From IMG/VR virus record IMGVR_UViG_3300024255_000005: a stretch of DNA of 64,000 nucleotides; one strand, given 5' to 3'. Under the pieces are notes generated by a model that saw only the letters and a program-made list of their open reading frames with translations, searched no databases and had not been told where the DNA came from. The DNA is from an uncultured virus (IMG/VR IMGVR_UViG_3300024255_000005). Its lineage: Duplodnaviria > Heunggongvirae > Uroviricota > Caudoviricetes. The position numbers and the translations under genes were made by a program. Position 1 is the stretch's first letter. Every line of letters begins with the position of its first letter. Positions 1 to 64,000 of the stretch are shown piece after piece.

Positions 1-2
1 TT

Positions 3-863
3 AATTGTGGACAACATTCAGATCTATATGGTTTTTTAAAAGATCATCACCTAAAATTCAAAGATACTCAAGATTCTATTGCAATCATAGAATATATTAA
101 AGAACATAAGGTATCTGTTAATGAAGTAGACACTCTACAACATGGTGTATTTAAAACCTTATACGATTTATCACCTACGAGAAAGGAACTTAAAGAAGTT
201 TTTAAACTAGTAGAGATAGAACCGGGCGATCCTGCCTTTTTCTATTTAAAGAACAGGTTTTTACATAAGAAGCTTAATCACTTCTTGTATTCTCCTAGAG
301 ATAAAAGAATCTTAGTTTTAAACTTAGCACCTGAAGGTAAGGTTATAGGATTTCAAAGTAGATCTTTAAGGAAAAGTAAAAACACAAGATATTTAACATA
401 CGATATAGAAAAGATATATCAGGAAATGAATAAAGAAATACCTCTTCAGGATGAACAGCTTATATCCTCTAAGAAGTTATCAACTTTGTTTGGTATCATG
501 ACTGCAAACTTCCAAATGCCTTGTACGGTATTCGAAGGACCTTTAGATGCCTTATTTATGCCTAACTCTATAGCATTGGCGTCTGTAACCAGATCAACTG
601 AAGAGTTAGACGAAATTCCAACAATAAGATATATGTTTGATAATGACGAAGCAGGAAAATCAAAGATGATGCAAAAATTAAAAAGAGGTAAAGAAGTATT
701 TACATGGGACAAATTTCTGTCTGAATCAAAGATGGATAAATATCCTAGCAAGATTAAAGATCTAAACGATCTAGTTATCGCTGCTTGGAAAACAAAAAAT
801 AAATGTTTATCTACAATGGATAAGTATTTTAGTAATTCACGACTAGATGCTTATTACTTATGA
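3..863 (+). CDS. gp61: DNA primase (T4 gp61-like), 5' end outside the window
   Basis: The frame of ORF 285..863 stays open to the window edge (NCGQHSDLYGFL, end of a Zn-finger). TOPRIM motifs VFEGPLDALF and MFDNDEAG, plus KDLND. Confidence 0.9.
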   Translation, partial: NCGQHSDLYGFLKDHHLKFKDTQDSIAIIEYIKEHKVSVNEVDTLQHGVFKTLYDLSPTRKELKEVFKLVEIEPGDPAFFYLKNRFLHKKLNHFLYSPRDKRILVLNLAPEGKVIGFQSRSLRKSKNTRYLTYDIEKIYQEMNKEIPLQDEQLISSKKLSTLFGIMTANFQMPCTVFEGPLDALFMPNSIALASVTRSTEELDEIPTIRYMFDNDEAGKSKMMQKLKRGKEVFTWDKFLSESKMDKYPSKIKDLNDLVIAAWKTKNKCLSTMDKYFSNSRLDAYYL

Positions 864-1072
864 TAGACGATTACGTACAAATGGTAAATGACGAATTAGA
901 TCAATTCGAAGAAGATGGAAAAAGACACAAAAACCTAAAAATGATTATTGGGTTTGCAGCAGCCGATTTATCACACGCTGAAAAAGAAATTAAAATAACT
1001 CCTAAATACAAAAAGAAATTTAAGAGTCAAGTTTATATTAAGAAGAATACTAATAATAACTCATTATTCTAA
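860..1072 (+). CDS. hypothetical protein with C-terminal SLF motif
   Basis: 70 aa ORF overlapping the primase stop (ATGA) in a co-directional operon. Confidence 0.65.
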   Translation: MIDDYVQMVNDELDQFEEDGKRHKNLKMIIGFAAADLSHAEKEIKITPKYKKKFKSQVYIKKNTNNNSLF

Positions 1073-1082
1073 AAAACACCAC

Positions 1083-1520
1083 ATGACAGAACAATCAACT
1101 AACAAATCTAAGATTGTACAATTAGACGAATATTTAGCAAACCAAAGATCAGAATGGACTTTAAAGATTAAAGAACTTACTGCAAACTTAAAAGAAGGTA
1201 TTAACCTAGAAGATGTTAGTGCATACACGTTAAGTTATAGGCAAATATTAGTTGAAAATTTAGCAACTATCGCTGGTAAAATTAGAACACAAAAAGGAAC
1301 AGTAGACAAGTTATATAAACAGAAATGGATCGAATATTATAAGTTTGATTATAAGATAACGGATAAACAAAGAGAACGTTTTATCGACGCAGATCTTTCA
1401 GATGATAAACAGATTTTGGATTTACTTGAAAGCCAAAAGGCCTTTATTGAAGGCTCAGTAAAAACTCTCGACAATATGGGCTTTGCAATAAAGAATCGCC
1501 TTGATATTTCGAGACTGTAA
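1083..1520 (+). CDS. uvsY: recombination mediator UvsY-like
   Basis: Helical 145 aa protein with KWIEYY, FIDAD and a GFAIKNRL C-terminus typical of UvsY; directly upstream of UvsW. Confidence 0.75.
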   Translation: MTEQSTNKSKIVQLDEYLANQRSEWTLKIKELTANLKEGINLEDVSAYTLSYRQILVENLATIAGKIRTQKGTVDKLYKQKWIEYYKFDYKITDKQRERFIDADLSDDKQILDLLESQKAFIEGSVKTLDNMGFAIKNRLDISRL

Positions 1521-1537
1521 AAAAAGTTAAATGAAAA

Positions 1538-3046
1538 TTGATTTTAACTCTAACGGATGATAATCAATTCTTACGAATTGATGAAGCAGAGGAACTTGAA
1601 CTAGAGCAGATTAAAATATCTTTAACTAAAAGAATTGATAGTTGGAGATTTAATCCTTTAGTCAAGAAAGGAATATGGGACGGATATGTTTCATACATCA
1701 AAGACGATAAGTGGATTCCCGCTGGTCTTTGGAGATATGTTATGCTCATTTGCAAGGAATATAAGTTTGATCTTAAACTTAATGGAATTCAAAGACTATT
1801 TGATAGAAACATAGGTGCAGAATCATTTGAAGCATGGGCTTTAGAATTTTTTAAGGATAGTAAATTTGTTCCAAGGGATTATCAAATAGAAACAGCATTT
1901 AATATCCTAAAGTTTAGGAGATGTTTAGCTGAATTAGCAACTTCCGCTGGGAAAACACTTATTAGTTTTTTAACAGTGGCGTATATGTTAGAAAAAGAAA
2001 AGGCCGAAAAGATATTATTTATAGTTCCTAATGTTTCTCTAGTTGTTCAGGCCCATGAAGATTTCCACGAATACAATAATAAGAATAGAATAAAACTAAA
2101 GATACAACAGATATATGCCGGCCAGAAAATAAAGTCAGACAGAAATGTAGTGATAGGTACGTATCAGTCCTTAGTTAAAAAGCCCAAAGAATATTTTCAA
2201 CAGTTCGATGCTGTTATTGTAGATGAAACTCATAAGGCGAAATCTAATTCTATTAAGACTATATTACAAAAATGTACAAGTGCACAATATAAGTATGGTT
2301 TATCAGGTACGATTCCTAAAGACGGAACATTAGATAAGTTAACTCTAATGAGTCAGACTGGACCTGTGATTAGTGAAGTTAAGGCTGCATTCTTACAGAG
2401 TCAAGGCCACATTGCTAAATGTAAAGTAAAGGTAATTGAAATGAATTACGCACCTGATTCCGCAAAAAAAGCATTTGAAGAATTAGCATTTAATAAGTAT
2501 GATAGGAAGGATGTTTTTCAACTAGAACAAAACTATATTATTAATTCTTTTGGTAGACTTAATTTTATATGTAATGTTGTTGGTAAGGTCCCTAGGAACT
2601 CTCTAGTTCTGTTTCATAGAATAGAACATGGTAAAAAAATATACGAACAGCTCCGCCAAAACTCAGATAAAAGAGTTTTTTATGTAGATGGAGGAACAGA
2701 TAAAGATATTAGAGAAGAATATAAAAAGAAAATGGAAGCAGGAGATGAAGTAGTTATTGTAGCGAGTTATGGTACATTTTCTACTGGAATTTCCATTAAG
2801 AAAATACACAATATATTCTTTACAGAGTCATTTAAGTCCGAGGTGATCATCAGGCAGTCAATTGGTAGAGGTCTAAGGCAACATGAGTCTAAAGAAGCTG
2901 TATTAATTGTCGATTTTGTGGATGACATTAGAACTGACGAATGGGATAACTATTTATATAAACATAGTAAGGCAAGGCAGAAAATTTATAAACAAGAGAA
3001 ATTTGAGTATAGTATTAAGAAAGTCAAATTTGACGGAGATATATAG
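1538..3046 (+). CDS. uvsW: UvsW SF2 DNA helicase
   Basis: PRDYQ, ATSAGKT (Walker A), VDETH, GLSGT, STGISI and QSIGRGLR motifs. Confidence 0.95.
   Translation: MILTLTDDNQFLRIDEAEELELEQIKISLTKRIDSWRFNPLVKKGIWDGYVSYIKDDKWIPAGLWRYVMLICKEYKFDLKLNGIQRLFDRNIGAESFEAWALEFFKDSKFVPRDYQIETAFNILKFRRCLAELATSAGKTLISFLTVAYMLEKEKAEKILFIVPNVSLVVQAHEDFHEYNNKNRIKLKIQQIYAGQKIKSDRNVVIGTYQSLVKKPKEYFQQFDAVIVDETHKAKSNSIKTILQKCTSAQYKYGLSGTIPKDGTLDKLTLMSQTGPVISEVKAAFLQSQGHIAKCKVKVIEMNYAPDSAKKAFEELAFNKYDRKDVFQLEQNYIINSFGRLNFICNVVGKVPRNSLVLFHRIEHGKKIYEQLRQNSDKRVFYVDGGTDKDIREEYKKKMEAGDEVVIVASYGTFSTGISIKKIHNIFFTESFKSEVIIRQSIGRGLRQHESKEAVLIVDFVDDIRTDEWDNYLYKHSKARQKIYKQEKFEYSIKKVKFDGDI
3038..3045 (+). promoter_or_regulatory. 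putative late promoter GATATATA
   Basis: Same (G/A)ATATATA motif precedes ~15 structural or late genes. Confidence 0.7.
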
Positions 3047-3079
3047 AATAACGAAACTAAATTAAATAAACATTAAAAA

Positions 3080-5284
3080 ATGGCACAAGTTAATAAAATT
3101 TCTTCATTTAAATCGTTTACAGAGATTAGAAAACAGGAATCTGTTAGTAAACTTAGAGAAGAAAACAATTTAAAAAGACAAGAATCAGTTGGTAAAATAG
3201 CTGCTATTCTAGATGAATTAGGATTAACTTCTTTCGAAGGATTAGAAGAAGATCAAAAGCAATCAATTATCTCAAAAATATTCGGAGATGTTTCTGAAGA
3301 AGAAATAGCTGAAATAGAAGTAGAGGTAGAAGAAGTTACTGCATCAGAAGAAGTTACTGAATCAGACGAACCAAAGTGTACTAATAAAAAAGGACATTTA
3401 TATAAGCAAATTGACAAGGACGGAACGGTAGAATGCGTACAATGTGGTCTAAGAAATTCATTAAGCGAATCTTTAGTTACTGAAGCTAAATCATTTTCAG
3501 AAGAAGAAATTAAAGCGACCACCGAAGTAGTTGCAGATGCAATAGCAAAGGTTTACAAAACTAAAGCAAAGGTTATAGACTTTGAAACTTTAGATAAGGA
3601 TGGTAAGATCGCAGGATTTTACATACATAAAGCAACAAATGATAGACACTCAAGATATTGGGTTACTGATTCTGGTGAAGTTGTTTCAGCATTTAGACAT
3701 GATACATTCGGAGACGGAGTTGTTGCACAGGTTGGAGATAAATTAGCTAGCGTGGTTAAAACGTTTAAAGCAAATGAATCTTTAGTTACTGAAAAGGCTA
3801 AATTTAAAGTAGGTGATACTACTGAAAATTCAATTGGAAGTGAAGTTGAAATAATCGCTATCGATAATTGGAGAAATATATCAAAACAATTTAAAAAAGA
3901 AATGGGATCAGATGCAGATTCATACGGATATGAAGATACTGCAAAGGGAGATTACTATCTTGCTAAAATTGTTAAAAGTGAAGAAGGTGATGAAGGTGAT
4001 TTAGGTATATTCCCAGTTGAATATGATCATGCAAATTACTGGGGATTAGGAGAATCATTAATGAATGAGGCCTTAGATATTAAATACAAAAGAGATGCAA
4101 AGAAAGTATTAACTCAATACAATAAAATATTTGCAGAACTAGGAAGCTTAACAGCTGATAAAATTTCTCACTTAGCAGCTATCAAATATATTTACGCTGA
4201 AGCATTAACTGATGCTAATTTCCATAGAGAAAGAACAGCTACTGAAAAAATTATCAAAGGAAGATTAGGAAGCGTTACTGTTAATCCTTTAACTCTTGGT
4301 AAACAAGCTATTATAGTAGGATCAAAGAAAATATCACAGATATTAGATGAGTATTATTCTAGAATTTCAAATGCAGCCGGATGGTCAGGTATTGGAGTTG
4401 CTGAAGGTACTGCTCTATATTTAGAATCTATTGGTGAATCTAAGCTTGCTGAAAAATTATTAGCAGGATTTAATGCAGTAGAAGAATCAGTTAAGTTTCA
4501 ATTAACTGAAGAAGAAATTTCTTTAAAAGAATCTAAATTTAACGAAGTAATTAATTATGTAATTAATGAAGGAACTAGAGGTCAATTTGGTAAAATAGAT
4601 AATAGAGGAAATATCACTTCAGTATATACTCATTATGATTCTTACCCAGAAAACATGTTACCTATTATTAAGAAATCTTTTAAAGGTGGTAAGAACGTAG
4701 ATACTGTTCTTTCTAAAGGTGCTAATTCAGGATTAGATAGTGATATAAGTAAAATTAACTTTTATGGTGATGGTTCTGTAGCAACTAATGGAAATATTAA
4801 AAAGATAGACCTTTATCTTAGTTCAGTAAGTGATGATGGTGCAGAATTCGTTTATTTATGGGATGAAAAGTCTAAAAAATGGATGATGGCAGATATCTAC
4901 GGAGAAACTGGATTAGTTCCAGCATTTGAATCAAATATTTATGAAGGTACTACTACATCTTTAGATGAATTTACAACTGACACCAAAAGTTACTCAGGTG
5001 CTTTAGCATATTCTTTTGAGAATCATAAAAAGAATTTTAAAGAAAATATTAAAGTAAGTACTGCTCTTGGAGATAAGTTTAAATTTACAAATGAAAAAGG
5101 AGGTATTGTAATGCAAAGGTCTCATGGTTCTGAATTTGACACAGTGTGGTTATCAGCTGATAAGAAAGAAGCTCAGAAAGTTGCAGATTGGCTTAAATCA
5201 GAAGGTGCTGAAATTGTTCTTTTTGGCCCAAAGACTAGATCATTTACTGGCAGCAAACAAGAATTTATCGATAGATATTTATAA
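3080..5284 (+). CDS. putative capsid-internal polyprotein (about 6 modules)
   Basis: N-terminal KISSFKSFTE targeting-like motif; modules separated by ESLVTE|A, ESLVTE|K, ESLMNE|A, VINE|G and ESNIYE|G. Confidence 0.7.
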   Translation: MAQVNKISSFKSFTEIRKQESVSKLREENNLKRQESVGKIAAILDELGLTSFEGLEEDQKQSIISKIFGDVSEEEIAEIEVEVEEVTASEEVTESDEPKCTNKKGHLYKQIDKDGTVECVQCGLRNSLSESLVTEAKSFSEEEIKATTEVVADAIAKVYKTKAKVIDFETLDKDGKIAGFYIHKATNDRHSRYWVTDSGEVVSAFRHDTFGDGVVAQVGDKLASVVKTFKANESLVTEKAKFKVGDTTENSIGSEVEIIAIDNWRNISKQFKKEMGSDADSYGYEDTAKGDYYLAKIVKSEEGDEGDLGIFPVEYDHANYWGLGESLMNEALDIKYKRDAKKVLTQYNKIFAELGSLTADKISHLAAIKYIYAEALTDANFHRERTATEKIIKGRLGSVTVNPLTLGKQAIIVGSKKISQILDEYYSRISNAAGWSGIGVAEGTALYLESIGESKLAEKLLAGFNAVEESVKFQLTEEEISLKESKFNEVINYVINEGTRGQFGKIDNRGNITSVYTHYDSYPENMLPIIKKSFKGGKNVDTVLSKGANSGLDSDISKINFYGDGSVATNGNIKKIDLYLSSVSDDGAEFVYLWDEKSKKWMMADIYGETGLVPAFESNIYEGTTTSLDEFTTDTKSYSGALAYSFENHKKNFKENIKVSTALGDKFKFTNEKGGIVMQRSHGSEFDTVWLSADKKEAQKVADWLKSEGAEIVLFGPKTRSFTGSKQEFIDRYL

Positions 5285-5301
5285 TAAAAAATAAAAATAA
5301 A

Positions 5302-5343
5302 CTGACCTGGATTTTTCCGGGTCAAGTTTTTTAATTATATTAG
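5302..5343 (+). terminator. hairpin terminator overlapping a TATATTAG promoter
   Basis: TGACCTGGA-TTTT-TCCGGGTCA stem, a T-run, then TATATTAG at 5336-5343. Confidence 0.65.
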
Positions 5344-5351
5344 CTATATAC

Positions 5352-6731
5352 ATGGAACTAAATAACAACTTCGTAGATTTTATTCAACATCACGCAGATG
5401 CACAAGGTATGACCAGAGAGGAATATGTTGCACATTATATGAGTGAAAATAAGAGTAAAGTTCTATCGTTTGACGAATATATCGTTGAAAAATACAATAC
5501 ACTTAAAGAAGAATTAATCTTAGAAGGCGGTGCAGCTGGTCACATGTCTCATCCTTTCGATGAAAAAGATTTAACATTTGCAGATTTTAAGAAGATTGTA
5601 ACATCTGGTCTCCAAGGAGAATTAAACTTCGAAGAAGAACCTACTGAAAAGACCGATGGACAAAATGTATTTGCAACAGTACAGGATGGAGAAGTAAAAT
5701 TTTCTAGAAATAAAGGTGGTTTAAAAGATCCTATGGATTTAAAATCATTTAAAGATAAATTTGAAGGACATGCTAGTAAATTAGTTCAAGATACTTTTCA
5801 ATTTGCTGCAGAAGATTTAGCAAATGCTTTAATAAAATTATCACCTAAAGATTTAGAAGTTTTTGATAATGGTAAAAACTGGATGAACATGGAATTAATT
5901 TATTCTAAGAATCCAAACGTTATCTATTATGATCGTGATGTTATTCAATTTCACGGTATTAAGAAAACTGACGGAGAAGGTAATTTTATCGGAGATGATA
6001 ATAAATCAGCCGCTGCAATAGTTAAAGCACTAGAAGGTGTTAAAGCTAATATAGGAAAGATATTCACTGTAATTCCCCCACAGATTGTTAAAATAGGTAA
6101 AGATCTTAATTTTGATAAAAATCAATCTAAATTTATAAAACAAATAGAAACATTGAGAGATCGTTATAATTTAACAGATGCTGATGAAGTTTCTAGATAT
6201 CATGAAATGTGGTGGAGAGAAACAATAGATACAAATTTCCCTGATTTACAACAAGACTATAAGGAAGGTTTATTATTAAGATGGGCCTATGGAGATAAGA
6301 AGTCTTTAGATATGAGATCACTTGCAAAGGAAATAGGAAAAGATGAAGCAGCTTCTGTTAAGAAATTTGACAAAGAAGATGTTAAAAAGAAATATAAAGA
6401 AAACATTAGACCGTTTGAAGATTTATTCTTAGAACTAGGATCTATAATTCTTAAAAATGCTTCTAATTTTGTAGCAGCAAATCCTGATAAGGAGATGCAA
6501 AGACTGCATAATCAGATTAGAACAGAAGCAGACAAGATCAAAAAAGGAGGTGAAGTTGACCAGGTTAATAGAGTAATGAAAGAACTTGATAGACTTGATA
6601 GAATTGGAGGAGTAGAATCTATTATACCAACCGAAGGAATAGTTTTTGTATATAAAGGAAAGACTATGAAATTAACAGGAACTTTTGCTGCCATCAATCA
6701 GTTGATGGGAATCATAAAGTACGGAAGATAA
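5352..6731 (+). CDS. ATP-dependent ligase-fold nucleotidyltransferase (RNA ligase-like), probably virion-packaged
   Basis: Motif I TEKTDG, motif III ELIY, motif IV EGIVF, motif V KLTG. KVLSFDEYIVE targeting-like motif and LILE|GGAAGHMSHPFD processing-like site. Confidence 0.65.
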   Translation: MELNNNFVDFIQHHADAQGMTREEYVAHYMSENKSKVLSFDEYIVEKYNTLKEELILEGGAAGHMSHPFDEKDLTFADFKKIVTSGLQGELNFEEEPTEKTDGQNVFATVQDGEVKFSRNKGGLKDPMDLKSFKDKFEGHASKLVQDTFQFAAEDLANALIKLSPKDLEVFDNGKNWMNMELIYSKNPNVIYYDRDVIQFHGIKKTDGEGNFIGDDNKSAAAIVKALEGVKANIGKIFTVIPPQIVKIGKDLNFDKNQSKFIKQIETLRDRYNLTDADEVSRYHEMWWRETIDTNFPDLQQDYKEGLLLRWAYGDKKSLDMRSLAKEIGKDEAASVKKFDKEDVKKKYKENIRPFEDLFLELGSIILKNASNFVAANPDKEMQRLHNQIRTEADKIKKGGEVDQVNRVMKELDRLDRIGGVESIIPTEGIVFVYKGKTMKLTGTFAAINQLMGIIKYGR

Positions 6732-6741
6732 ATAATATAAT

Positions 6742-8613
6742 ATGGCACTTAAAAAACTAAGACAAGTATTTCAGGAAACTAATATCAATGCATTTCAAGA
6801 TATGTTGAATAGCAGGGTTCTAGTAACTGAAAAAATACAAGGAGCTTCATTTCACGTTAGAAGAAACCAGACTAAATTCGAATACTATAAATCTGGAGAT
6901 TCTAGAATGAACATGATAGATAGAACGATAGTAGGTTTATATGAAACAGGTGTCAAGCACATTCAAAGTTTAGATCCTAGTATAAAAGAACAAATGCCAC
7001 ATGATTGGAAATTTGGTTTTGAATATTTACCTGAATTAAACGTGTCAGAATACAAATATACTAGACTACCCAAAAATAATTTAATACTTACTCACATTCA
7101 AACTATGAATGAGTCAGGTAAGATTAGAAAAACAATTAGCGATCCAGTTATATTAAATAAATGGGCAAAGATATTAGAGGTTCAAGGACCTAGCATTGTA
7201 TTTGACGGTATGTTATCTCAAATGCAAAAAGAAGAATTAATAACTGTTTTATCTATGTCAGATAAGGAGTTTTCTGAAGCATTTGATTATGATAAAAATA
7301 CAGATGCAAGATTACCTTTCACACAAAAGATGATTAAGACATTTAATCCAAATGCAGTTTCTCCTACGCTAAATGAAGACTTTGAAGTAGAAATTGACGG
7401 ATTAATAGTTTCTTTTATTGATGAGAAAAAATCTAGATCTTTTAAATTAGAAGATTTTACAAGAACTGTTAGCGAAAATAAGAGATCAAGTCACATGTAT
7501 CAAATTACTATTGCTGGTCTTATTGAATTTATTTCTACATTTGAAATGAAAGACATTCAACTAAATGAAGAAACAGCAGACTGGAGATATATTGAATTAA
7601 TGTCAGTGATGTTTAATACGTATGTTAAAGAACACTCTACTAAGTTTATTGGTGTTAACTTTGAATCAGCTGATTTTGCAGATTCAGATTCCTTTAAACT
7701 AAATACTAAATACATTAAGAACGAGACCACTCTTTCCTATGTTGAAAACGAAATACTTGCAGAATTATTTAAAATAACTTTAAGTTCTTTTAGAAAAAAG
7801 AGAAGCAAGGAAAGTGATATTATAAATGCAGAAATGTTAGAGCATTTAAATCAAATAGTAGAGGCTATAGACAAGAAAGTATTTGTAGAGAATACCGATG
7901 AAAATTCCATATATGACTTTAATAATTTCATATTACATAATAAAGTAAAGACAAGTGTTAATTTAAATGAAGCACTTAAAGTAGATCATCCTGAACAAGG
8001 AGGAGAATTAGTAAATATGTTTGTTGGTAGATTCCAACCATTTACACTTGGACATGCTAAAGTATTAGAAGCTATACACAAAGAAAATGGATATCCTGTG
8101 GTTGTTTTATTAGTAAAAGCAAAGAAAAAGAAAAAGGAAGATGCATTTAAAAGACCTTATGATGAGAAGACACAATCAGATATGTTTAAGGCGGTTCAAA
8201 AACAATATCCATTCTTAAAAGAAATCTTTGTAATTCCAACTGGAGGTATTGATACAATGTTCAATGCAATGAGACCAACTTATGAACCCGTATTATGGGG
8301 AACAGGAAGTGATAGAATGAAAACCTATGGATTCCAAGTAAATAAAGATTCTTATAGAGAAGATCTTGGAGTTAGAAGTGATTTTGGATTATTTGAAATT
8401 CCAAGAACAGATGATAATATTTCAGCTACTCAGGTTAGAAATGCAATGTTAGACGGAGATGAAAAACTATTTAAGTCTACAACGCCAAAAGCCTTACATA
8501 AAATGTATGGCGAACTTAAGAAAAAATTAGAAGATTCAGTAGGTACTTCAGAATCAAATGAAGTTACTGAATCATTATTAACATTTAAACAATTTTTAGA
8601 AAACAATGGATAG
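6742..8613 (+). CDS. ligase-fold domain fused to a HIGH-family nucleotidyltransferase (NMNAT/cytidylyltransferase-like)
   Basis: N-terminal VTEKIQGASF, FGFEY, DGLIV and FKL; C-terminal GRFQPFTLGH, GSDR and ISATQVR. Domains separated by VNLNE|A; C-terminal LLTFKQFLE. Confidence 0.75.
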   Translation: MALKKLRQVFQETNINAFQDMLNSRVLVTEKIQGASFHVRRNQTKFEYYKSGDSRMNMIDRTIVGLYETGVKHIQSLDPSIKEQMPHDWKFGFEYLPELNVSEYKYTRLPKNNLILTHIQTMNESGKIRKTISDPVILNKWAKILEVQGPSIVFDGMLSQMQKEELITVLSMSDKEFSEAFDYDKNTDARLPFTQKMIKTFNPNAVSPTLNEDFEVEIDGLIVSFIDEKKSRSFKLEDFTRTVSENKRSSHMYQITIAGLIEFISTFEMKDIQLNEETADWRYIELMSVMFNTYVKEHSTKFIGVNFESADFADSDSFKLNTKYIKNETTLSYVENEILAELFKITLSSFRKKRSKESDIINAEMLEHLNQIVEAIDKKVFVENTDENSIYDFNNFILHNKVKTSVNLNEALKVDHPEQGGELVNMFVGRFQPFTLGHAKVLEAIHKENGYPVVVLLVKAKKKKKEDAFKRPYDEKTQSDMFKAVQKQYPFLKEIFVIPTGGIDTMFNAMRPTYEPVLWGTGSDRMKTYGFQVNKDSYREDLGVRSDFGLFEIPRTDDNISATQVRNAMLDGDEKLFKSTTPKALHKMYGELKKKLEDSVGTSESNEVTESLLTFKQFLENNG

Positions 8614-9685
8614 GTACGATTTTGAAAGAGCACTTAATAGTGCTGCAAAAACCAATGCTGAAAATGAAGCATTAATTATAGAATCCTATATTGGAGTTGC
8701 ATCAACCGGCAGTAAGGCTGCCCAACAAAATTTATTTAATTCAATTAATAAAACATTCAAAGGGAATAAGTGTCCATGGCAAGGTGTTGAGTTTACTTCA
8801 ACATCAGATGTCAAACAACAGCCTGATGGTAGGTTATGGCTTTCTAAAATGGATGCCAATACATTCGGAGTAGTTTTTAAATATTTAATGTTAAATGCAA
8901 ACGAAGCAAACCAATTGCTTAATATTGGAAGAGACGATAATGGAATTGGTGCTGGAGAAATAATGCTAGCATATATTGTAGAAAATATAAAAATAGGTGG
9001 AGGTTCTGCTGATACTGACTTAGAATTATATAATGAAAAGTGGTCACCAATTAAACCACCCTCTGGTAAATGTGAGTTAAAAGAAGCTCAAATGTCAAAG
9101 GGCATGTTACAAAATTGGAGAACAGGTGCAAAACACCAGGGAATTAATAGTGATTATGTACCGGAGTTAACGGCATTATATGACGCAGTAAAATATAAGA
9201 TTAAAGAAATCAACCCGGACGGAGATGGTAAAGATATGGCTGCCTCTGGTGGTTGGGTAAATGAATGGGGAACTGTAGGTGGAAAAAGATTTAAGCATAT
9301 TCAGAATTTAACTAAGACAGATATTCAGGCCCTTTCTTCTAGTGAAAGAGATTTTAAAATAGGTCCTGGAGAAGAAGACAACGGTGCATTAGTAATTAAA
9401 TTTAATGACGTAGAATTAGGAAAGCTAAGTGACTCTAAAACTGCAGAAAAAATTAAAAGTATAATAGAGACTGAGTCTTCCGTTAGAACATTTACTGAAA
9501 TACAAAACGATGTAATTTCAGCAGTAGGAGATATATCTACTCCATTCCTTTTTATAGAATCTAAAGCACAAAAAATAGTAGCTTTTCATTATTATAAGAG
9601 ATTACCTGGTAAAACTAGCGAATTACAAATATATTCTATTACACAGGGTAAATTTAAATATAGAATAAAGCCTAACCGCGTTTAA
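8606..9685 (+). CDS. putative PD-(D/E)xK endonuclease
   Basis: GAGEIMLA...ADTDLEL...CELK arrangement typical of the restriction-endonuclease fold; N-terminal YDFERALN and LIIE|S. Confidence 0.5.
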   Translation: MDRYDFERALNSAAKTNAENEALIIESYIGVASTGSKAAQQNLFNSINKTFKGNKCPWQGVEFTSTSDVKQQPDGRLWLSKMDANTFGVVFKYLMLNANEANQLLNIGRDDNGIGAGEIMLAYIVENIKIGGGSADTDLELYNEKWSPIKPPSGKCELKEAQMSKGMLQNWRTGAKHQGINSDYVPELTALYDAVKYKIKEINPDGDGKDMAASGGWVNEWGTVGGKRFKHIQNLTKTDIQALSSSERDFKIGPGEEDNGALVIKFNDVELGKLSDSKTAEKIKSIIETESSVRTFTEIQNDVISAVGDISTPFLFIESKAQKIVAFHYYKRLPGKTSELQIYSITQGKFKYRIKPNRV

Positions 9686-9709
9686 ATAAATAAACAAATA
9701 CAAATAAAA

Positions 9710-12700
9710 ATGAGCACTAAAAAAACATTCGAAAGCTTTGTAAACTCAATGAACGAAAACGTTGATTTATATAAAGTATACAAAAAGGTTTCTGGGAAAT
9801 ATTCCTTGAGAAAGCCTTCTTATTGGGGAGATCTATTTAACCAAAGAGGTTCTATTCCATATAGAGAATTAACTAAATATGATAAAGAATTACATTCCTT
9901 AGACGTATACACTACTAAAGAATTAGGATGTCATAGCGAATATCCATTACAATCTAACTTTAAAGTTCAAGTGCCACAGGTATTTGTATTATATTGTAAC
10001 ACTGAATCAGGTGAGCTTGGAGAGTATTATGGAATGAGTATTCTTGTAAATACAGAAGGAGCAACATATCCAAGATATGCATGTGGCATGCCAGATTTCG
10101 AACCAGAATTACATAACTTTGCAAATGGAATTCCTGAAAGCTATTTAAACATTGTAACGACTGGTGCTCAATTGTTACATGAACAGATGATAGTTGAAGG
10201 TCAATTTTCATGGCTTACATCCGATACAAACACACAAATAGGTTCTGAAAGACAGAACATGATCACAGTATTCATGTATGATAATATGGGTAACAAGTGG
10301 ACTGAAAAGGATTATGAAGGTTACGGTAGCTTTGGAGGAATGGATTATTATGATCTTGTTGCTACAATGAATGGATATACTGAAGAAGATGTTAAAACAA
10401 TGAAAGGTTCATTTAAAGAATTAAGACAACTTGGTATTGATTTAGCATTCGGTAAAATAAAGACTAAAGATAAAAAGAAAAAGACATTATTTCCTGCATT
10501 AGTTGAAGATCCAAGATTTAATTGGAAAAGACACGACTTTACACAAGAAGCTGAATCTGATCCAAATCAATCATGGTATCAGGAAGAAGAGAGCGATGAC
10601 GATTATGATGACGATTACGAAAACGGATGGTATGAATCAAAGGTTACTGAAGCTCAAAAGCAGCTTACAATTAAAGATGTTGAAAAGGCATGGGATTCTG
10701 TGTATGGAGAAGATTTTGAATATGAATATGCTGGCGTCTATGGCGAAATCAAGAGAAAATATAAAGGTAAAATTACTAAAGCTGAATTACACGTCCTATG
10801 GTACAACAAGTATGGCGAAGATTTACAGGACGAACATAGTGGATTCTTAGATAAGTTAGAAGAAAATTTAAATGAAGCTACTGTAGTTATGGATGCAATG
10901 GATCCTAAATCAAAGATACTTAAAAAACTTTTAAAGAAACATAAAGTTACAATGAAAGTTTTAGATCCTAGTGGACCAAGTGGTTGGCCAGAAGTTGAGC
11001 TAACGGGTTCAAGAGAAGATTTACAATCAGTATTAGCCGATCCTAATGGATGGGACGATCCTGAATTAGGAGAATACATTGAAGAATCTAATATATTAGA
11101 AGCTAGATCTATTAACAAGATTTCAAAGGAATTTGGAGAAACAGTTAATAAGATGAAAGATATTGTAAAGATATACATCGCTGCAGAAGATGGAAGTGAT
11201 GAGAAAGCAACAACTAGACAACAGCTAATAGATCTAACAAAAAAGAAGAAAGCTCTTACAAATGAACTAGATGATGCAGTAGCTGGTAAAAATAAAGATG
11301 TAAAATTAGTTATCACTGAAGGTGTTATGTCAGACATTCACCAGATGATAGGTAATCACAAATCATTTGATACTTTTCAGAAAGAATTCTTTAAAGAATA
11401 CGGACATAAAAAAGTAATGAAAAAAACTCCTGAGTTTTTACAATGGCTAAAGGCTCTATATAATGATTTTGAATACATGGCAGGTGAAGCTATTGAAGAA
11501 AAGTATACTAAAAAATCGTTATTGAAAAAATTAGGTGATGCAGATGATGCAATGATTCAAACTGGAAACGGAAAAGAATACATTATTTATAATCCTGATT
11601 CTAATAACGATGACAATGCTGAAATGTGGCATGATAAATCAGTATTTGCAGTAGATCAGGACGGTGAAGAGCATGAAATAGCATATAAAGATATAGGGCT
11701 AGTAATGGTAGAATCAGTAGTTAATGAAGCCCTTTCAAAAGAGCAGAAAATGGTTGAAACTTTTTTAAATAAAATCGCAAAAGAATTTGATTACTCTATT
11801 CAGGATGCTGTTAGATTTGTAAAAGAAACTATTAGCAAAATGGGATTAGATGAATCAGTAGTTAACGAAGCTGTTTCAAGAGATACTAAGATATATCAAA
11901 TTGCAACACCAGCTCCACAGTCAATGCTTCTAGAAGAACTAGAAGAATTATTTGGCGATGATTATAGAAATATAGTTACAGAATTTAAAGAGGACGAAGG
12001 TTATGAATCAGTACTCATGTTTAATTTATCTAAATCAGATATTAAAAAAATTGAAGATAACATTGCCGATGTTTTAATTTGGGAATACTCAATTAAAAAA
12101 GGCAAAAAAATTACAGAATCAGTAGTTACTGAAGCTAAAAACGACGGTAACTTAGACACTATTGCCGATTACGTAAAACAAGTTTTAGATGATGGTAAAT
12201 CATTTATGGATATTGGTAAAAAACTTAAAGGTGCATATAAGTATGATTTTAGTACAGGTATGATGCCAATGTATATTATTCCAGTATCTGGAAATAAGAT
12301 CGTTATTATTAATAAGAAATATGTTGAAAACGGACAAGCAGATAGAGTCGTTGGAGATATTGCTATTGGCCTAATGGAATCAATGGTTACTGAAGCTAGG
12401 GGTTTTAAAAACGATGAAGATTTCGAAGAATTTTTAAAAGAAATCGATGCTATGCCAGAAAGAGAAGTTAGAAAGATAATGGGTAAAGAATATATCGATA
12501 CTCCTGGTTTTTATCAAGATGAAAAAGACAATTATGATGATGTAATTGACTTCATGATTTCAAACATGGGTGCAAATATTTATCACCAATTAGAACAGTG
12601 GTGGGAATTAAACGTAATGAAACCGGGTCTTAGAGAATCTAAAATTCAAATAAAAAGAAGATATACAGATAATCATCCTGCACAAACTTCAGGTAGAATT

Positions 12701-13372
12701 GCTAAAGTTAGAAACGCAATGATCGAAGCATTAGCCGACGGTGTATTAACAGAAGAAGAGTTTAATAATATTCTAAAAGAAAAATCAATCGACAATAAAA
12801 GATGGATGAGAAGAAATTCTAAATACTTTACAGTAAGTGAAAATGGAATCGGTCTTTCTAAATTTGGAAAAAGGATATTAACTGGAATTAAACCAGTAGT
12901 TAGCTTAACAATAGAATCTTTTATTTCAGAAAAGGCTGATATATCAGGAGCTTATAATGATTTAGAAGATTTATTAGGAACTGACATGGAAACCATGGAT
13001 GATTTTCAAAGAATTGAAAATGATGGTACATGGGAAGAAATGTCAGATTTTATAGAAATGGCAGGAGATGTTGAAGTTTTTAGAAGATATAAATTTAAAT
13101 CACAAAAAGATATCGATAAATTAGCTAAATATATTATGGGAGAATCTGTAGTTAATGAAGCTAATTATATTAAATTTAAAGGAAAGAAAGTAGATATTAG
13201 TTCATTAGAAATGGAAGATGTTGATATGAAAGATTATCCAGATTTTTCAGATGCATACTTTAGCTATGGTGAATATTCTAATGGAAAAGAAATGACTGAC
13301 GAAGAATTATCAGATTTTACAGATGATAATGGAGACTTAGCTAATGAATTAGCACATGATTCCTTACATTAA
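9710..13372 (+). CDS. putative capsid-internal polyprotein (about 14 modules)
   Basis: N-terminal KKTFESFVNSMNE; repeated ESVVNE|A, ESVVTE|A, ESMVTE|A, ESKVTE|A and similar linkers between unrelated modules of ~45-150 aa. Confidence 0.75.
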   Translation: MSTKKTFESFVNSMNENVDLYKVYKKVSGKYSLRKPSYWGDLFNQRGSIPYRELTKYDKELHSLDVYTTKELGCHSEYPLQSNFKVQVPQVFVLYCNTESGELGEYYGMSILVNTEGATYPRYACGMPDFEPELHNFANGIPESYLNIVTTGAQLLHEQMIVEGQFSWLTSDTNTQIGSERQNMITVFMYDNMGNKWTEKDYEGYGSFGGMDYYDLVATMNGYTEEDVKTMKGSFKELRQLGIDLAFGKIKTKDKKKKTLFPALVEDPRFNWKRHDFTQEAESDPNQSWYQEEESDDDYDDDYENGWYESKVTEAQKQLTIKDVEKAWDSVYGEDFEYEYAGVYGEIKRKYKGKITKAELHVLWYNKYGEDLQDEHSGFLDKLEENLNEATVVMDAMDPKSKILKKLLKKHKVTMKVLDPSGPSGWPEVELTGSREDLQSVLADPNGWDDPELGEYIEESNILEARSINKISKEFGETVNKMKDIVKIYIAAEDGSDEKATTRQQLIDLTKKKKALTNELDDAVAGKNKDVKLVITEGVMSDIHQMIGNHKSFDTFQKEFFKEYGHKKVMKKTPEFLQWLKALYNDFEYMAGEAIEEKYTKKSLLKKLGDADDAMIQTGNGKEYIIYNPDSNNDDNAEMWHDKSVFAVDQDGEEHEIAYKDIGLVMVESVVNEALSKEQKMVETFLNKIAKEFDYSIQDAVRFVKETISKMGLDESVVNEAVSRDTKIYQIATPAPQSMLLEELEELFGDDYRNIVTEFKEDEGYESVLMFNLSKSDIKKIEDNIADVLIWEYSIKKGKKITESVVTEAKNDGNLDTIADYVKQVLDDGKSFMDIGKKLKGAYKYDFSTGMMPMYIIPVSGNKIVIINKKYVENGQADRVVGDIAIGLMESMVTEARGFKNDEDFEEFLKEIDAMPEREVRKIMGKEYIDTPGFYQDEKDNYDDVIDFMISNMGANIYHQLEQWWELNVMKPGLRESKIQIKRRYTDNHPAQTSGRIAKVRNAMIEALADGVLTEEEFNNILKEKSIDNKRWMRRNSKYFTVSENGIGLSKFGKRILTGIKPVVSLTIESFISEKADISGAYNDLEDLLGTDMETMDDFQRIENDGTWEEMSDFIEMAGDVEVFRRYKFKSQKDIDKLAKYIMGESVVNEANYIKFKGKKVDISSLEMEDVDMKDYPDFSDAYFSYGEYSNGKEMTDEELSDFTDDNGDLANELAHDSLH

Positions 13373-13406
13373 AAGATATATACTATTATAAACAAAACAA
13401 TATAAA

Positions 13407-14738
13407 ATGAAACTATATACTAACTTCGATAATTTTATCAATGAAGCAATGGTTATGAAGCAGAAAGATACTGCTAAAATAGCACAAAAATTAGCTGCTG
13501 CCCTTTCGAAAGCAGACGGCAAAGAATTTTCAATTTCTAAAAATTCATTAGATGCCGGAGGCTTTGATCTAGATATGGATGGAGACGAATATGCAGGAGG
13601 AACTTATTTTATTGGCGATGCTGGTGAAATAGTAAACGCAGCAACAAGTAACGAGGTATATGGTCACATTGACGATAGTGAAGCTGAATTAGTTAAGAAA
13701 CTTAAAAAAGCTAAATTCTCAAAATATAGAGCAACAGAATCTTTAGAACTTAATGAGGCTCTAGCTTCTTCTAAGTTAAGAGGATTAATAGACATCAAAA
13801 GAGGTGGTAAGGAATTAATTAAAGGTATATATGGTCTTGCTAAAATAGCACTAGATAAAGTTACCGATGATATGATAATTTCTAATAGCAACCCAGTTGA
13901 AGTATATAAGAAAGCAAAAACATTCGGAAACGTAATTGTATTTTGGATTTCTAGAAATGAAAAAGAAAACGAATATGCTCCTTCTTCAAGATATGTTGAA
14001 ATGATTCCTGGAAATTGTTTATTAGCTGTTTCTAATGGAAGTAATGAAATGTTTCAGAACGATTCAATATGGACAAGAAACGATGACACAATAGGTGGTA
14101 AGAAAAGCACTAGAATACTTAGGAACATGGGTAAATACCCTGGATCTAAAGATACTGTTGGCGTTAACAAATCACACAACCAATATAGTGGAACGGGACT
14201 AGGTAACATTAAAAGAATTGCAGAAGTGTCTGACGAATGTTACATTATTAATTTAGACGCATTAAGAGATTCTTTATCTACTAATGACAAAACATCTGCA
14301 AGAGCAGAGGCAAAGTCTGGAGCTACTGCACTTACAAACCCTAAGAAAATCAAAGAGGATAACTTAACAAGGTATAATGATATTCTTGCTAAGAGAGCCG
14401 ATAACCCAGATAAAATAGACAAAAAGGTTAAAGAAATTATCGAAGATGCACATCAATTCTTAATGGCTGGTTTAGCGAAGAAAGAACTTGGAAATTATAA
14501 TGAATTAACAATAGGAAAAGATCCAAAGGGAAGAGAAATTAGACCAAGAGATTTAAATAACTATATTTCAAATATATTGTCAGATTATCAAGGATATGTA
14601 TCAGCATACGTTAATATGAAAACTGAAGAAGAACAATACGGAAAAGCCTCTTCATATTATATGAGAGATGCTAAACGTAAAGCCCTAGAGCTTAAGCAAA
14701 GAATCGCTAAATGGGATAACAAAAATATAGTTTGGTAA
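13407..14738 (+). CDS. putative capsid-internal protein (2 modules)
   Basis: MKLYTNFDNFINE|A start, internal ESLELNE|A, late promoter at 13375. Confidence 0.7.
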   Translation: MKLYTNFDNFINEAMVMKQKDTAKIAQKLAAALSKADGKEFSISKNSLDAGGFDLDMDGDEYAGGTYFIGDAGEIVNAATSNEVYGHIDDSEAELVKKLKKAKFSKYRATESLELNEALASSKLRGLIDIKRGGKELIKGIYGLAKIALDKVTDDMIISNSNPVEVYKKAKTFGNVIVFWISRNEKENEYAPSSRYVEMIPGNCLLAVSNGSNEMFQNDSIWTRNDDTIGGKKSTRILRNMGKYPGSKDTVGVNKSHNQYSGTGLGNIKRIAEVSDECYIINLDALRDSLSTNDKTSARAEAKSGATALTNPKKIKEDNLTRYNDILAKRADNPDKIDKKVKEIIEDAHQFLMAGLAKKELGNYNELTIGKDPKGREIRPRDLNNYISNILSDYQGYVSAYVNMKTEEEQYGKASSYYMRDAKRKALELKQRIAKWDNKNIVW

Positions 14739-14740
14739 TT

Positions 14741-15058
14741 ATGAAAAAAGTAAAATTATTTGAACAATACGTTAATGAATCAGCTATCGATTTATTAGCA
14801 GATGAAATAGAAGATGCAAAGGCATTCGATGCATTTTCAGATGGACAATCAGTTCAAGCAAGATCAACTAAAAAAACATGGGACGATGGTGTTCCAGTTT
14901 TAAAGTATATCGCTAGAGCTCCAAAGAAATCTGTTAAATTACCTAAGAAATTTAAAGTAGTAGATGATACTAAATACGGATGGTGGTATTTACAAGTATC
15001 AGGAGTATGGTATGGTATTGAACAAAGTGATTATGGAACACCACCGTTTGAATACTAA
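14741..15058 (+). CDS. putative capsid-internal small protein
   Basis: Likely start MKKVKLFEQYVNE|S at the ATG just after the upstream stop codon. Confidence 0.7.
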   Translation: MKKVKLFEQYVNESAIDLLADEIEDAKAFDAFSDGQSVQARSTKKTWDDGVPVLKYIARAPKKSVKLPKKFKVVDDTKYGWWYLQVSGVWYGIEQSDYGTPPFEY

Positions 15059-15061
15059 GAT

Positions 15062-16804
15062 ATGGAATTAAACGAAAATTTATCACTCGGCGATATGGCC
15101 GGAATGGGAGAAGTCTCTTTACCAACTGAAACATCAGTTGGATCAGGGGATATTCCAGCCGGAAAAGGAGATGCTGAAGAAGAGTATAAGAAAAAGAGGA
15201 ATAAAAAGAAACAACGTAAAATGAAAAATATTATATCATTTGAATCTTTTGGATCAGCCAATGAAGGTATGTCTAAGTCTGCTGTTAAAAAAGCTATTAA
15301 AGTTATTGATACGCAAATAGACACAGAGACCGGAGGAGATGGAGAACCTCTAGATAATGAAACTCTTCAAGCGCTAGAACAAGAAAGAGAAAGATTAGAA
15401 GGCCTTTTATCTGAATCAGTAATTAATGAAGGTAAGTTCGACGGTATTGCAGATTTAGTAAAATCTTTACATTTCGAAATGGATCCTAAAACTGCCGAAG
15501 AAAAGAAGATTGAAATAGGTTACAGACAAGGAGAAGTAACAAAGCGTAAACAAATCGAAGGTGGTAATTATTCACTAAGAAGATTCAGAAAAGAGATTAA
15601 ATACTGGGACGGTAATAAAAGAGATCAAGAATGGGCAGAAGGCATATTTGCCGGTCCAGACCATTATAATACTGTAAAGTCAACATTAGGAGCTGGTCCT
15701 CATAAGAAAGCTGTTAAGAAAGTAAGATGGACTCAAAAGAAATATGACCAATGGCTAGAAGATGTTGCATCAAACGACGGTTGGAAGAATGCTTATGATA
15801 TGGCGCAAAACGCTCAATTCGAACCAGGACTTATTGATTGGGTGGAGAAAAACTTTAGAGGTGAAGATGCAATGCAAAGAATCCAATGGGATATTGAAGC
15901 ATTTGCAGAATCAACAGCCACTAAACTGACTCATTTAAAATCTATTAATGAAAGTGCTGTTTTAGATAAAGAAACAGACGATGAAATATTTGATTCAGAA
16001 ACATACTATACAATAAGTAAGGTTTTAGCTATTTCTAGAAAATCTAAAGAATGTAAAGAAGCATACAAAAGAGGATCTAACTTCGGTAATGGTTTACAAA
16101 TGGCAGAGCGTTTAAAAAAGGAATTTCCAAAAATTCAATTTAGATGTAGAGTTTATAGATCAGAATGGAATTATGGAGGTAATTTGTGTTTAGCTATTGA
16201 TCTTCGAGGAAAATCATGGAAACATGAAGTATTTAAGTTTTCGTCTAACAACTCAACCCGTAGACCTAATTATTCATTTGCAAAATTATTTAATGGAACC
16301 AAAAAAGTATCTACTAATGAAGTAGAAGACGAATGGGGTATGGGAATTGTTCATGGATCATATCAATCTATTTCTAGCTTTGATAAATTTATGGATGATG
16401 TAGTTGGAGTTTTCAAAGATTACAAAAGAGTAAACGGAGTAGAATTTGACATGAAAACTATCCTAGCAGATTTTAAAGCTAATGATAAAATATTAGCTGA
16501 ATGGACTAGATTAAAGCCGAGAATAGAAAAACAATATGACATCGCAAAAGAAAGCGGAAGAAAAGCACATAGGAGAATAGAATTAAGAATGCCTTATATT
16601 AGAACGGCTGAAAAAAGGGTTTATTACAAGACTGACGAGCCAAGGGAATTAAGACATCCTGATGAATATGGAGAAAGCGCTTATAATATTATAGATGGAA
16701 AAGATTATGCTAAATACGAAGCTGCTCAAGCCAAGGTTTCAGATATGATTGAAAATTTTTGTAAGAAACATAAATTTGAATTTGTATGGGCTGCTAGCTG
16801 GTAA
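15062..16804 (+). CDS. putative capsid-internal polyprotein (about 3 modules)
   Basis: Internal MKNIISFESFGSANE|G, ESVINE|G and KSINE|S; N-terminal GMGEVSLP...GSGD segment. Confidence 0.7.
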   Translation: MELNENLSLGDMAGMGEVSLPTETSVGSGDIPAGKGDAEEEYKKKRNKKKQRKMKNIISFESFGSANEGMSKSAVKKAIKVIDTQIDTETGGDGEPLDNETLQALEQERERLEGLLSESVINEGKFDGIADLVKSLHFEMDPKTAEEKKIEIGYRQGEVTKRKQIEGGNYSLRRFRKEIKYWDGNKRDQEWAEGIFAGPDHYNTVKSTLGAGPHKKAVKKVRWTQKKYDQWLEDVASNDGWKNAYDMAQNAQFEPGLIDWVEKNFRGEDAMQRIQWDIEAFAESTATKLTHLKSINESAVLDKETDDEIFDSETYYTISKVLAISRKSKECKEAYKRGSNFGNGLQMAERLKKEFPKIQFRCRVYRSEWNYGGNLCLAIDLRGKSWKHEVFKFSSNNSTRRPNYSFAKLFNGTKKVSTNEVEDEWGMGIVHGSYQSISSFDKFMDDVVGVFKDYKRVNGVEFDMKTILADFKANDKILAEWTRLKPRIEKQYDIAKESGRKAHRRIELRMPYIRTAEKRVYYKTDEPRELRHPDEYGESAYNIIDGKDYAKYEAAQAKVSDMIENFCKKHKFEFVWAASW

Positions 16805-16818
16805 TCTTTAAAATATTT

Positions 16819-16862
16819 AAACAATCTAAGAATGCTCTGTATAACTACAGAGCATTTTTTAT
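16819..16862 (+). promoter_or_regulatory. AAAC-N16-GTATAA promoter overlapping a terminator hairpin
   Basis: AAAC, 16 nt, GTATAA. Stem AATGCTCTGTA/TACAGAGCATT followed by a T-run closes the internal-protein block. Confidence 0.7.
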
Positions 16863-16871
16863 TAATAGAGT

Positions 16872-17264
16872 ATGGACAAGATGAGATTCGCACTAATAGC
16901 ACACGATAACAAGAAAGCAGACATGGTAGCCTTTGTCTCTAAGAGATTAGATTTTTTTAATAACGAGGCAGTAGACATAGTCACCACTGGAACTACGGGT
17001 AAAAAAGTAGAACGCGCCGGAATTACTAGAGTCTCTACTGTTCAGAGTGGTCCTCTAGGTGGAGATGCTGAAATAGCGGCAATGGTAGTTAGAGGAGAAA
17101 TCACAGGCGTAATATTCATGAGAGACCCTCTCGATAAACATCCACATGATGTAGATATATCAATGCTAATGAGACTTTGCGATGTCCATGACATCCCCTT
17201 GGCTACCAACTACAGCACTGCAAGTATTCTTATCAAGTGGTATAGATCTAAATATAAAATATAA
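16872..17264 (+). CDS. mgsA: methylglyoxal synthase
   Basis: ALIAHDNKK, TTGTTG, SGPLGGD, DPL..HPHDVD and LATN motifs. Confidence 0.95.
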   Translation: MDKMRFALIAHDNKKADMVAFVSKRLDFFNNEAVDIVTTGTTGKKVERAGITRVSTVQSGPLGGDAEIAAMVVRGEITGVIFMRDPLDKHPHDVDISMLMRLCDVHDIPLATNYSTASILIKWYRSKYKI

Positions 17265-17294
17265 ACAATTTAGTTTTTTTAAGTATAATACAAT

Positions 17295-17540
17295 ATGGAT
17301 AACATTATCTTCAGACCCGAAAACTTTAACACATGGTCAATTCAAGCGATAGAGAAAATCGAAACTGTGATTGATTCATGTTCTAGTCTTTCTCATCTAG
17401 ATGGAGCTAGAAAATTAGTTGATAACTTTACTATCATCACTGCACTTGAAGAAGATGATGAAAAATCTATTGAAATAATTATTCACCAGCTGTGGCTCAG
17501 AATCAAGTTACAAGAAAATAAAATAAATGGATCAAAATAA
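17295..17540 (+). CDS. hypothetical protein
   Basis: 81 aa ORF behind an AAAC-N16-GTATAAT promoter. Confidence 0.65.
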   Translation: MDNIIFRPENFNTWSIQAIEKIETVIDSCSSLSHLDGARKLVDNFTIITALEEDDEKSIEIIIHQLWLRIKLQENKINGSK

Positions 17541-18021
17541 AGGTAAAATAGGATTTACAGCAGGGAACTTCGATCTTCTTCACCCTGGATATATTTACAC
17601 ATTCGAAACAGCAAAAGAACATTGCGATTACTTTATGGTATTTCTGCAAAGAGATCCTTCGGAAACTAGATTTACTAAATACAAGCCAGTAATTCCATTA
17701 TACGAAAGATATAAAACTTTAATGGCTATTAAATACGTAGACGAAGTAGTTACATATCAAACAGAAGAAGATCTTATTAACTTAATGGAATTTTATAAAC
17801 CAGATGTTAGAATTTTAGGAGATGATTACATTGGTAAAAGATTCACAGGAGATCACATGCCAATTGAGGTTATTTATACAACTAGATCACATAATTGGTC
17901 TACGACAAGAATTAAAGATTTAATAACTAAGCAAACCATCTTACAGAATCCTTCTATTATAGAAGAAAACGTAAAGTCATTAACAGCTGATGAAGCGGCT
18001 AAAATAATTAATAACAAATGA
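17527..18021 (+). CDS. cytidylyltransferase (glycerol-3-phosphate cytidylyltransferase TagD-like)
   Basis: GNFDLLHPGY (HxGH variant), YVDEV, LGDDY and WSTTRIK. Confidence 0.85.
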   Translation: MDQNKGKIGFTAGNFDLLHPGYIYTFETAKEHCDYFMVFLQRDPSETRFTKYKPVIPLYERYKTLMAIKYVDEVVTYQTEEDLINLMEFYKPDVRILGDDYIGKRFTGDHMPIEVIYTTRSHNWSTTRIKDLITKQTILQNPSIIEENVKSLTADEAAKIINNK

Positions 18022-18947
18022 GAATAATAGTAACTGGTGGATTTGGATTTATAGGATCTGAATTTGTAAACACGATTGGTAGAAAAAACCCAACGGCAGA
18101 AATTGTAGTAGTTGATAAAATGACTTATGCTGCAAATCCAAATAACATTAAAACTAAAGTAACATTAATTCAGAAAGATATTTGCGAAGTAACAGTAGAA
18201 GATCTAGGAGAATATGATTTCCTTGTTCACTTCGCAGCTGAGAGTCATGTAGATAATTCTATTAAAGACGGTAGACCTTTCGTTAGAACAAACGTCGAAG
18301 GAACCTTTAATCTTTTAGAATGTGCCAGACAAAACCCTAATCTTAAGAAGTTTATTCATATTTCTACAGATGAAGTTTACGGAGACATGGACGATATTAG
18401 TAAGGACGTAGTAGCGGATGAAGAATTTCCGTTAGTAGCTTCTTCTTATTATTCGGCGACTAAAGCATCATCAGACATGCTAGTCCTTTCAGCTAACAGA
18501 ACGTTTGATCTTCCATATATTATTACCAGAACATGTAACAATTATGGTGCTCATCAACATAAAGAAAAATTTATCCCAACTATTATGCGCTCTATTAAAG
18601 AAGGCAAGAAAATTCCCGTTTATGGAGATGGAAAGCAAGTTAGAGAATGGATGGACGTAACAGACAACACTTTAGTTATTTATAACTTAATGATGTCAGA
18701 CCGAATTAACGAAGTATTTAATATTGGTTCAGAGGAAAGATACACTAATTTAGAAGTTATTGAAATGATAGGAAACATCATGGGCAAAACTCCTGAATTT
18801 GAATTTGTAGCAGACCGTCTCGGACACGATAGAAGATACGCACTTAATAGCTCAAAGGTAAATGCTATTTTAGGAGAAATGATCCCTTTATCCTTTGAAG
18901 AATTTTTAAAAGAAGAAACATTTAAACTACTAGAAACTCAATTATGA
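18018..18947 (+). CDS. rfbB: dTDP-glucose 4,6-dehydratase
   Basis: TGGFGFIG, DKMTYA, HFAAESHVDNSI, ISTDEVYG, YSATK, CNNYG and DRLGHDRRY. Confidence 0.93.
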   Translation: MRIIVTGGFGFIGSEFVNTIGRKNPTAEIVVVDKMTYAANPNNIKTKVTLIQKDICEVTVEDLGEYDFLVHFAAESHVDNSIKDGRPFVRTNVEGTFNLLECARQNPNLKKFIHISTDEVYGDMDDISKDVVADEEFPLVASSYYSATKASSDMLVLSANRTFDLPYIITRTCNNYGAHQHKEKFIPTIMRSIKEGKKIPVYGDGKQVREWMDVTDNTLVIYNLMMSDRINEVFNIGSEERYTNLEVIEMIGNIMGKTPEFEFVADRLGHDRRYALNSSKVNAILGEMIPLSFEEFLKEETFKLLETQL

Positions 18948-19159
18948 ATAAGAAATTAATCGAAATGCTAAGAGCTAGCGCCTTAGCTGAAAAATCAAAA
19001 GCACTTTTATCTTTAGATCTTTTAGGAAATAAAGGATCTGGTATCGGAGATCACTCAACTGGCGATTTCTATAAAAATGCAGAAGAAGCTTTATCAATGT
19101 TAGTCGATGCTGATGATAAATTAGAAGCACTTGACAAGTATTTTCCAGAAGACTTGTAA
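18944..19159 (+). CDS. hypothetical phage protein
   Basis: 71 aa helical hairpin with GIGDH motif; translationally coupled to rfbB. Confidence 0.7.
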   Translation: MNKKLIEMLRASALAEKSKALLSLDLLGNKGSGIGDHSTGDFYKNAEEALSMLVDADDKLEALDKYFPEDL

Positions 19160-19187
19160 AAAATTGCACTTTTTTTGAAAAAAAGCA

Positions 19188-19227
19188 GCCCGAGATTTTT
19201 TTATCTCGGGTTTTTTTGTTATATTAG
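19188..19227 (+). terminator. terminator hairpin plus TATATTAG promoter
   Basis: CCCGAGAT/ATCTCGGG stem, T7 run, then TATATTAG at 19220-19227. Confidence 0.75.
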
Positions 19228-19254
19228 TATAGTAATTAATAAACAAAGCAATAA

Positions 19255-20196
19255 ATGAAAAGATATTCGAAAGGAATTAAAACCAACGACCACACATTAG
19301 CAGATGTATTTTCAGCCTATGAATGTAATAGAGAAACTCAATTCGTAGAAGCCTTTTTTGGCAAAGAAGAAATGAACACTGTAATCGAAGCATGTGGTTT
19401 ATCAAGTATTGAAGACATAGACAGAAATTTAGAAACACCTATCATGATTGGAATGGCAACCAAAAGAGCTGATCTTACGTTTGAAGACGAAGGACAGATG
19501 TATTACTTTGAAGTGATGAGTCAATCTCAAAAGGGTAAATGGGACAATGATCACCATGAACAATTTATATTGAAATCAAATACACTTAAACAGGATTACG
19601 AACAAGTATATTCATTTGCTATTGCGTTTAAAGAATTCGATGCACCCTATCTTAATCAATTTTCTAAGATGGAAGATTCTTACGCCATACACTTGAGGTT
19701 TAATGACCAAGGTTATTTTGCAGATGTATATGGAATAGAAGAAAAGAAGGAAAAGGTTACAGTTAAACTCGCCTCACTTGAGGAGCTTGGTTTAAAATGG
19801 ATGAAAGTAGCTTCATCTGAAATGGGATTCAAAAATAGAAAAGACTTACCACACCGTAGTAGATACCTTTATATTGGAAAGGCATACACTGGTTCTAGAT
19901 TAGGCATTGAATGGGTTATTAATCAAAAGAATCATGACCTTGGAATTAAAATATCTGGATATTTAGTTAAAGATCATGGACTTACTAGAATCATAGATGA
20001 AACAGGAAAGATAATTGACAGTATAAAATCTAAAGTTCCGGGTTTTGAATTCGTAAAAGAAAGCACAGGTGCAAATGATAAAACAATTTCATTTAAATTT
20101 GATAACACTGATTTCTCAGAAGAAAATGTAAAGCTGCTAAAGGATATCACGGTTGCTTTCGCCGAAGAATTAGGAATAGAAAACTTACTAAAATAA
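19255..20196 (+). CDS. putative PD-(D/E)xK nuclease with DUF4268-like C-terminal domain
   Basis: RADL...YFEV...DNDHHEQ resembles the NucS-like N-terminal domain of DUF4268 proteins. Confidence 0.5.
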   Translation: MKRYSKGIKTNDHTLADVFSAYECNRETQFVEAFFGKEEMNTVIEACGLSSIEDIDRNLETPIMIGMATKRADLTFEDEGQMYYFEVMSQSQKGKWDNDHHEQFILKSNTLKQDYEQVYSFAIAFKEFDAPYLNQFSKMEDSYAIHLRFNDQGYFADVYGIEEKKEKVTVKLASLEELGLKWMKVASSEMGFKNRKDLPHRSRYLYIGKAYTGSRLGIEWVINQKNHDLGIKISGYLVKDHGLTRIIDETGKIIDSIKSKVPGFEFVKESTGANDKTISFKFDNTDFSEENVKLLKDITVAFAEELGIENLLK

Positions 20197-20203
20197 AACA
20201 AAG

Positions 20204-20380
20204 ATGAGCAAAGAAGACGTAAAGGTATTGGTTAATCTACTAACCAATGCAGCAGATGAAATTAAGTATGCAAACATGGACCACGAAACACAATTCGCAT
20301 ATAATGAAGGAATTGAAGATCTAATAATTCTAGTAGAATCAAAATTAGAAAAATTAGCCGTAAACAAAACGCATATATAG
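20204..20380 (+). CDS. hypothetical 58 aa protein (not in the ORF track)
   Basis: MSKEDVKVLVNLLTNAADEIKY...THI*, fills the gap between two genes after an A-rich leader. Confidence 0.6.
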   Translation: MSKEDVKVLVNLLTNAADEIKYANMDHETQFAYNEGIEDLIILVESKLEKLAVNKTHI

Positions 20381-20404
20381 AGTATAATAGTTAAACACAT
20401 TCTT

Positions 20405-20671
20405 ATGAAAAGTATCTTAGAAGAAGCAAACGAAATTGTAAACAACAGGAGTGAAGAAGCGGATCGTAATTACGGTCCTTTTTCAGAAGGCATGGACAGA
20501 GCTGCCCTAATATTTAAAGGTATGACAGGCCATGATGTAAGTGGCGCTGATATGTTTAAAGCATTAGTTGCTCTTAAGTTTTCAAGAGAAAGTTACAATC
20601 ATAAAAGAGATAATCTCTTAGATGCAGTAGCATACATTCAAGGTTTAGATAATTACGAAAACGGAAAATAA
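20405..20671 (+). CDS. DUF6378-like all-helical protein associated with nucleotide modification
   Basis: ILEEA..IV...YGPF...ALKFSRE..HKRDNLLDAVAY pattern. Confidence 0.7.
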   Translation: MKSILEEANEIVNNRSEEADRNYGPFSEGMDRAALIFKGMTGHDVSGADMFKALVALKFSRESYNHKRDNLLDAVAYIQGLDNYENGK

Positions 20672-21025
20672 ATGAAAGTACAGGTAAGAAGAACCGAGTA
20701 TCGATATATTGCCGAAGCAACTCCTATCGTAACATTAGACACTGAAAAATTCCCTAATTATAAAGGAACAACTGAAGAAGAATTTGTTCAATACTTAGCA
20801 GAAAACTATTGGGAGCTTGAAGGAATGGACGAATTAGTAGGAACTGACATCGGGGTAAATGACGAAGAAACTCATAACGCATTAGGAGATTTAGTCTATT
20901 CCGAAATGGACGTATATTCTGATTCATCTGAAAAAGGATATGAAGGAGAAATACAAATAGGAGAAGAAGACCAATCATACAGAAAACATGGAGGATTTAA
21001 CATAAAACACGGATCACAAATATGA
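20672..21025 (+). CDS. hypothetical acidic protein
   Basis: 117 aa ORF abutting both neighbours. Confidence 0.65.
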   Translation: MKVQVRRTEYRYIAEATPIVTLDTEKFPNYKGTTEEEFVQYLAENYWELEGMDELVGTDIGVNDEETHNALGDLVYSEMDVYSDSSEKGYEGEIQIGEEDQSYRKHGGFNIKHGSQI

Positions 21026-22245
21026 AAATAGCATTAGTATTAGCAAAAGGAGTTGAAGGTTGTGGACTCACAAGACACACGATCGAATTTTATAATTGGC
21101 TTATAAAAGAAGGCCATGATGCCACGATTTATGCAGCGGTAGAAAAGAAATGGCCTCGCCATAAAACTACAGATATTGTTTGCACTGAATTTAAAAGAAA
21201 GGATATTCCTAATATTGCTAAAGAACTTGAAAAAAGTGATGTAGTATATTACACATCGTATCCACATAAATCAGTAGGAGATGAATTCAACGAAGATTTT
21301 ATTGAGCAATGTATTTATGGTTTAGAAAATCCTATTAAAATAGGAAACTGCCTAGATCATAACACTGCAAACTTAGCAAAGAATTATAAGTATTGGGAAA
21401 TCATGAAATCAATGGACGCTATGTTCAACTATTCTGCAAGATCTAATTTTGCAAATAAATTAAGAGAACATGCACCTGATACTCCATTAATTGAAATGAA
21501 TCTTAATCCTTATGACTATGATGCATGGTCTAATATTGTGGTTCCAGTCGAAGAACAAGAAAGAAGAACTACATACTTCGGAAGATTTGCTGGATTTAAA
21601 GATCCTTTTAGAATGTTCGATATCATGGAACTATTGAAAGGTAATAATTTCGTAACAGAATGTAGAGGAGTTGAAAGATCTATTGGAGCTCTTCCTATGT
21701 TTTTACAAGAAGATAGAAAAACTCTAAGAGAAGATATCTTTGAAGTTCATGAAATTAAAAACCCTGTTACATATCCACAAGTCGAAGATAAAATGTATAT
21801 GTATGGTCCTTATAATTTAGCAGAAGGAATGGCAGAACTTGGAAAATCAATGTTCGGTGCAGAATTCTTTAACTTACCAGAAAGACTCTATGGTTCAATG
21901 ATTGAATATGCAATGTGTGAGGTTATTGCAGCGGGAACTATACCACTATTTGACAAACACTGGGGAACTCACGTTATTCACAGAACAGAAGGAGTTCCTT
22001 TCATAGAACTTGAAGATTTTGCAATCTTCGTAGACAAAGAAGATATTGCAGCTTCTATTCCACAGATTTTAGAATTAGCAAACAATAACGAAAGAAGAGA
22101 AGAGTTTAGAAAAAACTCTTTAAGATTAGCTAAATTACACAACGCACCAGAAGTTGTTAACAATGATCTCTTTGAAGCTATTAACAATGTTAATAAAAGA
22201 TCAGTAGAAAAACCAGTAGAATTAAAAACAGATTCATTATTTTAA
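21022..22245 (+). CDS. agt: DNA alpha-glucosyltransferase (T4 AGT-like, GT-B fold)
   Basis: N-terminus MKIALVLAKGVEGCGLTRH...WLIKEGH matches T4 AGT (MRICIFMARGLEGCGVTK...WFIKNGH); also DH, FGRFAGFKDP and EYAMCE..AAGTIP. Confidence 0.85.
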   Translation: MKIALVLAKGVEGCGLTRHTIEFYNWLIKEGHDATIYAAVEKKWPRHKTTDIVCTEFKRKDIPNIAKELEKSDVVYYTSYPHKSVGDEFNEDFIEQCIYGLENPIKIGNCLDHNTANLAKNYKYWEIMKSMDAMFNYSARSNFANKLREHAPDTPLIEMNLNPYDYDAWSNIVVPVEEQERRTTYFGRFAGFKDPFRMFDIMELLKGNNFVTECRGVERSIGALPMFLQEDRKTLREDIFEVHEIKNPVTYPQVEDKMYMYGPYNLAEGMAELGKSMFGAEFFNLPERLYGSMIEYAMCEVIAAGTIPLFDKHWGTHVIHRTEGVPFIELEDFAIFVDKEDIAASIPQILELANNNERREEFRKNSLRLAKLHNAPEVVNNDLFEAINNVNKRSVEKPVELKTDSLF

Positions 22246-22281
22246 GTAGAATAATAAGTAACATTAAAAAGTAGCGAAAAA

Positions 22282-22749
22282 ATGGCAAACATTGACAACG
22301 AATGTAAAGATCTAGAAGTAAAAGATTTTTACGACCAATCAACAACACACTTAGCAGATATCATGGAAAACCAAAAGAAGATGCAAGAGCAGACTTATGG
22401 TTTTAACTTTGATGATATGACAATCCGAGAAATTATGGATTTCTGGCACTGTAACACACATGCAGTAGTTGACGAAATTCATGAAATGACAGATGCTCTA
22501 GGTGGTATTAAAGACGGAAGTGGTAATGCAGTATGGAAATACTGGAAAAAAGACTTCACTAAATATGATAAGTTAAAAATTTCTGACATGTCCGAAGGCG
22601 ACAAAAAAGAATTGTATATGGAATGGGTAGACATTCTACACTTCTTTATTAATTACGCCGCTTCAATTGGGCTAGATGCTAAAACAGCATACAACTACTA
22701 CTTCGCAAAAGCAGAAGAGAATGTTAACCGTCAGAAAAATAACTATTAA
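22282..22749 (+). CDS. gp56: dCTP/dUTP pyrophosphatase (T4 gp56-like, MazG fold)
   Basis: DEIHEM..ALGG, WKYWKK, MEWVDILHF and KAEENVNRQ motifs. Confidence 0.85.
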   Translation: MANIDNECKDLEVKDFYDQSTTHLADIMENQKKMQEQTYGFNFDDMTIREIMDFWHCNTHAVVDEIHEMTDALGGIKDGSGNAVWKYWKKDFTKYDKLKISDMSEGDKKELYMEWVDILHFFINYAASIGLDAKTAYNYYFAKAEENVNRQKNNY

Positions 22750-24155
22750 TGATATTAGATATTGAACAGAGAGATAAGGATGTTATTATCTCTTATTACG
22801 ACACCGAAGGTAAAGTAGCATTTAAACAATATCCAATTTCACAGTATCAGAACTGGTATGTATGTAATGATAATGATAAAGGCAGAAGCCTAGATCACAA
22901 AAACTGGGATGGCAGATCAGTCAAACTAGGAAGTGCAAGAAGATACAATAAGTTTTCTTTAACTTATTTCTTAGATTCATTACCCGCAAAGGATAAAGAA
23001 GAAATCTTCGCATATAATATGCCTAAAACATACTTCGTCGATATTGAAACTGAAATCGTAGATGGCTTTCCAAAAGCCGAAGAAGCTAAAAGTAGAATCC
23101 TATCATTTTCCATAATTACACCAGAACACAAAGCTATTGTATTGGGATTAGAAGATATGGATTCTAAAAGCATTCAAAAAATTGAAGACGATACTAATAA
23201 GTATTTCAAAGACTTTGATCAGGATTGGGAATTCAAATACCAGAAGTTTGAGTCTGAATATGATATGGTTTATACATTCCTAATGAAGTTCTTGCCTAAG
23301 TTTCCAATGATGACAGGTTGGAATTTTATTAATTATGATTGGCAGTATATTGTAAACAGATGTAAGAGATTACAGATCGATGTTTCTGAAGTTTCTATGA
23401 CTCAATCTCTGGACAGAAATGATAGTAGACCCTTACACATTGGAATTTTAGATTACATGCAATTATATGATAAGTATGATAGAAGTGTAAAGGTAAAAGA
23501 ATCTAATGCACTTGATTACGTTTCAGGTCAGGTTCTTAATGTTAATAAGATTAAATTTACAGGGTCCTTACAGGATCTATATAGAGATGATTTTGTTAAA
23601 TATATCTACTATAACGTGGTCGATTCTGTTTTAGTTTATTATATAGATCAGAAGTTGAAATCTATGGAAGTCCTTTTAACTCTTGCGAATATTACAAAGA
23701 TGCCTCTATATAAAGCAGCATCGCCAGTGGCAGTTACAGAGTCACTGATTGCAAGAAAACTATCAGAAGAAGGTAAACGAATTGGATCTGAAAAGAAAGA
23801 AGACAGTGAAAAGAATGCACAGTATGCTGGTGCTTATGTAAAAGAGCCAATAGTAGGATATTATGCCGGTGTAAGTGCATTTGATTTTGCTTCGCTATAT
23901 CCTTCAATCATGAGACAATTCAATATTTCACCAGAAGCTTTCGTTGAAAAAGTAGAAAAAAATGAAGTAGCTGAAAGAAGAAAAGATAAAGATGTAATAG
24001 TCTGTGAAAACGGAGTAGTATATAAGCAAGAGACTTCTATGTTAAAGAAAATCTTAGGAGATTTATATGAACAACGTAAAGACTATAAGAAAACTTCATA
24101 TGAATATTTTACAAAAGCAGATGAACTCAAGAAGAGGTTATTAAAAAAAGATTAA
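22749..24155 (+). CDS. gp43A: DNA polymerase B, N-terminal subunit (3'-5' exonuclease plus motif A)
   Basis: VDIET, GWNFINYD, YNVVD, YAGAYV and FDFASLYPS; ends after the first fingers helix (RKDYKK). Confidence 0.92.
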   Translation: MILDIEQRDKDVIISYYDTEGKVAFKQYPISQYQNWYVCNDNDKGRSLDHKNWDGRSVKLGSARRYNKFSLTYFLDSLPAKDKEEIFAYNMPKTYFVDIETEIVDGFPKAEEAKSRILSFSIITPEHKAIVLGLEDMDSKSIQKIEDDTNKYFKDFDQDWEFKYQKFESEYDMVYTFLMKFLPKFPMMTGWNFINYDWQYIVNRCKRLQIDVSEVSMTQSLDRNDSRPLHIGILDYMQLYDKYDRSVKVKESNALDYVSGQVLNVNKIKFTGSLQDLYRDDFVKYIYYNVVDSVLVYYIDQKLKSMEVLLTLANITKMPLYKAASPVAVTESLIARKLSEEGKRIGSEKKEDSEKNAQYAGAYVKEPIVGYYAGVSAFDFASLYPSIMRQFNISPEAFVEKVEKNEVAERRKDKDVIVCENGVVYKQETSMLKKILGDLYEQRKDYKKTSYEYFTKADELKKRLLKKD

Positions 24156-24288
24156 GATAATCTTTTTGTCTCGAGAGGCAGTCGACTATTCGATATGAAT
24201 ATATAGACTACTAACGAGACCAACTGTTTACACATTGGTCTTTTTTAGACTTTAGGAACTAGTATAAAAATTTAAGAAAACGCAATTT

Positions 24289-25296
24289 ATGAAACCATCA
24301 ATATTTAAAGAAAGAATAGAATACAAACCATTTGAATACCCAGTATATTATACTGAAGGATGGTTAAAACAAGCACAAGCATTTTGGTTACATACTGAGA
24401 TTTCAATGCAAGGTGATGTCAAAGATTGGAATGAAACACTTACGAAATCTGAAAAGAATTTAGTTGGAAATATTCTTTTGGGGTTTGCACAAACTGAATG
24501 TGCAGTTTCAGATTATTGGACAGGTATGGTTACTGATTGGTTTCCTAAGTGGGAAATCAAACACATGGCAATGTTATTTGGTTCTCAGGAAACTATTCAT
24601 GCCACCGCTTATTCTTATTTAAATGAAACTCTAGGCCTTGAAGATTTTGAAGCATTTTTACATGAACCAACAACGGCAGAAAGATTCGATTTTTTAATGT
24701 CAACTAACGCCGAATATACACATGAAGATTTACTAAAAGATGCATCTGCAAGAAAAGATGTTGCAAAGTCTTTAGCAATATTTTCTGCATTTGGAGAAGG
24801 AGTAGCATTATATTCTTCCTTCGCAGTTCTTTACTCTTTTCAAATGAGAAACTTATTAAAGGGAATTGGACAGCAAATGAAATGGTCAGTAAGAGATGAA
24901 TCATTACACTCAAAAATGGGTTGTCAATTATTTAACCACATGTGCGAAGAATATACTGAACTTAGAGATTCTGTTCAATCTCAAGTTGAAGAAGCTGCAA
25001 AATTAATGGTTGAAATGGAAATGAAGTTTATCGATAAAATGTTTGAAATGGGAGACCTTGAGAACATGAAAGCATCAGATCTTAAAGAATTTATTAAGAA
25101 GAGAGCTAATGAAAAATTAAATGAAATAGGATATAATCCTATATTCGAATACAACGAAGAAAGTGCAGCTGAACTAGATTGGTTCTATCACCTAACAGGT
25201 GGTCATACACATACAGATTTCTTTGCAGTAAGACCTACTGATTATTCTAAAGCAGGCGAAGATGAAAATTGGGATGAAGACGATTTGTTTTCATAA
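24289..25296 (+). CDS. nrdB: ribonucleotide reductase class Ia beta subunit
   Basis: ETIHATAY, EGVALYSSF, RDESLH and HTDFF. Confidence 0.95.
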   Translation: MKPSIFKERIEYKPFEYPVYYTEGWLKQAQAFWLHTEISMQGDVKDWNETLTKSEKNLVGNILLGFAQTECAVSDYWTGMVTDWFPKWEIKHMAMLFGSQETIHATAYSYLNETLGLEDFEAFLHEPTTAERFDFLMSTNAEYTHEDLLKDASARKDVAKSLAIFSAFGEGVALYSSFAVLYSFQMRNLLKGIGQQMKWSVRDESLHSKMGCQLFNHMCEEYTELRDSVQSQVEEAAKLMVEMEMKFIDKMFEMGDLENMKASDLKEFIKKRANEKLNEIGYNPIFEYNEESAAELDWFYHLTGGHTHTDFFAVRPTDYSKAGEDENWDEDDLFS

Positions 25297-25324
25297 TAAA
25301 CCTAACAATAACACACAATACACG

Positions 25325-27172
25325 ATGATAAGAAACTATAGCGACGCACCAAACCCCGAATACAATGAAAAGGGAAAAGAAAGAAATTTCGGAGAATCCG
25401 AAGGATGGAAATTAGGAGTAGACTTCCCAGTATGGGCCAATACAGAAGTTTATGTAAAAACAGTTTCCAAAGGATATCTTCTAGAAGGAGAAACCCCTAA
25501 AGATGCATATTGGAGAGTTGCAACTACTATTGCATCAAGATTAAGAAAGCCTGATTTAGCAAGTAAGTTTTTTGATTATATGTGGAAAGGATGGTTAAAT
25601 TTAGCCACTCCTGTTTTTTCAAATACTGGTTCTGAAAGGGGCTTACCTATTTCATGCTTTGGAATAGATGTTGCAGATTCAATTCACGATATAGGCTCTA
25701 AGAATTTAGAATTAATGTTACTTGCTAAGCATGGAGGAGGAGTTGGTATTGGTGTAAATCAAATAAGACCAGCAGGTACAGTTATTTCACAAAATGGAAC
25801 CTCAGACGGAGTAGTTCCTTTTATCAAAATATACGATTCTACTATTTTAGCAACTAACCAAGGTTCAGTTAGACGAGGTGCAGCTTCAGTTAATATAGAT
25901 ATAGAGCATGATGATTTTTGGGAATGGTTAGAGGTTAGAGAACCTAAAGGTGATGTAAACAGACAATGTTTAAACGTTCATCAGTGTATTGTAGTCTCTG
26001 ATGGTTTTATGCAAAAGATTGAAGCAGGAGATAAAGAGGCACGAAAAAGATGGGCTGCCGTGATAAGAAAAAGAAGAGCAACCGGAGAACCTTATATTAT
26101 GTTTAAAGGTAATATCAATAGAATGAATCCTGATGCATATAAACAAAATGGCTTAAAGGTTTATATGACTAACATCTGTTCAGAGATCACGCTACATACT
26201 GACGAATCACATTCATTTGTGTGTTGTCTATCTTCTATAAATCTTAAAAAATACGAAGAGTGGAAAGATACGGACTTAGTATATACTGCCACCATATTTT
26301 TAGATGGAGTTCTTACAGAATTTATTAATAGAGCAAAGTATATGAGAGGTTTTGAAAACTCTGTTCGTTCTGCAGAAAAAGGTAGAGCACTAGGACTTGG
26401 AGTTCTTGGATGGCATACTTATCTACAAGATAAAAATATTCCATTCGATTCTTTAACTGCTCAATTTGAAACAAGAAAGATTTTTTCTCAAATCAAGGTA
26501 GAAAGTGAAAGAGCAAGCAGAGATTTAGCCACAGAATATGGAGAACCACTCTGGTGTGTAGGAACTGGAATGAGAAATACACACTTAAGAGCAATTGCAC
26601 CTACGGTTTCTAATTCTAAATTAGCTGGAAACGTTTCTCCAGGCATAGAGCCATGGGCAGCAAATGTATTTACAGAGCAAACTGCTAAAGGAACTTTTAT
26701 CAGAAAGAATCCAGCACTTGAAAGTATGTTAACTAAAATCAAGCAGAACAAAAAACAAGTATGGGACAAAATATTAGAAGATGGTGGTTCTGTTCAAGGT
26801 GTTGATATATTAGGAGAATACTGGGTAAAGGAAGGAAGTAGCGATACTCCAATTAAACAAGTTGCCTATGAAAAATTAACAGATCATGAAAAAGATCTTT
26901 ATATTTCTGTTAAAGATGTATTTAGAACCTTCAAGGAAATAAATCAAATGGAATTAGTGAAACAAGCAGGTGTAAGACAGCAATATATTGATCAGGCAGT
27001 TTCATTAAATCTAGCGTTTCCTACACAGGCTGAACCTAAGTATATTAATCAAGTTCATTTAGAAGCGTATAAACAGGGAATAAAAACTCTTTATTACATG
27101 AGAACAGAATCCGTACTTAGAGGAGATATCGCACAACGAGCAATGGAAGATTGTTTAGCATGTGATGGATAA
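25325..27172 (+). CDS. nrdA: ribonucleotide reductase class Ia alpha subunit (no ATP cone)
   Basis: ISCF, RRGA, NICSEI, GLGVLG, APTVS, KTLYY and C-terminal CLAC. The ATG at 25325 avoids overlap with nrdB. Confidence 0.95.
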   Translation: MIRNYSDAPNPEYNEKGKERNFGESEGWKLGVDFPVWANTEVYVKTVSKGYLLEGETPKDAYWRVATTIASRLRKPDLASKFFDYMWKGWLNLATPVFSNTGSERGLPISCFGIDVADSIHDIGSKNLELMLLAKHGGGVGIGVNQIRPAGTVISQNGTSDGVVPFIKIYDSTILATNQGSVRRGAASVNIDIEHDDFWEWLEVREPKGDVNRQCLNVHQCIVVSDGFMQKIEAGDKEARKRWAAVIRKRRATGEPYIMFKGNINRMNPDAYKQNGLKVYMTNICSEITLHTDESHSFVCCLSSINLKKYEEWKDTDLVYTATIFLDGVLTEFINRAKYMRGFENSVRSAEKGRALGLGVLGWHTYLQDKNIPFDSLTAQFETRKIFSQIKVESERASRDLATEYGEPLWCVGTGMRNTHLRAIAPTVSNSKLAGNVSPGIEPWAANVFTEQTAKGTFIRKNPALESMLTKIKQNKKQVWDKILEDGGSVQGVDILGEYWVKEGSSDTPIKQVAYEKLTDHEKDLYISVKDVFRTFKEINQMELVKQAGVRQQYIDQAVSLNLAFPTQAEPKYINQVHLEAYKQGIKTLYYMRTESVLRGDIAQRAMEDCLACDG

Positions 27173-27229
27173 CAAATAATATTAGTTGTGGTTAAGTCCA
27201 CTTCTTAGGACCGAGATAGTTCTCGGATC

Positions 27230-27268
27230 GAGGCCAGGAGTTCGCTACTTCCTGGCCTCACTTTTTTT
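27230..27268 (+). terminator. Rho-independent terminator
   Basis: GAGGCCAGGA/TCCTGGCCTC 10-bp stem followed by T7. Confidence 0.85.
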
Positions 27269-27325
27269 ACTGAAACTATTTGTGATTTTTGTGTAGAATA
27301 ATAAACAAATAAAAATTATACATTC

Positions 27326-28081
27326 ATGAAAATTTCAATCAGTAAGGTCGATTCAAACAACTTCATCGGCTTCGTTAATAGATTAAAGGTAATTGATTCT
27401 TTTGTCTATTTCAAGTTAAAAGATGGTGTCGTACAAGCTTCAGCTTATTTACCACAAAGAGATGCTGTTAAGCATCACAGAATGCCAATCTCTCAGGTTT
27501 TTCAAATCGAAGATGGCCAAATCTCAACAGACAAAGAATTAAAAATTGCATTCTTTGACGCTTCTAAAATTACAGATGCATTTAAGCAATTTGACTATGA
27601 TGCTATTTCAGCAGAAATTGAATTCGTTGAAAACGAAGAAGATTGTGTTGCAACAACATTCAAAATCTTTAATGATGAATTAGAAATTACACTTGCATGT
27701 TCAGAGCCATCTTTAGGTTATAAAGATCTAACTGACGCACAGATTCAAGGTATCTTCAACACTGAAGCTTCTACTTTTAAATTTGATTTAGATTATACTT
27801 CCCTTGCTAAGGTTAGAAATCTATTCGCATTAGACAAAGAAGAAACATTTTCAATCAATGCAAATGGAAGTGGAGTTAAATTACTCGGTAAAACATATAA
27901 CATGTTAGTAACACCCGATTATGATGGTGATGCTGGAACTAACGTAACTCTTTTCAAAAAATATCTTAACCTTTTAGACAAGGAAGATTACACTGCACAT
28001 GTATTAGACAATAGAGTTGTTCTAAGATCTAACGATTCAGAAACTCTATTGACAATTGCAACATGTCAAACTGCAGAGTAA
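27326..28081 (+). CDS. gp45: sliding clamp (gp45/PCNA-like)
   Basis: 251 aa two-domain alpha/beta pattern typical of clamps; directly upstream of the polymerase C-terminal subunit. Confidence 0.65.
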   Translation: MKISISKVDSNNFIGFVNRLKVIDSFVYFKLKDGVVQASAYLPQRDAVKHHRMPISQVFQIEDGQISTDKELKIAFFDASKITDAFKQFDYDAISAEIEFVENEEDCVATTFKIFNDELEITLACSEPSLGYKDLTDAQIQGIFNTEASTFKFDLDYTSLAKVRNLFALDKEETFSINANGSGVKLLGKTYNMLVTPDYDGDAGTNVTLFKKYLNLLDKEDYTAHVLDNRVVLRSNDSETLLTIATCQTAE

Positions 28082-28084
28082 TTG

Positions 28085-29284
28085 ATGGATATAAGCACAC
28101 TAATTAACAAGCCCGAAGACGACCTTACAAGGGATGAAATGCAAATCTTGGCGGACCATTATTCAATGATGTCCGCCAAGTTTACTGCGTATGAACAGGC
28201 CGTCAAGGTAACACTTAACTCGATTTACGGTGCATTTGGTAATAAGTGGTTTCACTTTTTTAATATAGACATTGCAGAATCTATTACGTTACAAGGACAA
28301 AATGCAATTCTATATTCTGAAAAGATTCTTAATAAATATTTTCAAGAGTTTTGGCCTAAAGACACTGTGGTCCATGAACATTTTAATATTTCTATTAAGA
28401 ATAAATTAGTAAGACCTTCGGTGGTTTATATTGATACAGATTCATGCTACGTTCAGTTTGAAGAAATGTATGAATCTATTGAATGGTTAGGAGATAATAA
28501 ACTACCAATTGATAAGTTTATTATGGAATTATATACGTTCAGAATCAAAGAATATATCACGAAATGTATGGCAAAGTACGCTGAAGTTACGAACACAGAC
28601 AACTTTTTATATTTCGATTTAGAAACAATTGCATATTCAGGAATATGGTTAGCTAAAAAGAAATATTTACAAGACATTGCATGGGAAGATAAGCTTGAAA
28701 TAAACGATAGATACCCTTCTCTTAAGAAGATTAAGACGATTGGGTTTGATACTATTCAATCTTCTACCCCTACATTAGCAAGAAAGCATTTGACTGAATC
28801 TCTTAAATTGATTTTATCTGAAAAGCCAACCGCAGAGATGTTAAGTAGATTAGTTTCCTTTTTGAAAACTGCAAAGAAAGAATTTCAGATGTCTAATGTT
28901 GACGAAATAGCCTTTAATAAAAGAACTAACAATATTGAAAAATACATAGTAGATGATACAATAGAATTTCAATATGGTTTAAAATGTCCTCCGAATGTTA
29001 AAGCAGCAGGATTTTATAATTTCTTAATGAATCAGAATCCTAAGTATAAGAACAAATATAAAATGATTGGTAATGGTGAAAAGTTAAAACTATATCACTG
29101 TAATCATACTACATGTGAAATGTATGCATATCAACCAGGTGCTCATCCTTATGAAATTGCACCACAGGTAGATTATGAAACACAATTTGAGAAATCAGTA
29201 ATAGATCCAATCAACAGAGTATTGAGAGCAACTGGTCTTCAAACGCTAAATAGAAACCTTATTTACTCTGCATCGTTATTTTAA
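28085..29284 (+). CDS. gp43B: DNA polymerase B, C-terminal subunit (motifs B and C, thumb)
   Basis: KVTLNSIYGAFGN, ITLQGQ, YIDTDS, AKKKY; C-terminal SLF. Confidence 0.92.
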   Translation: MDISTLINKPEDDLTRDEMQILADHYSMMSAKFTAYEQAVKVTLNSIYGAFGNKWFHFFNIDIAESITLQGQNAILYSEKILNKYFQEFWPKDTVVHEHFNISIKNKLVRPSVVYIDTDSCYVQFEEMYESIEWLGDNKLPIDKFIMELYTFRIKEYITKCMAKYAEVTNTDNFLYFDLETIAYSGIWLAKKKYLQDIAWEDKLEINDRYPSLKKIKTIGFDTIQSSTPTLARKHLTESLKLILSEKPTAEMLSRLVSFLKTAKKEFQMSNVDEIAFNKRTNNIEKYIVDDTIEFQYGLKCPPNVKAAGFYNFLMNQNPKYKNKYKMIGNGEKLKLYHCNHTTCEMYAYQPGAHPYEIAPQVDYETQFEKSVIDPINRVLRATGLQTLNRNLIYSASLF

Positions 29285-29295
29285 AAATAAACAAA

Positions 29296-29472
29296 ATGGA
29301 TTTTAAAAGTAGAATAATAGAATTAGTTAAACAAACTCCTAACAATTATGAATTAGGAGATAAATTAAGAAAGATGGTTTGGCCTTTAATTTTTAAAGAA
29401 AAAGTAGAAGACACTAATCAAATTAGTATTTTTGACGAAATAGAAGAAAGAAAGAATGCTAGATCCAAATAA
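29296..29472 (+). CDS. hypothetical 58 aa protein (not in the ORF track)
   Basis: MDFKSRIIELVKQTPNNYELGDKLRKMVW...QISIFDEIEE...; fills the intergenic gap. Confidence 0.6.
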   Translation: MDFKSRIIELVKQTPNNYELGDKLRKMVWPLIFKEKVEDTNQISIFDEIEERKNARSK

Positions 29473-29644
29473 CCTTAACGAAGAACAACAGGCATTTGTT
29501 GTAAAATACAAAACAATGTATAATAAGCTTGTTTTACTTCAAGAAAAAATGGATTCTATAAAAAAAGAATCCGATGTTCTTATTGAAGAACTTGAAACAC
29601 TAAGAAAACAAGAAAAAAAAATATTTAAAAATGGCAAAAAATAA
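29456..29644 (+). CDS. hypothetical coiled-coil protein
   Basis: 62 aa ORF overlapping both neighbours. Confidence 0.6.
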   Translation: MLDPNNLNEEQQAFVVKYKTMYNKLVLLQEKMDSIKKESDVLIEELETLRKQEKKIFKNGKK

Positions 29645-30740
29645 AGACTTTACATTCGACGATTTAAACAAGGAATTAGCAACTCTTAATCCTCTAGGTT
29701 CCATTATGGAAACTTCTAACTTTTCAGAAGTAACTGATTGGATTCATACCGGTAATTATCATTTGAATGCATGTGTATCTGGCTCCCTATTTAAAGGATG
29801 GCCTAATAACAGATCATCCTCAATAGCCGGTCCTTCAGGAACTGGTAAAACATTTCTAATGTTAAATACAGTTAGAGAAGCGATCCTGAAAGGATATAAG
29901 GTAATTTATTATGATTCAGAAGCAGCTGTTGATAAAGAGCAAATGGAAAAGTTCGGAATTGATACTTCACAGGTTAATTATCAGCCAACTAATACAGTTC
30001 AGGATTTTAGAACATCCATAACTACAATTACTCAAAAAATGCAAGAGGCAAAAGCTGCAGGCGCAACTGTTCCTAAGGTTATGATCATATTAGATTCAGC
30101 CGGTAACTTAGCAACTGCGAAGGAAATAGCAGATGCTGCAAGCGGTTCAGATAAGTCAGATATGACTCGATCAAAGGTTCTTAAGTCAATATTTAGAATT
30201 ATCATGACTCCCTTAGCAGACCTTAAAATACCCTTCTTATTTACTAATCATACATACCAGTCTCAATCTTTTATTCCAATGCAAATTGCAGGTGGAGGAA
30301 CAGGACCTCAGTATGCCGCTTCAATAGTTCTTATGCTAGGAAAGGCTCAATTAAAGGAAGGTGTAGATAAAGTAGGAATTATAGTAACAGCTAAGCCAGA
30401 TAAAAATCGTTTTGCTAAACCAACTCCTATTAAGTTTCATTTAAACTTTACCGAAGGTATGAACCCCTATGTTGGATTAGAACAATACGCAACATGGGAT
30501 ATTTGTGGTATAACTAGAGGAACTATTGAAAAGGGAGTTAAGACTCCAAAGGCAACTGCGAGAACATGGATCTGCAAGCATTTAGATAAACCAGTTCCAA
30601 ATAAAGAATTCTTCACCGAGAAAGTATTCACGCAAACAGTCTTAGAACAAATAGAATCGCATATTCAACCAATATTTAACTATAATTCAGAAATAGCTTC
30701 AATTGATGTTGAAGAAATGTTAGAAGATAGTGAAGCATAA
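29631..30740 (+). CDS. uvsX: UvsX RecA-like recombinase
   Basis: GPSGTGKT, YYDSE, LDSAGNL, TNHTY, GGGTG and KNRF. Confidence 0.93.
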   Translation: MAKNKDFTFDDLNKELATLNPLGSIMETSNFSEVTDWIHTGNYHLNACVSGSLFKGWPNNRSSSIAGPSGTGKTFLMLNTVREAILKGYKVIYYDSEAAVDKEQMEKFGIDTSQVNYQPTNTVQDFRTSITTITQKMQEAKAAGATVPKVMIILDSAGNLATAKEIADAASGSDKSDMTRSKVLKSIFRIIMTPLADLKIPFLFTNHTYQSQSFIPMQIAGGGTGPQYAASIVLMLGKAQLKEGVDKVGIIVTAKPDKNRFAKPTPIKFHLNFTEGMNPYVGLEQYATWDICGITRGTIEKGVKTPKATARTWICKHLDKPVPNKEFFTEKVFTQTVLEQIESHIQPIFNYNSEIASIDVEEMLEDSEA

Positions 30741-31051
30741 TGAAGTTGAACATAAACAAAATAGACGAAGATAAACTTCCTATTAAATATATCCTAGGGA
30801 TTCAAGAAGAATTAGAATCTTTTCCAGATGCATTTGATATTATGCACATATTTATCACTAGAGCAGTAAGACAGCCTGATAGACAAAAGGCATCTTTTAC
30901 TAAACATGCACTTAATAAATATTTTGCAAAAGGAAAAGATGAAAACGTAGATTCAGGATTAGTTGAAGCCATTGGCATGGGATTAATTGAACAAACTAGT
31001 TCTGCCGAAGGAAAAGAAGCTTATAAAATATTAATTAACCCATTTATATGA
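30740..31051 (+). CDS. hypothetical protein (possible winged helix)
   Basis: 103 aa ORF coupled to uvsX. Confidence 0.6.
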   Translation: MKLNINKIDEDKLPIKYILGIQEELESFPDAFDIMHIFITRAVRQPDRQKASFTKHALNKYFAKGKDENVDSGLVEAIGMGLIEQTSSAEGKEAYKILINPFI

Positions 31052-31641
31052 TAACAATTAGAGATAACTTCATTAAAGATGAAAAACTCCTTAGAGATAT
31101 TGCAAATGATAATACATTTTTTGCAGATCCAGGTGTTTACTATTGGTGGAAAGGATGGTTCAACGAAGAATCAGGCCATGAACCTACCGTAAAACAAAGA
31201 CTCATAGAAGCTATATGGGCAGATAACTGCCCCGTATCAGAAACATGGGATATAGCAGGATTTGAATATTGGACAGGTATTCAGTCCGCTAATCCTACGT
31301 TAGGACATAAGGACAATTTAGGATTTCATTTTGATAAAGATGAATCTTGGTTTAAGAAAACCAACGGAGAAGAAATAGTAAGACCAGTGATAGGCACTGT
31401 ATATTATCCGCCACAGCCTGAGTTCGAAGGAGGAGAATTAATAGTTCATACTGCAGGAAAGGATAAAGCACCTGATGTAATTCAAACCCGACCTAATAGA
31501 TTAATTATATTTAGAGCAGGTGATGATGTTCACGCAGTTGATACGGTTACTAAGGGAACTAGAAAGGCAATTGCAATTAATTTATGGTCAGAGGTACCTT
31601 TTGCAAAAACAAATGGTGATTTAGTGGTAGAACAAGTATAA
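31048..31641 (+). CDS. 2OG-Fe(II) oxygenase (prolyl-hydroxylase-like)
   Basis: HxD (FHFDKDE), FEGGEL, PNRLIIF, distal His (VHAV) and Arg (RKAIAIN). Confidence 0.85.
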   Translation: MITIRDNFIKDEKLLRDIANDNTFFADPGVYYWWKGWFNEESGHEPTVKQRLIEAIWADNCPVSETWDIAGFEYWTGIQSANPTLGHKDNLGFHFDKDESWFKKTNGEEIVRPVIGTVYYPPQPEFEGGELIVHTAGKDKAPDVIQTRPNRLIIFRAGDDVHAVDTVTKGTRKAIAINLWSEVPFAKTNGDLVVEQV

Positions 31642-31651
31642 AAACTATAAT

Positions 31652-32965
31652 ATGAAATTTGGACCTGATTTTGAAAAAATATTCTTTAAATTATCTTTAC
31701 AGAAGCCTAAGTATCTAGGAAATATTAAACGAGGATTTTACACCTCTGAAGATATTGACTTAATACATTTTCTTGCTACCAAGTTCTATGACAAATTTCA
31801 TGAAACTCCTTCAAGCGAGCAAATGAAATTGCTTATTAAAAATGATAAGATCGCTGGAAAAGTAGAAGAGTCAATCATAGATATTGTATATAACGTAGAC
31901 CTAGATCAGTATGACGAAGAATGGTTAACTTCTACAGCCGAAGCATGGATTAAATGGCGTAACTTTGATAATACTCTTATAGATACTATTGAGTATATTA
32001 AAACAACTGAAGTAACACCGGATAATGCAGACTCGATCATCTCTAAGGTTAAAACTTTAATTAATGATAGAAACTCTATCGTATTTAACTCTGACCTAGG
32101 ATTAGACTTCTTTAAACCGGAGGATCACTCTTTCGAAGATGCCGTTAAAGTATCTACAGGATATAACTTTTTAGATCGAGCCTTAAACGGTGGTTATGAT
32201 AAAGATGGTTCTTTAGTTGTTTATGTAGGTGAACAGAATATCGGTAAATCAATTTACCTTGCTAACGATGCTGCTAATTTTGTAAAGATGGGAACAAACA
32301 CTGCGGTAATCACTGCAGAAATGTCAGCTATTAAATTTATGAAAAGAATCGGTTCTAATTTACTAAGCATAAATATTTCAGACTACGAAGAAAAATCTAA
32401 AAATTCTGATTTGATCAAAAGAAAATTAGAAACAGTAGGAGACGGCTTTACTCCTCCTGGTCAATTATTTGTAAAACAATTTCCAACATCACAGGCGACT
32501 GTTCCAGATATTGAAGCATACTTAAAGCAAATTGAAGAAGAAAGAAAAATAAAACTAGGTGCAGTAGTTATTGACTATATTAATATTCTTTCTAATTTTA
32601 GAAATCCTAATTCTGAAAACACATATCTTAAGATCAAGCAGATTGCAGAAGATCTTAGAGCAATGGGTGTAAGAAACGGATGGCTAATTGTAACAGCAAC
32701 CCAAATTACAAGAAACGGATATAATTCAAGTGATATCACAATGACAGATGTTGCAGAATCAGCAGGTCTTTCACATACAGCTGATGTTATGCTTGGTATT
32801 ATACAAGACGATATGATGAGAGCAAGTTATGAATATTGGCTCAAAATATTAAAGATACGTGACGGTGAAGGTAGAGGTTCAAAATGTAAATTAGGAATTA
32901 ATTACAATTTTATGAGACTTACTGAAACTGACGAAATTACTAACTCCAACATACACAGCTTATAA
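31652..32965 (+). CDS. gp41: replicative DnaB-like helicase
   Basis: GEQNIGKS, TAEMS, IDYIN, TATQ, AESAG and KIRDG. Confidence 0.93.
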   Translation: MKFGPDFEKIFFKLSLQKPKYLGNIKRGFYTSEDIDLIHFLATKFYDKFHETPSSEQMKLLIKNDKIAGKVEESIIDIVYNVDLDQYDEEWLTSTAEAWIKWRNFDNTLIDTIEYIKTTEVTPDNADSIISKVKTLINDRNSIVFNSDLGLDFFKPEDHSFEDAVKVSTGYNFLDRALNGGYDKDGSLVVYVGEQNIGKSIYLANDAANFVKMGTNTAVITAEMSAIKFMKRIGSNLLSINISDYEEKSKNSDLIKRKLETVGDGFTPPGQLFVKQFPTSQATVPDIEAYLKQIEEERKIKLGAVVIDYINILSNFRNPNSENTYLKIKQIAEDLRAMGVRNGWLIVTATQITRNGYNSSDITMTDVAESAGLSHTADVMLGIIQDDMMRASYEYWLKILKIRDGEGRGSKCKLGINYNFMRLTETDEITNSNIHSL

Positions 32966-32967
32966 TT

Positions 32968-33414
32968 ATGAGAACAAAAAGAGATAAAATATTTGACAAC
33001 ACTTTCGAAGACGGAGGAGACTTTGAATTAAATGGAACTATTTCATTTAACCTTAATCCACAATACACGGATAACAGAGACGAAGAAGATAAAATAGAAA
33101 GTGAACAAATCAGAAATAAGATTCATGAATTAATAGAGGCTTCAAGATTTAAGAAGTTTAATGAGGTAGATGAGTTTCAACAAATAACTAAATTAAGAAA
33201 ATTAGACATAAATGAAGTGTATGGATTTATGTATGATGAGTTAAGTGCAAAGTTTTCTATAATAGATTTATTTTCAGAACTATGCGACTACTTTAATATT
33301 AATCCAACTAAATTTTATTCTTCACTAAGTAACAAATATAAGGAAGCCCTTATTCAAGAACTTGACAAGAAAACAAACGTCTTAAAAAGAAAGAACATAA
33401 ATAAACTTTTCTAA
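32968..33414 (+). CDS. possible late-transcription coactivator (gp33-like)
   Basis: C-terminal half (IDLFSELCDYFNIN...LSNKYKEALIQE...NVLK...KLF) follows the gp33 pattern. Confidence 0.45.
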   Translation: MRTKRDKIFDNTFEDGGDFELNGTISFNLNPQYTDNRDEEDKIESEQIRNKIHELIEASRFKKFNEVDEFQQITKLRKLDINEVYGFMYDELSAKFSIIDLFSELCDYFNINPTKFYSSLSNKYKEALIQELDKKTNVLKRKNINKLF

Positions 33415-33416
33415 AA

Positions 33417-34532
33417 ATGATAGAGCCAAAGGTATTAGAGAAACCAGTAAATAGAATCTGGATTCTTGGAGATATGCACCTTGGAGTTCGTTCTAATTCT
33501 CTGGAATGGTTACAGACACAGAAAGATTTTTACGAAAACCAATTTATTCCAACACTAAAAAGAGATGTCAAAGAAGGCGACATTTTAGTTCAGGTTGGAG
33601 ATGCATTCGATAATAGACAAAGTATAAACTTAAGAGTTCTGCACTATGCAGTAGATCTTTTTGAAAGATTAGGCGAAATCTTGCCAGTTCATGTTATATG
33701 CGGTAACCACGATATATGGGCTAAAAAATCCAATGATGTAAGTTCGATAGATTCTTTAAAGTGGATTCCTAATGTCGCAGTATATAAGGAACCTAAAGAA
33801 TTTAAATGGGGAGGAAAGAAAGTTCTTTTAATGCCATGGAGAAGAGATTCATCACATGAAGCAGAGACACTTGCACAATTTCCAAATTCAGATATTGTAT
33901 TTTGCCATTCTGAAGTTTCAGGAGTTTCTTTAAATTCTAAAGTTAAAAACCACCATGGAACAGATACTATTTCTTATAAAAACTATGATGCAGTTTATTC
34001 AGGACATATTCATTATAGACAAACTAAAGGAAAGTTAAGATTAGTAGGAACTCCTTACGAATTAACAAGATCTGATTCAGGTAACACCAAGGGCTTTGAT
34101 ATGGTTGATCTAGGAACCATGGAAGAAACCTTTTACGAAAATACTATATCACCTAAGTTCGTAAAGTTTTATCTTACAGGTCTTTACAATGTTTCTCTCG
34201 GTGAATTTAAAGATAAGATTAGAAATAATTATGTAGATTTATATGTTCCTTCTAATATTGCAACAACAAGTGCACTGTCAAGATTAATAAACAAAATACA
34301 AAAAATAGGTAGAAGAATAGAACCAAACATATACGAATCGGATTCTTTTTTAGACAAAGACCTTTACGATATGGATGAAATAGAAGATCTCTATAAGAAC
34401 TATAACATTCTACACCTATGTAATACGTTCGTTGATGGTCTACAGCATGACGATGAAACCCGAAAAAGAGTTAAGATCAGCTTAAAAAACTTGCATGATA
34501 AATGTGCATATAATTACGATAACGAAGCATGA
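33417..34532 (+). CDS. gp47: recombination endonuclease, Mre11/SbcD-like
   Basis: GDMHLG, GDAFD, GNHD and SGHIH metallophosphoesterase motifs. Confidence 0.93.
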   Translation: MIEPKVLEKPVNRIWILGDMHLGVRSNSLEWLQTQKDFYENQFIPTLKRDVKEGDILVQVGDAFDNRQSINLRVLHYAVDLFERLGEILPVHVICGNHDIWAKKSNDVSSIDSLKWIPNVAVYKEPKEFKWGGKKVLLMPWRRDSSHEAETLAQFPNSDIVFCHSEVSGVSLNSKVKNHHGTDTISYKNYDAVYSGHIHYRQTKGKLRLVGTPYELTRSDSGNTKGFDMVDLGTMEETFYENTISPKFVKFYLTGLYNVSLGEFKDKIRNNYVDLYVPSNIATTSALSRLINKIQKIGRRIEPNIYESDSFLDKDLYDMDEIEDLYKNYNILHLCNTFVDGLQHDDETRKRVKISLKNLHDKCAYNYDNEA

Positions 34533-36202
34533 AAATCAAATCAATAGAATTTAAAAACTTTGCATCATACGGTAATTCAATTCAAAAAATAGAATTCGAA
34601 GATGATAAGGCTGAATTGTTATTGACTCTCGGTAAAAATGGCCATGGTAAAACTACAATTGCAAATGCAATAGTGTATGCGCTTTATGGTAAAGTTGAAG
34701 GCGTTAAGATGGCAGACCTTCCAAATAGAATTAACAAAGAATTATGGGTAAGAATAGAACTTCAATGTAAAACGACAACAGTAGAGATTGAAAGGGGTTT
34801 AATGCCTAACAGATTTAAAGTTCTTTTAAATGGAATTGAATTTGATAAAGCAGGTAAGAAATCAGTTCAAGATTATTTAGAAGAAGAGATATTTGGAATT
34901 CCATACCATGTATTTAAAAATATTATTATTTTATCAGTAAATGATTTTAAGTCTTTTTTGACAATGACAAATCATGATAAAAGACAAATCATTGATAAGA
35001 TGTTTGGTTTCTCTATCCTTAATGATATGCAAAAGCAGATCAAAGATGAAAGAAGAGATCTTAAAATAGAATTAGATTCTTATGAAAAAGAATTAAGTCA
35101 GCTTAGTGAAAACATAGTTTCTGTTAATATGAAATTAAATCAATTATTAGCAGAAGCTGACACTAAAAACAAAGAAGAAATAGAATCTTTAAAAACCAGC
35201 CTTAAAAAATATGATTCTAATAGGCTTAAATTAGAAGAAGCAAGCACCAAGGTGTCTGATATGATATCTTCTAATTCTTCTGACTTACAAGAAAAGCAAT
35301 CTAAATATACTTCACTTAAATATGAGTTAGTAGAATTAAAGAAAAAGCTTGCATTATACGAAACTGACAAATGCCCAACATGTGAAGGTGAACTAACTTC
35401 TTCTTTTCACCAGGAAAGGAAAAAAGAAATAGAATCCAAGGCAGAATCTCTTCCATTAGATATTTCAAATGCTGAAGTAAAGGTTAACGATATTAAATCT
35501 AATATTGCAGATTTAAGAATTAAAGACAGGGCAATTAACGATAAGGTATCTACTATTAATACTAACATTAGAAATCTAAAGAATGAATTGGTAAAGATAA
35601 AGGATTCTTTAAACTCTAATAATGACTTTTCACATTTAAAACAAATCATTGAAGAATTTGAAACGCAAGAATCATCAAAGTCAAACTTAAAAGATGAAAC
35701 TTCTGGTAACTATAACTTCTTAGAAATAATAGAAGAAGTTTTAGGCGAAGATGGTGTTAAAAACCTAGCGATACAAACTATTCTACCGGGTCTTAATGCT
35801 AACATAGCGGCGATGGGCCAAACGATGCACCTACCCTTTCATATAAGGTTTGATGAAAAGTTTAATTGTCTTATTAATCATTTAGGAGAAGAGATCAATC
35901 CACTTACACTATCAACAGGTGAAAGAAAGAAAGCAGACTTTATTATAATTATAGCTATCATTAAAATACTTAAATTAAGATTTCCACAATTAAATCTTTT
36001 ATTCTTAGATGAGTTATTATCTTCAGTAGATGCAGATGGAGTTCACAACATTCTTAAAATTCTATCACAGGTTATTAAAGATAGTAAGATTAATACTTTC
36101 GTAATTAATCACACCGTTCTTCCACATGAATTATTTGATAAAAAGATACAAATATATAGAGAAAATGGATTCTCTAAACTCGATATAGAGGTTATAGAAT
36201 AA
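34529..36202 (+). CDS. gp46: recombination ATPase, Rad50/SbcC-like
   Basis: GKNGHGKT, CPTC zinc hook, LSTGE and LFLDE. Confidence 0.93.
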   Translation: MKIKSIEFKNFASYGNSIQKIEFEDDKAELLLTLGKNGHGKTTIANAIVYALYGKVEGVKMADLPNRINKELWVRIELQCKTTTVEIERGLMPNRFKVLLNGIEFDKAGKKSVQDYLEEEIFGIPYHVFKNIIILSVNDFKSFLTMTNHDKRQIIDKMFGFSILNDMQKQIKDERRDLKIELDSYEKELSQLSENIVSVNMKLNQLLAEADTKNKEEIESLKTSLKKYDSNRLKLEEASTKVSDMISSNSSDLQEKQSKYTSLKYELVELKKKLALYETDKCPTCEGELTSSFHQERKKEIESKAESLPLDISNAEVKVNDIKSNIADLRIKDRAINDKVSTINTNIRNLKNELVKIKDSLNSNNDFSHLKQIIEEFETQESSKSNLKDETSGNYNFLEIIEEVLGEDGVKNLAIQTILPGLNANIAAMGQTMHLPFHIRFDEKFNCLINHLGEEINPLTLSTGERKKADFIIIIAIIKILKLRFPQLNLLFLDELLSSVDADGVHNILKILSQVIKDSKINTFVINHTVLPHELFDKKIQIYRENGFSKLDIEVIE

Positions 36203-36238
36203 AGATATATAAACCAAATAAAAAGATTTCACTTAAAC

Positions 36239-37576
36239 ATGAATAACAAAATCTTAAAATACGATCAGTATTTAAATGAGGCTATGAAAACAGGTTCAAT
36301 CGAACTTGTAAATCCTTCTCTAAATAAAGCAGCTACAATAATCGCAAGATTTGTAAATAAGAAAACAAAGAAGGACTTTAAAAAGTTTCCATTTGAAATG
36401 ATAACTGATATGGGTTCTGGAGTAATGTTTTACTCGAGTAAAGGTACAGAGGCATTTATGGTAACTGCCGCTGCGGCAAAAAACCCTGGTATTGTGGGTT
36501 CTATAATCTATTTCTCAGATGCAGCAAACGCTAAATCTGATTTTTCTATTTCATCTGAAACATTCCCAATCGTTAAATTAGTTGGAGAATTTGTTAGATT
36601 AATGGATAAAAAATACGTTGCATCTATACAGGAGTCAATATTATTAGAAAGAAGAACCAACAGAGCATTCTCTAAAGAAGAAATTAAAATGATCGAGGCT
36701 AAATTAGCAGCTGGAATGGCGGTTAATAAAATAGCAGACGAATTAGAAGTTCCTTATTCTTCAATCATGAATATTAAGAAAGGACAACAGGTTGCAATAA
36801 AGCCTACTGCTGCCGAAACACAAAATGATATGACTCTTAACGATAAGGTTAAATATCTTGAAGAAACAATGGAAGATATTTATGAAATATCTAGAAGAGT
36901 GGCTGCAGGTGCATTTAATTCCTTATTTATTTCGGGTAGAGCGGGTACTGGAAAAACATATAATGTAGAGAGAGCAATGAAAGATGAAGGTCTTGTTGAC
37001 GAAGAAGATTACGTTATGGTTTCAGGTGCAGCATCAGTTATTATGATGTATAAGAAATTCTATCAATATAGAAATAAGACATTAATCTTTGATGACTGTG
37101 ATGCAGTATTTAGAGATGAAAACGGTAGAAACTTAATGAAAGCGGCATTAGATACAAAGAAAGTAAGAAAAATCTCTTATTTAAAAAAGACTAAAGCAGT
37201 ATACGATCCTAAAGACGTGAGTCCTGAAGAAGCATTTAATTTAGAAGAAAGCGGAATTGTTCCTAACTCATTTGAATTTGCAGGAAGAGTAATCTTTATT
37301 TCTAATTTAGCAAAAGAAAAGGCAGATCCAGATGGAGCTATCAGATCTAGATCTATTTTAGTAGATGTAAATCCTGACGATGCAACTTTAATGGAAAGAA
37401 TGGAAAGGTTATTACCTCACTTAGAACCTACTGAGATGCCACTTAAAGAAAAGGAAGAAATCTACGAATTTATGAAAAATGCAAATGATATCTCTATGAG
37501 AACATTCGTTAAAGCAGCTGGTTTAAAAATGTCCGGTTTACCAAATTGGCAAAGAGCAGCGACAAGATACCTATAA
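36239..37576 (+). CDS. HTH plus AAA+ ATPase with capsid-targeting-like N-terminus
   Basis: GRAGTGKT, LIFDDCD, IFISN and AIRSR; HTH GMAVNKIADELEVPYSSI; KILKYDQYLNE|A start; late promoter at 36204. Confidence 0.8.
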   Translation: MNNKILKYDQYLNEAMKTGSIELVNPSLNKAATIIARFVNKKTKKDFKKFPFEMITDMGSGVMFYSSKGTEAFMVTAAAAKNPGIVGSIIYFSDAANAKSDFSISSETFPIVKLVGEFVRLMDKKYVASIQESILLERRTNRAFSKEEIKMIEAKLAAGMAVNKIADELEVPYSSIMNIKKGQQVAIKPTAAETQNDMTLNDKVKYLEETMEDIYEISRRVAAGAFNSLFISGRAGTGKTYNVERAMKDEGLVDEEDYVMVSGAASVIMMYKKFYQYRNKTLIFDDCDAVFRDENGRNLMKAALDTKKVRKISYLKKTKAVYDPKDVSPEEAFNLEESGIVPNSFEFAGRVIFISNLAKEKADPDGAIRSRSILVDVNPDDATLMERMERLLPHLEPTEMPLKEKEEIYEFMKNANDISMRTFVKAAGLKMSGLPNWQRAATRYL

Positions 37577-37579
37577 TAG

Positions 37580-38395
37580 ATGGCTACATATAATCTTAAA
37601 TATAATTCAGATGATTCAGTTGTTAGGCACATAATAATTGGCCTAATAGCAGACTTAAATAATAAAGTATATTTTTATAGACAGTCTAGTGAGAGTGAAA
37701 GAAAAATAATTGATGTTCCTTTCTATTATTCAGTTACGGGAGATGATCAATTTCTAAGAGATACTTTCTTATTTACTACACCAAGCGGAGAAGATTGCTA
37801 TCCTGATCCTGGGTTCGCAGATGGAAATTATGATGCAATTCCAAGGGGAGTAGCTAGAATAACTTCAATGGCAATAGAATCCTCTAAACTAGTTAATAAA
37901 AGAATAATGGGAAATTATTCTAAACTAGATAAAGATGGATCTCTACAAGCTTTTTCTGCTGAGGTTGAAATGATTCCAGTAACAGTTAGTTTTGATATAG
38001 AGATATTAGTATCTTCTAGTCTTGATTCATTTAAGATCACTGAAATGATTATCAAAAGATTATATAAGTCAAATTATTTTAACGTAGAGGTAGGTCATTT
38101 AGACGAGGCAACATACAGATTATCTTCGTACTATTCTTTACCCGAGGATTATGGTCAAGAAAATCCAATAGACTTTGGATTTGACGACAAAGAAAATTAT
38201 AAAATAACATTCCCAATAGAAGTAAACTCATTTATTCCTTCGTTTGAATTTGAAACAGAAGTGCATGCAGGAAATAGAATGTTTGAAATAAAACAAAAAT
38301 CAATTACATCTAATAAAGGAGAAGCAAAGGATGAGCAAATACAGGCACAACCTGACGATCCTAATATAATTGATGAAAACAATACAGATATATAG
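37580..38395 (+). CDS. gp15: tail terminator / sheath stabiliser (gp15-like)
   Basis: RHIIIGL..LNN, IDVPFYY, IPR, PVTVSFDIEI and ITEMI pattern of gp15. Confidence 0.65.
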   Translation: MATYNLKYNSDDSVVRHIIIGLIADLNNKVYFYRQSSESERKIIDVPFYYSVTGDDQFLRDTFLFTTPSGEDCYPDPGFADGNYDAIPRGVARITSMAIESSKLVNKRIMGNYSKLDKDGSLQAFSAEVEMIPVTVSFDIEILVSSSLDSFKITEMIIKRLYKSNYFNVEVGHLDEATYRLSSYYSLPEDYGQENPIDFGFDDKENYKITFPIEVNSFIPSFEFETEVHAGNRMFEIKQKSITSNKGEAKDEQIQAQPDDPNIIDENNTDI

Positions 38396-38424
38396 TTAAA
38401 CAATAAAATTAAACGAATAACAAA

Positions 38425-39177
38425 ATGACAAACATGTTAGCACCTTTCGTAAAAATTGAAGAAAACGTTCAATTCTATTTAAATAATAGAGCTTACGAAA
38501 TAAAAGAAAACAACATTGAAATTATCGAAAGACCAACTAATAAAGAATTTTTAAAAGCAATCACAGCTTTTGAAAATTTCGATATAGTAGGAAACGATAT
38601 TAAATGGTATAACAAAGGTTCAAAATTTATTTACAACATTGAAGAAGGAAAGTTCTACAATGGAACATCTGAAATCAATGAATCATTTTCAACATACGTA
38701 TTAGCCAGCGGACTAGTTAGATATGAAAACAAAAATAAAGCTGAATTATTTGAAAGCCTTTCTACTATTGTAGAAAATTTCATGTATTTAGACTTCGCTA
38801 CCACGTATAAGAAGGGAGGTGTCACTGTTGATTTATTTAAATTAGATGAAAATCTATTTATTTCAAGATTCAACAAAGACACCAAATTAAATAAATTCTT
38901 TTCAGCTACCGCTAATGAAGCAGTATCTTATATTAAAGCAGAAACTTCAGAAGACGCTTCGAGTGTAGTAATTGAAATGCTAGAAGGAGAAACTTTAGAA
39001 CTTGCTAAGAAATCTGAAGAAATTTCAAAGTTTGAAGAAATGATTTCTTTCTTAAAAGATCAAAGAGATTTATTAGCTGACGCTGATAAATCAATTGAAG
39101 AAATTAAAGCCGCTGATGCTTTAATTAATTCAGAGATTAAAGTATGGGAAGATAAGATTGAAGCTTTAAACGCATAA
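38425..39177 (+). CDS. hypothetical late protein
   Basis: 250 aa with C-terminal coiled coil; late promoter at 38387 and a terminator downstream. Confidence 0.7.
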   Translation: MTNMLAPFVKIEENVQFYLNNRAYEIKENNIEIIERPTNKEFLKAITAFENFDIVGNDIKWYNKGSKFIYNIEEGKFYNGTSEINESFSTYVLASGLVRYENKNKAELFESLSTIVENFMYLDFATTYKKGGVTVDLFKLDENLFISRFNKDTKLNKFFSATANEAVSYIKAETSEDASSVVIEMLEGETLELAKKSEEISKFEEMISFLKDQRDLLADADKSIEEIKAADALINSEIKVWEDKIEALNA

Positions 39178-39199
39178 GACGTATCATCGTAAAATAGAG

Positions 39200-39222
39200 A
39201 AGGGACCATTGGTCCCTTTTTT
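39200..39222 (+). terminator. Rho-independent terminator
   Basis: AAGGGACC-ATT-GGTCCCTT followed by a T-run. Confidence 0.8.
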
Positions 39223-39281
39223 AGGTTAATAAACTTTTTAACATTTTTGAGTATAATCTCTATAAATAAACCAACAACATT

Positions 39282-39665
39282 GTGGCTAAAAGAAGAAAAT
39301 CAAAAAACTATTTAAATAACAGAGACCTCTTTGATCAAATGGTCCTTTCAAAAGAACAGGATAAATTAACAAGAGATGCTGAAAAAATGCTAATTCTCTT
39401 GGCAGAAAAGGCGATCAATAGGATGAGGTATGTTAGTGAAGATGATAGGAACGATTGTCTACAATTTGCTATATTAGACCTTTTAAAATATTGGAGAAAC
39501 TTCAATCCTAAATATCCAAATGCATTTGCTTATTTCACTGAGATAGCAAAGAGAGGATACGCCAAAGGATGGAATAAGATTCACCCTCAAAAATACAAAG
39601 GAACTCTATCTATAGACAAAGGATCAGGCAACTCTGAAAATCAAACAGGAATTTATAGCATCTAA
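39282..39665 (+). CDS. gp55: late-transcription sigma factor (short gp55-like)
   Basis: NYLNNRDL, KYWRNFNP and NAFAYFTEIA motifs. Confidence 0.85.
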   Translation: MAKRRKSKNYLNNRDLFDQMVLSKEQDKLTRDAEKMLILLAEKAINRMRYVSEDDRNDCLQFAILDLLKYWRNFNPKYPNAFAYFTEIAKRGYAKGWNKIHPQKYKGTLSIDKGSGNSENQTGIYSI

Positions 39666-40153
39666 TGTCAATAAAGAATGTCAAACCAACTAAAAATTCA
39701 GGATTCAATCAAGGTTATTATAAACCTAATAATCCTTCTAAATATGCAGGACCTACTCCTATCATATATAGAAGCTCCTGGGAACGTAAGTTTATGATGT
39801 GGTGTGACAAAAATGAAAAGGTAAGTATGTGGTCAAGTGAACCGGTTGAAATACCATATTGGTCTAGACAAGATTCTACCAAAAGAAAATATTACCCTGA
39901 TTTTTATTTTAAGGCAATTCAGCCTGATGAAACTGCTAAAGAATATCTAGTAGAAATCAAACCAAAGCAACAGATACAAAAACCAGAGCCTCCTAAAGTA
40001 AATTCTAAGAAGGCTCTTAAGTCATATAAATTTTTAGCAGAGCAATATGTTAAAAATATGGATAAATATAATGCAGCTAAAGAATTCTGCTCTCAAAGAA
40101 ATTGGAACTTCATAGTTCTAACGGAAGAAACTATAATCAATGGGCTACATTAA
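39665..40153 (+). CDS. gp4: head completion nuclease
   Basis: PSKYAG, YRSSWE, WSSE, YYPDF, VEIKP and LTE. Confidence 0.9.
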   Translation: MSIKNVKPTKNSGFNQGYYKPNNPSKYAGPTPIIYRSSWERKFMMWCDKNEKVSMWSSEPVEIPYWSRQDSTKRKYYPDFYFKAIQPDETAKEYLVEIKPKQQIQKPEPPKVNSKKALKSYKFLAEQYVKNMDKYNAAKEFCSQRNWNFIVLTEETIINGLH

Positions 40154-40736
40154 AGAAGAAATAAAGAAATTAATAAAGGGCAAAGGAAGGGCTAAGGCTT
40201 CTAAAGAATCGATAGCCTGGTTTGAAAGTGGTCTTAAAGATAGAAAAGAAAAGGCAGTAGGGTCTACTAGGAGCAGGTTTATACCAGGTAAATTATATGT
40301 ATTTAATTATAAACCAGTCTCAGAAAATTTAATGTGGTTTGATGATAAGCCAGTAGTTCTTGCGTTAGATCCTTATAACGGAGATGATATAGGAGTAAAT
40401 ATAACAATACTTCCTCCTAACATCAGAGAAGATTTTTTAGACGAAGTATATGAAAAGTATTCTGCGATAATAAAAGCAGCATCTAAAACAAAAAGTGCAG
40501 ATGCACAGAGAGGATTACCTAAATTTTCATATATAGGTGCAAAAAAGTATTTAGAGAAATCCGGATATGATTTTGCAATAAGAAGGTATAAGAAAACTGG
40601 TAAATCTAATCAAGCTGTAGTTGCATATAAGGATTGGTGTAAAATGGCAATTATCGACTTTAATTCCTTACAGGGAATTAATAAAGAGCAGCTTATTAAA
40701 TTATTTGAAGATCATCGTAGAAAAAAGAATATATAA
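40140..40736 (+). CDS. gp2: DNA end protector protein
   Basis: PGKLYVFNY, WFDDKP, GVNI..LPP and IRRY. Confidence 0.8.
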   Translation: MGYIKEEIKKLIKGKGRAKASKESIAWFESGLKDRKEKAVGSTRSRFIPGKLYVFNYKPVSENLMWFDDKPVVLALDPYNGDDIGVNITILPPNIREDFLDEVYEKYSAIIKAASKTKSADAQRGLPKFSYIGAKKYLEKSGYDFAIRRYKKTGKSNQAVVAYKDWCKMAIIDFNSLQGINKEQLIKLFEDHRRKKNI

Positions 40737-40768
40737 AGAGAAGTATAATACAATTGTAATTTTAACAC

Positions 40769-42358
40769 ATGGCAGGATTTATAGAAAGAAACGGACCATT
40801 AAGTACTGGTAAAAGATCATTCACTTTAAGTGATACATTAAAAAGACTCTCGTCTTTCGGAATGTATTACGATGATTTAGTCTTAAGACAATCTCAGGCA
40901 ATAGGTCCCGTAGAAGATGAATTTGGTTACGGCCAAATGAATCAAATGGGTCTAGACGACGATAATATGTATGGAGCATTTGCTGCATTATCGATGGCGG
41001 ACACAACAATGAGAAAAAATATTCCTTTCTTTGACCAGGGTTATGAAGGTAAAAGAGACGAATTAAGAAGATTTTCCACTCATGATGAAATAGAAGATAT
41101 ATTAGATATCTTATGTGATGAATCTATCGTATATGACAATAAGAACTTTATTGGAAATCCAGAACTTATTGGAATGGATGTTTCAGAAGAAGTTACTAAA
41201 TACTTAAATAAATCGTATAGAGATTTATACCAATATTTTGGGTTTAATTCTGATCAATCTGCGTGGTATTTCTTTAGAAAATTCCTAATTGATGGATATT
41301 TGTCTTTTGAAATAATTTACAATCCAGAACAAGATCAGATTATAGGTTTTAAAGAAATAGATCCTATTACATTAATGCCAGGTTATAATAAAGATGACGG
41401 TAAAAAAGTATGGGTTCAATTTAAGGACGATCCAGTTAAGGAAAGAGTTCTATATGATGCACAGATCATCTATCTTTCTTATTCTTCAATAACCACTGCC
41501 TCGAGAGTAAGTTACTTAGAAAGACTTGTAAGATCATTTAACTTAATGAGAATTATGGAACATACCAGAGTTATCTGGGCAGTTACGAATTCTTCTTATA
41601 GAATGAAGTTTATCATCCCAGTTGGTGGTAAATCTAAGACAAGAGCAAAACAATCTCTTGCACAATTAATGGGTAACTATAAAGAAGTTGTAGATTTTGA
41701 TTGGGATTCAGCTACATTAGCAACTAATGGAAAACCAATGCTTCAGTTTAATAAAGAATACTGGTTACCATCTAAAGAAGGTGAATCTCCAGAGATTGAA
41801 ACTCTAGGAGGAGAAGGTCCAGAATTATCAGATACAGAAGCACTTAAATATTTTAATGATAAATTAAAAATGGTTTCTAAAATACCATTCAATAGATTTA
41901 TGTATGAAGACGGTGGTGGTGACTTTAACCTTGCAGCTGATGGTATGATTAGAGATGAAATTAAGTTTTCTAAATTTATTAAAAGATTACGTTCTTCTTT
42001 CCAAGAAATTTTAGTAAAACCGCTTCACATCCAAATGTGTCTTAAATTTCCTGAATTCAAAGATGATGCAGGTTTTAAAACTCAAATAGCTATTCAATTT
42101 AATGAAGAAAACATGTTTGCTGAATTAAAGCAAATGGAAATCATGGAGAAAAGATTAGACTTTATATCTACAATGCAAGACTCCCTAATGAAAACTGATC
42201 CAGTTACGATGGAAGAAATGCCTTACTTCGATATGGAATTCTTAGTAGACAGATACTTAAAATTATCACCAGATGATAAAGTTTCAAACGAAGCATATAA
42301 GCAAAGACAGGCTAATATTGATGCAGAAGAACCGGATGTTGATCCTATGGCAATGTAA
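40769..42358 (+). CDS. gp20: portal protein
   Basis: FLIDG, YLERLVRSFNLMRIMEH, EYWLP, IETLGG, KIPFNR, RDEIKFSKFI and FAELK. Confidence 0.95.
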   Translation: MAGFIERNGPLSTGKRSFTLSDTLKRLSSFGMYYDDLVLRQSQAIGPVEDEFGYGQMNQMGLDDDNMYGAFAALSMADTTMRKNIPFFDQGYEGKRDELRRFSTHDEIEDILDILCDESIVYDNKNFIGNPELIGMDVSEEVTKYLNKSYRDLYQYFGFNSDQSAWYFFRKFLIDGYLSFEIIYNPEQDQIIGFKEIDPITLMPGYNKDDGKKVWVQFKDDPVKERVLYDAQIIYLSYSSITTASRVSYLERLVRSFNLMRIMEHTRVIWAVTNSSYRMKFIIPVGGKSKTRAKQSLAQLMGNYKEVVDFDWDSATLATNGKPMLQFNKEYWLPSKEGESPEIETLGGEGPELSDTEALKYFNDKLKMVSKIPFNRFMYEDGGGDFNLAADGMIRDEIKFSKFIKRLRSSFQEILVKPLHIQMCLKFPEFKDDAGFKTQIAIQFNEENMFAELKQMEIMEKRLDFISTMQDSLMKTDPVTMEEMPYFDMEFLVDRYLKLSPDDKVSNEAYKQRQANIDAEEPDVDPMAM

Positions 42359-42385
42359 TCCAGAAAAAAGAATATATAAATAGCA

Positions 42386-42742
42386 ATGAAACACTTACAA
42401 ACATTTAAAAACTACTCTAATCTAACAGAGGATGCATTAGAGGTCGGAGACGATTCAGATGTAATAGTAGATGATATTCTTTTAGATTCAGGTGAAAAGA
42501 TTAAATCTGCTGAAATTATAGGAGTAATAAATATAAGTAAAACAGAGAAAGAATTCAAAGAATATTTTTATAAAGAATACGGGAATAATGCATTTACTGA
42601 AGAAGATATGCAAACACTATTAAAGTATTTTTTAGAGGTTGAAACTGAGAAAACTGAAAAGGAAACTGAAGAAGAACAGTCCAGTGGAGAAGGAGAAGAA
42701 GGCTCAAGCCTAGAAGATGAACTAGGAGACTTAGAAATATAG
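42386..42742 (+). CDS. prohead core / internal protein (gp67/68-like position)
   Basis: MKHLQTFKNYSNLTE|D start, very acidic, located between portal and protease. Confidence 0.6.
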   Translation: MKHLQTFKNYSNLTEDALEVGDDSDVIVDDILLDSGEKIKSAEIIGVINISKTEKEFKEYFYKEYGNNAFTEEDMQTLLKYFLEVETEKTEKETEEEQSSGEGEEGSSLEDELGDLEI

Positions 42743-42801
42743 AAAAAATGAAAAATCATTATTCTTCAAAAGATATATAAACAAACATAGTATTAAAATA
42801 T

Positions 42802-44826
42802 ATGAATACAAAAAACAATCTATTAATCCTAGAAAGATCTTCTAGTGAATTAGAATTCAAACAAGATGGTGATGGGGCTTATGTCCTTGAAGGTATATTT
42901 GGAGAAATTGACAAAAAGAATAGAAATAATAGAATCTATACTGAGTCAGAATATGTTCCACAAATTGAAGCTCTTCAATCTAAAATAGGTTCTTCTAAAC
43001 TTTTAGGAGAATTAGATCACCCACAAACATTTGATGTATCTTTAAAAAACGTATCTCACGTTATTGAAGAATTATCCTATGATAGCGAAACAAAACAAGT
43101 AAAAGGTAAAATCAGATTACTTGATACTGAAGCTGGTCGTCAGGCTAAAGCTTTGGTTGATGCTGGTGTTCCTTTACAAATTTCATCTAGAGCAGCTGGT
43201 ACAGTTGAATCTAACGGGACTGTTAAAATTAAGCAATTATTCACTTATGATTTAGTTGCAGATCCTGGCTTTGAAAATGCTGAATTAAAAAGAGTTAACG
43301 AATCTTTCGGATTTGATAACGATTCTAGCATTCAAATTTATGAAATTGGAAATACAAAAGAACTTTTAACAACCGAAAATAAAACTGAAAACAAAATGGC
43401 TGAATCAAAATTCGTAAGTACTGATGATTTTAATAAATATTCACAGTATTTATCAAGCGAAATAAAAACTATTAAAGAGGGAATGGAATCTTTAAATAGT
43501 GATGAATCTGTAAAGTCTGAAGTTGAAAGCGTTAAAGAATATTCAAACTATCTTGCTGAGAAATTAGAAAAGACTATCGAGTATTCTGCATACCTTGCTG
43601 AAAACTTAGATAATACAATAACTACAAATAACGAAATATCTGAGAAATTAGATAATAGCGTTGCATATACTGAGCATGTTGCTGAAGGTGTTGAATCAAT
43701 TAAAGAATATACTAATTACTTAGCAGAATCTTATAATGAAGGTGCAACAACCCATGAAGGCTTATTAAAGTATATTGAATACTTAAAAGAAAATTTAGAA
43801 AAAGTTACTGAATATGCAGAATACGTTGCAGAAACAGTTAATTCTAATTTATTACTAGAAGATGAAGCTGGTAAAGAAGTTGAAGAAATTGAAGATGAAG
43901 ACGATTCTACTGATGTTACTGAACCTACAGTTGATGCTGAAGATAATGAACTAGATCATGGTGCAGAAGTTAAAGACAAATCTGACGAGTTAGAAGATGA
44001 GTTAGAAGATACAGTTGACGATGCAGGTGACGAAGAAATTTCTGAAGAAGAGGCTGCCGAAGAGGTTGAAGAAACTGAAGAAGTTGAAGAAGTTGAAGAA
44101 GGAAATGCATTCGGTGCTGCAAGAGCTAAAGCAATCGCAGACGGAGAAAAAGAATTTACAGTAGACGGAGAAACTTTTAAAGTTGAAGACGTTGATGCTG
44201 AAGATAAAGAAAATGCTGAAGAATTTGTTGAAGAAGCAACTGAAGAAGCTGAAGCAGTAGAAGAAACTGAAGAAGAAGTTGAAGAAGCTGTAGACGCATT
44301 AGATGCTTACAAATCTGAAATTAGTTCTAAATTATCTGCTTTAATCGAAAAAGCAACTGTTAAAGAAAATACTAACCCTCATTTCTTTAGATTTATTTCT
44401 GAAGCTAAGAAATCAGAATATAACGAATTAAATACTGAAGATCAATCTAAAGTATTAAAATCAATCGAAGGAAAAGGATTCTTAACTGAAGGACAAATTC
44501 TTACACTATGGAACTCTTCATTAATAAATAGCGTTAAAACTAACGAACCTAGTGTTATTGAAATGATGCCAGAGGAATATAAAGAAACTTGGTCTAAATT
44601 ATCAGACAACAAGAAAACATCTCTTTTAGCTCAATCTAAATACCATAAACTAGAAACTGCTTACCAAGTAAGAAACTTCTGGCAAACTAGAGATCTTAGA
44701 GATGTCAAAGTTGTTATGGAAAAAGTAGAGACAGTAAATGAAGCTGCTGTTGTAACTGAAGAGAAGAAACCTTTATATGATTTAACAGATGTTAAGAAGT
44801 CTATTAATAAGAGATTCAACAAGTAA
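42802..44826 (+). CDS. gp21: prohead protease fused to scaffolding protein (gp21-gp22-like)
   Basis: NRNNRIY, LGELDHP, VSH, ISSRAAG and DLVADPGF, followed by a long acidic coiled coil with EY..YLAE repeats. Confidence 0.9.
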   Translation: MNTKNNLLILERSSSELEFKQDGDGAYVLEGIFGEIDKKNRNNRIYTESEYVPQIEALQSKIGSSKLLGELDHPQTFDVSLKNVSHVIEELSYDSETKQVKGKIRLLDTEAGRQAKALVDAGVPLQISSRAAGTVESNGTVKIKQLFTYDLVADPGFENAELKRVNESFGFDNDSSIQIYEIGNTKELLTTENKTENKMAESKFVSTDDFNKYSQYLSSEIKTIKEGMESLNSDESVKSEVESVKEYSNYLAEKLEKTIEYSAYLAENLDNTITTNNEISEKLDNSVAYTEHVAEGVESIKEYTNYLAESYNEGATTHEGLLKYIEYLKENLEKVTEYAEYVAETVNSNLLLEDEAGKEVEEIEDEDDSTDVTEPTVDAEDNELDHGAEVKDKSDELEDELEDTVDDAGDEEISEEEAAEEVEETEEVEEVEEGNAFGAARAKAIADGEKEFTVDGETFKVEDVDAEDKENAEEFVEEATEEAEAVEETEEEVEEAVDALDAYKSEISSKLSALIEKATVKENTNPHFFRFISEAKKSEYNELNTEDQSKVLKSIEGKGFLTEGQILTLWNSSLINSVKTNEPSVIEMMPEEYKETWSKLSDNKKTSLLAQSKYHKLETAYQVRNFWQTRDLRDVKVVMEKVETVNEAAVVTEEKKPLYDLTDVKKSINKRFNK

Positions 44827-44981
44827 TATCTTAATATTTTAGGAAAAACGTAAAAAACGTAAATATAATAACAATATATAGTATATCGATAATCAGATAA
44901 GAAGAAAAAATCTGACAAACATCGAGAAGATCGTTCAATCGATCAAATTTAAACAACCATTAAAAAAAAACAAATAATAAA

Positions 44982-46424
44982 ATGGCAAATTTAATTAACT
45001 CTGCAGAAGTTAGAGAAACTTGGGCTCCGATCATCGAATCAGCTACAGGTATCAACGAAGCAGAAAAACTAGCGTGGATGTCAGAATACTGTCATAACCA
45101 CAAATTATACGAAGATGCACACATCATGTCTTTAGGGACTGCTGGTAACATCTACGGTATGGGTAATGTATCTTTACCAAATATGGAAACAGGTGCTGAC
45201 GGTTCAGGAGATAAAGCTCCAACGTTATTACCATTAGCAATGCAAGTTGCTGCACAAACTATCGGTTTAGACTTAGTACCAGTTGTACCAATGGCTGGAC
45301 CAATGGGTCTTTTATCTTACTTAGACTTCGTTTACGAAGGTGGTAAATTAATCGGATCAACTGCTCCAACTTATGTAAAAGTATCAGGTACTAGCTTAGT
45401 TGTTGGTGCTACTGCTGATGCAGATGCTTTACCTTTTGCAGTTGCTCAAGGTGCTTCTAGATTAGACGGTATGGAAATTTACAAAATCACTGCTGCCGGT
45501 GAAGCGAAAGCTGATGCTGGTTCTGTTGCAGATTGTTTCTCAGCTGCTGATGATTCTGAAGGTGTATCTACTTTAAAGATCGAATTAGTGAAAGCTTTAG
45601 AAGATCATATTAAAGGATTCGCTGCTGCTGACAAGGATGGTAATGCATTCTCAAGAGGTGTTGGTGAACAAACTCCTGACAAAGTTATGGGTCTTTCTTT
45701 ATTCTCAAAAAGTGTTGCTGCTGAAACTTTCCAAGTTGCTGCTGCAGTTACTAGAGAACAAGTACAAGATCTTAAACAATTCGGTGTAGATGCTGTTGCT
45801 CAAGTTGAGTCAGTATTAACTAACGAATTAACTCAGTCAATCAACAACTTAATCTTAGCTAAACTTAATTCTTTAGGTAAAGATAACATTACAGCTTCAG
45901 GTGCTAACTTAGACTTAGACTTAAGTGATGCTGTATTAGGTGGTGAGACTATCGCTTCTAACCATAGAAGAATCTTAACTTCAATCCTTGCTGCTGCGAA
46001 CTTTATCGCAAACAGAGGTAGAAGAGGTGCAGGTAACTTCTGTGTTGTAGGTCCTAAAGTGGCTACAGCTTTACAATCAGTTGCTGGTTTCGTTGCTAAC
46101 CCAATGGCTAACACATTATCACAAGCAGCAGGTGCAATCTACCCAGTAGGTTCTGTAGCTGGTGTAAATGTATACACTGACCCAAGACAAGCATGGGAAG
46201 GTGCTGCTGACAATACTTATGAAGTAGTAGTTGGTAGAAAAGGTGATGGTAACGGTCCTGGATTAGTATTCATGCCTTACTTAATGGCTGAATCAGTACA
46301 AACAATCGCTGAAGGAACTATGGCTCCTAAAGTTGCTGTTAAATCTAGATTCGCATTAGTTGAAGCAGGTTTCCACCCAGAAACTCAATATGTTACATAC
46401 AATGTATCTAACTTAGCTCTTTAA
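44982..46424 (+). CDS. gp23: major capsid protein
   Basis: WAPII, DLVPVVPMAGPMG, EQVQDLK, RRGAGNF, VYTDP, FMPY and KSRFAL. Confidence 0.95.
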   Translation: MANLINSAEVRETWAPIIESATGINEAEKLAWMSEYCHNHKLYEDAHIMSLGTAGNIYGMGNVSLPNMETGADGSGDKAPTLLPLAMQVAAQTIGLDLVPVVPMAGPMGLLSYLDFVYEGGKLIGSTAPTYVKVSGTSLVVGATADADALPFAVAQGASRLDGMEIYKITAAGEAKADAGSVADCFSAADDSEGVSTLKIELVKALEDHIKGFAAADKDGNAFSRGVGEQTPDKVMGLSLFSKSVAAETFQVAAAVTREQVQDLKQFGVDAVAQVESVLTNELTQSINNLILAKLNSLGKDNITASGANLDLDLSDAVLGGETIASNHRRILTSILAAANFIANRGRRGAGNFCVVGPKVATALQSVAGFVANPMANTLSQAAGAIYPVGSVAGVNVYTDPRQAWEGAADNTYEVVVGRKGDGNGPGLVFMPYLMAESVQTIAEGTMAPKVAVKSRFALVEAGFHPETQYVTYNVSNLAL

Positions 46425-46452
46425 TTAGAACTAACTTTTAGATTTTAATATT

Positions 46453-46484
46453 AAAGGTCCTCTATTTTAGAGGACCTTTTTTTT
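46453..46484 (+). terminator. Rho-independent terminator after the capsid gene
   Basis: AAAGGTCCTCTA/TAGAGGACCTTT stem followed by a T-run. Confidence 0.9.
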
Positions 46485-46545
46485 GTTTCGTTGAAACTTA
46501 AACAGATATATAGACTATAAGTTTATAAACAAATCAATATAAAAG

Positions 46546-47973
46546 ATGAAAACATTTGAACAATGGTATAATTCTACAAAAAAGGCTAATTCAATAGTTG
46601 AAGCCGCTGAAGATAATGTACCTGTAGCTAAATCATCAACTTCAATAGAATCAGATACAACTACTGTCGTAGCCTCTCCAGAAGCAACAACAGGAGAAGA
46701 GGGTTATTCTAAAATGATGCAAGACTGTGATGATATTATTAATTCTCTAAAAACACTTTCTGATCAACTTACGGAATCAGAAGATCAACCATTAAATGAA
46801 GCAAATCCTATGGGACAGGTGCTTATGCAAGATCCTATTATTATGGGAGCAGTTCTAGGATTAACGGCAATTATCGGTACGGTTGGTTTAGGTGCAAAGG
46901 CTATTAAAGATACTTCTAAAAATAAGAAGGTCATGAAGAGCGCTGAAAAAGATTACACTAAACTTAAGCAGCTAAAAATGCAAACTGTTAAAATGGAAGT
47001 AGCTGTTTCTTCATTAGAAACTAAAAAAGCAGAATTAAGTACTACTGAATCCGTTGAAGAAGCCGATGCGCCTACAAAGGATGCTAAGGCTAAAGTTAAA
47101 AAGGATAAGGTAGCTGCATCAGCTAAGGCTAAAAAAGATGCTTTAGCAAAAATGAAAGTCAAATTAGATAATCAAATATCTGCAATGACAAAAAAAAGAG
47201 ACGGAATTAAACAGGCAACTTCTGATTTTGAAGCATCAACTGAAGCTAAATATGCTGAAGTAAGTGGATTTGGATCTGGTAAAGTAAAAACCCTAATAGC
47301 AGATATAAAAGATTCTACTGCTCAGGAAATTGCAACATATAAATTAGATGCAATGGGAGATAAGATGAGTCCTGAAACTAAGAAAGATCTAAAAGAAAGA
47401 ATTACAAAATCCAAACAGGCTCAGAAGGAGAGAATGGATAAAATTAAGGCCGAGCAGGAGAAGAATGCAAAAAAACTGGACGATGCAGCTGCAAATGATG
47501 AAAAGGTTAAAGCTGAATTAGAAAAAGTAAAGGCAGAGCAGGAGAAGAATAAAGCGAAAGAAACAGCGCCTGAAGAAACTCCAGAAGAAAATCCAACGGA
47601 GACTCCAGAAGAAACTCCAGAAAAAGAAGATGATTTCGATGCATTTGGAACATCGAACGACGAAGAAACTGAAGAAGAAAATCCAACGGAGACTCCAGAA
47701 GAAGAAACCGAAGAAGTCGATAAAACAGATAATTCAAAAGAAGGTATGACTAAAAGAGTTGATGATGTACTCGCGAAAGCAGAAGAAAGTGGAGATGAAG
47801 CTAAAATCAAAAAGGCTAAAGAACTTAAAGCTAAAATTCTTGCAAAAGAATCATGGCAATTAAACAATACCAAATTAGGTTTAATATTTGAATCTGATCT
47901 TAGAAAAATGGAAATGGAATCTTTAATACAGGAGTCTATTTCAGTTAAAGATCGTTTCTCTAAGTTAATCTAA
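46546..47973 (+). CDS. putative capsid-internal protein with hydrophobic helix and coiled coil
   Basis: MKTFEQWY start, IVE|A and PLNE|A sites, hydrophobic IIMGAVLGLTAIIGTVGLGA segment, K/E-rich tail. Confidence 0.7.
   Translation: MKTFEQWYNSTKKANSIVEAAEDNVPVAKSSTSIESDTTTVVASPEATTGEEGYSKMMQDCDDIINSLKTLSDQLTESEDQPLNEANPMGQVLMQDPIIMGAVLGLTAIIGTVGLGAKAIKDTSKNKKVMKSAEKDYTKLKQLKMQTVKMEVAVSSLETKKAELSTTESVEEADAPTKDAKAKVKKDKVAASAKAKKDALAKMKVKLDNQISAMTKKRDGIKQATSDFEASTEAKYAEVSGFGSGKVKTLIADIKDSTAQEIATYKLDAMGDKMSPETKKDLKERITKSKQAQKERMDKIKAEQEKNAKKLDDAAANDEKVKAELEKVKAEQEKNKAKETAPEETPEENPTETPEETPEKEDDFDAFGTSNDEETEEENPTETPEEETEEVDKTDNSKEGMTKRVDDVLAKAEESGDEAKIKKAKELKAKILAKESWQLNNTKLGLIFESDLRKMEMESLIQESISVKDRFSKLI
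47583..47703 (+). repeat. 31-bp direct repeat within the CDS (EENPTETPEE)
   Basis: AGAAGAAAATCCAACGGAGACTCCAGAAGAA at 47583 and 47673. Confidence 0.85.
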
Positions 47974-48477
47974 ATTCTTTTTAGAATTTTTACGAGCTAA
48001 ATTTAGAAACTCCTGTTGTTGATTCAATAGGAGTTTTTTTATGTGCTTACGAAACTCTATTGATGACTTAAGTATTCTAGCATCCACCATAGGAGCCAGT
48101 AATGCATCATGATACTCTGGATGTACAAAGTTTTCCAAGCTAAAGTTATCAGTCTTAGATCTGATAGGTTTACCAGATAGTGCACAGACCCAATCTATTG
48201 TATTATAGTTTTCTTTAAGATCTTCCATCTTCACGAACGAATCAGTAGACCAATCATAATAATACTTATTTTTAGAGGAAGTATATCTATGTTGACATAT
48301 ATTGAATATGATATGAACGAACTGATCACTTTCACACCTTTCACCTAGGATAGGATTTTCTATTAATAGTCTCTTCTGTTGTCTTGCAAGATTTGATAAC
48401 TTAATTCCAAATCTATTAGAGTAAGGAGAATGAGGGGAAACCCTTTCCAATTTAGGATATTTTTTATTATATGCCAT
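47965..48477 (-). CDS. hypothetical protein (only credible minus-strand gene)
   Basis: 170 aa ORF filling a gap with no + strand ORF; WVCALSGKPI...VHPEY motif. Confidence 0.75.
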   Translation of the reverse strand: MAYNKKYPKLERVSPHSPYSNRFGIKLSNLARQQKRLLIENPILGERCESDQFVHIIFNICQHRYTSSKNKYYYDWSTDSFVKMEDLKENYNTIDWVCALSGKPIRSKTDNFSLENFVHPEYHDALLAPMVDARILKSSIEFRKHIKKLLLNQQQEFLNLARKNSKKNLD

Positions 48478-48536
48478 ATAGTATTTATTCGTGAAACAAA
48501 ACAGCTATATTATGTATAATTATTAAACAAATTTAC

Positions 48537-49487
48537 ATGGTTCACACACTGTTCACAGAAAAATATCGTCCAAGCAACTTAGACGAATTGATTTTACCAG
48601 AAAGAGTAATGTCAAAATTTAAAGATGGTCTAACTCAAAATGTACTTTTAGCTGGAAGCCCTGGTACTGGTAAGACATCTACTGCGAAGGCGATTGTTAA
48701 GCAATTCGAACTTCCTTATATTTACATCAACGCATCAACTGATACTTCAGTAGATGTTATTAGAACCAGGATTATGGATTTCTGTTCTACTATGTCTATC
48801 TTAGATGATCAAGGTAAGATGAAAATAGTTATCCTCGATGAGGTAGATGGTGTATCTGATCAATTCTTTAAAGCGCTTCGTGCTACTATGGAACAATTTG
48901 CATCTAATTCAAGGTTTATTGCGACCTGTAATTATGTAAATAAAATTCCAGATCCAATTCTTTCAAGGTTCGAAGTAATTAATTTCGACTTTGATAAAGA
49001 AGAAGAGAGCGAATTGACAAAGAAATATATTAGACGAGTATATGATATATGTGGAAAAGAAGAAATGACAATAGAAAAACCAGCATTGGTTGAATTTGTC
49101 CGTAGAAACTTCCCAGATCTTCGCTCGACACTTAATAAATTACAAGGATATAAGTCAGAAGGAACGAATAAGATTACATTAAACGATGTTAAAAAGTTTA
49201 ACTCAGTCTATAAAGATGTTTTTGAATTAATCTTTAATGAAACCGACCCTGTTAAAAACTATAAGTATTTAGTAGGTGAATATTCAAATAGAACAGATGA
49301 AATACTTCAAACATTAGGAGAAGAGTTCATAGACTATATTCAATCAGAGAAAGGAAATAGCACAAAACATATTCCTCAAATTGCAGTAACTGTGGCAGAA
49401 CATCAAGCACAAAGGGTTCACGTAATTGACCCAGCGATAACCATGCTAAGTTGTATATATAAGCTACAAGAAATAATTAGAAATTAA
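48537..49487 (+). CDS. gp44: clamp loader large subunit (RFC-like)
   Basis: EKYRP, GSPGTGKT, INAS, LDEVD, TCN, SRF and FPDLR. Confidence 0.93.
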   Translation: MVHTLFTEKYRPSNLDELILPERVMSKFKDGLTQNVLLAGSPGTGKTSTAKAIVKQFELPYIYINASTDTSVDVIRTRIMDFCSTMSILDDQGKMKIVILDEVDGVSDQFFKALRATMEQFASNSRFIATCNYVNKIPDPILSRFEVINFDFDKEEESELTKKYIRRVYDICGKEEMTIEKPALVEFVRRNFPDLRSTLNKLQGYKSEGTNKITLNDVKKFNSVYKDVFELIFNETDPVKNYKYLVGEYSNRTDEILQTLGEEFIDYIQSEKGNSTKHIPQIAVTVAEHQAQRVHVIDPAITMLSCIYKLQEIIRN

Positions 49488-49548
49488 TTGCTGAAATATT
49501 TTTTTATCTCAGAAATTTTGCTTATATTAGTAATATAAAACAAAACAC

Positions 49549-50775
49549 ATGAAACTAGGAAAACATACATTGTTAATTGACGGTAACTATTTTTTACATA
49601 GTAGACTATTCGTTCTACCTAGGCCTAAAGGTAAACAATTATTAGGCGATAAAGAATCACAATCTCAACTTATGAGAAAGCTATGTATTGACTTCGCCTC
49701 AGAAGTTCGTAAAATGGCTCCTTTCGTAGATCAGATTGTTGTTGCAGTTGATGCTAAATCATGGCGTAAAGATCTTTTTCCTGATGCACAATATAAAGGA
49801 ACTAGAACGCATGACGATTCTATTAATTGGAAAGCAGTCTTCGGTGTTTATGCTGAATGGCAAAAAATACTAGAACAAAGGGGTATTATTATCCACCAAG
49901 TTCAAGGTGCAGAAGCAGATGATGTAATGTACGGTTGGTCTACTCAATTAAATAGCGAAGGTAAAAATTGCATTGCATGGACAGGTGATAGAGATTTAAT
50001 TCAACTTGTAAACTATAATCAAGCAACCGATGCATATACTCTATGGTATTATAATTCTAAGAAAAAGCTTATTGCCTTTGAAGGTTTCGAAGATGTAATG
50101 GCATCTAGAAAAACATCTACAATGACCAATGACGAATTGTTATTCAACATTGCCTCAGAAGAAGCAACATACGACAAGCTAAAAGAAGACTTCCAAACAT
50201 GGATGGATAAGAACAGAGTAGAAGTTCAAGAAATTAACTGCGATGATTTTGTATTCGGTAAAATACTACAAGGTGACAAATCAGATAATATTCCTTCAGT
50301 TATTACATGGACTAAAGCTGCATCTAATGGCAAGATCAGAAACTATTCACTTACGGAAAAACATTGCGTAAAGATCTTAGAACAATACAAGAAAGAAGAA
50401 AGTGAATTTACAATAGAACATTTTTTCAATAGAGGTCAAGTAAATAAGCTAGTAGATATTATTTATAGAGTTGTTGGTAAATCTGATCCTAAGGAAATCA
50501 GAATTAGATTTAATCAAAACCTAGATCTAGTTCTTCTTCACTATAATACTATTCCCCTTGCAATTCAAAAAGGTATTTATAATAATATTGAAGTAGATAG
50601 AAATGTTTTACCAGAATTCTCTAATATCACCCAGATGGAAAAGATCTTAGAAGGAACAGATTGGATGGCAAAGAAATCACAAGGTGCTCCTAAAAGGTAT
50701 GATGCCTTCGCAGGATTAAAAGAAGATAGTAGCAAGGAAAGACCTTCTACTAAGAAATTGAACGAACTTTTTTAA
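49549..50775 (+). CDS. rnh: RNase H / 5'-3' flap exonuclease
   Basis: LIDGN, SWRK, YKGTR, EADD, GDRDLIQL and GDKSDNIP. Confidence 0.9.
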   Translation: MKLGKHTLLIDGNYFLHSRLFVLPRPKGKQLLGDKESQSQLMRKLCIDFASEVRKMAPFVDQIVVAVDAKSWRKDLFPDAQYKGTRTHDDSINWKAVFGVYAEWQKILEQRGIIIHQVQGAEADDVMYGWSTQLNSEGKNCIAWTGDRDLIQLVNYNQATDAYTLWYYNSKKKLIAFEGFEDVMASRKTSTMTNDELLFNIASEEATYDKLKEDFQTWMDKNRVEVQEINCDDFVFGKILQGDKSDNIPSVITWTKAASNGKIRNYSLTEKHCVKILEQYKKEESEFTIEHFFNRGQVNKLVDIIYRVVGKSDPKEIRIRFNQNLDLVLLHYNTIPLAIQKGIYNNIEVDRNVLPEFSNITQMEKILEGTDWMAKKSQGAPKRYDAFAGLKEDSSKERPSTKKLNELF

Positions 50776-50807
50776 TAAACTTATAGCAAGTTTACAGTAT
50801 AATTTAT

Positions 50808-51239
50808 ATGCTAGACGAAACAAAATTATTTGATTTTGTAAAGATTATGTTTACAAAACCTAATCAATACAAGAACGTAAAGAACTTTAATAAGAAGAGA
50901 CACCACTTCATGATTAACAGGTTTTTTGCTATTAAATATCCATCAAATGCACAGTTATTTAATGTAAATGGAATTAATGGCAACGCAGTTATCGATAGTT
51001 GGCACATGGTATCTTCAAGATTTAGGTCAGTTCCAGGATGGATCTATACTAAAACCAAGAAAGCAGCTCCAAAACCTAAAAAATCAAAAAAAGAATATAT
51101 ACCTAAAGAAGAAACAATTAAATTCTTTTTACAAAGAAATGAAATTGGAATGAGAGAGTTCAATGATCTTAAGAAATTTAACCCGGTTGAATTAAATAAG
51201 AATCTATTGGAATTAGAAAACACAATGCAGGTATATTAA
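50808..51239 (+). CDS. gp62: clamp loader small subunit (gp62-like)
   Basis: LFDFVK, FMINRFF and W...K pattern; size and position fit gp62. Confidence 0.6.
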   Translation: MLDETKLFDFVKIMFTKPNQYKNVKNFNKKRHHFMINRFFAIKYPSNAQLFNVNGINGNAVIDSWHMVSSRFRSVPGWIYTKTKKAAPKPKKSKKEYIPKEETIKFFLQRNEIGMREFNDLKKFNPVELNKNLLELENTMQVY

Positions 51240-51893
51240 ATGATTAGCTACTACGACTTTAATGATGTGGCCACTGTCGTTGACGCCACTCTATTCAAAT
51301 ATAATTATATCGACAATAAGATTCTTACATTAGTAAAGAATCAATTGGACTATAGGGTCGTTAATGATGGATCTCTTCTTGTAAGTAAAGAGCAATTATC
51401 TTTGTTTTTAAAGGAAAACTTTCAATCCGATATTAATAGAATCAACGCAACTGGTTTTGAACAATTTCATAAAGAAGCAACTACTATTTATTTTCTACAC
51501 AAGATCTTAACAGATTTTACAAACTTAGAATATATTAAGCTGACTATCAATAAAAATAAATCTTATAGTAGATTATCCGACATAGATGGAATTAAGACTC
51601 TTCGATTTAATTTTAAAGTATTGGCAGGAACATTAAGGCTATATGATATATTTCAACAAGAAAAAGATTTACAAGAAATAAACTCTACTTTAATTTCACT
51701 AGGTCTTATGAAAAAGAATGTTCCTTATGCAAGGCACCATGCTTCTCATATATTTAATGCTTTAGATTCTTTTGTAAGATCGAGAGAAGGTCTAGATGAA
51801 AAAGAATTTGATACTGCATTAGATCTAATGGACTGCATAGAAGCTAAGATCCAAGATGATAATCCCAAAATAATGTTAATCACTGATTACTAG
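51240..51893 (+). CDS. hypothetical protein
   Basis: 217 aa ORF abutting the upstream gene. Confidence 0.7.
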   Translation: MISYYDFNDVATVVDATLFKYNYIDNKILTLVKNQLDYRVVNDGSLLVSKEQLSLFLKENFQSDINRINATGFEQFHKEATTIYFLHKILTDFTNLEYIKLTINKNKSYSRLSDIDGIKTLRFNFKVLAGTLRLYDIFQQEKDLQEINSTLISLGLMKKNVPYARHHASHIFNALDSFVRSREGLDEKEFDTALDLMDCIEAKIQDDNPKIMLITDY

Positions 51894-51934
51894 CTTTCTT
51901 TAACGAATATATAGACAAAAGAACTAGATATTAA

Positions 51935-53884
51935 ATGGTAACAGGATATACTGCAAACGCAAACGGAGATCAACTTATAGCATCCCTACAAGATCCTTTT
52001 CAGAACGTAATAAAGATTACGGATTGGGAAATTATAGCAGGTTTAACAACACCACAAACAAAGGGTGTAGTTATATTGAATGCAGGATCTCCAACAGTAA
52101 TAGGAATGGGAACAGATTTTACATTTCTAACCAATGGCGATGAAATTGTATTAGGAAATAAAATATTTCAAGTTAGCAGCGTAACAGATGCATATACTTT
52201 GGAATTAACAACACCACCTCAGTTTTCAACACAACCATCTGGAATAGAATTTTTCTTAGTTCCTAATGAATCAAATAAATTTGATTATGAATTTAGATGG
52301 TCACAGACTGGTGGATCTTTTTCAGAATTTTCAGAATTAAATAAAACTTCAAACATCGGAGATTTATTCAGTTTAGATTTTAATAATACACTTCCACTTT
52401 ACATTGACCTAAAAGCAGAAGTATCTTCATTATCCGGAGGTAACTCTTTATCTCTTATTTCAATCACATACACTACACAAACCGAAGACGGTATTGTTGA
52501 AGCATGTCCTAACTTTTGTGTTGAGTGTTTAGATCCCTTTTCAATGGACGGATGTGCAAACATTATCGTAGAAGAATGTAATGATAATTTATTTAATCCA
52601 TATAATTTAAGTAAATCTACTAAATTTGTAAAACAAATCACCGGATTAGTAAGCAATATATTCGGACATGAGGTAAATTACTTTAGAACTGAACCTGATA
52701 TGAGAACAGTAGATGTTACTCTTATGGAATATAGTTTACATGATGTAGTAGATAATAAAAACATAAAGATATTGGTTCCAGGAAATGAATTTCCTGAAGA
52801 AAGTATAACCTTTGATATATTTGGAATGGATTTCGCAGACTTTGAAATTCATATTACTCAAGAAGAATTTGATAGAGCGTTTGGAGAAAGAGATTCAGCT
52901 GGAAATTTAATAAAAAGCAGATACCCTAGATCTAAGGATTACATGTATATTCCTATTATTAATAGAATGTACGAGGTTCATACTATAGCTTTAGCCGATG
53001 AGTTTAATAAAACTAATTCATACTGGAGAGTAATGTTGAAGAAATATCAGGAAAGAACTTCAGTTAATAAAAATACGTTTGACGCTGCAACCGACACATT
53101 AACCACTGGAATCGAAGAAGTTTTCGGAGAAAGACAAAGGGAAGAGCAGAAGAAAGATACAAATCCTCAGCAATTTAAAACAACTCTATCGACTTATAAT
53201 GATGGAATTAGAAAATTTTATAACACTTCTTTAGAAATAAAAGATTTTGAATTAAAAAATAGATGGACAATTGTCAGTAAAAATTACTATGACCTATCTA
53301 CTTTAGAGAACGAAGAATTATGTATCGAATATGAAGCACCTTCTCAATTAGGCACTGGTGAAAATATGGCAATTTCAGGATGGTTTAATCCTAGATTCAA
53401 TACGGGATCTGGAGATCATTTTATAATTGGAGATTCGACTGCATTAACAGGATTTAAATCATATATAAATGATTCAGAATTCAAGGTAATGTCTAATGGC
53501 AATACAGTAACGTTTAATCACGGAATAAATTTACAAAAAGAATGGTATGCCTTTGTATTAAATATAAGTAATGAATTCTCTTCAATGAGTTTAAGTATTT
53601 ATAATTTAAATGAAGTAGGTCTTCCTCAAAATAGCCCTACACAATTAATAGAATTATTTAATGAAGTTAAATCAGCAGGTATGGTTTGGAATTCAAATTC
53701 TAATTTCCAATTAAGAGGAAATGGAATGTATATGACAAATCTTAGAATATTTGAACAGGCTATAGAAGAAGAGCAAAGATCGAATGTATTAAATCAATAC
53801 ATTGTCAGAGACAACCAACTAGCAAAGATGATCGATAATGCAATACCAAGTATTGGATTTCAGAAATTCTTTCATTCTAAGTAA
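51935..53884 (+). CDS. gp14: neck / head-closure protein (gp14-like) with extra N-terminal beta domain and C-terminal LamG-like domain
   Basis: Central FGHEVNYF, FGMDF, PRSKDYMYIP and MYEV; C-terminal ISGWF...EWYAFVL...NLRIF. Confidence 0.65.
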   Translation: MVTGYTANANGDQLIASLQDPFQNVIKITDWEIIAGLTTPQTKGVVILNAGSPTVIGMGTDFTFLTNGDEIVLGNKIFQVSSVTDAYTLELTTPPQFSTQPSGIEFFLVPNESNKFDYEFRWSQTGGSFSEFSELNKTSNIGDLFSLDFNNTLPLYIDLKAEVSSLSGGNSLSLISITYTTQTEDGIVEACPNFCVECLDPFSMDGCANIIVEECNDNLFNPYNLSKSTKFVKQITGLVSNIFGHEVNYFRTEPDMRTVDVTLMEYSLHDVVDNKNIKILVPGNEFPEESITFDIFGMDFADFEIHITQEEFDRAFGERDSAGNLIKSRYPRSKDYMYIPIINRMYEVHTIALADEFNKTNSYWRVMLKKYQERTSVNKNTFDAATDTLTTGIEEVFGERQREEQKKDTNPQQFKTTLSTYNDGIRKFYNTSLEIKDFELKNRWTIVSKNYYDLSTLENEELCIEYEAPSQLGTGENMAISGWFNPRFNTGSGDHFIIGDSTALTGFKSYINDSEFKVMSNGNTVTFNHGINLQKEWYAFVLNISNEFSSMSLSIYNLNEVGLPQNSPTQLIELFNEVKSAGMVWNSNSNFQLRGNGMYMTNLRIFEQAIEEEQRSNVLNQYIVRDNQLAKMIDNAIPSIGFQKFFHSK

Positions 53885-53916
53885 TTAGGATATATAATCC
53901 TATAAAACAATAACTT

Positions 53917-54567
53917 ATGTCAGAAGAAAAGAAGTCAATAAAAGACCAAGCAGAAGATATTAGAAAAGAGCTTGATGAACTTATTGGCGAAAGTGTAGAT
54001 ATAACAGAAGCGACGGAAACAGACCCAGCGTTTCTTCCTCATCAACCAAAGGAAATACTTCCTACGTTTGGAGAACTTAAGGTTAAATCTACAGCTACCG
54101 CCAAAAAGACAATAACTGCCCTTATGAAATTTTATCTTGCAGAAGATATTATTGAAAAGGATGAATATATTTCCGCTAAAAAGAAGATGGACGAAATGAC
54201 AATGAGTTCATTAGTTTATCAATTACAAGCAGGTGAAAGGGCTTTAACCACCTTATTACAAACAATAGAAGATGGTGAATTAGCACCAAGAATGTTTGAG
54301 GTTCTTGCAACTTTACAAAAATCAATGTTAGATATCATTAAATCTCAGACAATGTATCTAATGGCAACTGAAGAAAGTGCCAAGAGAATTTCCAGAGATA
54401 TAGAAATCTATAAGAAAAGAGATGATGTTAGGGAAATAGAAGAATCAGGAGGTTCCACTGGTGATTCTGCGGTTCAAAGAGGAACTAAAGATCTTATGAG
54501 AATGATTCGTTCTGGAATCGATTCAGAAACTCAAGATATCGAAGATGTAGAACCTAACGAAGAATAA
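53917..54567 (+). CDS. gp16: terminase small subunit
   Basis: PRMFEVLATL and GTKDL motifs; directly upstream of the large terminase. Confidence 0.75.
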   Translation: MSEEKKSIKDQAEDIRKELDELIGESVDITEATETDPAFLPHQPKEILPTFGELKVKSTATAKKTITALMKFYLAEDIIEKDEYISAKKKMDEMTMSSLVYQLQAGERALTTLLQTIEDGELAPRMFEVLATLQKSMLDIIKSQTMYLMATEESAKRISRDIEIYKKRDDVREIEESGGSTGDSAVQRGTKDLMRMIRSGIDSETQDIEDVEPNEE

Positions 54568-54569
54568 CA

Positions 54570-56396
54570 ATGAGCGATTACGTAGGAGATAATATGTGGA
54601 TTCCGAAAGGAGACAAAAGCGATCCTGGTCAAAAGCTGGTATGGTCGACTAAGAATGTTGATGATCTTTTAGTAGCACTAGATAAAGGATATCGCCCACA
54701 AGTTTCTATGCCTTTTTATGAGGGTAAGCAGTTTTTACGTAAGGGTAATATTGTATTTGAATATACTGAAGAGGAAATTGCAGAGCTGGCTAAATGTGCA
54801 AATGATATTGTTTATTTTGCAGAAAAGTATGCAGTAGTAATGACAGATGAAGGTATTCAACAGGTAAAACTTAGAGAATATCAAAAAGAATTATTACATA
54901 ACTTTCAAAACGAAAGATTTAATATTGTATTAGCGGCCAGACAAATGGGTAAAACCGTAACAGCCTCTATTTTTAATGCATGGTATGTTACATTTAACTA
55001 TGATAAAACTACTCTTCTTTTAGCCAATAAATCAGATTCAACAAAAGAAATTATAGATAAAGCAAAGGTAGTTATTGAAAACCTTCCTTTCTTTATGAAA
55101 CCGGGTATTATTAAGTATGACGTTATGAATGTACGTTCAGATAATGGATGTAGATTAGTAGGTCAATCAACTACTGCAAAATCAGGTATTGGTTTTACTA
55201 TTCATAACTTATATCTTGATGAGTTTGCACACATTCATCCAACTATAGTTGATTCATTCTATGAAAATGTATATCCTACATTATCAGCTTCTAAGGTATC
55301 TAGAATTAATATTACTTCAACACCGAATGGATTTAATAAATTCTATGAAATTTATGCAGGTGCCGAAAAAGGAGAAAATGAATATACACCAACGAGAGTT
55401 GATTGGTGGCAGCATCCAGATAGAGATGATGCATGGTATGAAAGAGAACTTGGAAACTTAGGTTCTGAAGAAGCTTTTAATAGACAATATGGAAATGAAT
55501 TCGTAAGTTCTTCTAATCTATTATTAAGCCCAATGGTTATGAAAACCATGAGAAAGAATTCACATGAATTTATATGGCATGATTTAGAAGATTTCGAAAA
55601 TATACAAATAGATACAAAGGGAGTTCTAGGATTTCATAAAGACTTCGATCCTGAAGGAGCAAAAGAATCTAATAGATTTTATTTGTTTTCAGTAGACATC
55701 GCAGAAGGCAACGGAGGTGATTACTCTGTAATTAATGTTTTCGAAGTAGAACCAATGGAAGATAAGGACATTATTGATGCAGTGACACCCGGTGCAATGT
55801 ATGACTTTTTTAGATTGAATCAAGTGGCAGTCTTTAGATCTAATGAACATGTTATTGAAGATTTTGCAAAGGTTCTATATACATTAGCTGTTGAGATATT
55901 TAATCCTGAAAATGTTAAGATGATTATAGAATTCAATACATACGGTTCTATCTTATTGAAATATTTACAAACAGTTTATCCTTCAAGAAATGAATTTGAA
56001 GACGAGATGGTATTAAGGTTTAAACATAGACATGATTCAAGAGCCTTAAAACCAGGTATAAAATTAAAAGCAGATAACAAATCAGTGTTTTGCCAAAATT
56101 TTAAAAAATTAATTGAAAATAATAGAATAAAAATAAATGACACAGAAACTGTAAATGAAGCAAGTCTTTTCGGTAGTCTTAAAAATGGAAGCTATGGTGC
56201 TCAAATGGGTAATGATGATATCATTATGACAGGAATCACTGCCACTGAATTTTTTAACACTACAGATTATGCAGATTACATCGAAGAATTGCTAGATTTT
56301 ATAGATCCTGAAAAGTATAAATTAATGGAAACTACTCTATATCAACAAAACGATTCAGCCGGAGATATGCAGTATGATATTTATGATCTTATATAG
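54570..56396 (+). CDS. gp17: terminase large subunit
   Basis: LREYQ, ARQMGKT, YLDEFAH, TSTPNG, VDIAEG, DYS and NDD. Confidence 0.95.
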   Translation: MSDYVGDNMWIPKGDKSDPGQKLVWSTKNVDDLLVALDKGYRPQVSMPFYEGKQFLRKGNIVFEYTEEEIAELAKCANDIVYFAEKYAVVMTDEGIQQVKLREYQKELLHNFQNERFNIVLAARQMGKTVTASIFNAWYVTFNYDKTTLLLANKSDSTKEIIDKAKVVIENLPFFMKPGIIKYDVMNVRSDNGCRLVGQSTTAKSGIGFTIHNLYLDEFAHIHPTIVDSFYENVYPTLSASKVSRINITSTPNGFNKFYEIYAGAEKGENEYTPTRVDWWQHPDRDDAWYERELGNLGSEEAFNRQYGNEFVSSSNLLLSPMVMKTMRKNSHEFIWHDLEDFENIQIDTKGVLGFHKDFDPEGAKESNRFYLFSVDIAEGNGGDYSVINVFEVEPMEDKDIIDAVTPGAMYDFFRLNQVAVFRSNEHVIEDFAKVLYTLAVEIFNPENVKMIIEFNTYGSILLKYLQTVYPSRNEFEDEMVLRFKHRHDSRALKPGIKLKADNKSVFCQNFKKLIENNRIKINDTETVNEASLFGSLKNGSYGAQMGNDDIIMTGITATEFFNTTDYADYIEELLDFIDPEKYKLMETTLYQQNDSAGDMQYDIYDLI

Positions 56397-56458
56397 ACTA
56401 AACTCCAGATTTACACGGATATATAGATTAACAAATAAAAAAATAAAATTAAATAACT

Positions 56459-59140
56459 ATGGCACTAAGTCCTCAATTATTACAATTCAAGAGTTCAGGC
56501 GTTTACAGATTGGAATTTGATAAATCCCAAACTGCTAATATTGACGTTTCTACTCTTAGGCTGGTTGTTGGTCACTCAAGAAAGGGACCTTACAATACAC
56601 CAGTATTAATCGAAAACGTTGAAGCATTCATTCAAGTATATGGAAACATCGACAAGTCGTTAGAGAAAAAAGGAATGTTCTTCCACAGATCAGCTAAGGC
56701 TGCTCTTTCAAGAGGACCTATCCTAGCTCTTAACCTTGCTCATTTTGGAGAAAATGATTTAGCTTCAGCTGCACAAATTTCAACAAATGGATCATATAAA
56801 ACTGATGCCTTAATGGAAAGACCAGCTGGAAATACATGGGTGGCAGGAGATGCTATTCCTGGTACTGGATCACCTGCACAGGCTCCAGTTGCAACCGCTA
56901 TTACAGACGCGGCAGCGGCTACACTTTCAGTAGACGGTTTAACTTTAACATTAGCAGGTGTAGATTTAACATCTAGCCTAGTAGGTACTTTCTATTTACT
57001 TTCAGATGCAGGTAGTGAACCTCATATCGAAGCAACAGCTGCGTTTGATGGTACAGATACTGTAATTACAGCTTTAGATGCTATCAATACAGCTCACGAC
57101 GGTGCTTCAACAAGCTTTAATATTTATGATATGGCATCGACTATCGCTGAAGTATTACCAGATACATACTCAGAAGCTGATGTAGCGGCAGACTTTACTA
57201 TTGCAACATATCCTGAATTAGGTCACCAAACTGGAGACTATGCTTATGCTAATTTCTTTGACACAGATAAATTCATGATTCCTTCTGACGAAAAAGTATT
57301 ACAAACACTAGGACAGGATTCTAATCAAGTTTTAAACTTTGTAAATATTAAACAAACCGCAATCACAGTTTTCACAAGAAAAGCACAAAATACTGATGGC
57401 TTTGATGTTACTGCAAGAGAATGGTATGGAGAAGGAAATGTTCCAGCATATTTAAATGACAAAGATTTAATGTCAGATTATATGATTGACGTATTTGTAT
57501 TCAAAGGTAAATTTGATGCTGCGGCAATGGACACTGATCCAGTTTATGGATATTACTTTGACAATAAAGGTTTAAGAAAAGAGCTAATAGAACAATTTGC
57601 AAATTTGAGACAAGTTGAAATGATAGGTTCTTATACGGGTTCAATGCTTCCAGGTTTTAAAGACTTAGAAGGAAGAAACGTATATATCGAAACAATGATT
57701 AACGCTGAAGCAAGAAGAACAGGTTTATTCTGTGCAATTGCTGAAGATTTAGTAACTGACGAATCTGGAGATACTCCAATTGATTTAGTTGGTCACACAT
57801 TTGACGAAGCCGCTCAAGATCAAGTAGTATTATCTTACGACATTGCAAATAGAACAATATTATTCCCCGGGTCGGATTTAACATACTCTGCTGATGGAAC
57901 TAATGCAATATTTACCTACACTGGTGCACTATCTACATTTACTCCTGAAGTTAAAAAAGGAAATTATATCAGAACAGGTGAAAGATTAGCTCTAGTTGAG
58001 CAGGTTTCTGTTTCTAAAAACGAAAGCGGACAAATAGTATGGACTATTAAATTATCAGAAGCGGCTCCTTTAGTTGCCCCTACTGCATTTATTGAATCTT
58101 TAGAAGATGCAGCAGTTTCATATACTCCATTCGTATTAAATGGCGCAGATATTGAAGCAGAAACTATTACTTCATGTTTACAGGCTATTTCATTAGGAAC
58201 AGGATTGGCAACTGGTTTAGTAGATAAAGATGCAATTGACTTTAGATATATTGTTGATACATTTGGATCTTACGATTTAAATGGATTACAAAATAAAATT
58301 CAATTATCTCAATTAGCAAAAGAAAGACAAAACGCAGCAGCTATATTAAATGCACCAATGGTAAAAGACTTTAAAGAATCTACGGATCCTTCATTTAAAG
58401 ATCAATTTGGCTCATTTAAAACTTCATACATTAAAGATGGAGGTAACTTAGATCAAAATCCAACATCACTATATACATTACCGAGTATCGCAGATGGTGC
58501 AAACTTTGCATTCTACTATGGTCCTGGTCTTATTGTAAGAGAAAATGGAAAAGATTTAATCGTTCCACCAGCTGCTTATGTATCTAATAACTATATTGAT
58601 AAATACACAGACGCTTTACCATGGTCAATTGTCGCTGGTCCTAGAAGAGGTGTTGTTGCTGGAACTAACGTTGCAGGAGCTGAATATTCTTTTGACAAAT
58701 CAGATAGAGACATTTTAGAGCCATTTGGTTATAACCCAATTGTATTCCAAAGAGGAGTTGGTTTAACTATCTTAGGAAATAAAACTGCACAGCAATCTAT
58801 TAAATCATCACTATCTTCAGCTCACGTTAGAGAAGTGTTAATTTACATTCAAGATGCAATGGCAGATATCCTTAAGGATTACGTATTCGAATTTAATAAT
58901 GCACAAACTAGATTAGAAATCAAAACTTTAGCAGATTCATTAATGGAATCAGTTAGACAAGACGGTGGAGTATATGATTTCAAAAACGTAATGGATCAAT
59001 CAAATAACACAGGTGAGGTAATTGATAACAACATTGGTATCATAGATACATTTGTTGAGCCAGTTAAAGGTTTAGAAATAGTTGTACATAGAACAACGAT
59101 TTTAAATACTGGTGAAATTTCAACAGGAAACTTTAGTTAA
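56459..59140 (+). CDS. gp18: tail sheath protein
   Basis: SSGVY, KGPYNTP, PWSIVAGPRRG, NPI, GNKT and FEFN. Confidence 0.93.
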   Translation: MALSPQLLQFKSSGVYRLEFDKSQTANIDVSTLRLVVGHSRKGPYNTPVLIENVEAFIQVYGNIDKSLEKKGMFFHRSAKAALSRGPILALNLAHFGENDLASAAQISTNGSYKTDALMERPAGNTWVAGDAIPGTGSPAQAPVATAITDAAAATLSVDGLTLTLAGVDLTSSLVGTFYLLSDAGSEPHIEATAAFDGTDTVITALDAINTAHDGASTSFNIYDMASTIAEVLPDTYSEADVAADFTIATYPELGHQTGDYAYANFFDTDKFMIPSDEKVLQTLGQDSNQVLNFVNIKQTAITVFTRKAQNTDGFDVTAREWYGEGNVPAYLNDKDLMSDYMIDVFVFKGKFDAAAMDTDPVYGYYFDNKGLRKELIEQFANLRQVEMIGSYTGSMLPGFKDLEGRNVYIETMINAEARRTGLFCAIAEDLVTDESGDTPIDLVGHTFDEAAQDQVVLSYDIANRTILFPGSDLTYSADGTNAIFTYTGALSTFTPEVKKGNYIRTGERLALVEQVSVSKNESGQIVWTIKLSEAAPLVAPTAFIESLEDAAVSYTPFVLNGADIEAETITSCLQAISLGTGLATGLVDKDAIDFRYIVDTFGSYDLNGLQNKIQLSQLAKERQNAAAILNAPMVKDFKESTDPSFKDQFGSFKTSYIKDGGNLDQNPTSLYTLPSIADGANFAFYYGPGLIVRENGKDLIVPPAAYVSNNYIDKYTDALPWSIVAGPRRGVVAGTNVAGAEYSFDKSDRDILEPFGYNPIVFQRGVGLTILGNKTAQQSIKSSLSSAHVREVLIYIQDAMADILKDYVFEFNNAQTRLEIKTLADSLMESVRQDGGVYDFKNVMDQSNNTGEVIDNNIGIIDTFVEPVKGLEIVVHRTTILNTGEISTGNFS

Positions 59141-59176
59141 GAAGATATATAATAAAAAATAAAACAATAAAGACTT

Positions 59177-59731
59177 ATGGCTTTACCACACTATTCACAA
59201 GATCAAACTAGTAAGGCGGGTAGACAATTCGAACCAGTACAAGGAAACTTATTTGAGGTAACTATTTTACCTCCTGCTGGAGTTGCTGATGCACCGTTAT
59301 TACTTCAACATGTTAACACTGTTAGCGGGTTGGAATTATATAAAGCACCTGGAGAGGTAGCACAGAAATACAAATTCTCTTCACGTTCATACGCTGGAAT
59401 GCCAGATGATACTACACTTACAGTGGGTATTAACTTTTCGTTAAATTTAAACGAGGCAAACCAAGCTTATTTATATAAAACAATGAGACAATGGTATAAC
59501 TTAGCTTACGATCCACAAACTGGGGTAATGGGCTTAAAGAAAGACTATACCGGAACAATCGTAATCGTACAATTCAATAGAGCTGGAGATATTTACAGAA
59601 CTATAACATTAGAAGATTGCTGGATTAATTCTGGACTTCCATTCACTAACGACTTAAGTTATGAATCTCCAGAAGCTGCTGCTTTAGAAGTAACATGGAA
59701 ATGTGATACCTTTAAAGAAGTATTAGCTTAA
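59177..59731 (+). CDS. gp19: tail tube protein
   Basis: NLFEV, RSYAG, W.NL.YDP.TG, KKDY and LSYE; follows the sheath gene. Confidence 0.85.
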   Translation: MALPHYSQDQTSKAGRQFEPVQGNLFEVTILPPAGVADAPLLLQHVNTVSGLELYKAPGEVAQKYKFSSRSYAGMPDDTTLTVGINFSLNLNEANQAYLYKTMRQWYNLAYDPQTGVMGLKKDYTGTIVIVQFNRAGDIYRTITLEDCWINSGLPFTNDLSYESPEAAALEVTWKCDTFKEVLA

Positions 59732-59742
59732 TTTATTAAAAG

Positions 59743-59774
59743 TAGGACGACCTTAATTGGCTCGTCCTATTTTT
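59743..59774 (+). terminator. Rho-independent terminator after the tube gene
   Basis: TAGGACGA/TCGTCCTA stem followed by T5. Confidence 0.75.
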
Positions 59775-59808
59775 ATGAAACTAAAATATAATATAATGAT
59801 ATAATAAT

Positions 59809-60027
59809 ATGTCCAGTAAACTAACGAAGAAATTACAGGTATTACTCTCTGAAGAAGAAGTGTTTATCATAAACAGAATTATACTAAACGAGGCGATTGA
59901 AAATGGAGAGAGACCGGTTTCAGTTTCGGCGTTTATCAGAGACTTAATAAGACAAGAAATAGATAAAAAAAGCGATCTTCAAAAGAGTTGGGATCGAAAC
60001 AGAATTAAACAACTCAAATCTAAATAA
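59809..60027 (+). CDS. ribbon-helix-helix DNA-binding protein
   Basis: KKLQVLLSEEE (strand then helix) ... SVSAFIRDLI (second helix). Confidence 0.65.
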   Translation: MSSKLTKKLQVLLSEEEVFIINRIILNEAIENGERPVSVSAFIRDLIRQEIDKKSDLQKSWDRNRIKQLKSK

Positions 60028-60033
60028 TAAAAC

Positions 60034-60996
60034 ATGAGCGAAGACAAAAACAACCCAGTTGACCTTGACCAGCAATATAAAGCTATGATAGAGGATAACG
60101 AAAACAATGCACCTGTAGAAGCTGAAGAACCAGTTGATCTAGGAAAGGTGGACATGAATAAGTTTAAACCACAGGAAGCTAAGGAAGCAGATTTCCATTT
60201 AGGATATCATAGTGTTTCTCATGCTGAACTTCCTTCAGGTGGAATGTTCTATAATGAAAAATCAGAAATTTCTATTAGAGCTGCAAAGGTTTCAGAAATT
60301 AGACACTTTTCTACAGTAGACGAGAATAATGTACTAGATATTGATGAAAAATTAAATAACATAATTGAATCATGTGTAAGAATTACATCCGGATCTAAAA
60401 GAATGTCGTATAGAGATATTTTAGAGGAAGATAGATTCTATTTAGTTTTAGCTATTAGAGATCTTACTTTCCCAGAACCTGAAAGTCAATTGACAGTTCC
60501 TTATCAAGATAAAAAAGGAGGAAGACACACTGTTGAAGTAAGTAAGAAATATTTTCAATATTTTAAAATACCAGCAGAATTAGATAAGTATTATGATCAG
60601 GAATCTAAGAGTTTTAAAATTGAAACAAAATCCTTTGGTATAATTGAAATGACTCCACCTAGTATCGGGGTTATGCAAAAAATGACTAAACATATTAAAG
60701 ATAAGCAGGAAAAAGGAGAAATAGCAGATCAATCTATTCTACAAATAATTCCTTATATCGTAAATGATTGGAGACAATATACTGATAAGACTATCTTTAA
60801 TTTTGAAATGGAAGTTAATGGTTGGTCAAATAAGAAATATAGTTTAGTATACAAATTAGCAGAAAAATTAAAAGTCGGAATCCAGCCTGAGATGTTGGTA
60901 CCGCACGAGGATGACGAGGTCCTCGTTCCGATTGGGTTTCGTGACGGAATCAAATCTTTATTCATTGTTCAAGATCTCTCTGGAGAACTTCTTTAA
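60034..60996 (+). CDS. baseplate hub / tail assembly chaperone (gp26-like)
   Basis: ELPSGG.FY, IRAAKVSE, DRFYL..IR and GIKSLF end; lies between tube and tape measure. Confidence 0.65.
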   Translation: MSEDKNNPVDLDQQYKAMIEDNENNAPVEAEEPVDLGKVDMNKFKPQEAKEADFHLGYHSVSHAELPSGGMFYNEKSEISIRAAKVSEIRHFSTVDENNVLDIDEKLNNIIESCVRITSGSKRMSYRDILEEDRFYLVLAIRDLTFPEPESQLTVPYQDKKGGRHTVEVSKKYFQYFKIPAELDKYYDQESKSFKIETKSFGIIEMTPPSIGVMQKMTKHIKDKQEKGEIADQSILQIIPYIVNDWRQYTDKTIFNFEMEVNGWSNKKYSLVYKLAEKLKVGIQPEMLVPHEDDEVLVPIGFRDGIKSLFIVQDLSGELL

Positions 60997-61213
60997 AACG
61001 AAGTTTCATATCTATAGAGTCTTACATGTACAACCTTCCGAATTGGAAAACATGGATTATTATGAATTTTACTATCTCGTAAAAGATCTAACTGATCATT
61101 TACAGAAAGAAAATGAAGCTAATAAGGGACAACAAGAACAAAGTGAACAGATGCAACAGAATATGAAAATTCCAAAAATGAATATTCCAAAAATATCAGT
61201 TCCTAAATTATAA
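60965..61213 (+). CDS. gp51-like hub assembly protein (start uncertain, possibly a frameshift extension)
   Basis: LENFFKTKF..H.QPSELENMDYYE matches the gp51-type pattern; overlaps the upstream gene in the +1 frame. Confidence 0.55.
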   Translation: MFKISLENFFKTKFHIYRVLHVQPSELENMDYYEFYYLVKDLTDHLQKENEANKGQQEQSEQMQQNMKIPKMNIPKISVPKL

Positions 61214-61220
61214 TAAACTT

Positions 61221-61256
61221 TAAAGGAATAATGGGAACTGTCCCGTTATTCCTTTA
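61221..61256. other. 16-bp stem-loop without a U-tail
   Basis: TAAAGGAATAATGGGA-ACTG-TCCCGTTATTCCTTTA. Confidence 0.7.
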
Positions 61257-61295
61257 ATATATAGACTATAAACTAAATAAAATTATAAGATTAGT

Positions 61296-61526
61296 ATGAA
61301 ACGTGTAAAAACATATGAAGACATTATTTCCGAAAAACAAGAACTTAGTACCTCATTAATTTTAGAGAATAAATTTAAGAAATTTATGAGTTCGCTTGGT
61401 CGCCATGCCGTTTCTGCAATAATAAGTTATTTTCATGAAAATCCAGATGCCTTAAAGGAAGTTCTAGGTTCTATGAAATCATCAAAAGATCAAGGTGTAC
61501 AAGGCGCCCTAAAAGAGATCAGATAA
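61296..61526 (+). CDS. small protein with capsid-targeting-like N-terminus
   Basis: MKRVKTYEDIISE...LILE|N; late promoter at 61256. Confidence 0.65.
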   Translation: MKRVKTYEDIISEKQELSTSLILENKFKKFMSSLGRHAVSAIISYFHENPDALKEVLGSMKSSKDQGVQGALKEIR

Positions 61527-61540
61527 ATTTAGTTTAATCA

Positions 61541-64000
61541 ATGGCCAATAACGCAAAGGACAACATACTGTTATCTCCTTTACAGAGGATAGCTAAGGCA
61601 AGTGAAAATACAGACAATAAAATGTCTGCTGTCGCGTTAGGCGTAGATGTTCTAATCAAGGGTAGCGATAATGTTAAAAGTATCTTAGAAAGACAAACTG
61701 ATGTATTATTAGATATTAAGACTGCAATTACAGATTTACATAATGATATTAAGGGAGGCAAGGCAGCTGGTAAAGCAGGAGGAGAAAAAGGAGGCTTTGG
61801 CCTTGGAGGTGCTGCTAAGCTAGGAATTATGGTAGTGTTAGCCGCTGGTGCTGTTACACTCGCTTCTTTTATTATGCAAGGAATTGCTCCAGTTTCGGTT
61901 GCTCAGTTAGCAACAGCCATTCTTATATCACTTGCATTAATTCCATTGGTTAAAGCAATGGTAGAAATGTTAATGTTACTTTCACCCGTCAGAGGGTTGG
62001 GTTTCATGGCAGGTAAATTTGCGATATCTAAATTTGGAGGAGCAGCTGGTAAAAGTGCACTAGGTCCAGGTGGAGATGAAATGTCTAAAAATGGAGCGAT
62101 GAAAATGGCATTTATGGTTGTATTAGGTGCAGCTGTATTAATAACTGTTTCAAGTTATATTTTATCAGTAGTAAAACCCGTTGAATTAAAGAAATTAATA
62201 TCAGCCGCTGTAATAGGATTTGCACTACAACCTATGGCAATGGCATTTTTAGGTGTCGTAATGGCATTAAAGAAGGGCGGAATAGGAATGGATAAAAATG
62301 GAGCAAAAACAATAGCAATGTCGATGTTAGTTATGGTAGCAATTACACTTGCAATAGCAGGTGTCGCAGGAGCCATGGCCATGATGCCAGCAACCTTTAT
62401 CGAAGGACCTCCATTAGATTGGATTTTTATGACAGGGTTAATGCTTTTTGTTTTTTCAATTCCACTTTCTATAATATTAAGATCGGTCAAAGGATTAAAT
62501 CTTAAACAAATGATATTTGCTTCACTTGCAATACCATTAATAGCTTTAGCAATTGCTGGAGTTTCTTACGCAATGGAAGGATTAAGCGGTAATTATGTGG
62601 CTCCACCTGCATCATGGACTCTAAAGGCAGGTTTTGCTCTTTTCGTATTTTCTATTCCATTAGTGATGGTATTAAGAAGTATTAAAGGAAAAACATTAAA
62701 GGAGATACTTTATGCATCTTTAGCCGTCCCTTTACTTGCGGGTACTATTGTTGCTGTAGCTTTAATGTTTACTTTTTTAGAAAAAGTAAAGGCATATAAT
62801 GCACCCCCAGCAAAATGGACTTTAAAGGTAGGTTTGGCTATGGCAGTGTTTGGTATAGCATTTTATTTTATTTCTAAAGCAACTCGATCAATGGGTATAA
62901 AGGAAATTGCACTTGCAGCATTAGCCATGGGATTCATAGCTTTAGGTATATTAGCAGTCGCATTCATATTCCAATATCTACCAGATGAATTTAAAACAGT
63001 CCCGGTTGAATGGTCATTAAAAACAGGATTAGCAGTAGCTATCTTTGGTCTTGGGTTTATGATAGTAGTTAAACTGATGAAAACATTTGGAGTTGGCCTT
63101 AAAGATTTGGCAATGGGACTAGTCGGCATAGTAGCGATCGGTATCGCAGTACTTGCAACTGCATGGATATTCTCAGTTTTACCAGGAAGTTTTGTACCAA
63201 TACCAATTGAATGGACTATTGGCGCTGTGTTTGCTATTTCTGCATTTGCAGTTCCACTTGGTGTCGTTGGCTTAATTGCTACATCAGGTGTAGGTGCTGC
63301 AGCATTAGGATTAGGTGCCCTTGGTATGATATTATTAGCAGGTACTATATGGGCAGTTGCTTGGATATTTAGCAAATTACCAGATTTAGGAGCAATTGGT
63401 AAAAATTTCACAAATATGTTATTAGCTCCTGTTAACGGAATGATAGATTCATTTGTTAGAATAAAAGAAGAACTTGGAATAGAAAATTTAGGAGCCCTAG
63501 GCGCTGGTTTAGTTTCAATTGCAGGTGGTTGGTTAGCATTAGTTGGTGCATTGGCTGGACAAGCAGCTGGCGATCTAGTAACTGGCGCATTGGGTGCCGG
63601 TAAAAAAGTTCTTGATTTTGTGTCATTCGGATTGACTGCAACAGAAGGACCGTTTGAAGTCTTAGATAAATTAATAAGCAGAAGAAAGGGTATTACTAGT
63701 TTAGGACCAGCTGTGGCTGCTGCCGGAAGAGGTTTTGCAGAATTATCTAAATATCAAAGCAAAGGAGTTAAAGCTCTTAATGCACTATTACCATTCTCTA
63801 ACGAATGGAGAGTAAAATACTTAAGAAGTTCGGCAACACATGTTGGAACGCTTGCTAAAAATTATGGCCTATTGGCAAAACAATCCAATAAGATGAATGT
63901 TGGTGCAATCAACGCAACCACAAGGATGTTCGATTCTTTACGTAAATTAGCAGAACAGGATAATAATCCAATGAAAGTCCTAGCTGATGATCTGTTAAAA
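61541..64000 (+). CDS. tape measure protein (runs off the 3' end; absent from the ORF track)
   Basis: Open frame from ATG 61541 (MANNAKDNILLSPLQRIA...), Ala/Gly-rich and very hydrophobic, with ~66 aa PPxxW repeats; follows the tail chaperone genes. Confidence 0.8.
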   Translation, partial: MANNAKDNILLSPLQRIAKASENTDNKMSAVALGVDVLIKGSDNVKSILERQTDVLLDIKTAITDLHNDIKGGKAAGKAGGEKGGFGLGGAAKLGIMVVLAAGAVTLASFIMQGIAPVSVAQLATAILISLALIPLVKAMVEMLMLLSPVRGLGFMAGKFAISKFGGAAGKSALGPGGDEMSKNGAMKMAFMVVLGAAVLITVSSYILSVVKPVELKKLISAAVIGFALQPMAMAFLGVVMALKKGGIGMDKNGAKTIAMSMLVMVAITLAIAGVAGAMAMMPATFIEGPPLDWIFMTGLMLFVFSIPLSIILRSVKGLNLKQMIFASLAIPLIALAIAGVSYAMEGLSGNYVAPPASWTLKAGFALFVFSIPLVMVLRSIKGKTLKEILYASLAVPLLAGTIVAVALMFTFLEKVKAYNAPPAKWTLKVGLAMAVFGIAFYFISKATRSMGIKEIALAALAMGFIALGILAVAFIFQYLPDEFKTVPVEWSLKTGLAVAIFGLGFMIVVKLMKTFGVGLKDLAMGLVGIVAIGIAVLATAWIFSVLPGSFVPIPIEWTIGAVFAISAFAVPLGVVGLIATSGVGAAALGLGALGMILLAGTIWAVAWIFSKLPDLGAIGKNFTNMLLAPVNGMIDSFVRIKEELGIENLGALGAGLVSIAGGWLALVGALAGQAAGDLVTGALGAGKKVLDFVSFGLTATEGPFEVLDKLISRRKGITSLGPAVAAAGRGFAELSKYQSKGVKALNALLPFSNEWRVKYLRSSATHVGTLAKNYGLLAKQSNKMNVGAINATTRMFDSLRKLAEQDNNPMKVLADDLLK

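Follow-up and report, generated by a model that had tools for sequence, protein, structure and literature searches.

A linker that is probably both a protease site and an in-frame recombination joint in module-string genes of an uncultured T4-like marine virus

In the 64-kb stretch of DNA analysed here (the window), which comes from a marine T4-like myovirus that is uncultured, three to four neighbouring genes each string together small, mutually unrelated modules (45-210 aa), and the locus raises the question of whether the short linkers between the modules serve both as cut sites and as joints at which whole modules are exchanged in frame. The module-string genes lie on the plus strand at 3080-5284, 9710-13372 and 15062-16804, with a variant form at 13407-14738. 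Polyprotein gene A (3080..5284), a long ORF of 734 aa and about seven modules, has linkers at aa 130, 233 and 325 and degenerate linkers at aa 495 and 617, and its 446 homologues vary in architecture. Polyprotein gene B (9710..13372), a long ORF of 1220 aa and ten modules, has 372 homologues of 670-1310 aa; tblastn with this gene as query matched none of 50,697 phage records, and the analysis turned up no cultured relative. The ORF at 15062..16804 (580 aa) has a single linker, and that at 13407..14738 (443 aa) has a targeting-like N-terminus, MKLYTNFDNFINE followed by Ala, and a variant linker, ESLELNE-A, at 13737-13760 (here and below the hyphen sets off the residue after the final Glu).

The first-pass annotation had described the linker as a DNA repeat at seven places, in a layout of repeat, unique module and repeat that is always in frame, and had proposed that recombination between the repeats shuffles the modules. 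All seven words are present on the plus strand, with the consensus GAATC[A/T][G/T]TAGTTA[A/C][T/C]GAAGC, and the degenerate pattern GAATCWKTARTTAMYGAA has 7 matches in the window compared with 0 in 100 shuffles. By pattern match, the word lies at 3467..3486 (GAATCTTTAGTTACTGAAGC, ESLVTE-A), 3776..3793 (GAATCTTTAGTTACTGAA, ESLVTE-K), 11711..11730 (GAATCAGTAGTTAATGAAGC, ESVVNE-A), 11852..11871 (GAATCAGTAGTTAACGAAGC, ESVVNE-A), 12116..12135 (GAATCAGTAGTTACTGAAGC, ESVVTE-A), 13142..13161 (GAATCTGTAGTTAATGAAGC, ESVVNE-A) and 15413..15432 (GAATCAGTAATTAATGAAGG, ESVINE-G). Four further copies, absent from that annotation, lie at 4052..4071 (GAATCATTAATGAATGAGGC, ESLMNE-A), 12377..12396 (GAATCAATGGTTACTGAAGC, ESMVTE-A), 10634..10653 (GAATCAAAGGTTACTGAAGC, ESKVTE-A, a 20-mer match) and 12914..12931 (GAATCTTTTATTTCAGAA, ESFISE-K), as do degenerate copies at 10859..10876 (EENLNE-A), 11084..11101 (ESNILE-A), 13737, 4562 and 4928. 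The seven words and the four further copies are all in frame within long ORFs. With up to 3 mismatches to the 20-mer consensus, 8 matches are found in the window against 0.03 expected, all on the plus strand and in frame in the ORFs at 3080-5284, 9710-13372 and 15062-16804, and none is found outside these three ORFs anywhere in the 64 kb. Conservation covers only 18 nt and the GC that follows, with unrelated flanks on both sides; since the modules between linkers have no detectable similarity to one another (blastp among 10 window ORFs at E <= 1e-3 gave no match), the described layout holds. The exact word also occurs in at least 135 IMG/VR stretches, where it lies in an open frame in 164 of 165 instances and joins 71 clusters of left flanks to 63 of right flanks, in 102 pairings.

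If modules are exchanged at the linkers, then the differences between relatives should end there. Clean indels of at least 25 aa were counted in the best 120 of 372 homologues of the gene B family and, as an independent replicate, in the best 120 of 446 homologues of the gene A family; because the homologues in these best-match sets are phylogenetically related, the counts that follow are not counts of independent events. In the gene B family, 75 of 143 indels are bounded by linkers on both sides, where the null gives a mean of 2.2 and at most 7 in 300 trials, and 115 have a linker on at least one side, which leaves 28 with no recognised linker at either end; in the gene A family, the corresponding figures are 106 of 135 (null mean 3.2, maximum 9), 129 and 6. 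In the DNA of the four ORFs, blastn gave 54 distinct HSP ends, of which 16 fall in a strict linker or within 3 nt of one, although the strict linkers with this margin cover only 2.9% of the nucleotides in those ORFs.

In gene A, one relative (P0156) lacks a 103-aa module bounded on its left by the linker at 3467..3486. The unique module between the two identical 18-mers (3487..3775, family 18) is present in some relatives and absent in others, occurs inside two gene B homologues (P0037 and P0043), and is connected to the 13142 linker in contigs of run X6; blastn homology to relatives begins at 3774/3776, at the linker that follows it. The linker at 4052..4071 has an HSP end at 4067 and is the right edge of many gene A indels. 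In gene B, the linkers at 10634..10653 and 10859..10876 are the left and right edges of a 75-aa indel. A contig joint connects 11082, near the linker at 11084..11101, with 11710, and there are loose ends at 11086, 11088 and 11099; the linker at 11711..11730 has HSP ends at 11715-11730 and contig joints at 11710. Three relatives (P0002, P0003 and P0006) have a 70-aa insertion at 11852..11871, the linker at 12377..12396 is the left edge of an 86-aa indel and has contig joints at 12376 and 12377, and that at 12914..12931 has HSP ends at 12924 and 12925. A module start marked only by GAATCT (E-S) at 12635..12640 is the right edge of an 81-86-aa indel in at least 10 relatives, with HSP starts at 12634 and 12635 and a contig joint from 12376 to 12635. 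At 13142..13161 an HSP starts at 13141, and a 92-aa module is inserted in P0028. HSP starts at 15406-15437 surround the linker of the 580-aa ORF, and HSP ends at 13741-13760 fall in the variant linker.

Comparison with the relative L001 resolves individual junctions. Identity is 97-98% over 9710-11864, 12116-12925 and 13141-13372, and every internal end lies in a linker: the homology (97%) stops at 11864, inside the linker at 11852..11871, and resumes exactly at 12116. At a deletion junction, L001 carries the linker ESFINE, a chimera of ESFI(SE), for which 12914..12931 is one parent, and (ESVV)NE. A module-sized patch between two linker edges, from 10654 to 10861, is only 83.9% identical to L001, whereas its flanks are 98.7% and 98.6% identical. 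Some junction linkers in the homologues are irregular, ESFVVNE, ESNTVTE and ESVVTVNE among them, and represent out-of-register or later-modified joins.

Modules are gained, lost, replaced and moved at linkers, even between genes. Under a module segmentation that presupposes linker boundaries, the 240 homologues in the best-match sets of both families show 158 architectures, at least two different left neighbours are found for 44 of 54 recurrent module families, and both orders are seen for 27 of 865 module family pairs. Eight module families are common to both gene types. Of 9 joints in contigs from four marine runs (four studies), 5 connect one linker with another and 3 lie off linkers, where the shorter sides are below 30 nt; gene A sequence is attached at the loose contig ends at 12116 and 13164.

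The account that we consider rather probable is that the linker is a gp21-type cut site which doubles as an in-frame recombination joint for module strings packaged in the head. The polyprotein string would most likely be loaded into the prohead, and a gp21-type phage protease would cleave after the second Glu of the linker, freeing the modules as separate internal head proteins; the packaging of these cut products is probable. Whenever two copies of the word recombine, in one genome or between co-infecting relatives, a whole module would be deleted, inserted, replaced or moved, and one linker, the frame and the cut site would stay intact, because the word flanks every module in the same frame. 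Such exchange may proceed by short-homology recombination through machinery of the UvsX/UvsY/UvsW/gp46-47 type or by template switching, with selection afterwards retaining the in-frame products. The window encodes, by PHROG match, a UvsX-like recombinase (29631..30740, plus strand), a UvsY-like ORF (1083-1520), UvsW (1538-3046, also matching Pfam UvsW_N) and gp46/47-like ORFs (33417-36202), which on these matches are the phage's own recombination machinery. A protein set that is probably packaged in the head could in this way be reshuffled without loss of reading frame. The literature searches made here yielded no paper on cut-site linkers that double as recombination joints.

In this account DNA homology would be the cause of the exchanges. 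It must be separated from the effect of selection alone, under which illegitimate recombination is random, the survivors are whole-module changes that leave one working linker, and linker DNA is alike only as a consequence of constraint on the peptide, biased codon usage and common ancestry. Codon bias does not account for how similar the linker codons are to one another (P <= 0.0005): the identical-codon fraction among 9 window linkers is 0.777, while null models give 0.545 with the codon usage of all genes (0 of 20000 simulations reach the observed value) and 0.573 with that of the four ORFs (P=0.0005). Codon bias does explain part of the identity, as the first-pass annotation had expected, since peptide and codon bias alone already give a nucleotide identity of 0.71 against the 0.835 observed, a point in favour of selection alone. 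When 143 instances across loci are collapsed into 20 conservative flank contexts, Val is GTA in 13 of 13 cases at codon 3 (p=1e-5) and GTT in 16 of 17 at codon 4 (p=2e-4), Thr is ACT in 11 of 12 and Ala is GCT in 9 of 11. This near-fixation in independent contexts, with different choices at adjacent Val positions, is explained neither by codon usage (background Val is GTT 0.51, GTA 0.42) nor by neighbouring bases, which have no effect on background Val codon choice; VV dipeptides are GTAGTT in 33 of 36 linkers compared with 20 of 64 elsewhere. The Ser and Asn codons, however, are unfixed in the same contexts (TCA 16, TCT 4; AAT 4, AAC 4), which is not what plain homogenisation of the entire word should produce and which counts against the favoured account. 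So do the recurrent breakpoints at 12635, 11084 and 10859, where degenerate linkers or GAATC[A/T] alone offer 5-6 shared letters, very short for homologous recombination. Selection alone can accommodate these features, as well as breakpoints that share as few as 2-6 letters and the irregular junction linkers, but it leaves unexplained why junctions fall in register inside the word, producing chimeric linkers, and why the divergent patch, one module in size, has its two ends 1-3 nt from the words; we regard it as unlikely, though deserving of weight. The module-shuffling reading of the first-pass annotation is supported: content and order are unfixed among relatives, breakpoints fall at linkers, and codon identity exceeds the expectation from bias.

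The second half of the favoured account concerns the peptide. The word encodes E-S-V-V-[T/N]-E, then A, and a logo built from 442 sites reads E-S-V-[V/I]-[T/N]-E-[A]; the linkers at 3776 and 12914 have Lys after Glu, where others have Ala or Gly. T4 gp21 is described as cleaving L/I-X-E motifs behind the Glu, and the earliest such cut observed was at a Glu-Ala bond (PMC9026906). The linker is probably a cut site of the gp21-family protease of the window, as judged from its fit to this aliphatic-X-Glu rule and from the presence of the protease gene. The predicted prohead protease (42802..44826, plus strand) belongs to the T4 gp21 family, is fused to a long acidic helical tail, and matches Pfam Peptidase_S77 (39.1 bits, cut-off 27), Peptidase_S80 (29.9 bits, cut-off 23.4) and phrog_207 (5.7e-42). 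Linker-like sites occur near its C-terminus and near the N-terminus of the Gp23-family major capsid protein (44982..46424, plus strand; Pfam Gp23 3e-43), where GINE-A lies at residue 26, and the ORFs at 13407, 14741, 46546 and 42386 have short leaders that end in an [LIV]-[NT]-E site.

The linker could also be a recombination joint without being a head-protease site, serving as a flexible spacer, a scaffold-docking peptide or the site of another protease, in which case the module proteins might be something other than virion cargo. Neither ORF 3080 nor ORF 15062 has an N-terminus that clearly resembles a targeting sequence, the T4-type late-promoter word is not enriched (12 found, 13.9 expected), and the module genes sit among replication genes, away from the head genes, although T4 internal-protein genes are likewise away from head genes. 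The agreement of the last three residues and Ala with the gp21 rule, the protease gene, the sites in capsid protein and protease, and the four leaders make this alternative rather improbable.

A dedicated site-specific system, similar to an integron or a shufflon, might instead read the 20-nt word and move the cassettes, perhaps as circles. The nucleotide conservation beyond the need of the peptide and the movement of cassettes between positions and genes would suit it, and the promoter-early stem-loop (PeSL) cassettes offer a precedent with mini-circles (PMC2839356). It is nevertheless very improbable: the scan of window ORFs brought up no integrase, invertase or transposase family, the word is confined to coding frames (8 of 8 in the window, besides the IMG/VR instances), the position of the junction inside the word varies, and the general recombination genes of the phage suffice. 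An artefact, whether from chimeric assembly across a short repeat or from a tandem-repeat protein of the ordinary kind, can be dismissed almost entirely even though the relatives are known from metagenome contigs only, because the 20-nt word is shorter than the 31-letter words of Logan, identical junctions recur in contigs of several studies and two databases, and the modules are mutually dissimilar.

RNA virus polyproteins likewise place a repeated short site for their own protease in one ORF to give separate proteins, but they comprise a fixed set of essential proteins in a fixed order, and we know of no evidence that their cut sites act as recombination joints. In the giant phages phiKZ, 201phi2-1 and SPN3US, as described in accounts of their multiply processed head and ejection proteins (PMC9026906, PMC5694885), a gp21-related protease cleaves many head proteins behind the Glu of short motifs, in some cases more than once per protein; the motif is S/A/G-X-E, the extra cuts are mostly within propeptides, and those accounts of processing describe no cassette array or conserved DNA word.

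The linker-joint system is a variation on the T4 internal proteins, PeSL shuffling and gp38 motif shuffling. In the T-even tail-fibre adhesin gp38 (Tetart et al. 1996, 1998, as cited in PMC3157838), short conserved in-frame glycine-rich motifs part variable segments, and exchanges in or near the motifs give chimeras, as at the linkers. The gp38 motifs, however, form the structural core of one folded domain in a fixed order, whereas the linkers part unrelated, probably independent modules of varying number and order and carry a probable cut site. The PeSL cassettes described for T4-type phages by Arbiol et al. (2010, PMC2839356) similarly hold variable genes, whose function is given as unknown, flanked by a short motif that is conserved in the DNA; indels and replacements that distinguish close relatives stop at this motif and leave a chimeric copy. 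The PeSL is about 100 bp long and intergenic, with a promoter and a terminator, whereas the linker word is an 18-20-nt piece of a reading frame, and the peptide it specifies probably has a function of its own.

Profile searches found no sequence similarity of the module ORFs to the T4 internal proteins (IPI, IPII, IPIII and Alt), which have a capsid targeting sequence and gp21 processing. Both systems have a gp21-family protease, an actual (T4) or predicted (window) cut after Glu in aliphatic-X-Glu, usually before Ala, and short N-terminal leaders that end in a gp21-type site, and in both the cargo is highly variable and unrelated among related phages (PMC9026906, PMC3012670). T4 has a separate gene for each cargo protein, with its own leader and usually one cut, whereas the ORFs of the window hold up to ten unrelated modules each, with a predicted cut site between each.

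The seven DNA repeats that the first-pass annotation had read as module-shuffling sites (at 3467, 3776, 11711, 11852, 12116, 13142 and 15413) are all found at these positions, where none is expected, and when up to three mismatches are allowed the 20-mer has eight matches compared to 0.03 expected, all of them on the plus strand and in frame within the polyprotein genes A (ORF 3080-5284) and B (ORF 9710-13372) and the ORF 15062-16804. The described layout of repeat, unique module and repeat, always in frame, likewise holds, with conservation limited to 18 nt plus GC, flanks that are unrelated and modules that are mutually dissimilar. The encoded peptide, E-S-[LVM]-[VMI]-[TN]-E-[AG], occurs eight times in the polyprotein ORFs and once elsewhere in the six frames, in a loose form. 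Besides these eight, plus-strand linkers lie at 10634 and, with Lys after the Glu, at 3776 and 12914, and degenerate linkers at 10859, 11084, 13737, 4562 and 4928. The residue that follows the linker Glu is A or G in eight of ten window copies and K in the other two, the linkers end in [V/I/M]-[T/N]-E, and a logo of 442 sites reads E-S-V-[V/I]-[T/N]-E-A-K. The exact 20-nt word is present in at least 135 IMG/VR stretches, where its own frame is open in 164 of 165 instances compared to 0 of 330 for the other frames, and these instances connect 71 clusters of left flanks with 63 clusters of right flanks, in 102 combinations. Canonical words (for example 11711-11730), which lie in AT-rich DNA, carry stop codons when read out of frame: TAG in +1, and TAA/TGA or TGA in +2. 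An out-of-register join or a frameshift at a linker would therefore terminate at once.

Neither a tandem-repeat protein nor paralogy of the modules accounts for the pattern, since blastp comparison within and between the window ORFs gives no match at E<=1e-3. All linkers begin with GAATC, and a GANTC methylation or restriction reading is unsupported, since the window shows no avoidance of GANTC (265 occurrences compared to 221 expected).

Module gain and loss can be located by the alignment of relatives, in which the breakpoints were predicted to fall at the linkers. For the gene B family, the best 120 of 372 homologues yielded 80 non-redundant proteins and 733 related pairs for global alignment; the gene A family, which serves as an independent replicate, yielded 78 non-redundant proteins and 829 pairs from the best 120 of 446 homologues. 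These alignments contain 143 (gene B family) and 135 (gene A family) distinct clean indels of at least 25 aa. Both ends match the broad linker pattern in 75 and 106 of them, respectively, at least one end does so in 115 and 129, and both ends match the strict pattern in 36 and 59. When each indel is instead assigned a random location within its own protein, 300 trials give, for the broad pattern at both ends, a mean of 2.2 and a maximum of 7 in the gene B family and 3.2 and 9 in the gene A family, and for the strict pattern a mean of 0.5 and a maximum of 3, and 1.1 and 5, respectively. The breakpoints thus fall at linkers as predicted, with counts for both ends far above the null. In a test based on the ends of ungapped HSPs, strict linkers are enriched approximately 5-fold (346 of 3690 compared to 67, and 324 of 3446 compared to 63). 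This test is noisy, most such ends being a product of sequence divergence, and the clean-indel test took its place. The module between the identical 18-mers at 3467 and 3776 is present or absent depending on the relative, and a table of identities for each module includes relatives which are 95-100% identical in most modules, yet have single modules missing or replaced.

The same boundaries appear at nucleotide resolution. The window and the related locus L001 are 97-98% identical over 9710-11864, 12116-12925 and 13141-13372, and the four internal ends of these segments all lie inside linkers. At a 76-aa deletion L001 reads GAATCTTTTATT|AACGAAGCT, a chimeric linker whose first part comes from the left word (ESFI-) and whose last part comes from the right one (-NEA). 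The module at 10654-10858 is 83.9% identical to that of L001, compared to 98.7% and 98.6% for the neighbouring modules, and the cluster of differences, 10654-10861, runs from linker edge to linker edge. In blastn comparisons with 37 related loci, 16 of the 54 distinct HSP ends in the four linker-bearing ORFs (genes A and B, 13407-14738 and 15062-16804) fall within 3 nt of a strict linker, although such positions make up 2.9% of the sequence, and many of the other ends fall at degenerate linkers (10633, 10873, 12634-12635, 13741-13760, 4563-4568 and 4932-4942).

If module content and order were fixed among relatives, the shuffling proposal would have failed; instead, when 240 proteins are cut at their linkers into 1270 pieces and clustered, a procedure which presupposes the linker boundaries, unlike the indel and nucleotide breakpoint tests, 172 module families and 158 architectures are obtained. 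At least two different left neighbours are found for 44 of the 54 recurrent module families, both orders are seen for 27 of 865 module family pairs, and each gene type has conserved end modules, the first and the last, around a variable interior. Eight module families are common to both gene types: the gene A module at 3487-3775, for example, occurs in P0037 and P0043, both gene B homologues, and P0149 contains the gene B module of residues 390-464. In the related locus L022, the module of window 11852-12141 is found at 16505-16794; this position is downstream of the gene B homologue by approximately 4 kb, apparently within another gene.

Contigs from four marine runs, belonging to four studies, give nine joints when compared with gene B. 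Five run from linker to linker (11082 to 11710, 11710 to 12377, 12376 to 12635, 12923 to 13152, and backward from 11710 to 10634), with 2-6 letters shared at the join; the backward joint is also explained by the genomic order in the homologue P0003. One joint is a replacement (12139 to 13141), and three lie off the linkers, with shorter sides of 21-26 nt, a length range flagged as unreliable. Among the loose contig ends listed, 16 of 22 lie at linkers, and two, both from the marine run X6, run on into gene A sequence.

The question of why the linkers are so alike as DNA requires that the effect of the peptide and of codon usage be separated from any further constraint. Codon bias had been held to explain part of the identity, and it does so: when synonymous codons are resampled for the nine linker peptides of the window, with codon backgrounds drawn from the window and the related loci, the null nucleotide identity is 0.71. 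The observed value of 0.835 exceeds this and is reached in 0 of 20000 simulations. The identical-codon fraction is 0.777, compared to a null of 0.545 with the all-gene background (0 of 20000 simulations) and 0.573 with the background of the four linker-bearing ORFs (P 0.0005).

A larger set of 67 linkers with distinct flanks, from the window and 37 related loci, shows which codons are fixed. The Val at codon 3 is encoded by GTA in 40, GTG in 4 and GTT in 0, the Val at codon 4 by GTT in 52 and GTA in 1, and the linker Thr by ACT in 31, ACC in 2 and ACA in 0, compared to background usages of 0.51 for GTT, 0.42 for GTA and 0.35 for ACA. Val-Val is written GTAGTT in 33 of 36 cases inside linkers and in 20 of 64 outside them. 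A bias imposed by neighbouring bases is ruled out as the source of the fixed Val codons, because the adjacent base before or after leaves Val usage unshifted. Shared descent was controlled for by merging 143 instances into 20 clusters wherever either flank was at least 40% identical, and the fixation persists across these clusters: GTA at codon 3 in 13 of 13 (p=1e-5), GTT at codon 4 in 16 of 17 (p=2e-4), ACT in 11 of 12 (p=0.007) and GCT in 9 of 11 (p=0.01). Ser and Asn codons vary (TCA 16 and TCT 4; AAT 4 and AAC 4), so the word is not uniformly homogenised. In part, then, the likeness of the linker DNA exceeds what the peptide and codon bias produce, both within the window and across the flank clusters.

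Because the same word in the same frame brackets each module, exchange between words keeps the frame, and any two words that exchanged would yield an in-frame product with one linker. Such exchange could use the phage's own UvsX/UvsY/UvsW/gp46-47-type recombination genes. A role for the DNA itself is favoured by the fixed codons, by chimeric linkers that keep the register and by the patch that linkers bound. The free Ser and Asn codons, the irregular linkers present at junctions and the very short stretches in common speak for a large additional share of selection in the outcome; homology is 18-20 nt and sometimes 5-6 nt. The module-shuffling reading of the first-pass annotation has passed the tests attached to it, and we infer, as a further step, that homology may drive the exchange.

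The linker was also described as a protease site, and the window encodes a candidate enzyme. ORF 42802-44826 is a prohead protease of the gp21 family (Peptidase_S77; PF03420 at 39.1 bits, compared to a cut-off of 27, and phrog_207 at 5.7e-42). Its domain, at approximately residues 10-200, is fused to approximately 470 acidic, helical residues ending in TVNE|A, and it looks like a protease-scaffold fusion. Capsid targeting sequences of T4 type are N-terminal, are approximately 10 residues long and are removed by the protease. T4 gp21 cuts after Glu in L/I-X-E, a cut originally observed at a Glu-Ala bond (PMC9026906), and motifs of this type are aliphatic-X-Glu, with Ala or Gly as the usual next residue; judged by sequence, the last three residues of the linker and the Ala that follows fit this rule. 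Linker-like sites also occur at the N-terminus of the capsid protein (GINE|A, residue 26) and at the C-terminus of the protease (TVNE|A). ORF 13407 starts with MKLYTNFDNFINE|A and gene B with ...TFESFVNSMNE|N, with less clear-cut starts in gene A and in ORF 15062. A leader M-K-x-x-x-[FY]-x-x-[FY]-[LIV]-[NT]-E, ending in a linker-type site, opens otherwise unrelated ORFs, at 13407-13448, 14741-14782, 36239-36283, 42386-42433, 46546-46605 and 61296-61337. These short N-terminal leaders look like capsid-targeting leaders, and their presence on unrelated ORFs implies that the head cargo may include more proteins than the polyproteins.

On the basis of the fit to the gp21 rule, the linker-like sites in the capsid protein and the protease, and the ORF leaders, the polyprotein genes are read as head-cargo strings; we infer that each string would be loaded into the head as a unit and then cut apart at its linkers. 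For 35 proteins that represent 80 module families, Pfam returned no match above its thresholds (DUF6329 reached 19 bits, compared to a cut-off of 26.8), and a protein-atlas search with the 103-aa module gave no usable match. An AlphaFold2 model of gene B residues 661-1220, built with 39 sequences, has a mean pLDDT of 43.7 and a pTM of 0.21, which is too poor for judging separate folds, and the position of the first three linkers in dips below pLDDT 50 in this poor model carries little weight. The T4 late-promoter word TATAAATA is found 12 times compared to 13.9 expected, with none upstream of the polyprotein genes, and gives no timing evidence either way.

Three known systems are comparable. 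The likeness to T4 internal proteins consists of a leader, a gp21-type cut (here a prediction from sequence) and variable cargo; the difference is that a multi-module polyprotein is found here and that there is no common sequence, no Pfam or PHROG family of the IPI, IPII, IPIII or Alt kind having been matched. The PeSL motif is intergenic, spans approximately 100 bp and combines a sigma-70-like promoter with a stem-loop terminator, and PeSL cassettes are excised as mini-circles that carry one chimeric motif (PMC2839356). In both systems a repeated conserved DNA motif flanks variable segments and the ends of indels and replacements lie at the motif, whereas the word described here is five times shorter, in frame and peptide-coding. 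The glycine-rich motifs of the gp38 adhesin are likewise short conserved coding motifs between variable segments, with in-frame exchanges at the motifs, but they form the fixed core of one domain, in conserved number and order, whereas the number and order of modules vary here (PMC3157838). A literature search of titles and abstract openings, which did not extend to subscription journals, found no head-cargo polyprotein whose cut-site linkers act as recombination joints.

If the reading is correct, a single short element does three jobs together: it preserves the reading frame, labels where the protease cuts and provides a place for crossover. This would account for the 158 module arrangements seen among 240 sampled proteins of abundant marine phages. 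The head-carried proteins that T4 injects with its DNA include anti-defence factors, and the linker system bears on the question of how a set of injected head proteins is rapidly renewed. The 172 families of the module pool are uncharacterised small proteins, candidates for host-takeover or counter-defence functions, and the linker strings suggest a natural design for packing a T4-type head with several foreign proteins encoded by one gene. A more far-reaching version, which we consider improbable, would hold that the word is conserved as DNA because it works as a recombination site within coding sequence and that the polyprotein genes are an integron-like platform for in-frame cassettes, in which an inserted module would at once be expressed, carried into the capsid by the leader of the string, set free by the protease and passed on to the next host, so that marine T4-like phages would trade a large pool of small effectors, possibly through circular cassette intermediates. 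Integrase and invertase families are absent from the 46 window ORFs compared with PHROGs and the 15 compared with Pfam, and the site-specific recombinase of an integron or shufflon was thus not found.

The window has a G+C content of 31-35% and carries nearly all of its genes on the plus strand. It encodes genes of a T4-type set. Those for replication and recombination comprise primase, UvsY-like protein, UvsW helicase, DNA polymerase in two pieces, ribonucleotide reductase, a UvsX-like recombinase, a DnaB-like helicase, a gp46/47-like nuclease and a clamp loader; the virion genes encode a T4-type portal (PF07230), the gp21-family prohead protease, a Gp23-family capsid protein, the large terminase, the sheath and the tube. 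In the phage collection, which contains nothing that matches gene B, the closest capsid protein, at 52% identity, is from an uncultured 462-kb phage. At least 19 marine or seawater runs, belonging to 14 studies, have contigs with near-identical DNA. A tRNA scan of the whole window found none, and over 60.9-64 kb an Rfam scan gave zero matches and a tandem-repeat scan a single short repeat.

Two linker-free ORFs lie between genes A and B (5352-8613), neither with a significant result in PDB sequence searches. ORF 5352-6731, which has no Pfam, PHROG or PDB match, contains a K-T-D-G stretch that by eye resembles a nucleotidyl-transferase (ligase) motif, and ORF 6742-8613 has a C-terminal cytidylyltransferase-like domain (PF01467, 1.1e-7). 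The DNA polymerase occupies two separate ORFs, 22749-24155 and 28085-29284, with approximately 4 kb between them that holds the ribonucleotide reductase genes. Sugar-nucleotide genes (one heptose-phosphate adenylyltransferase-like, one for an epimerase) and alpha-glucosyltransferase-like and 2OG-Fe(II) oxygenase-like genes at 17527-22245 and 31048-31641 form a set which suggests DNA base modification. Downstream of the tube gene, an open frame at 61538-64000 of at least 821 aa, lacking an early ATG, continues past the end of the window; it is Gly/Ala-rich, contains approximately six copies of a hydrophobic repeat (...PP..W[TS]LK.G.A..VF...) and may encode a tape-measure or membrane-active tail protein.
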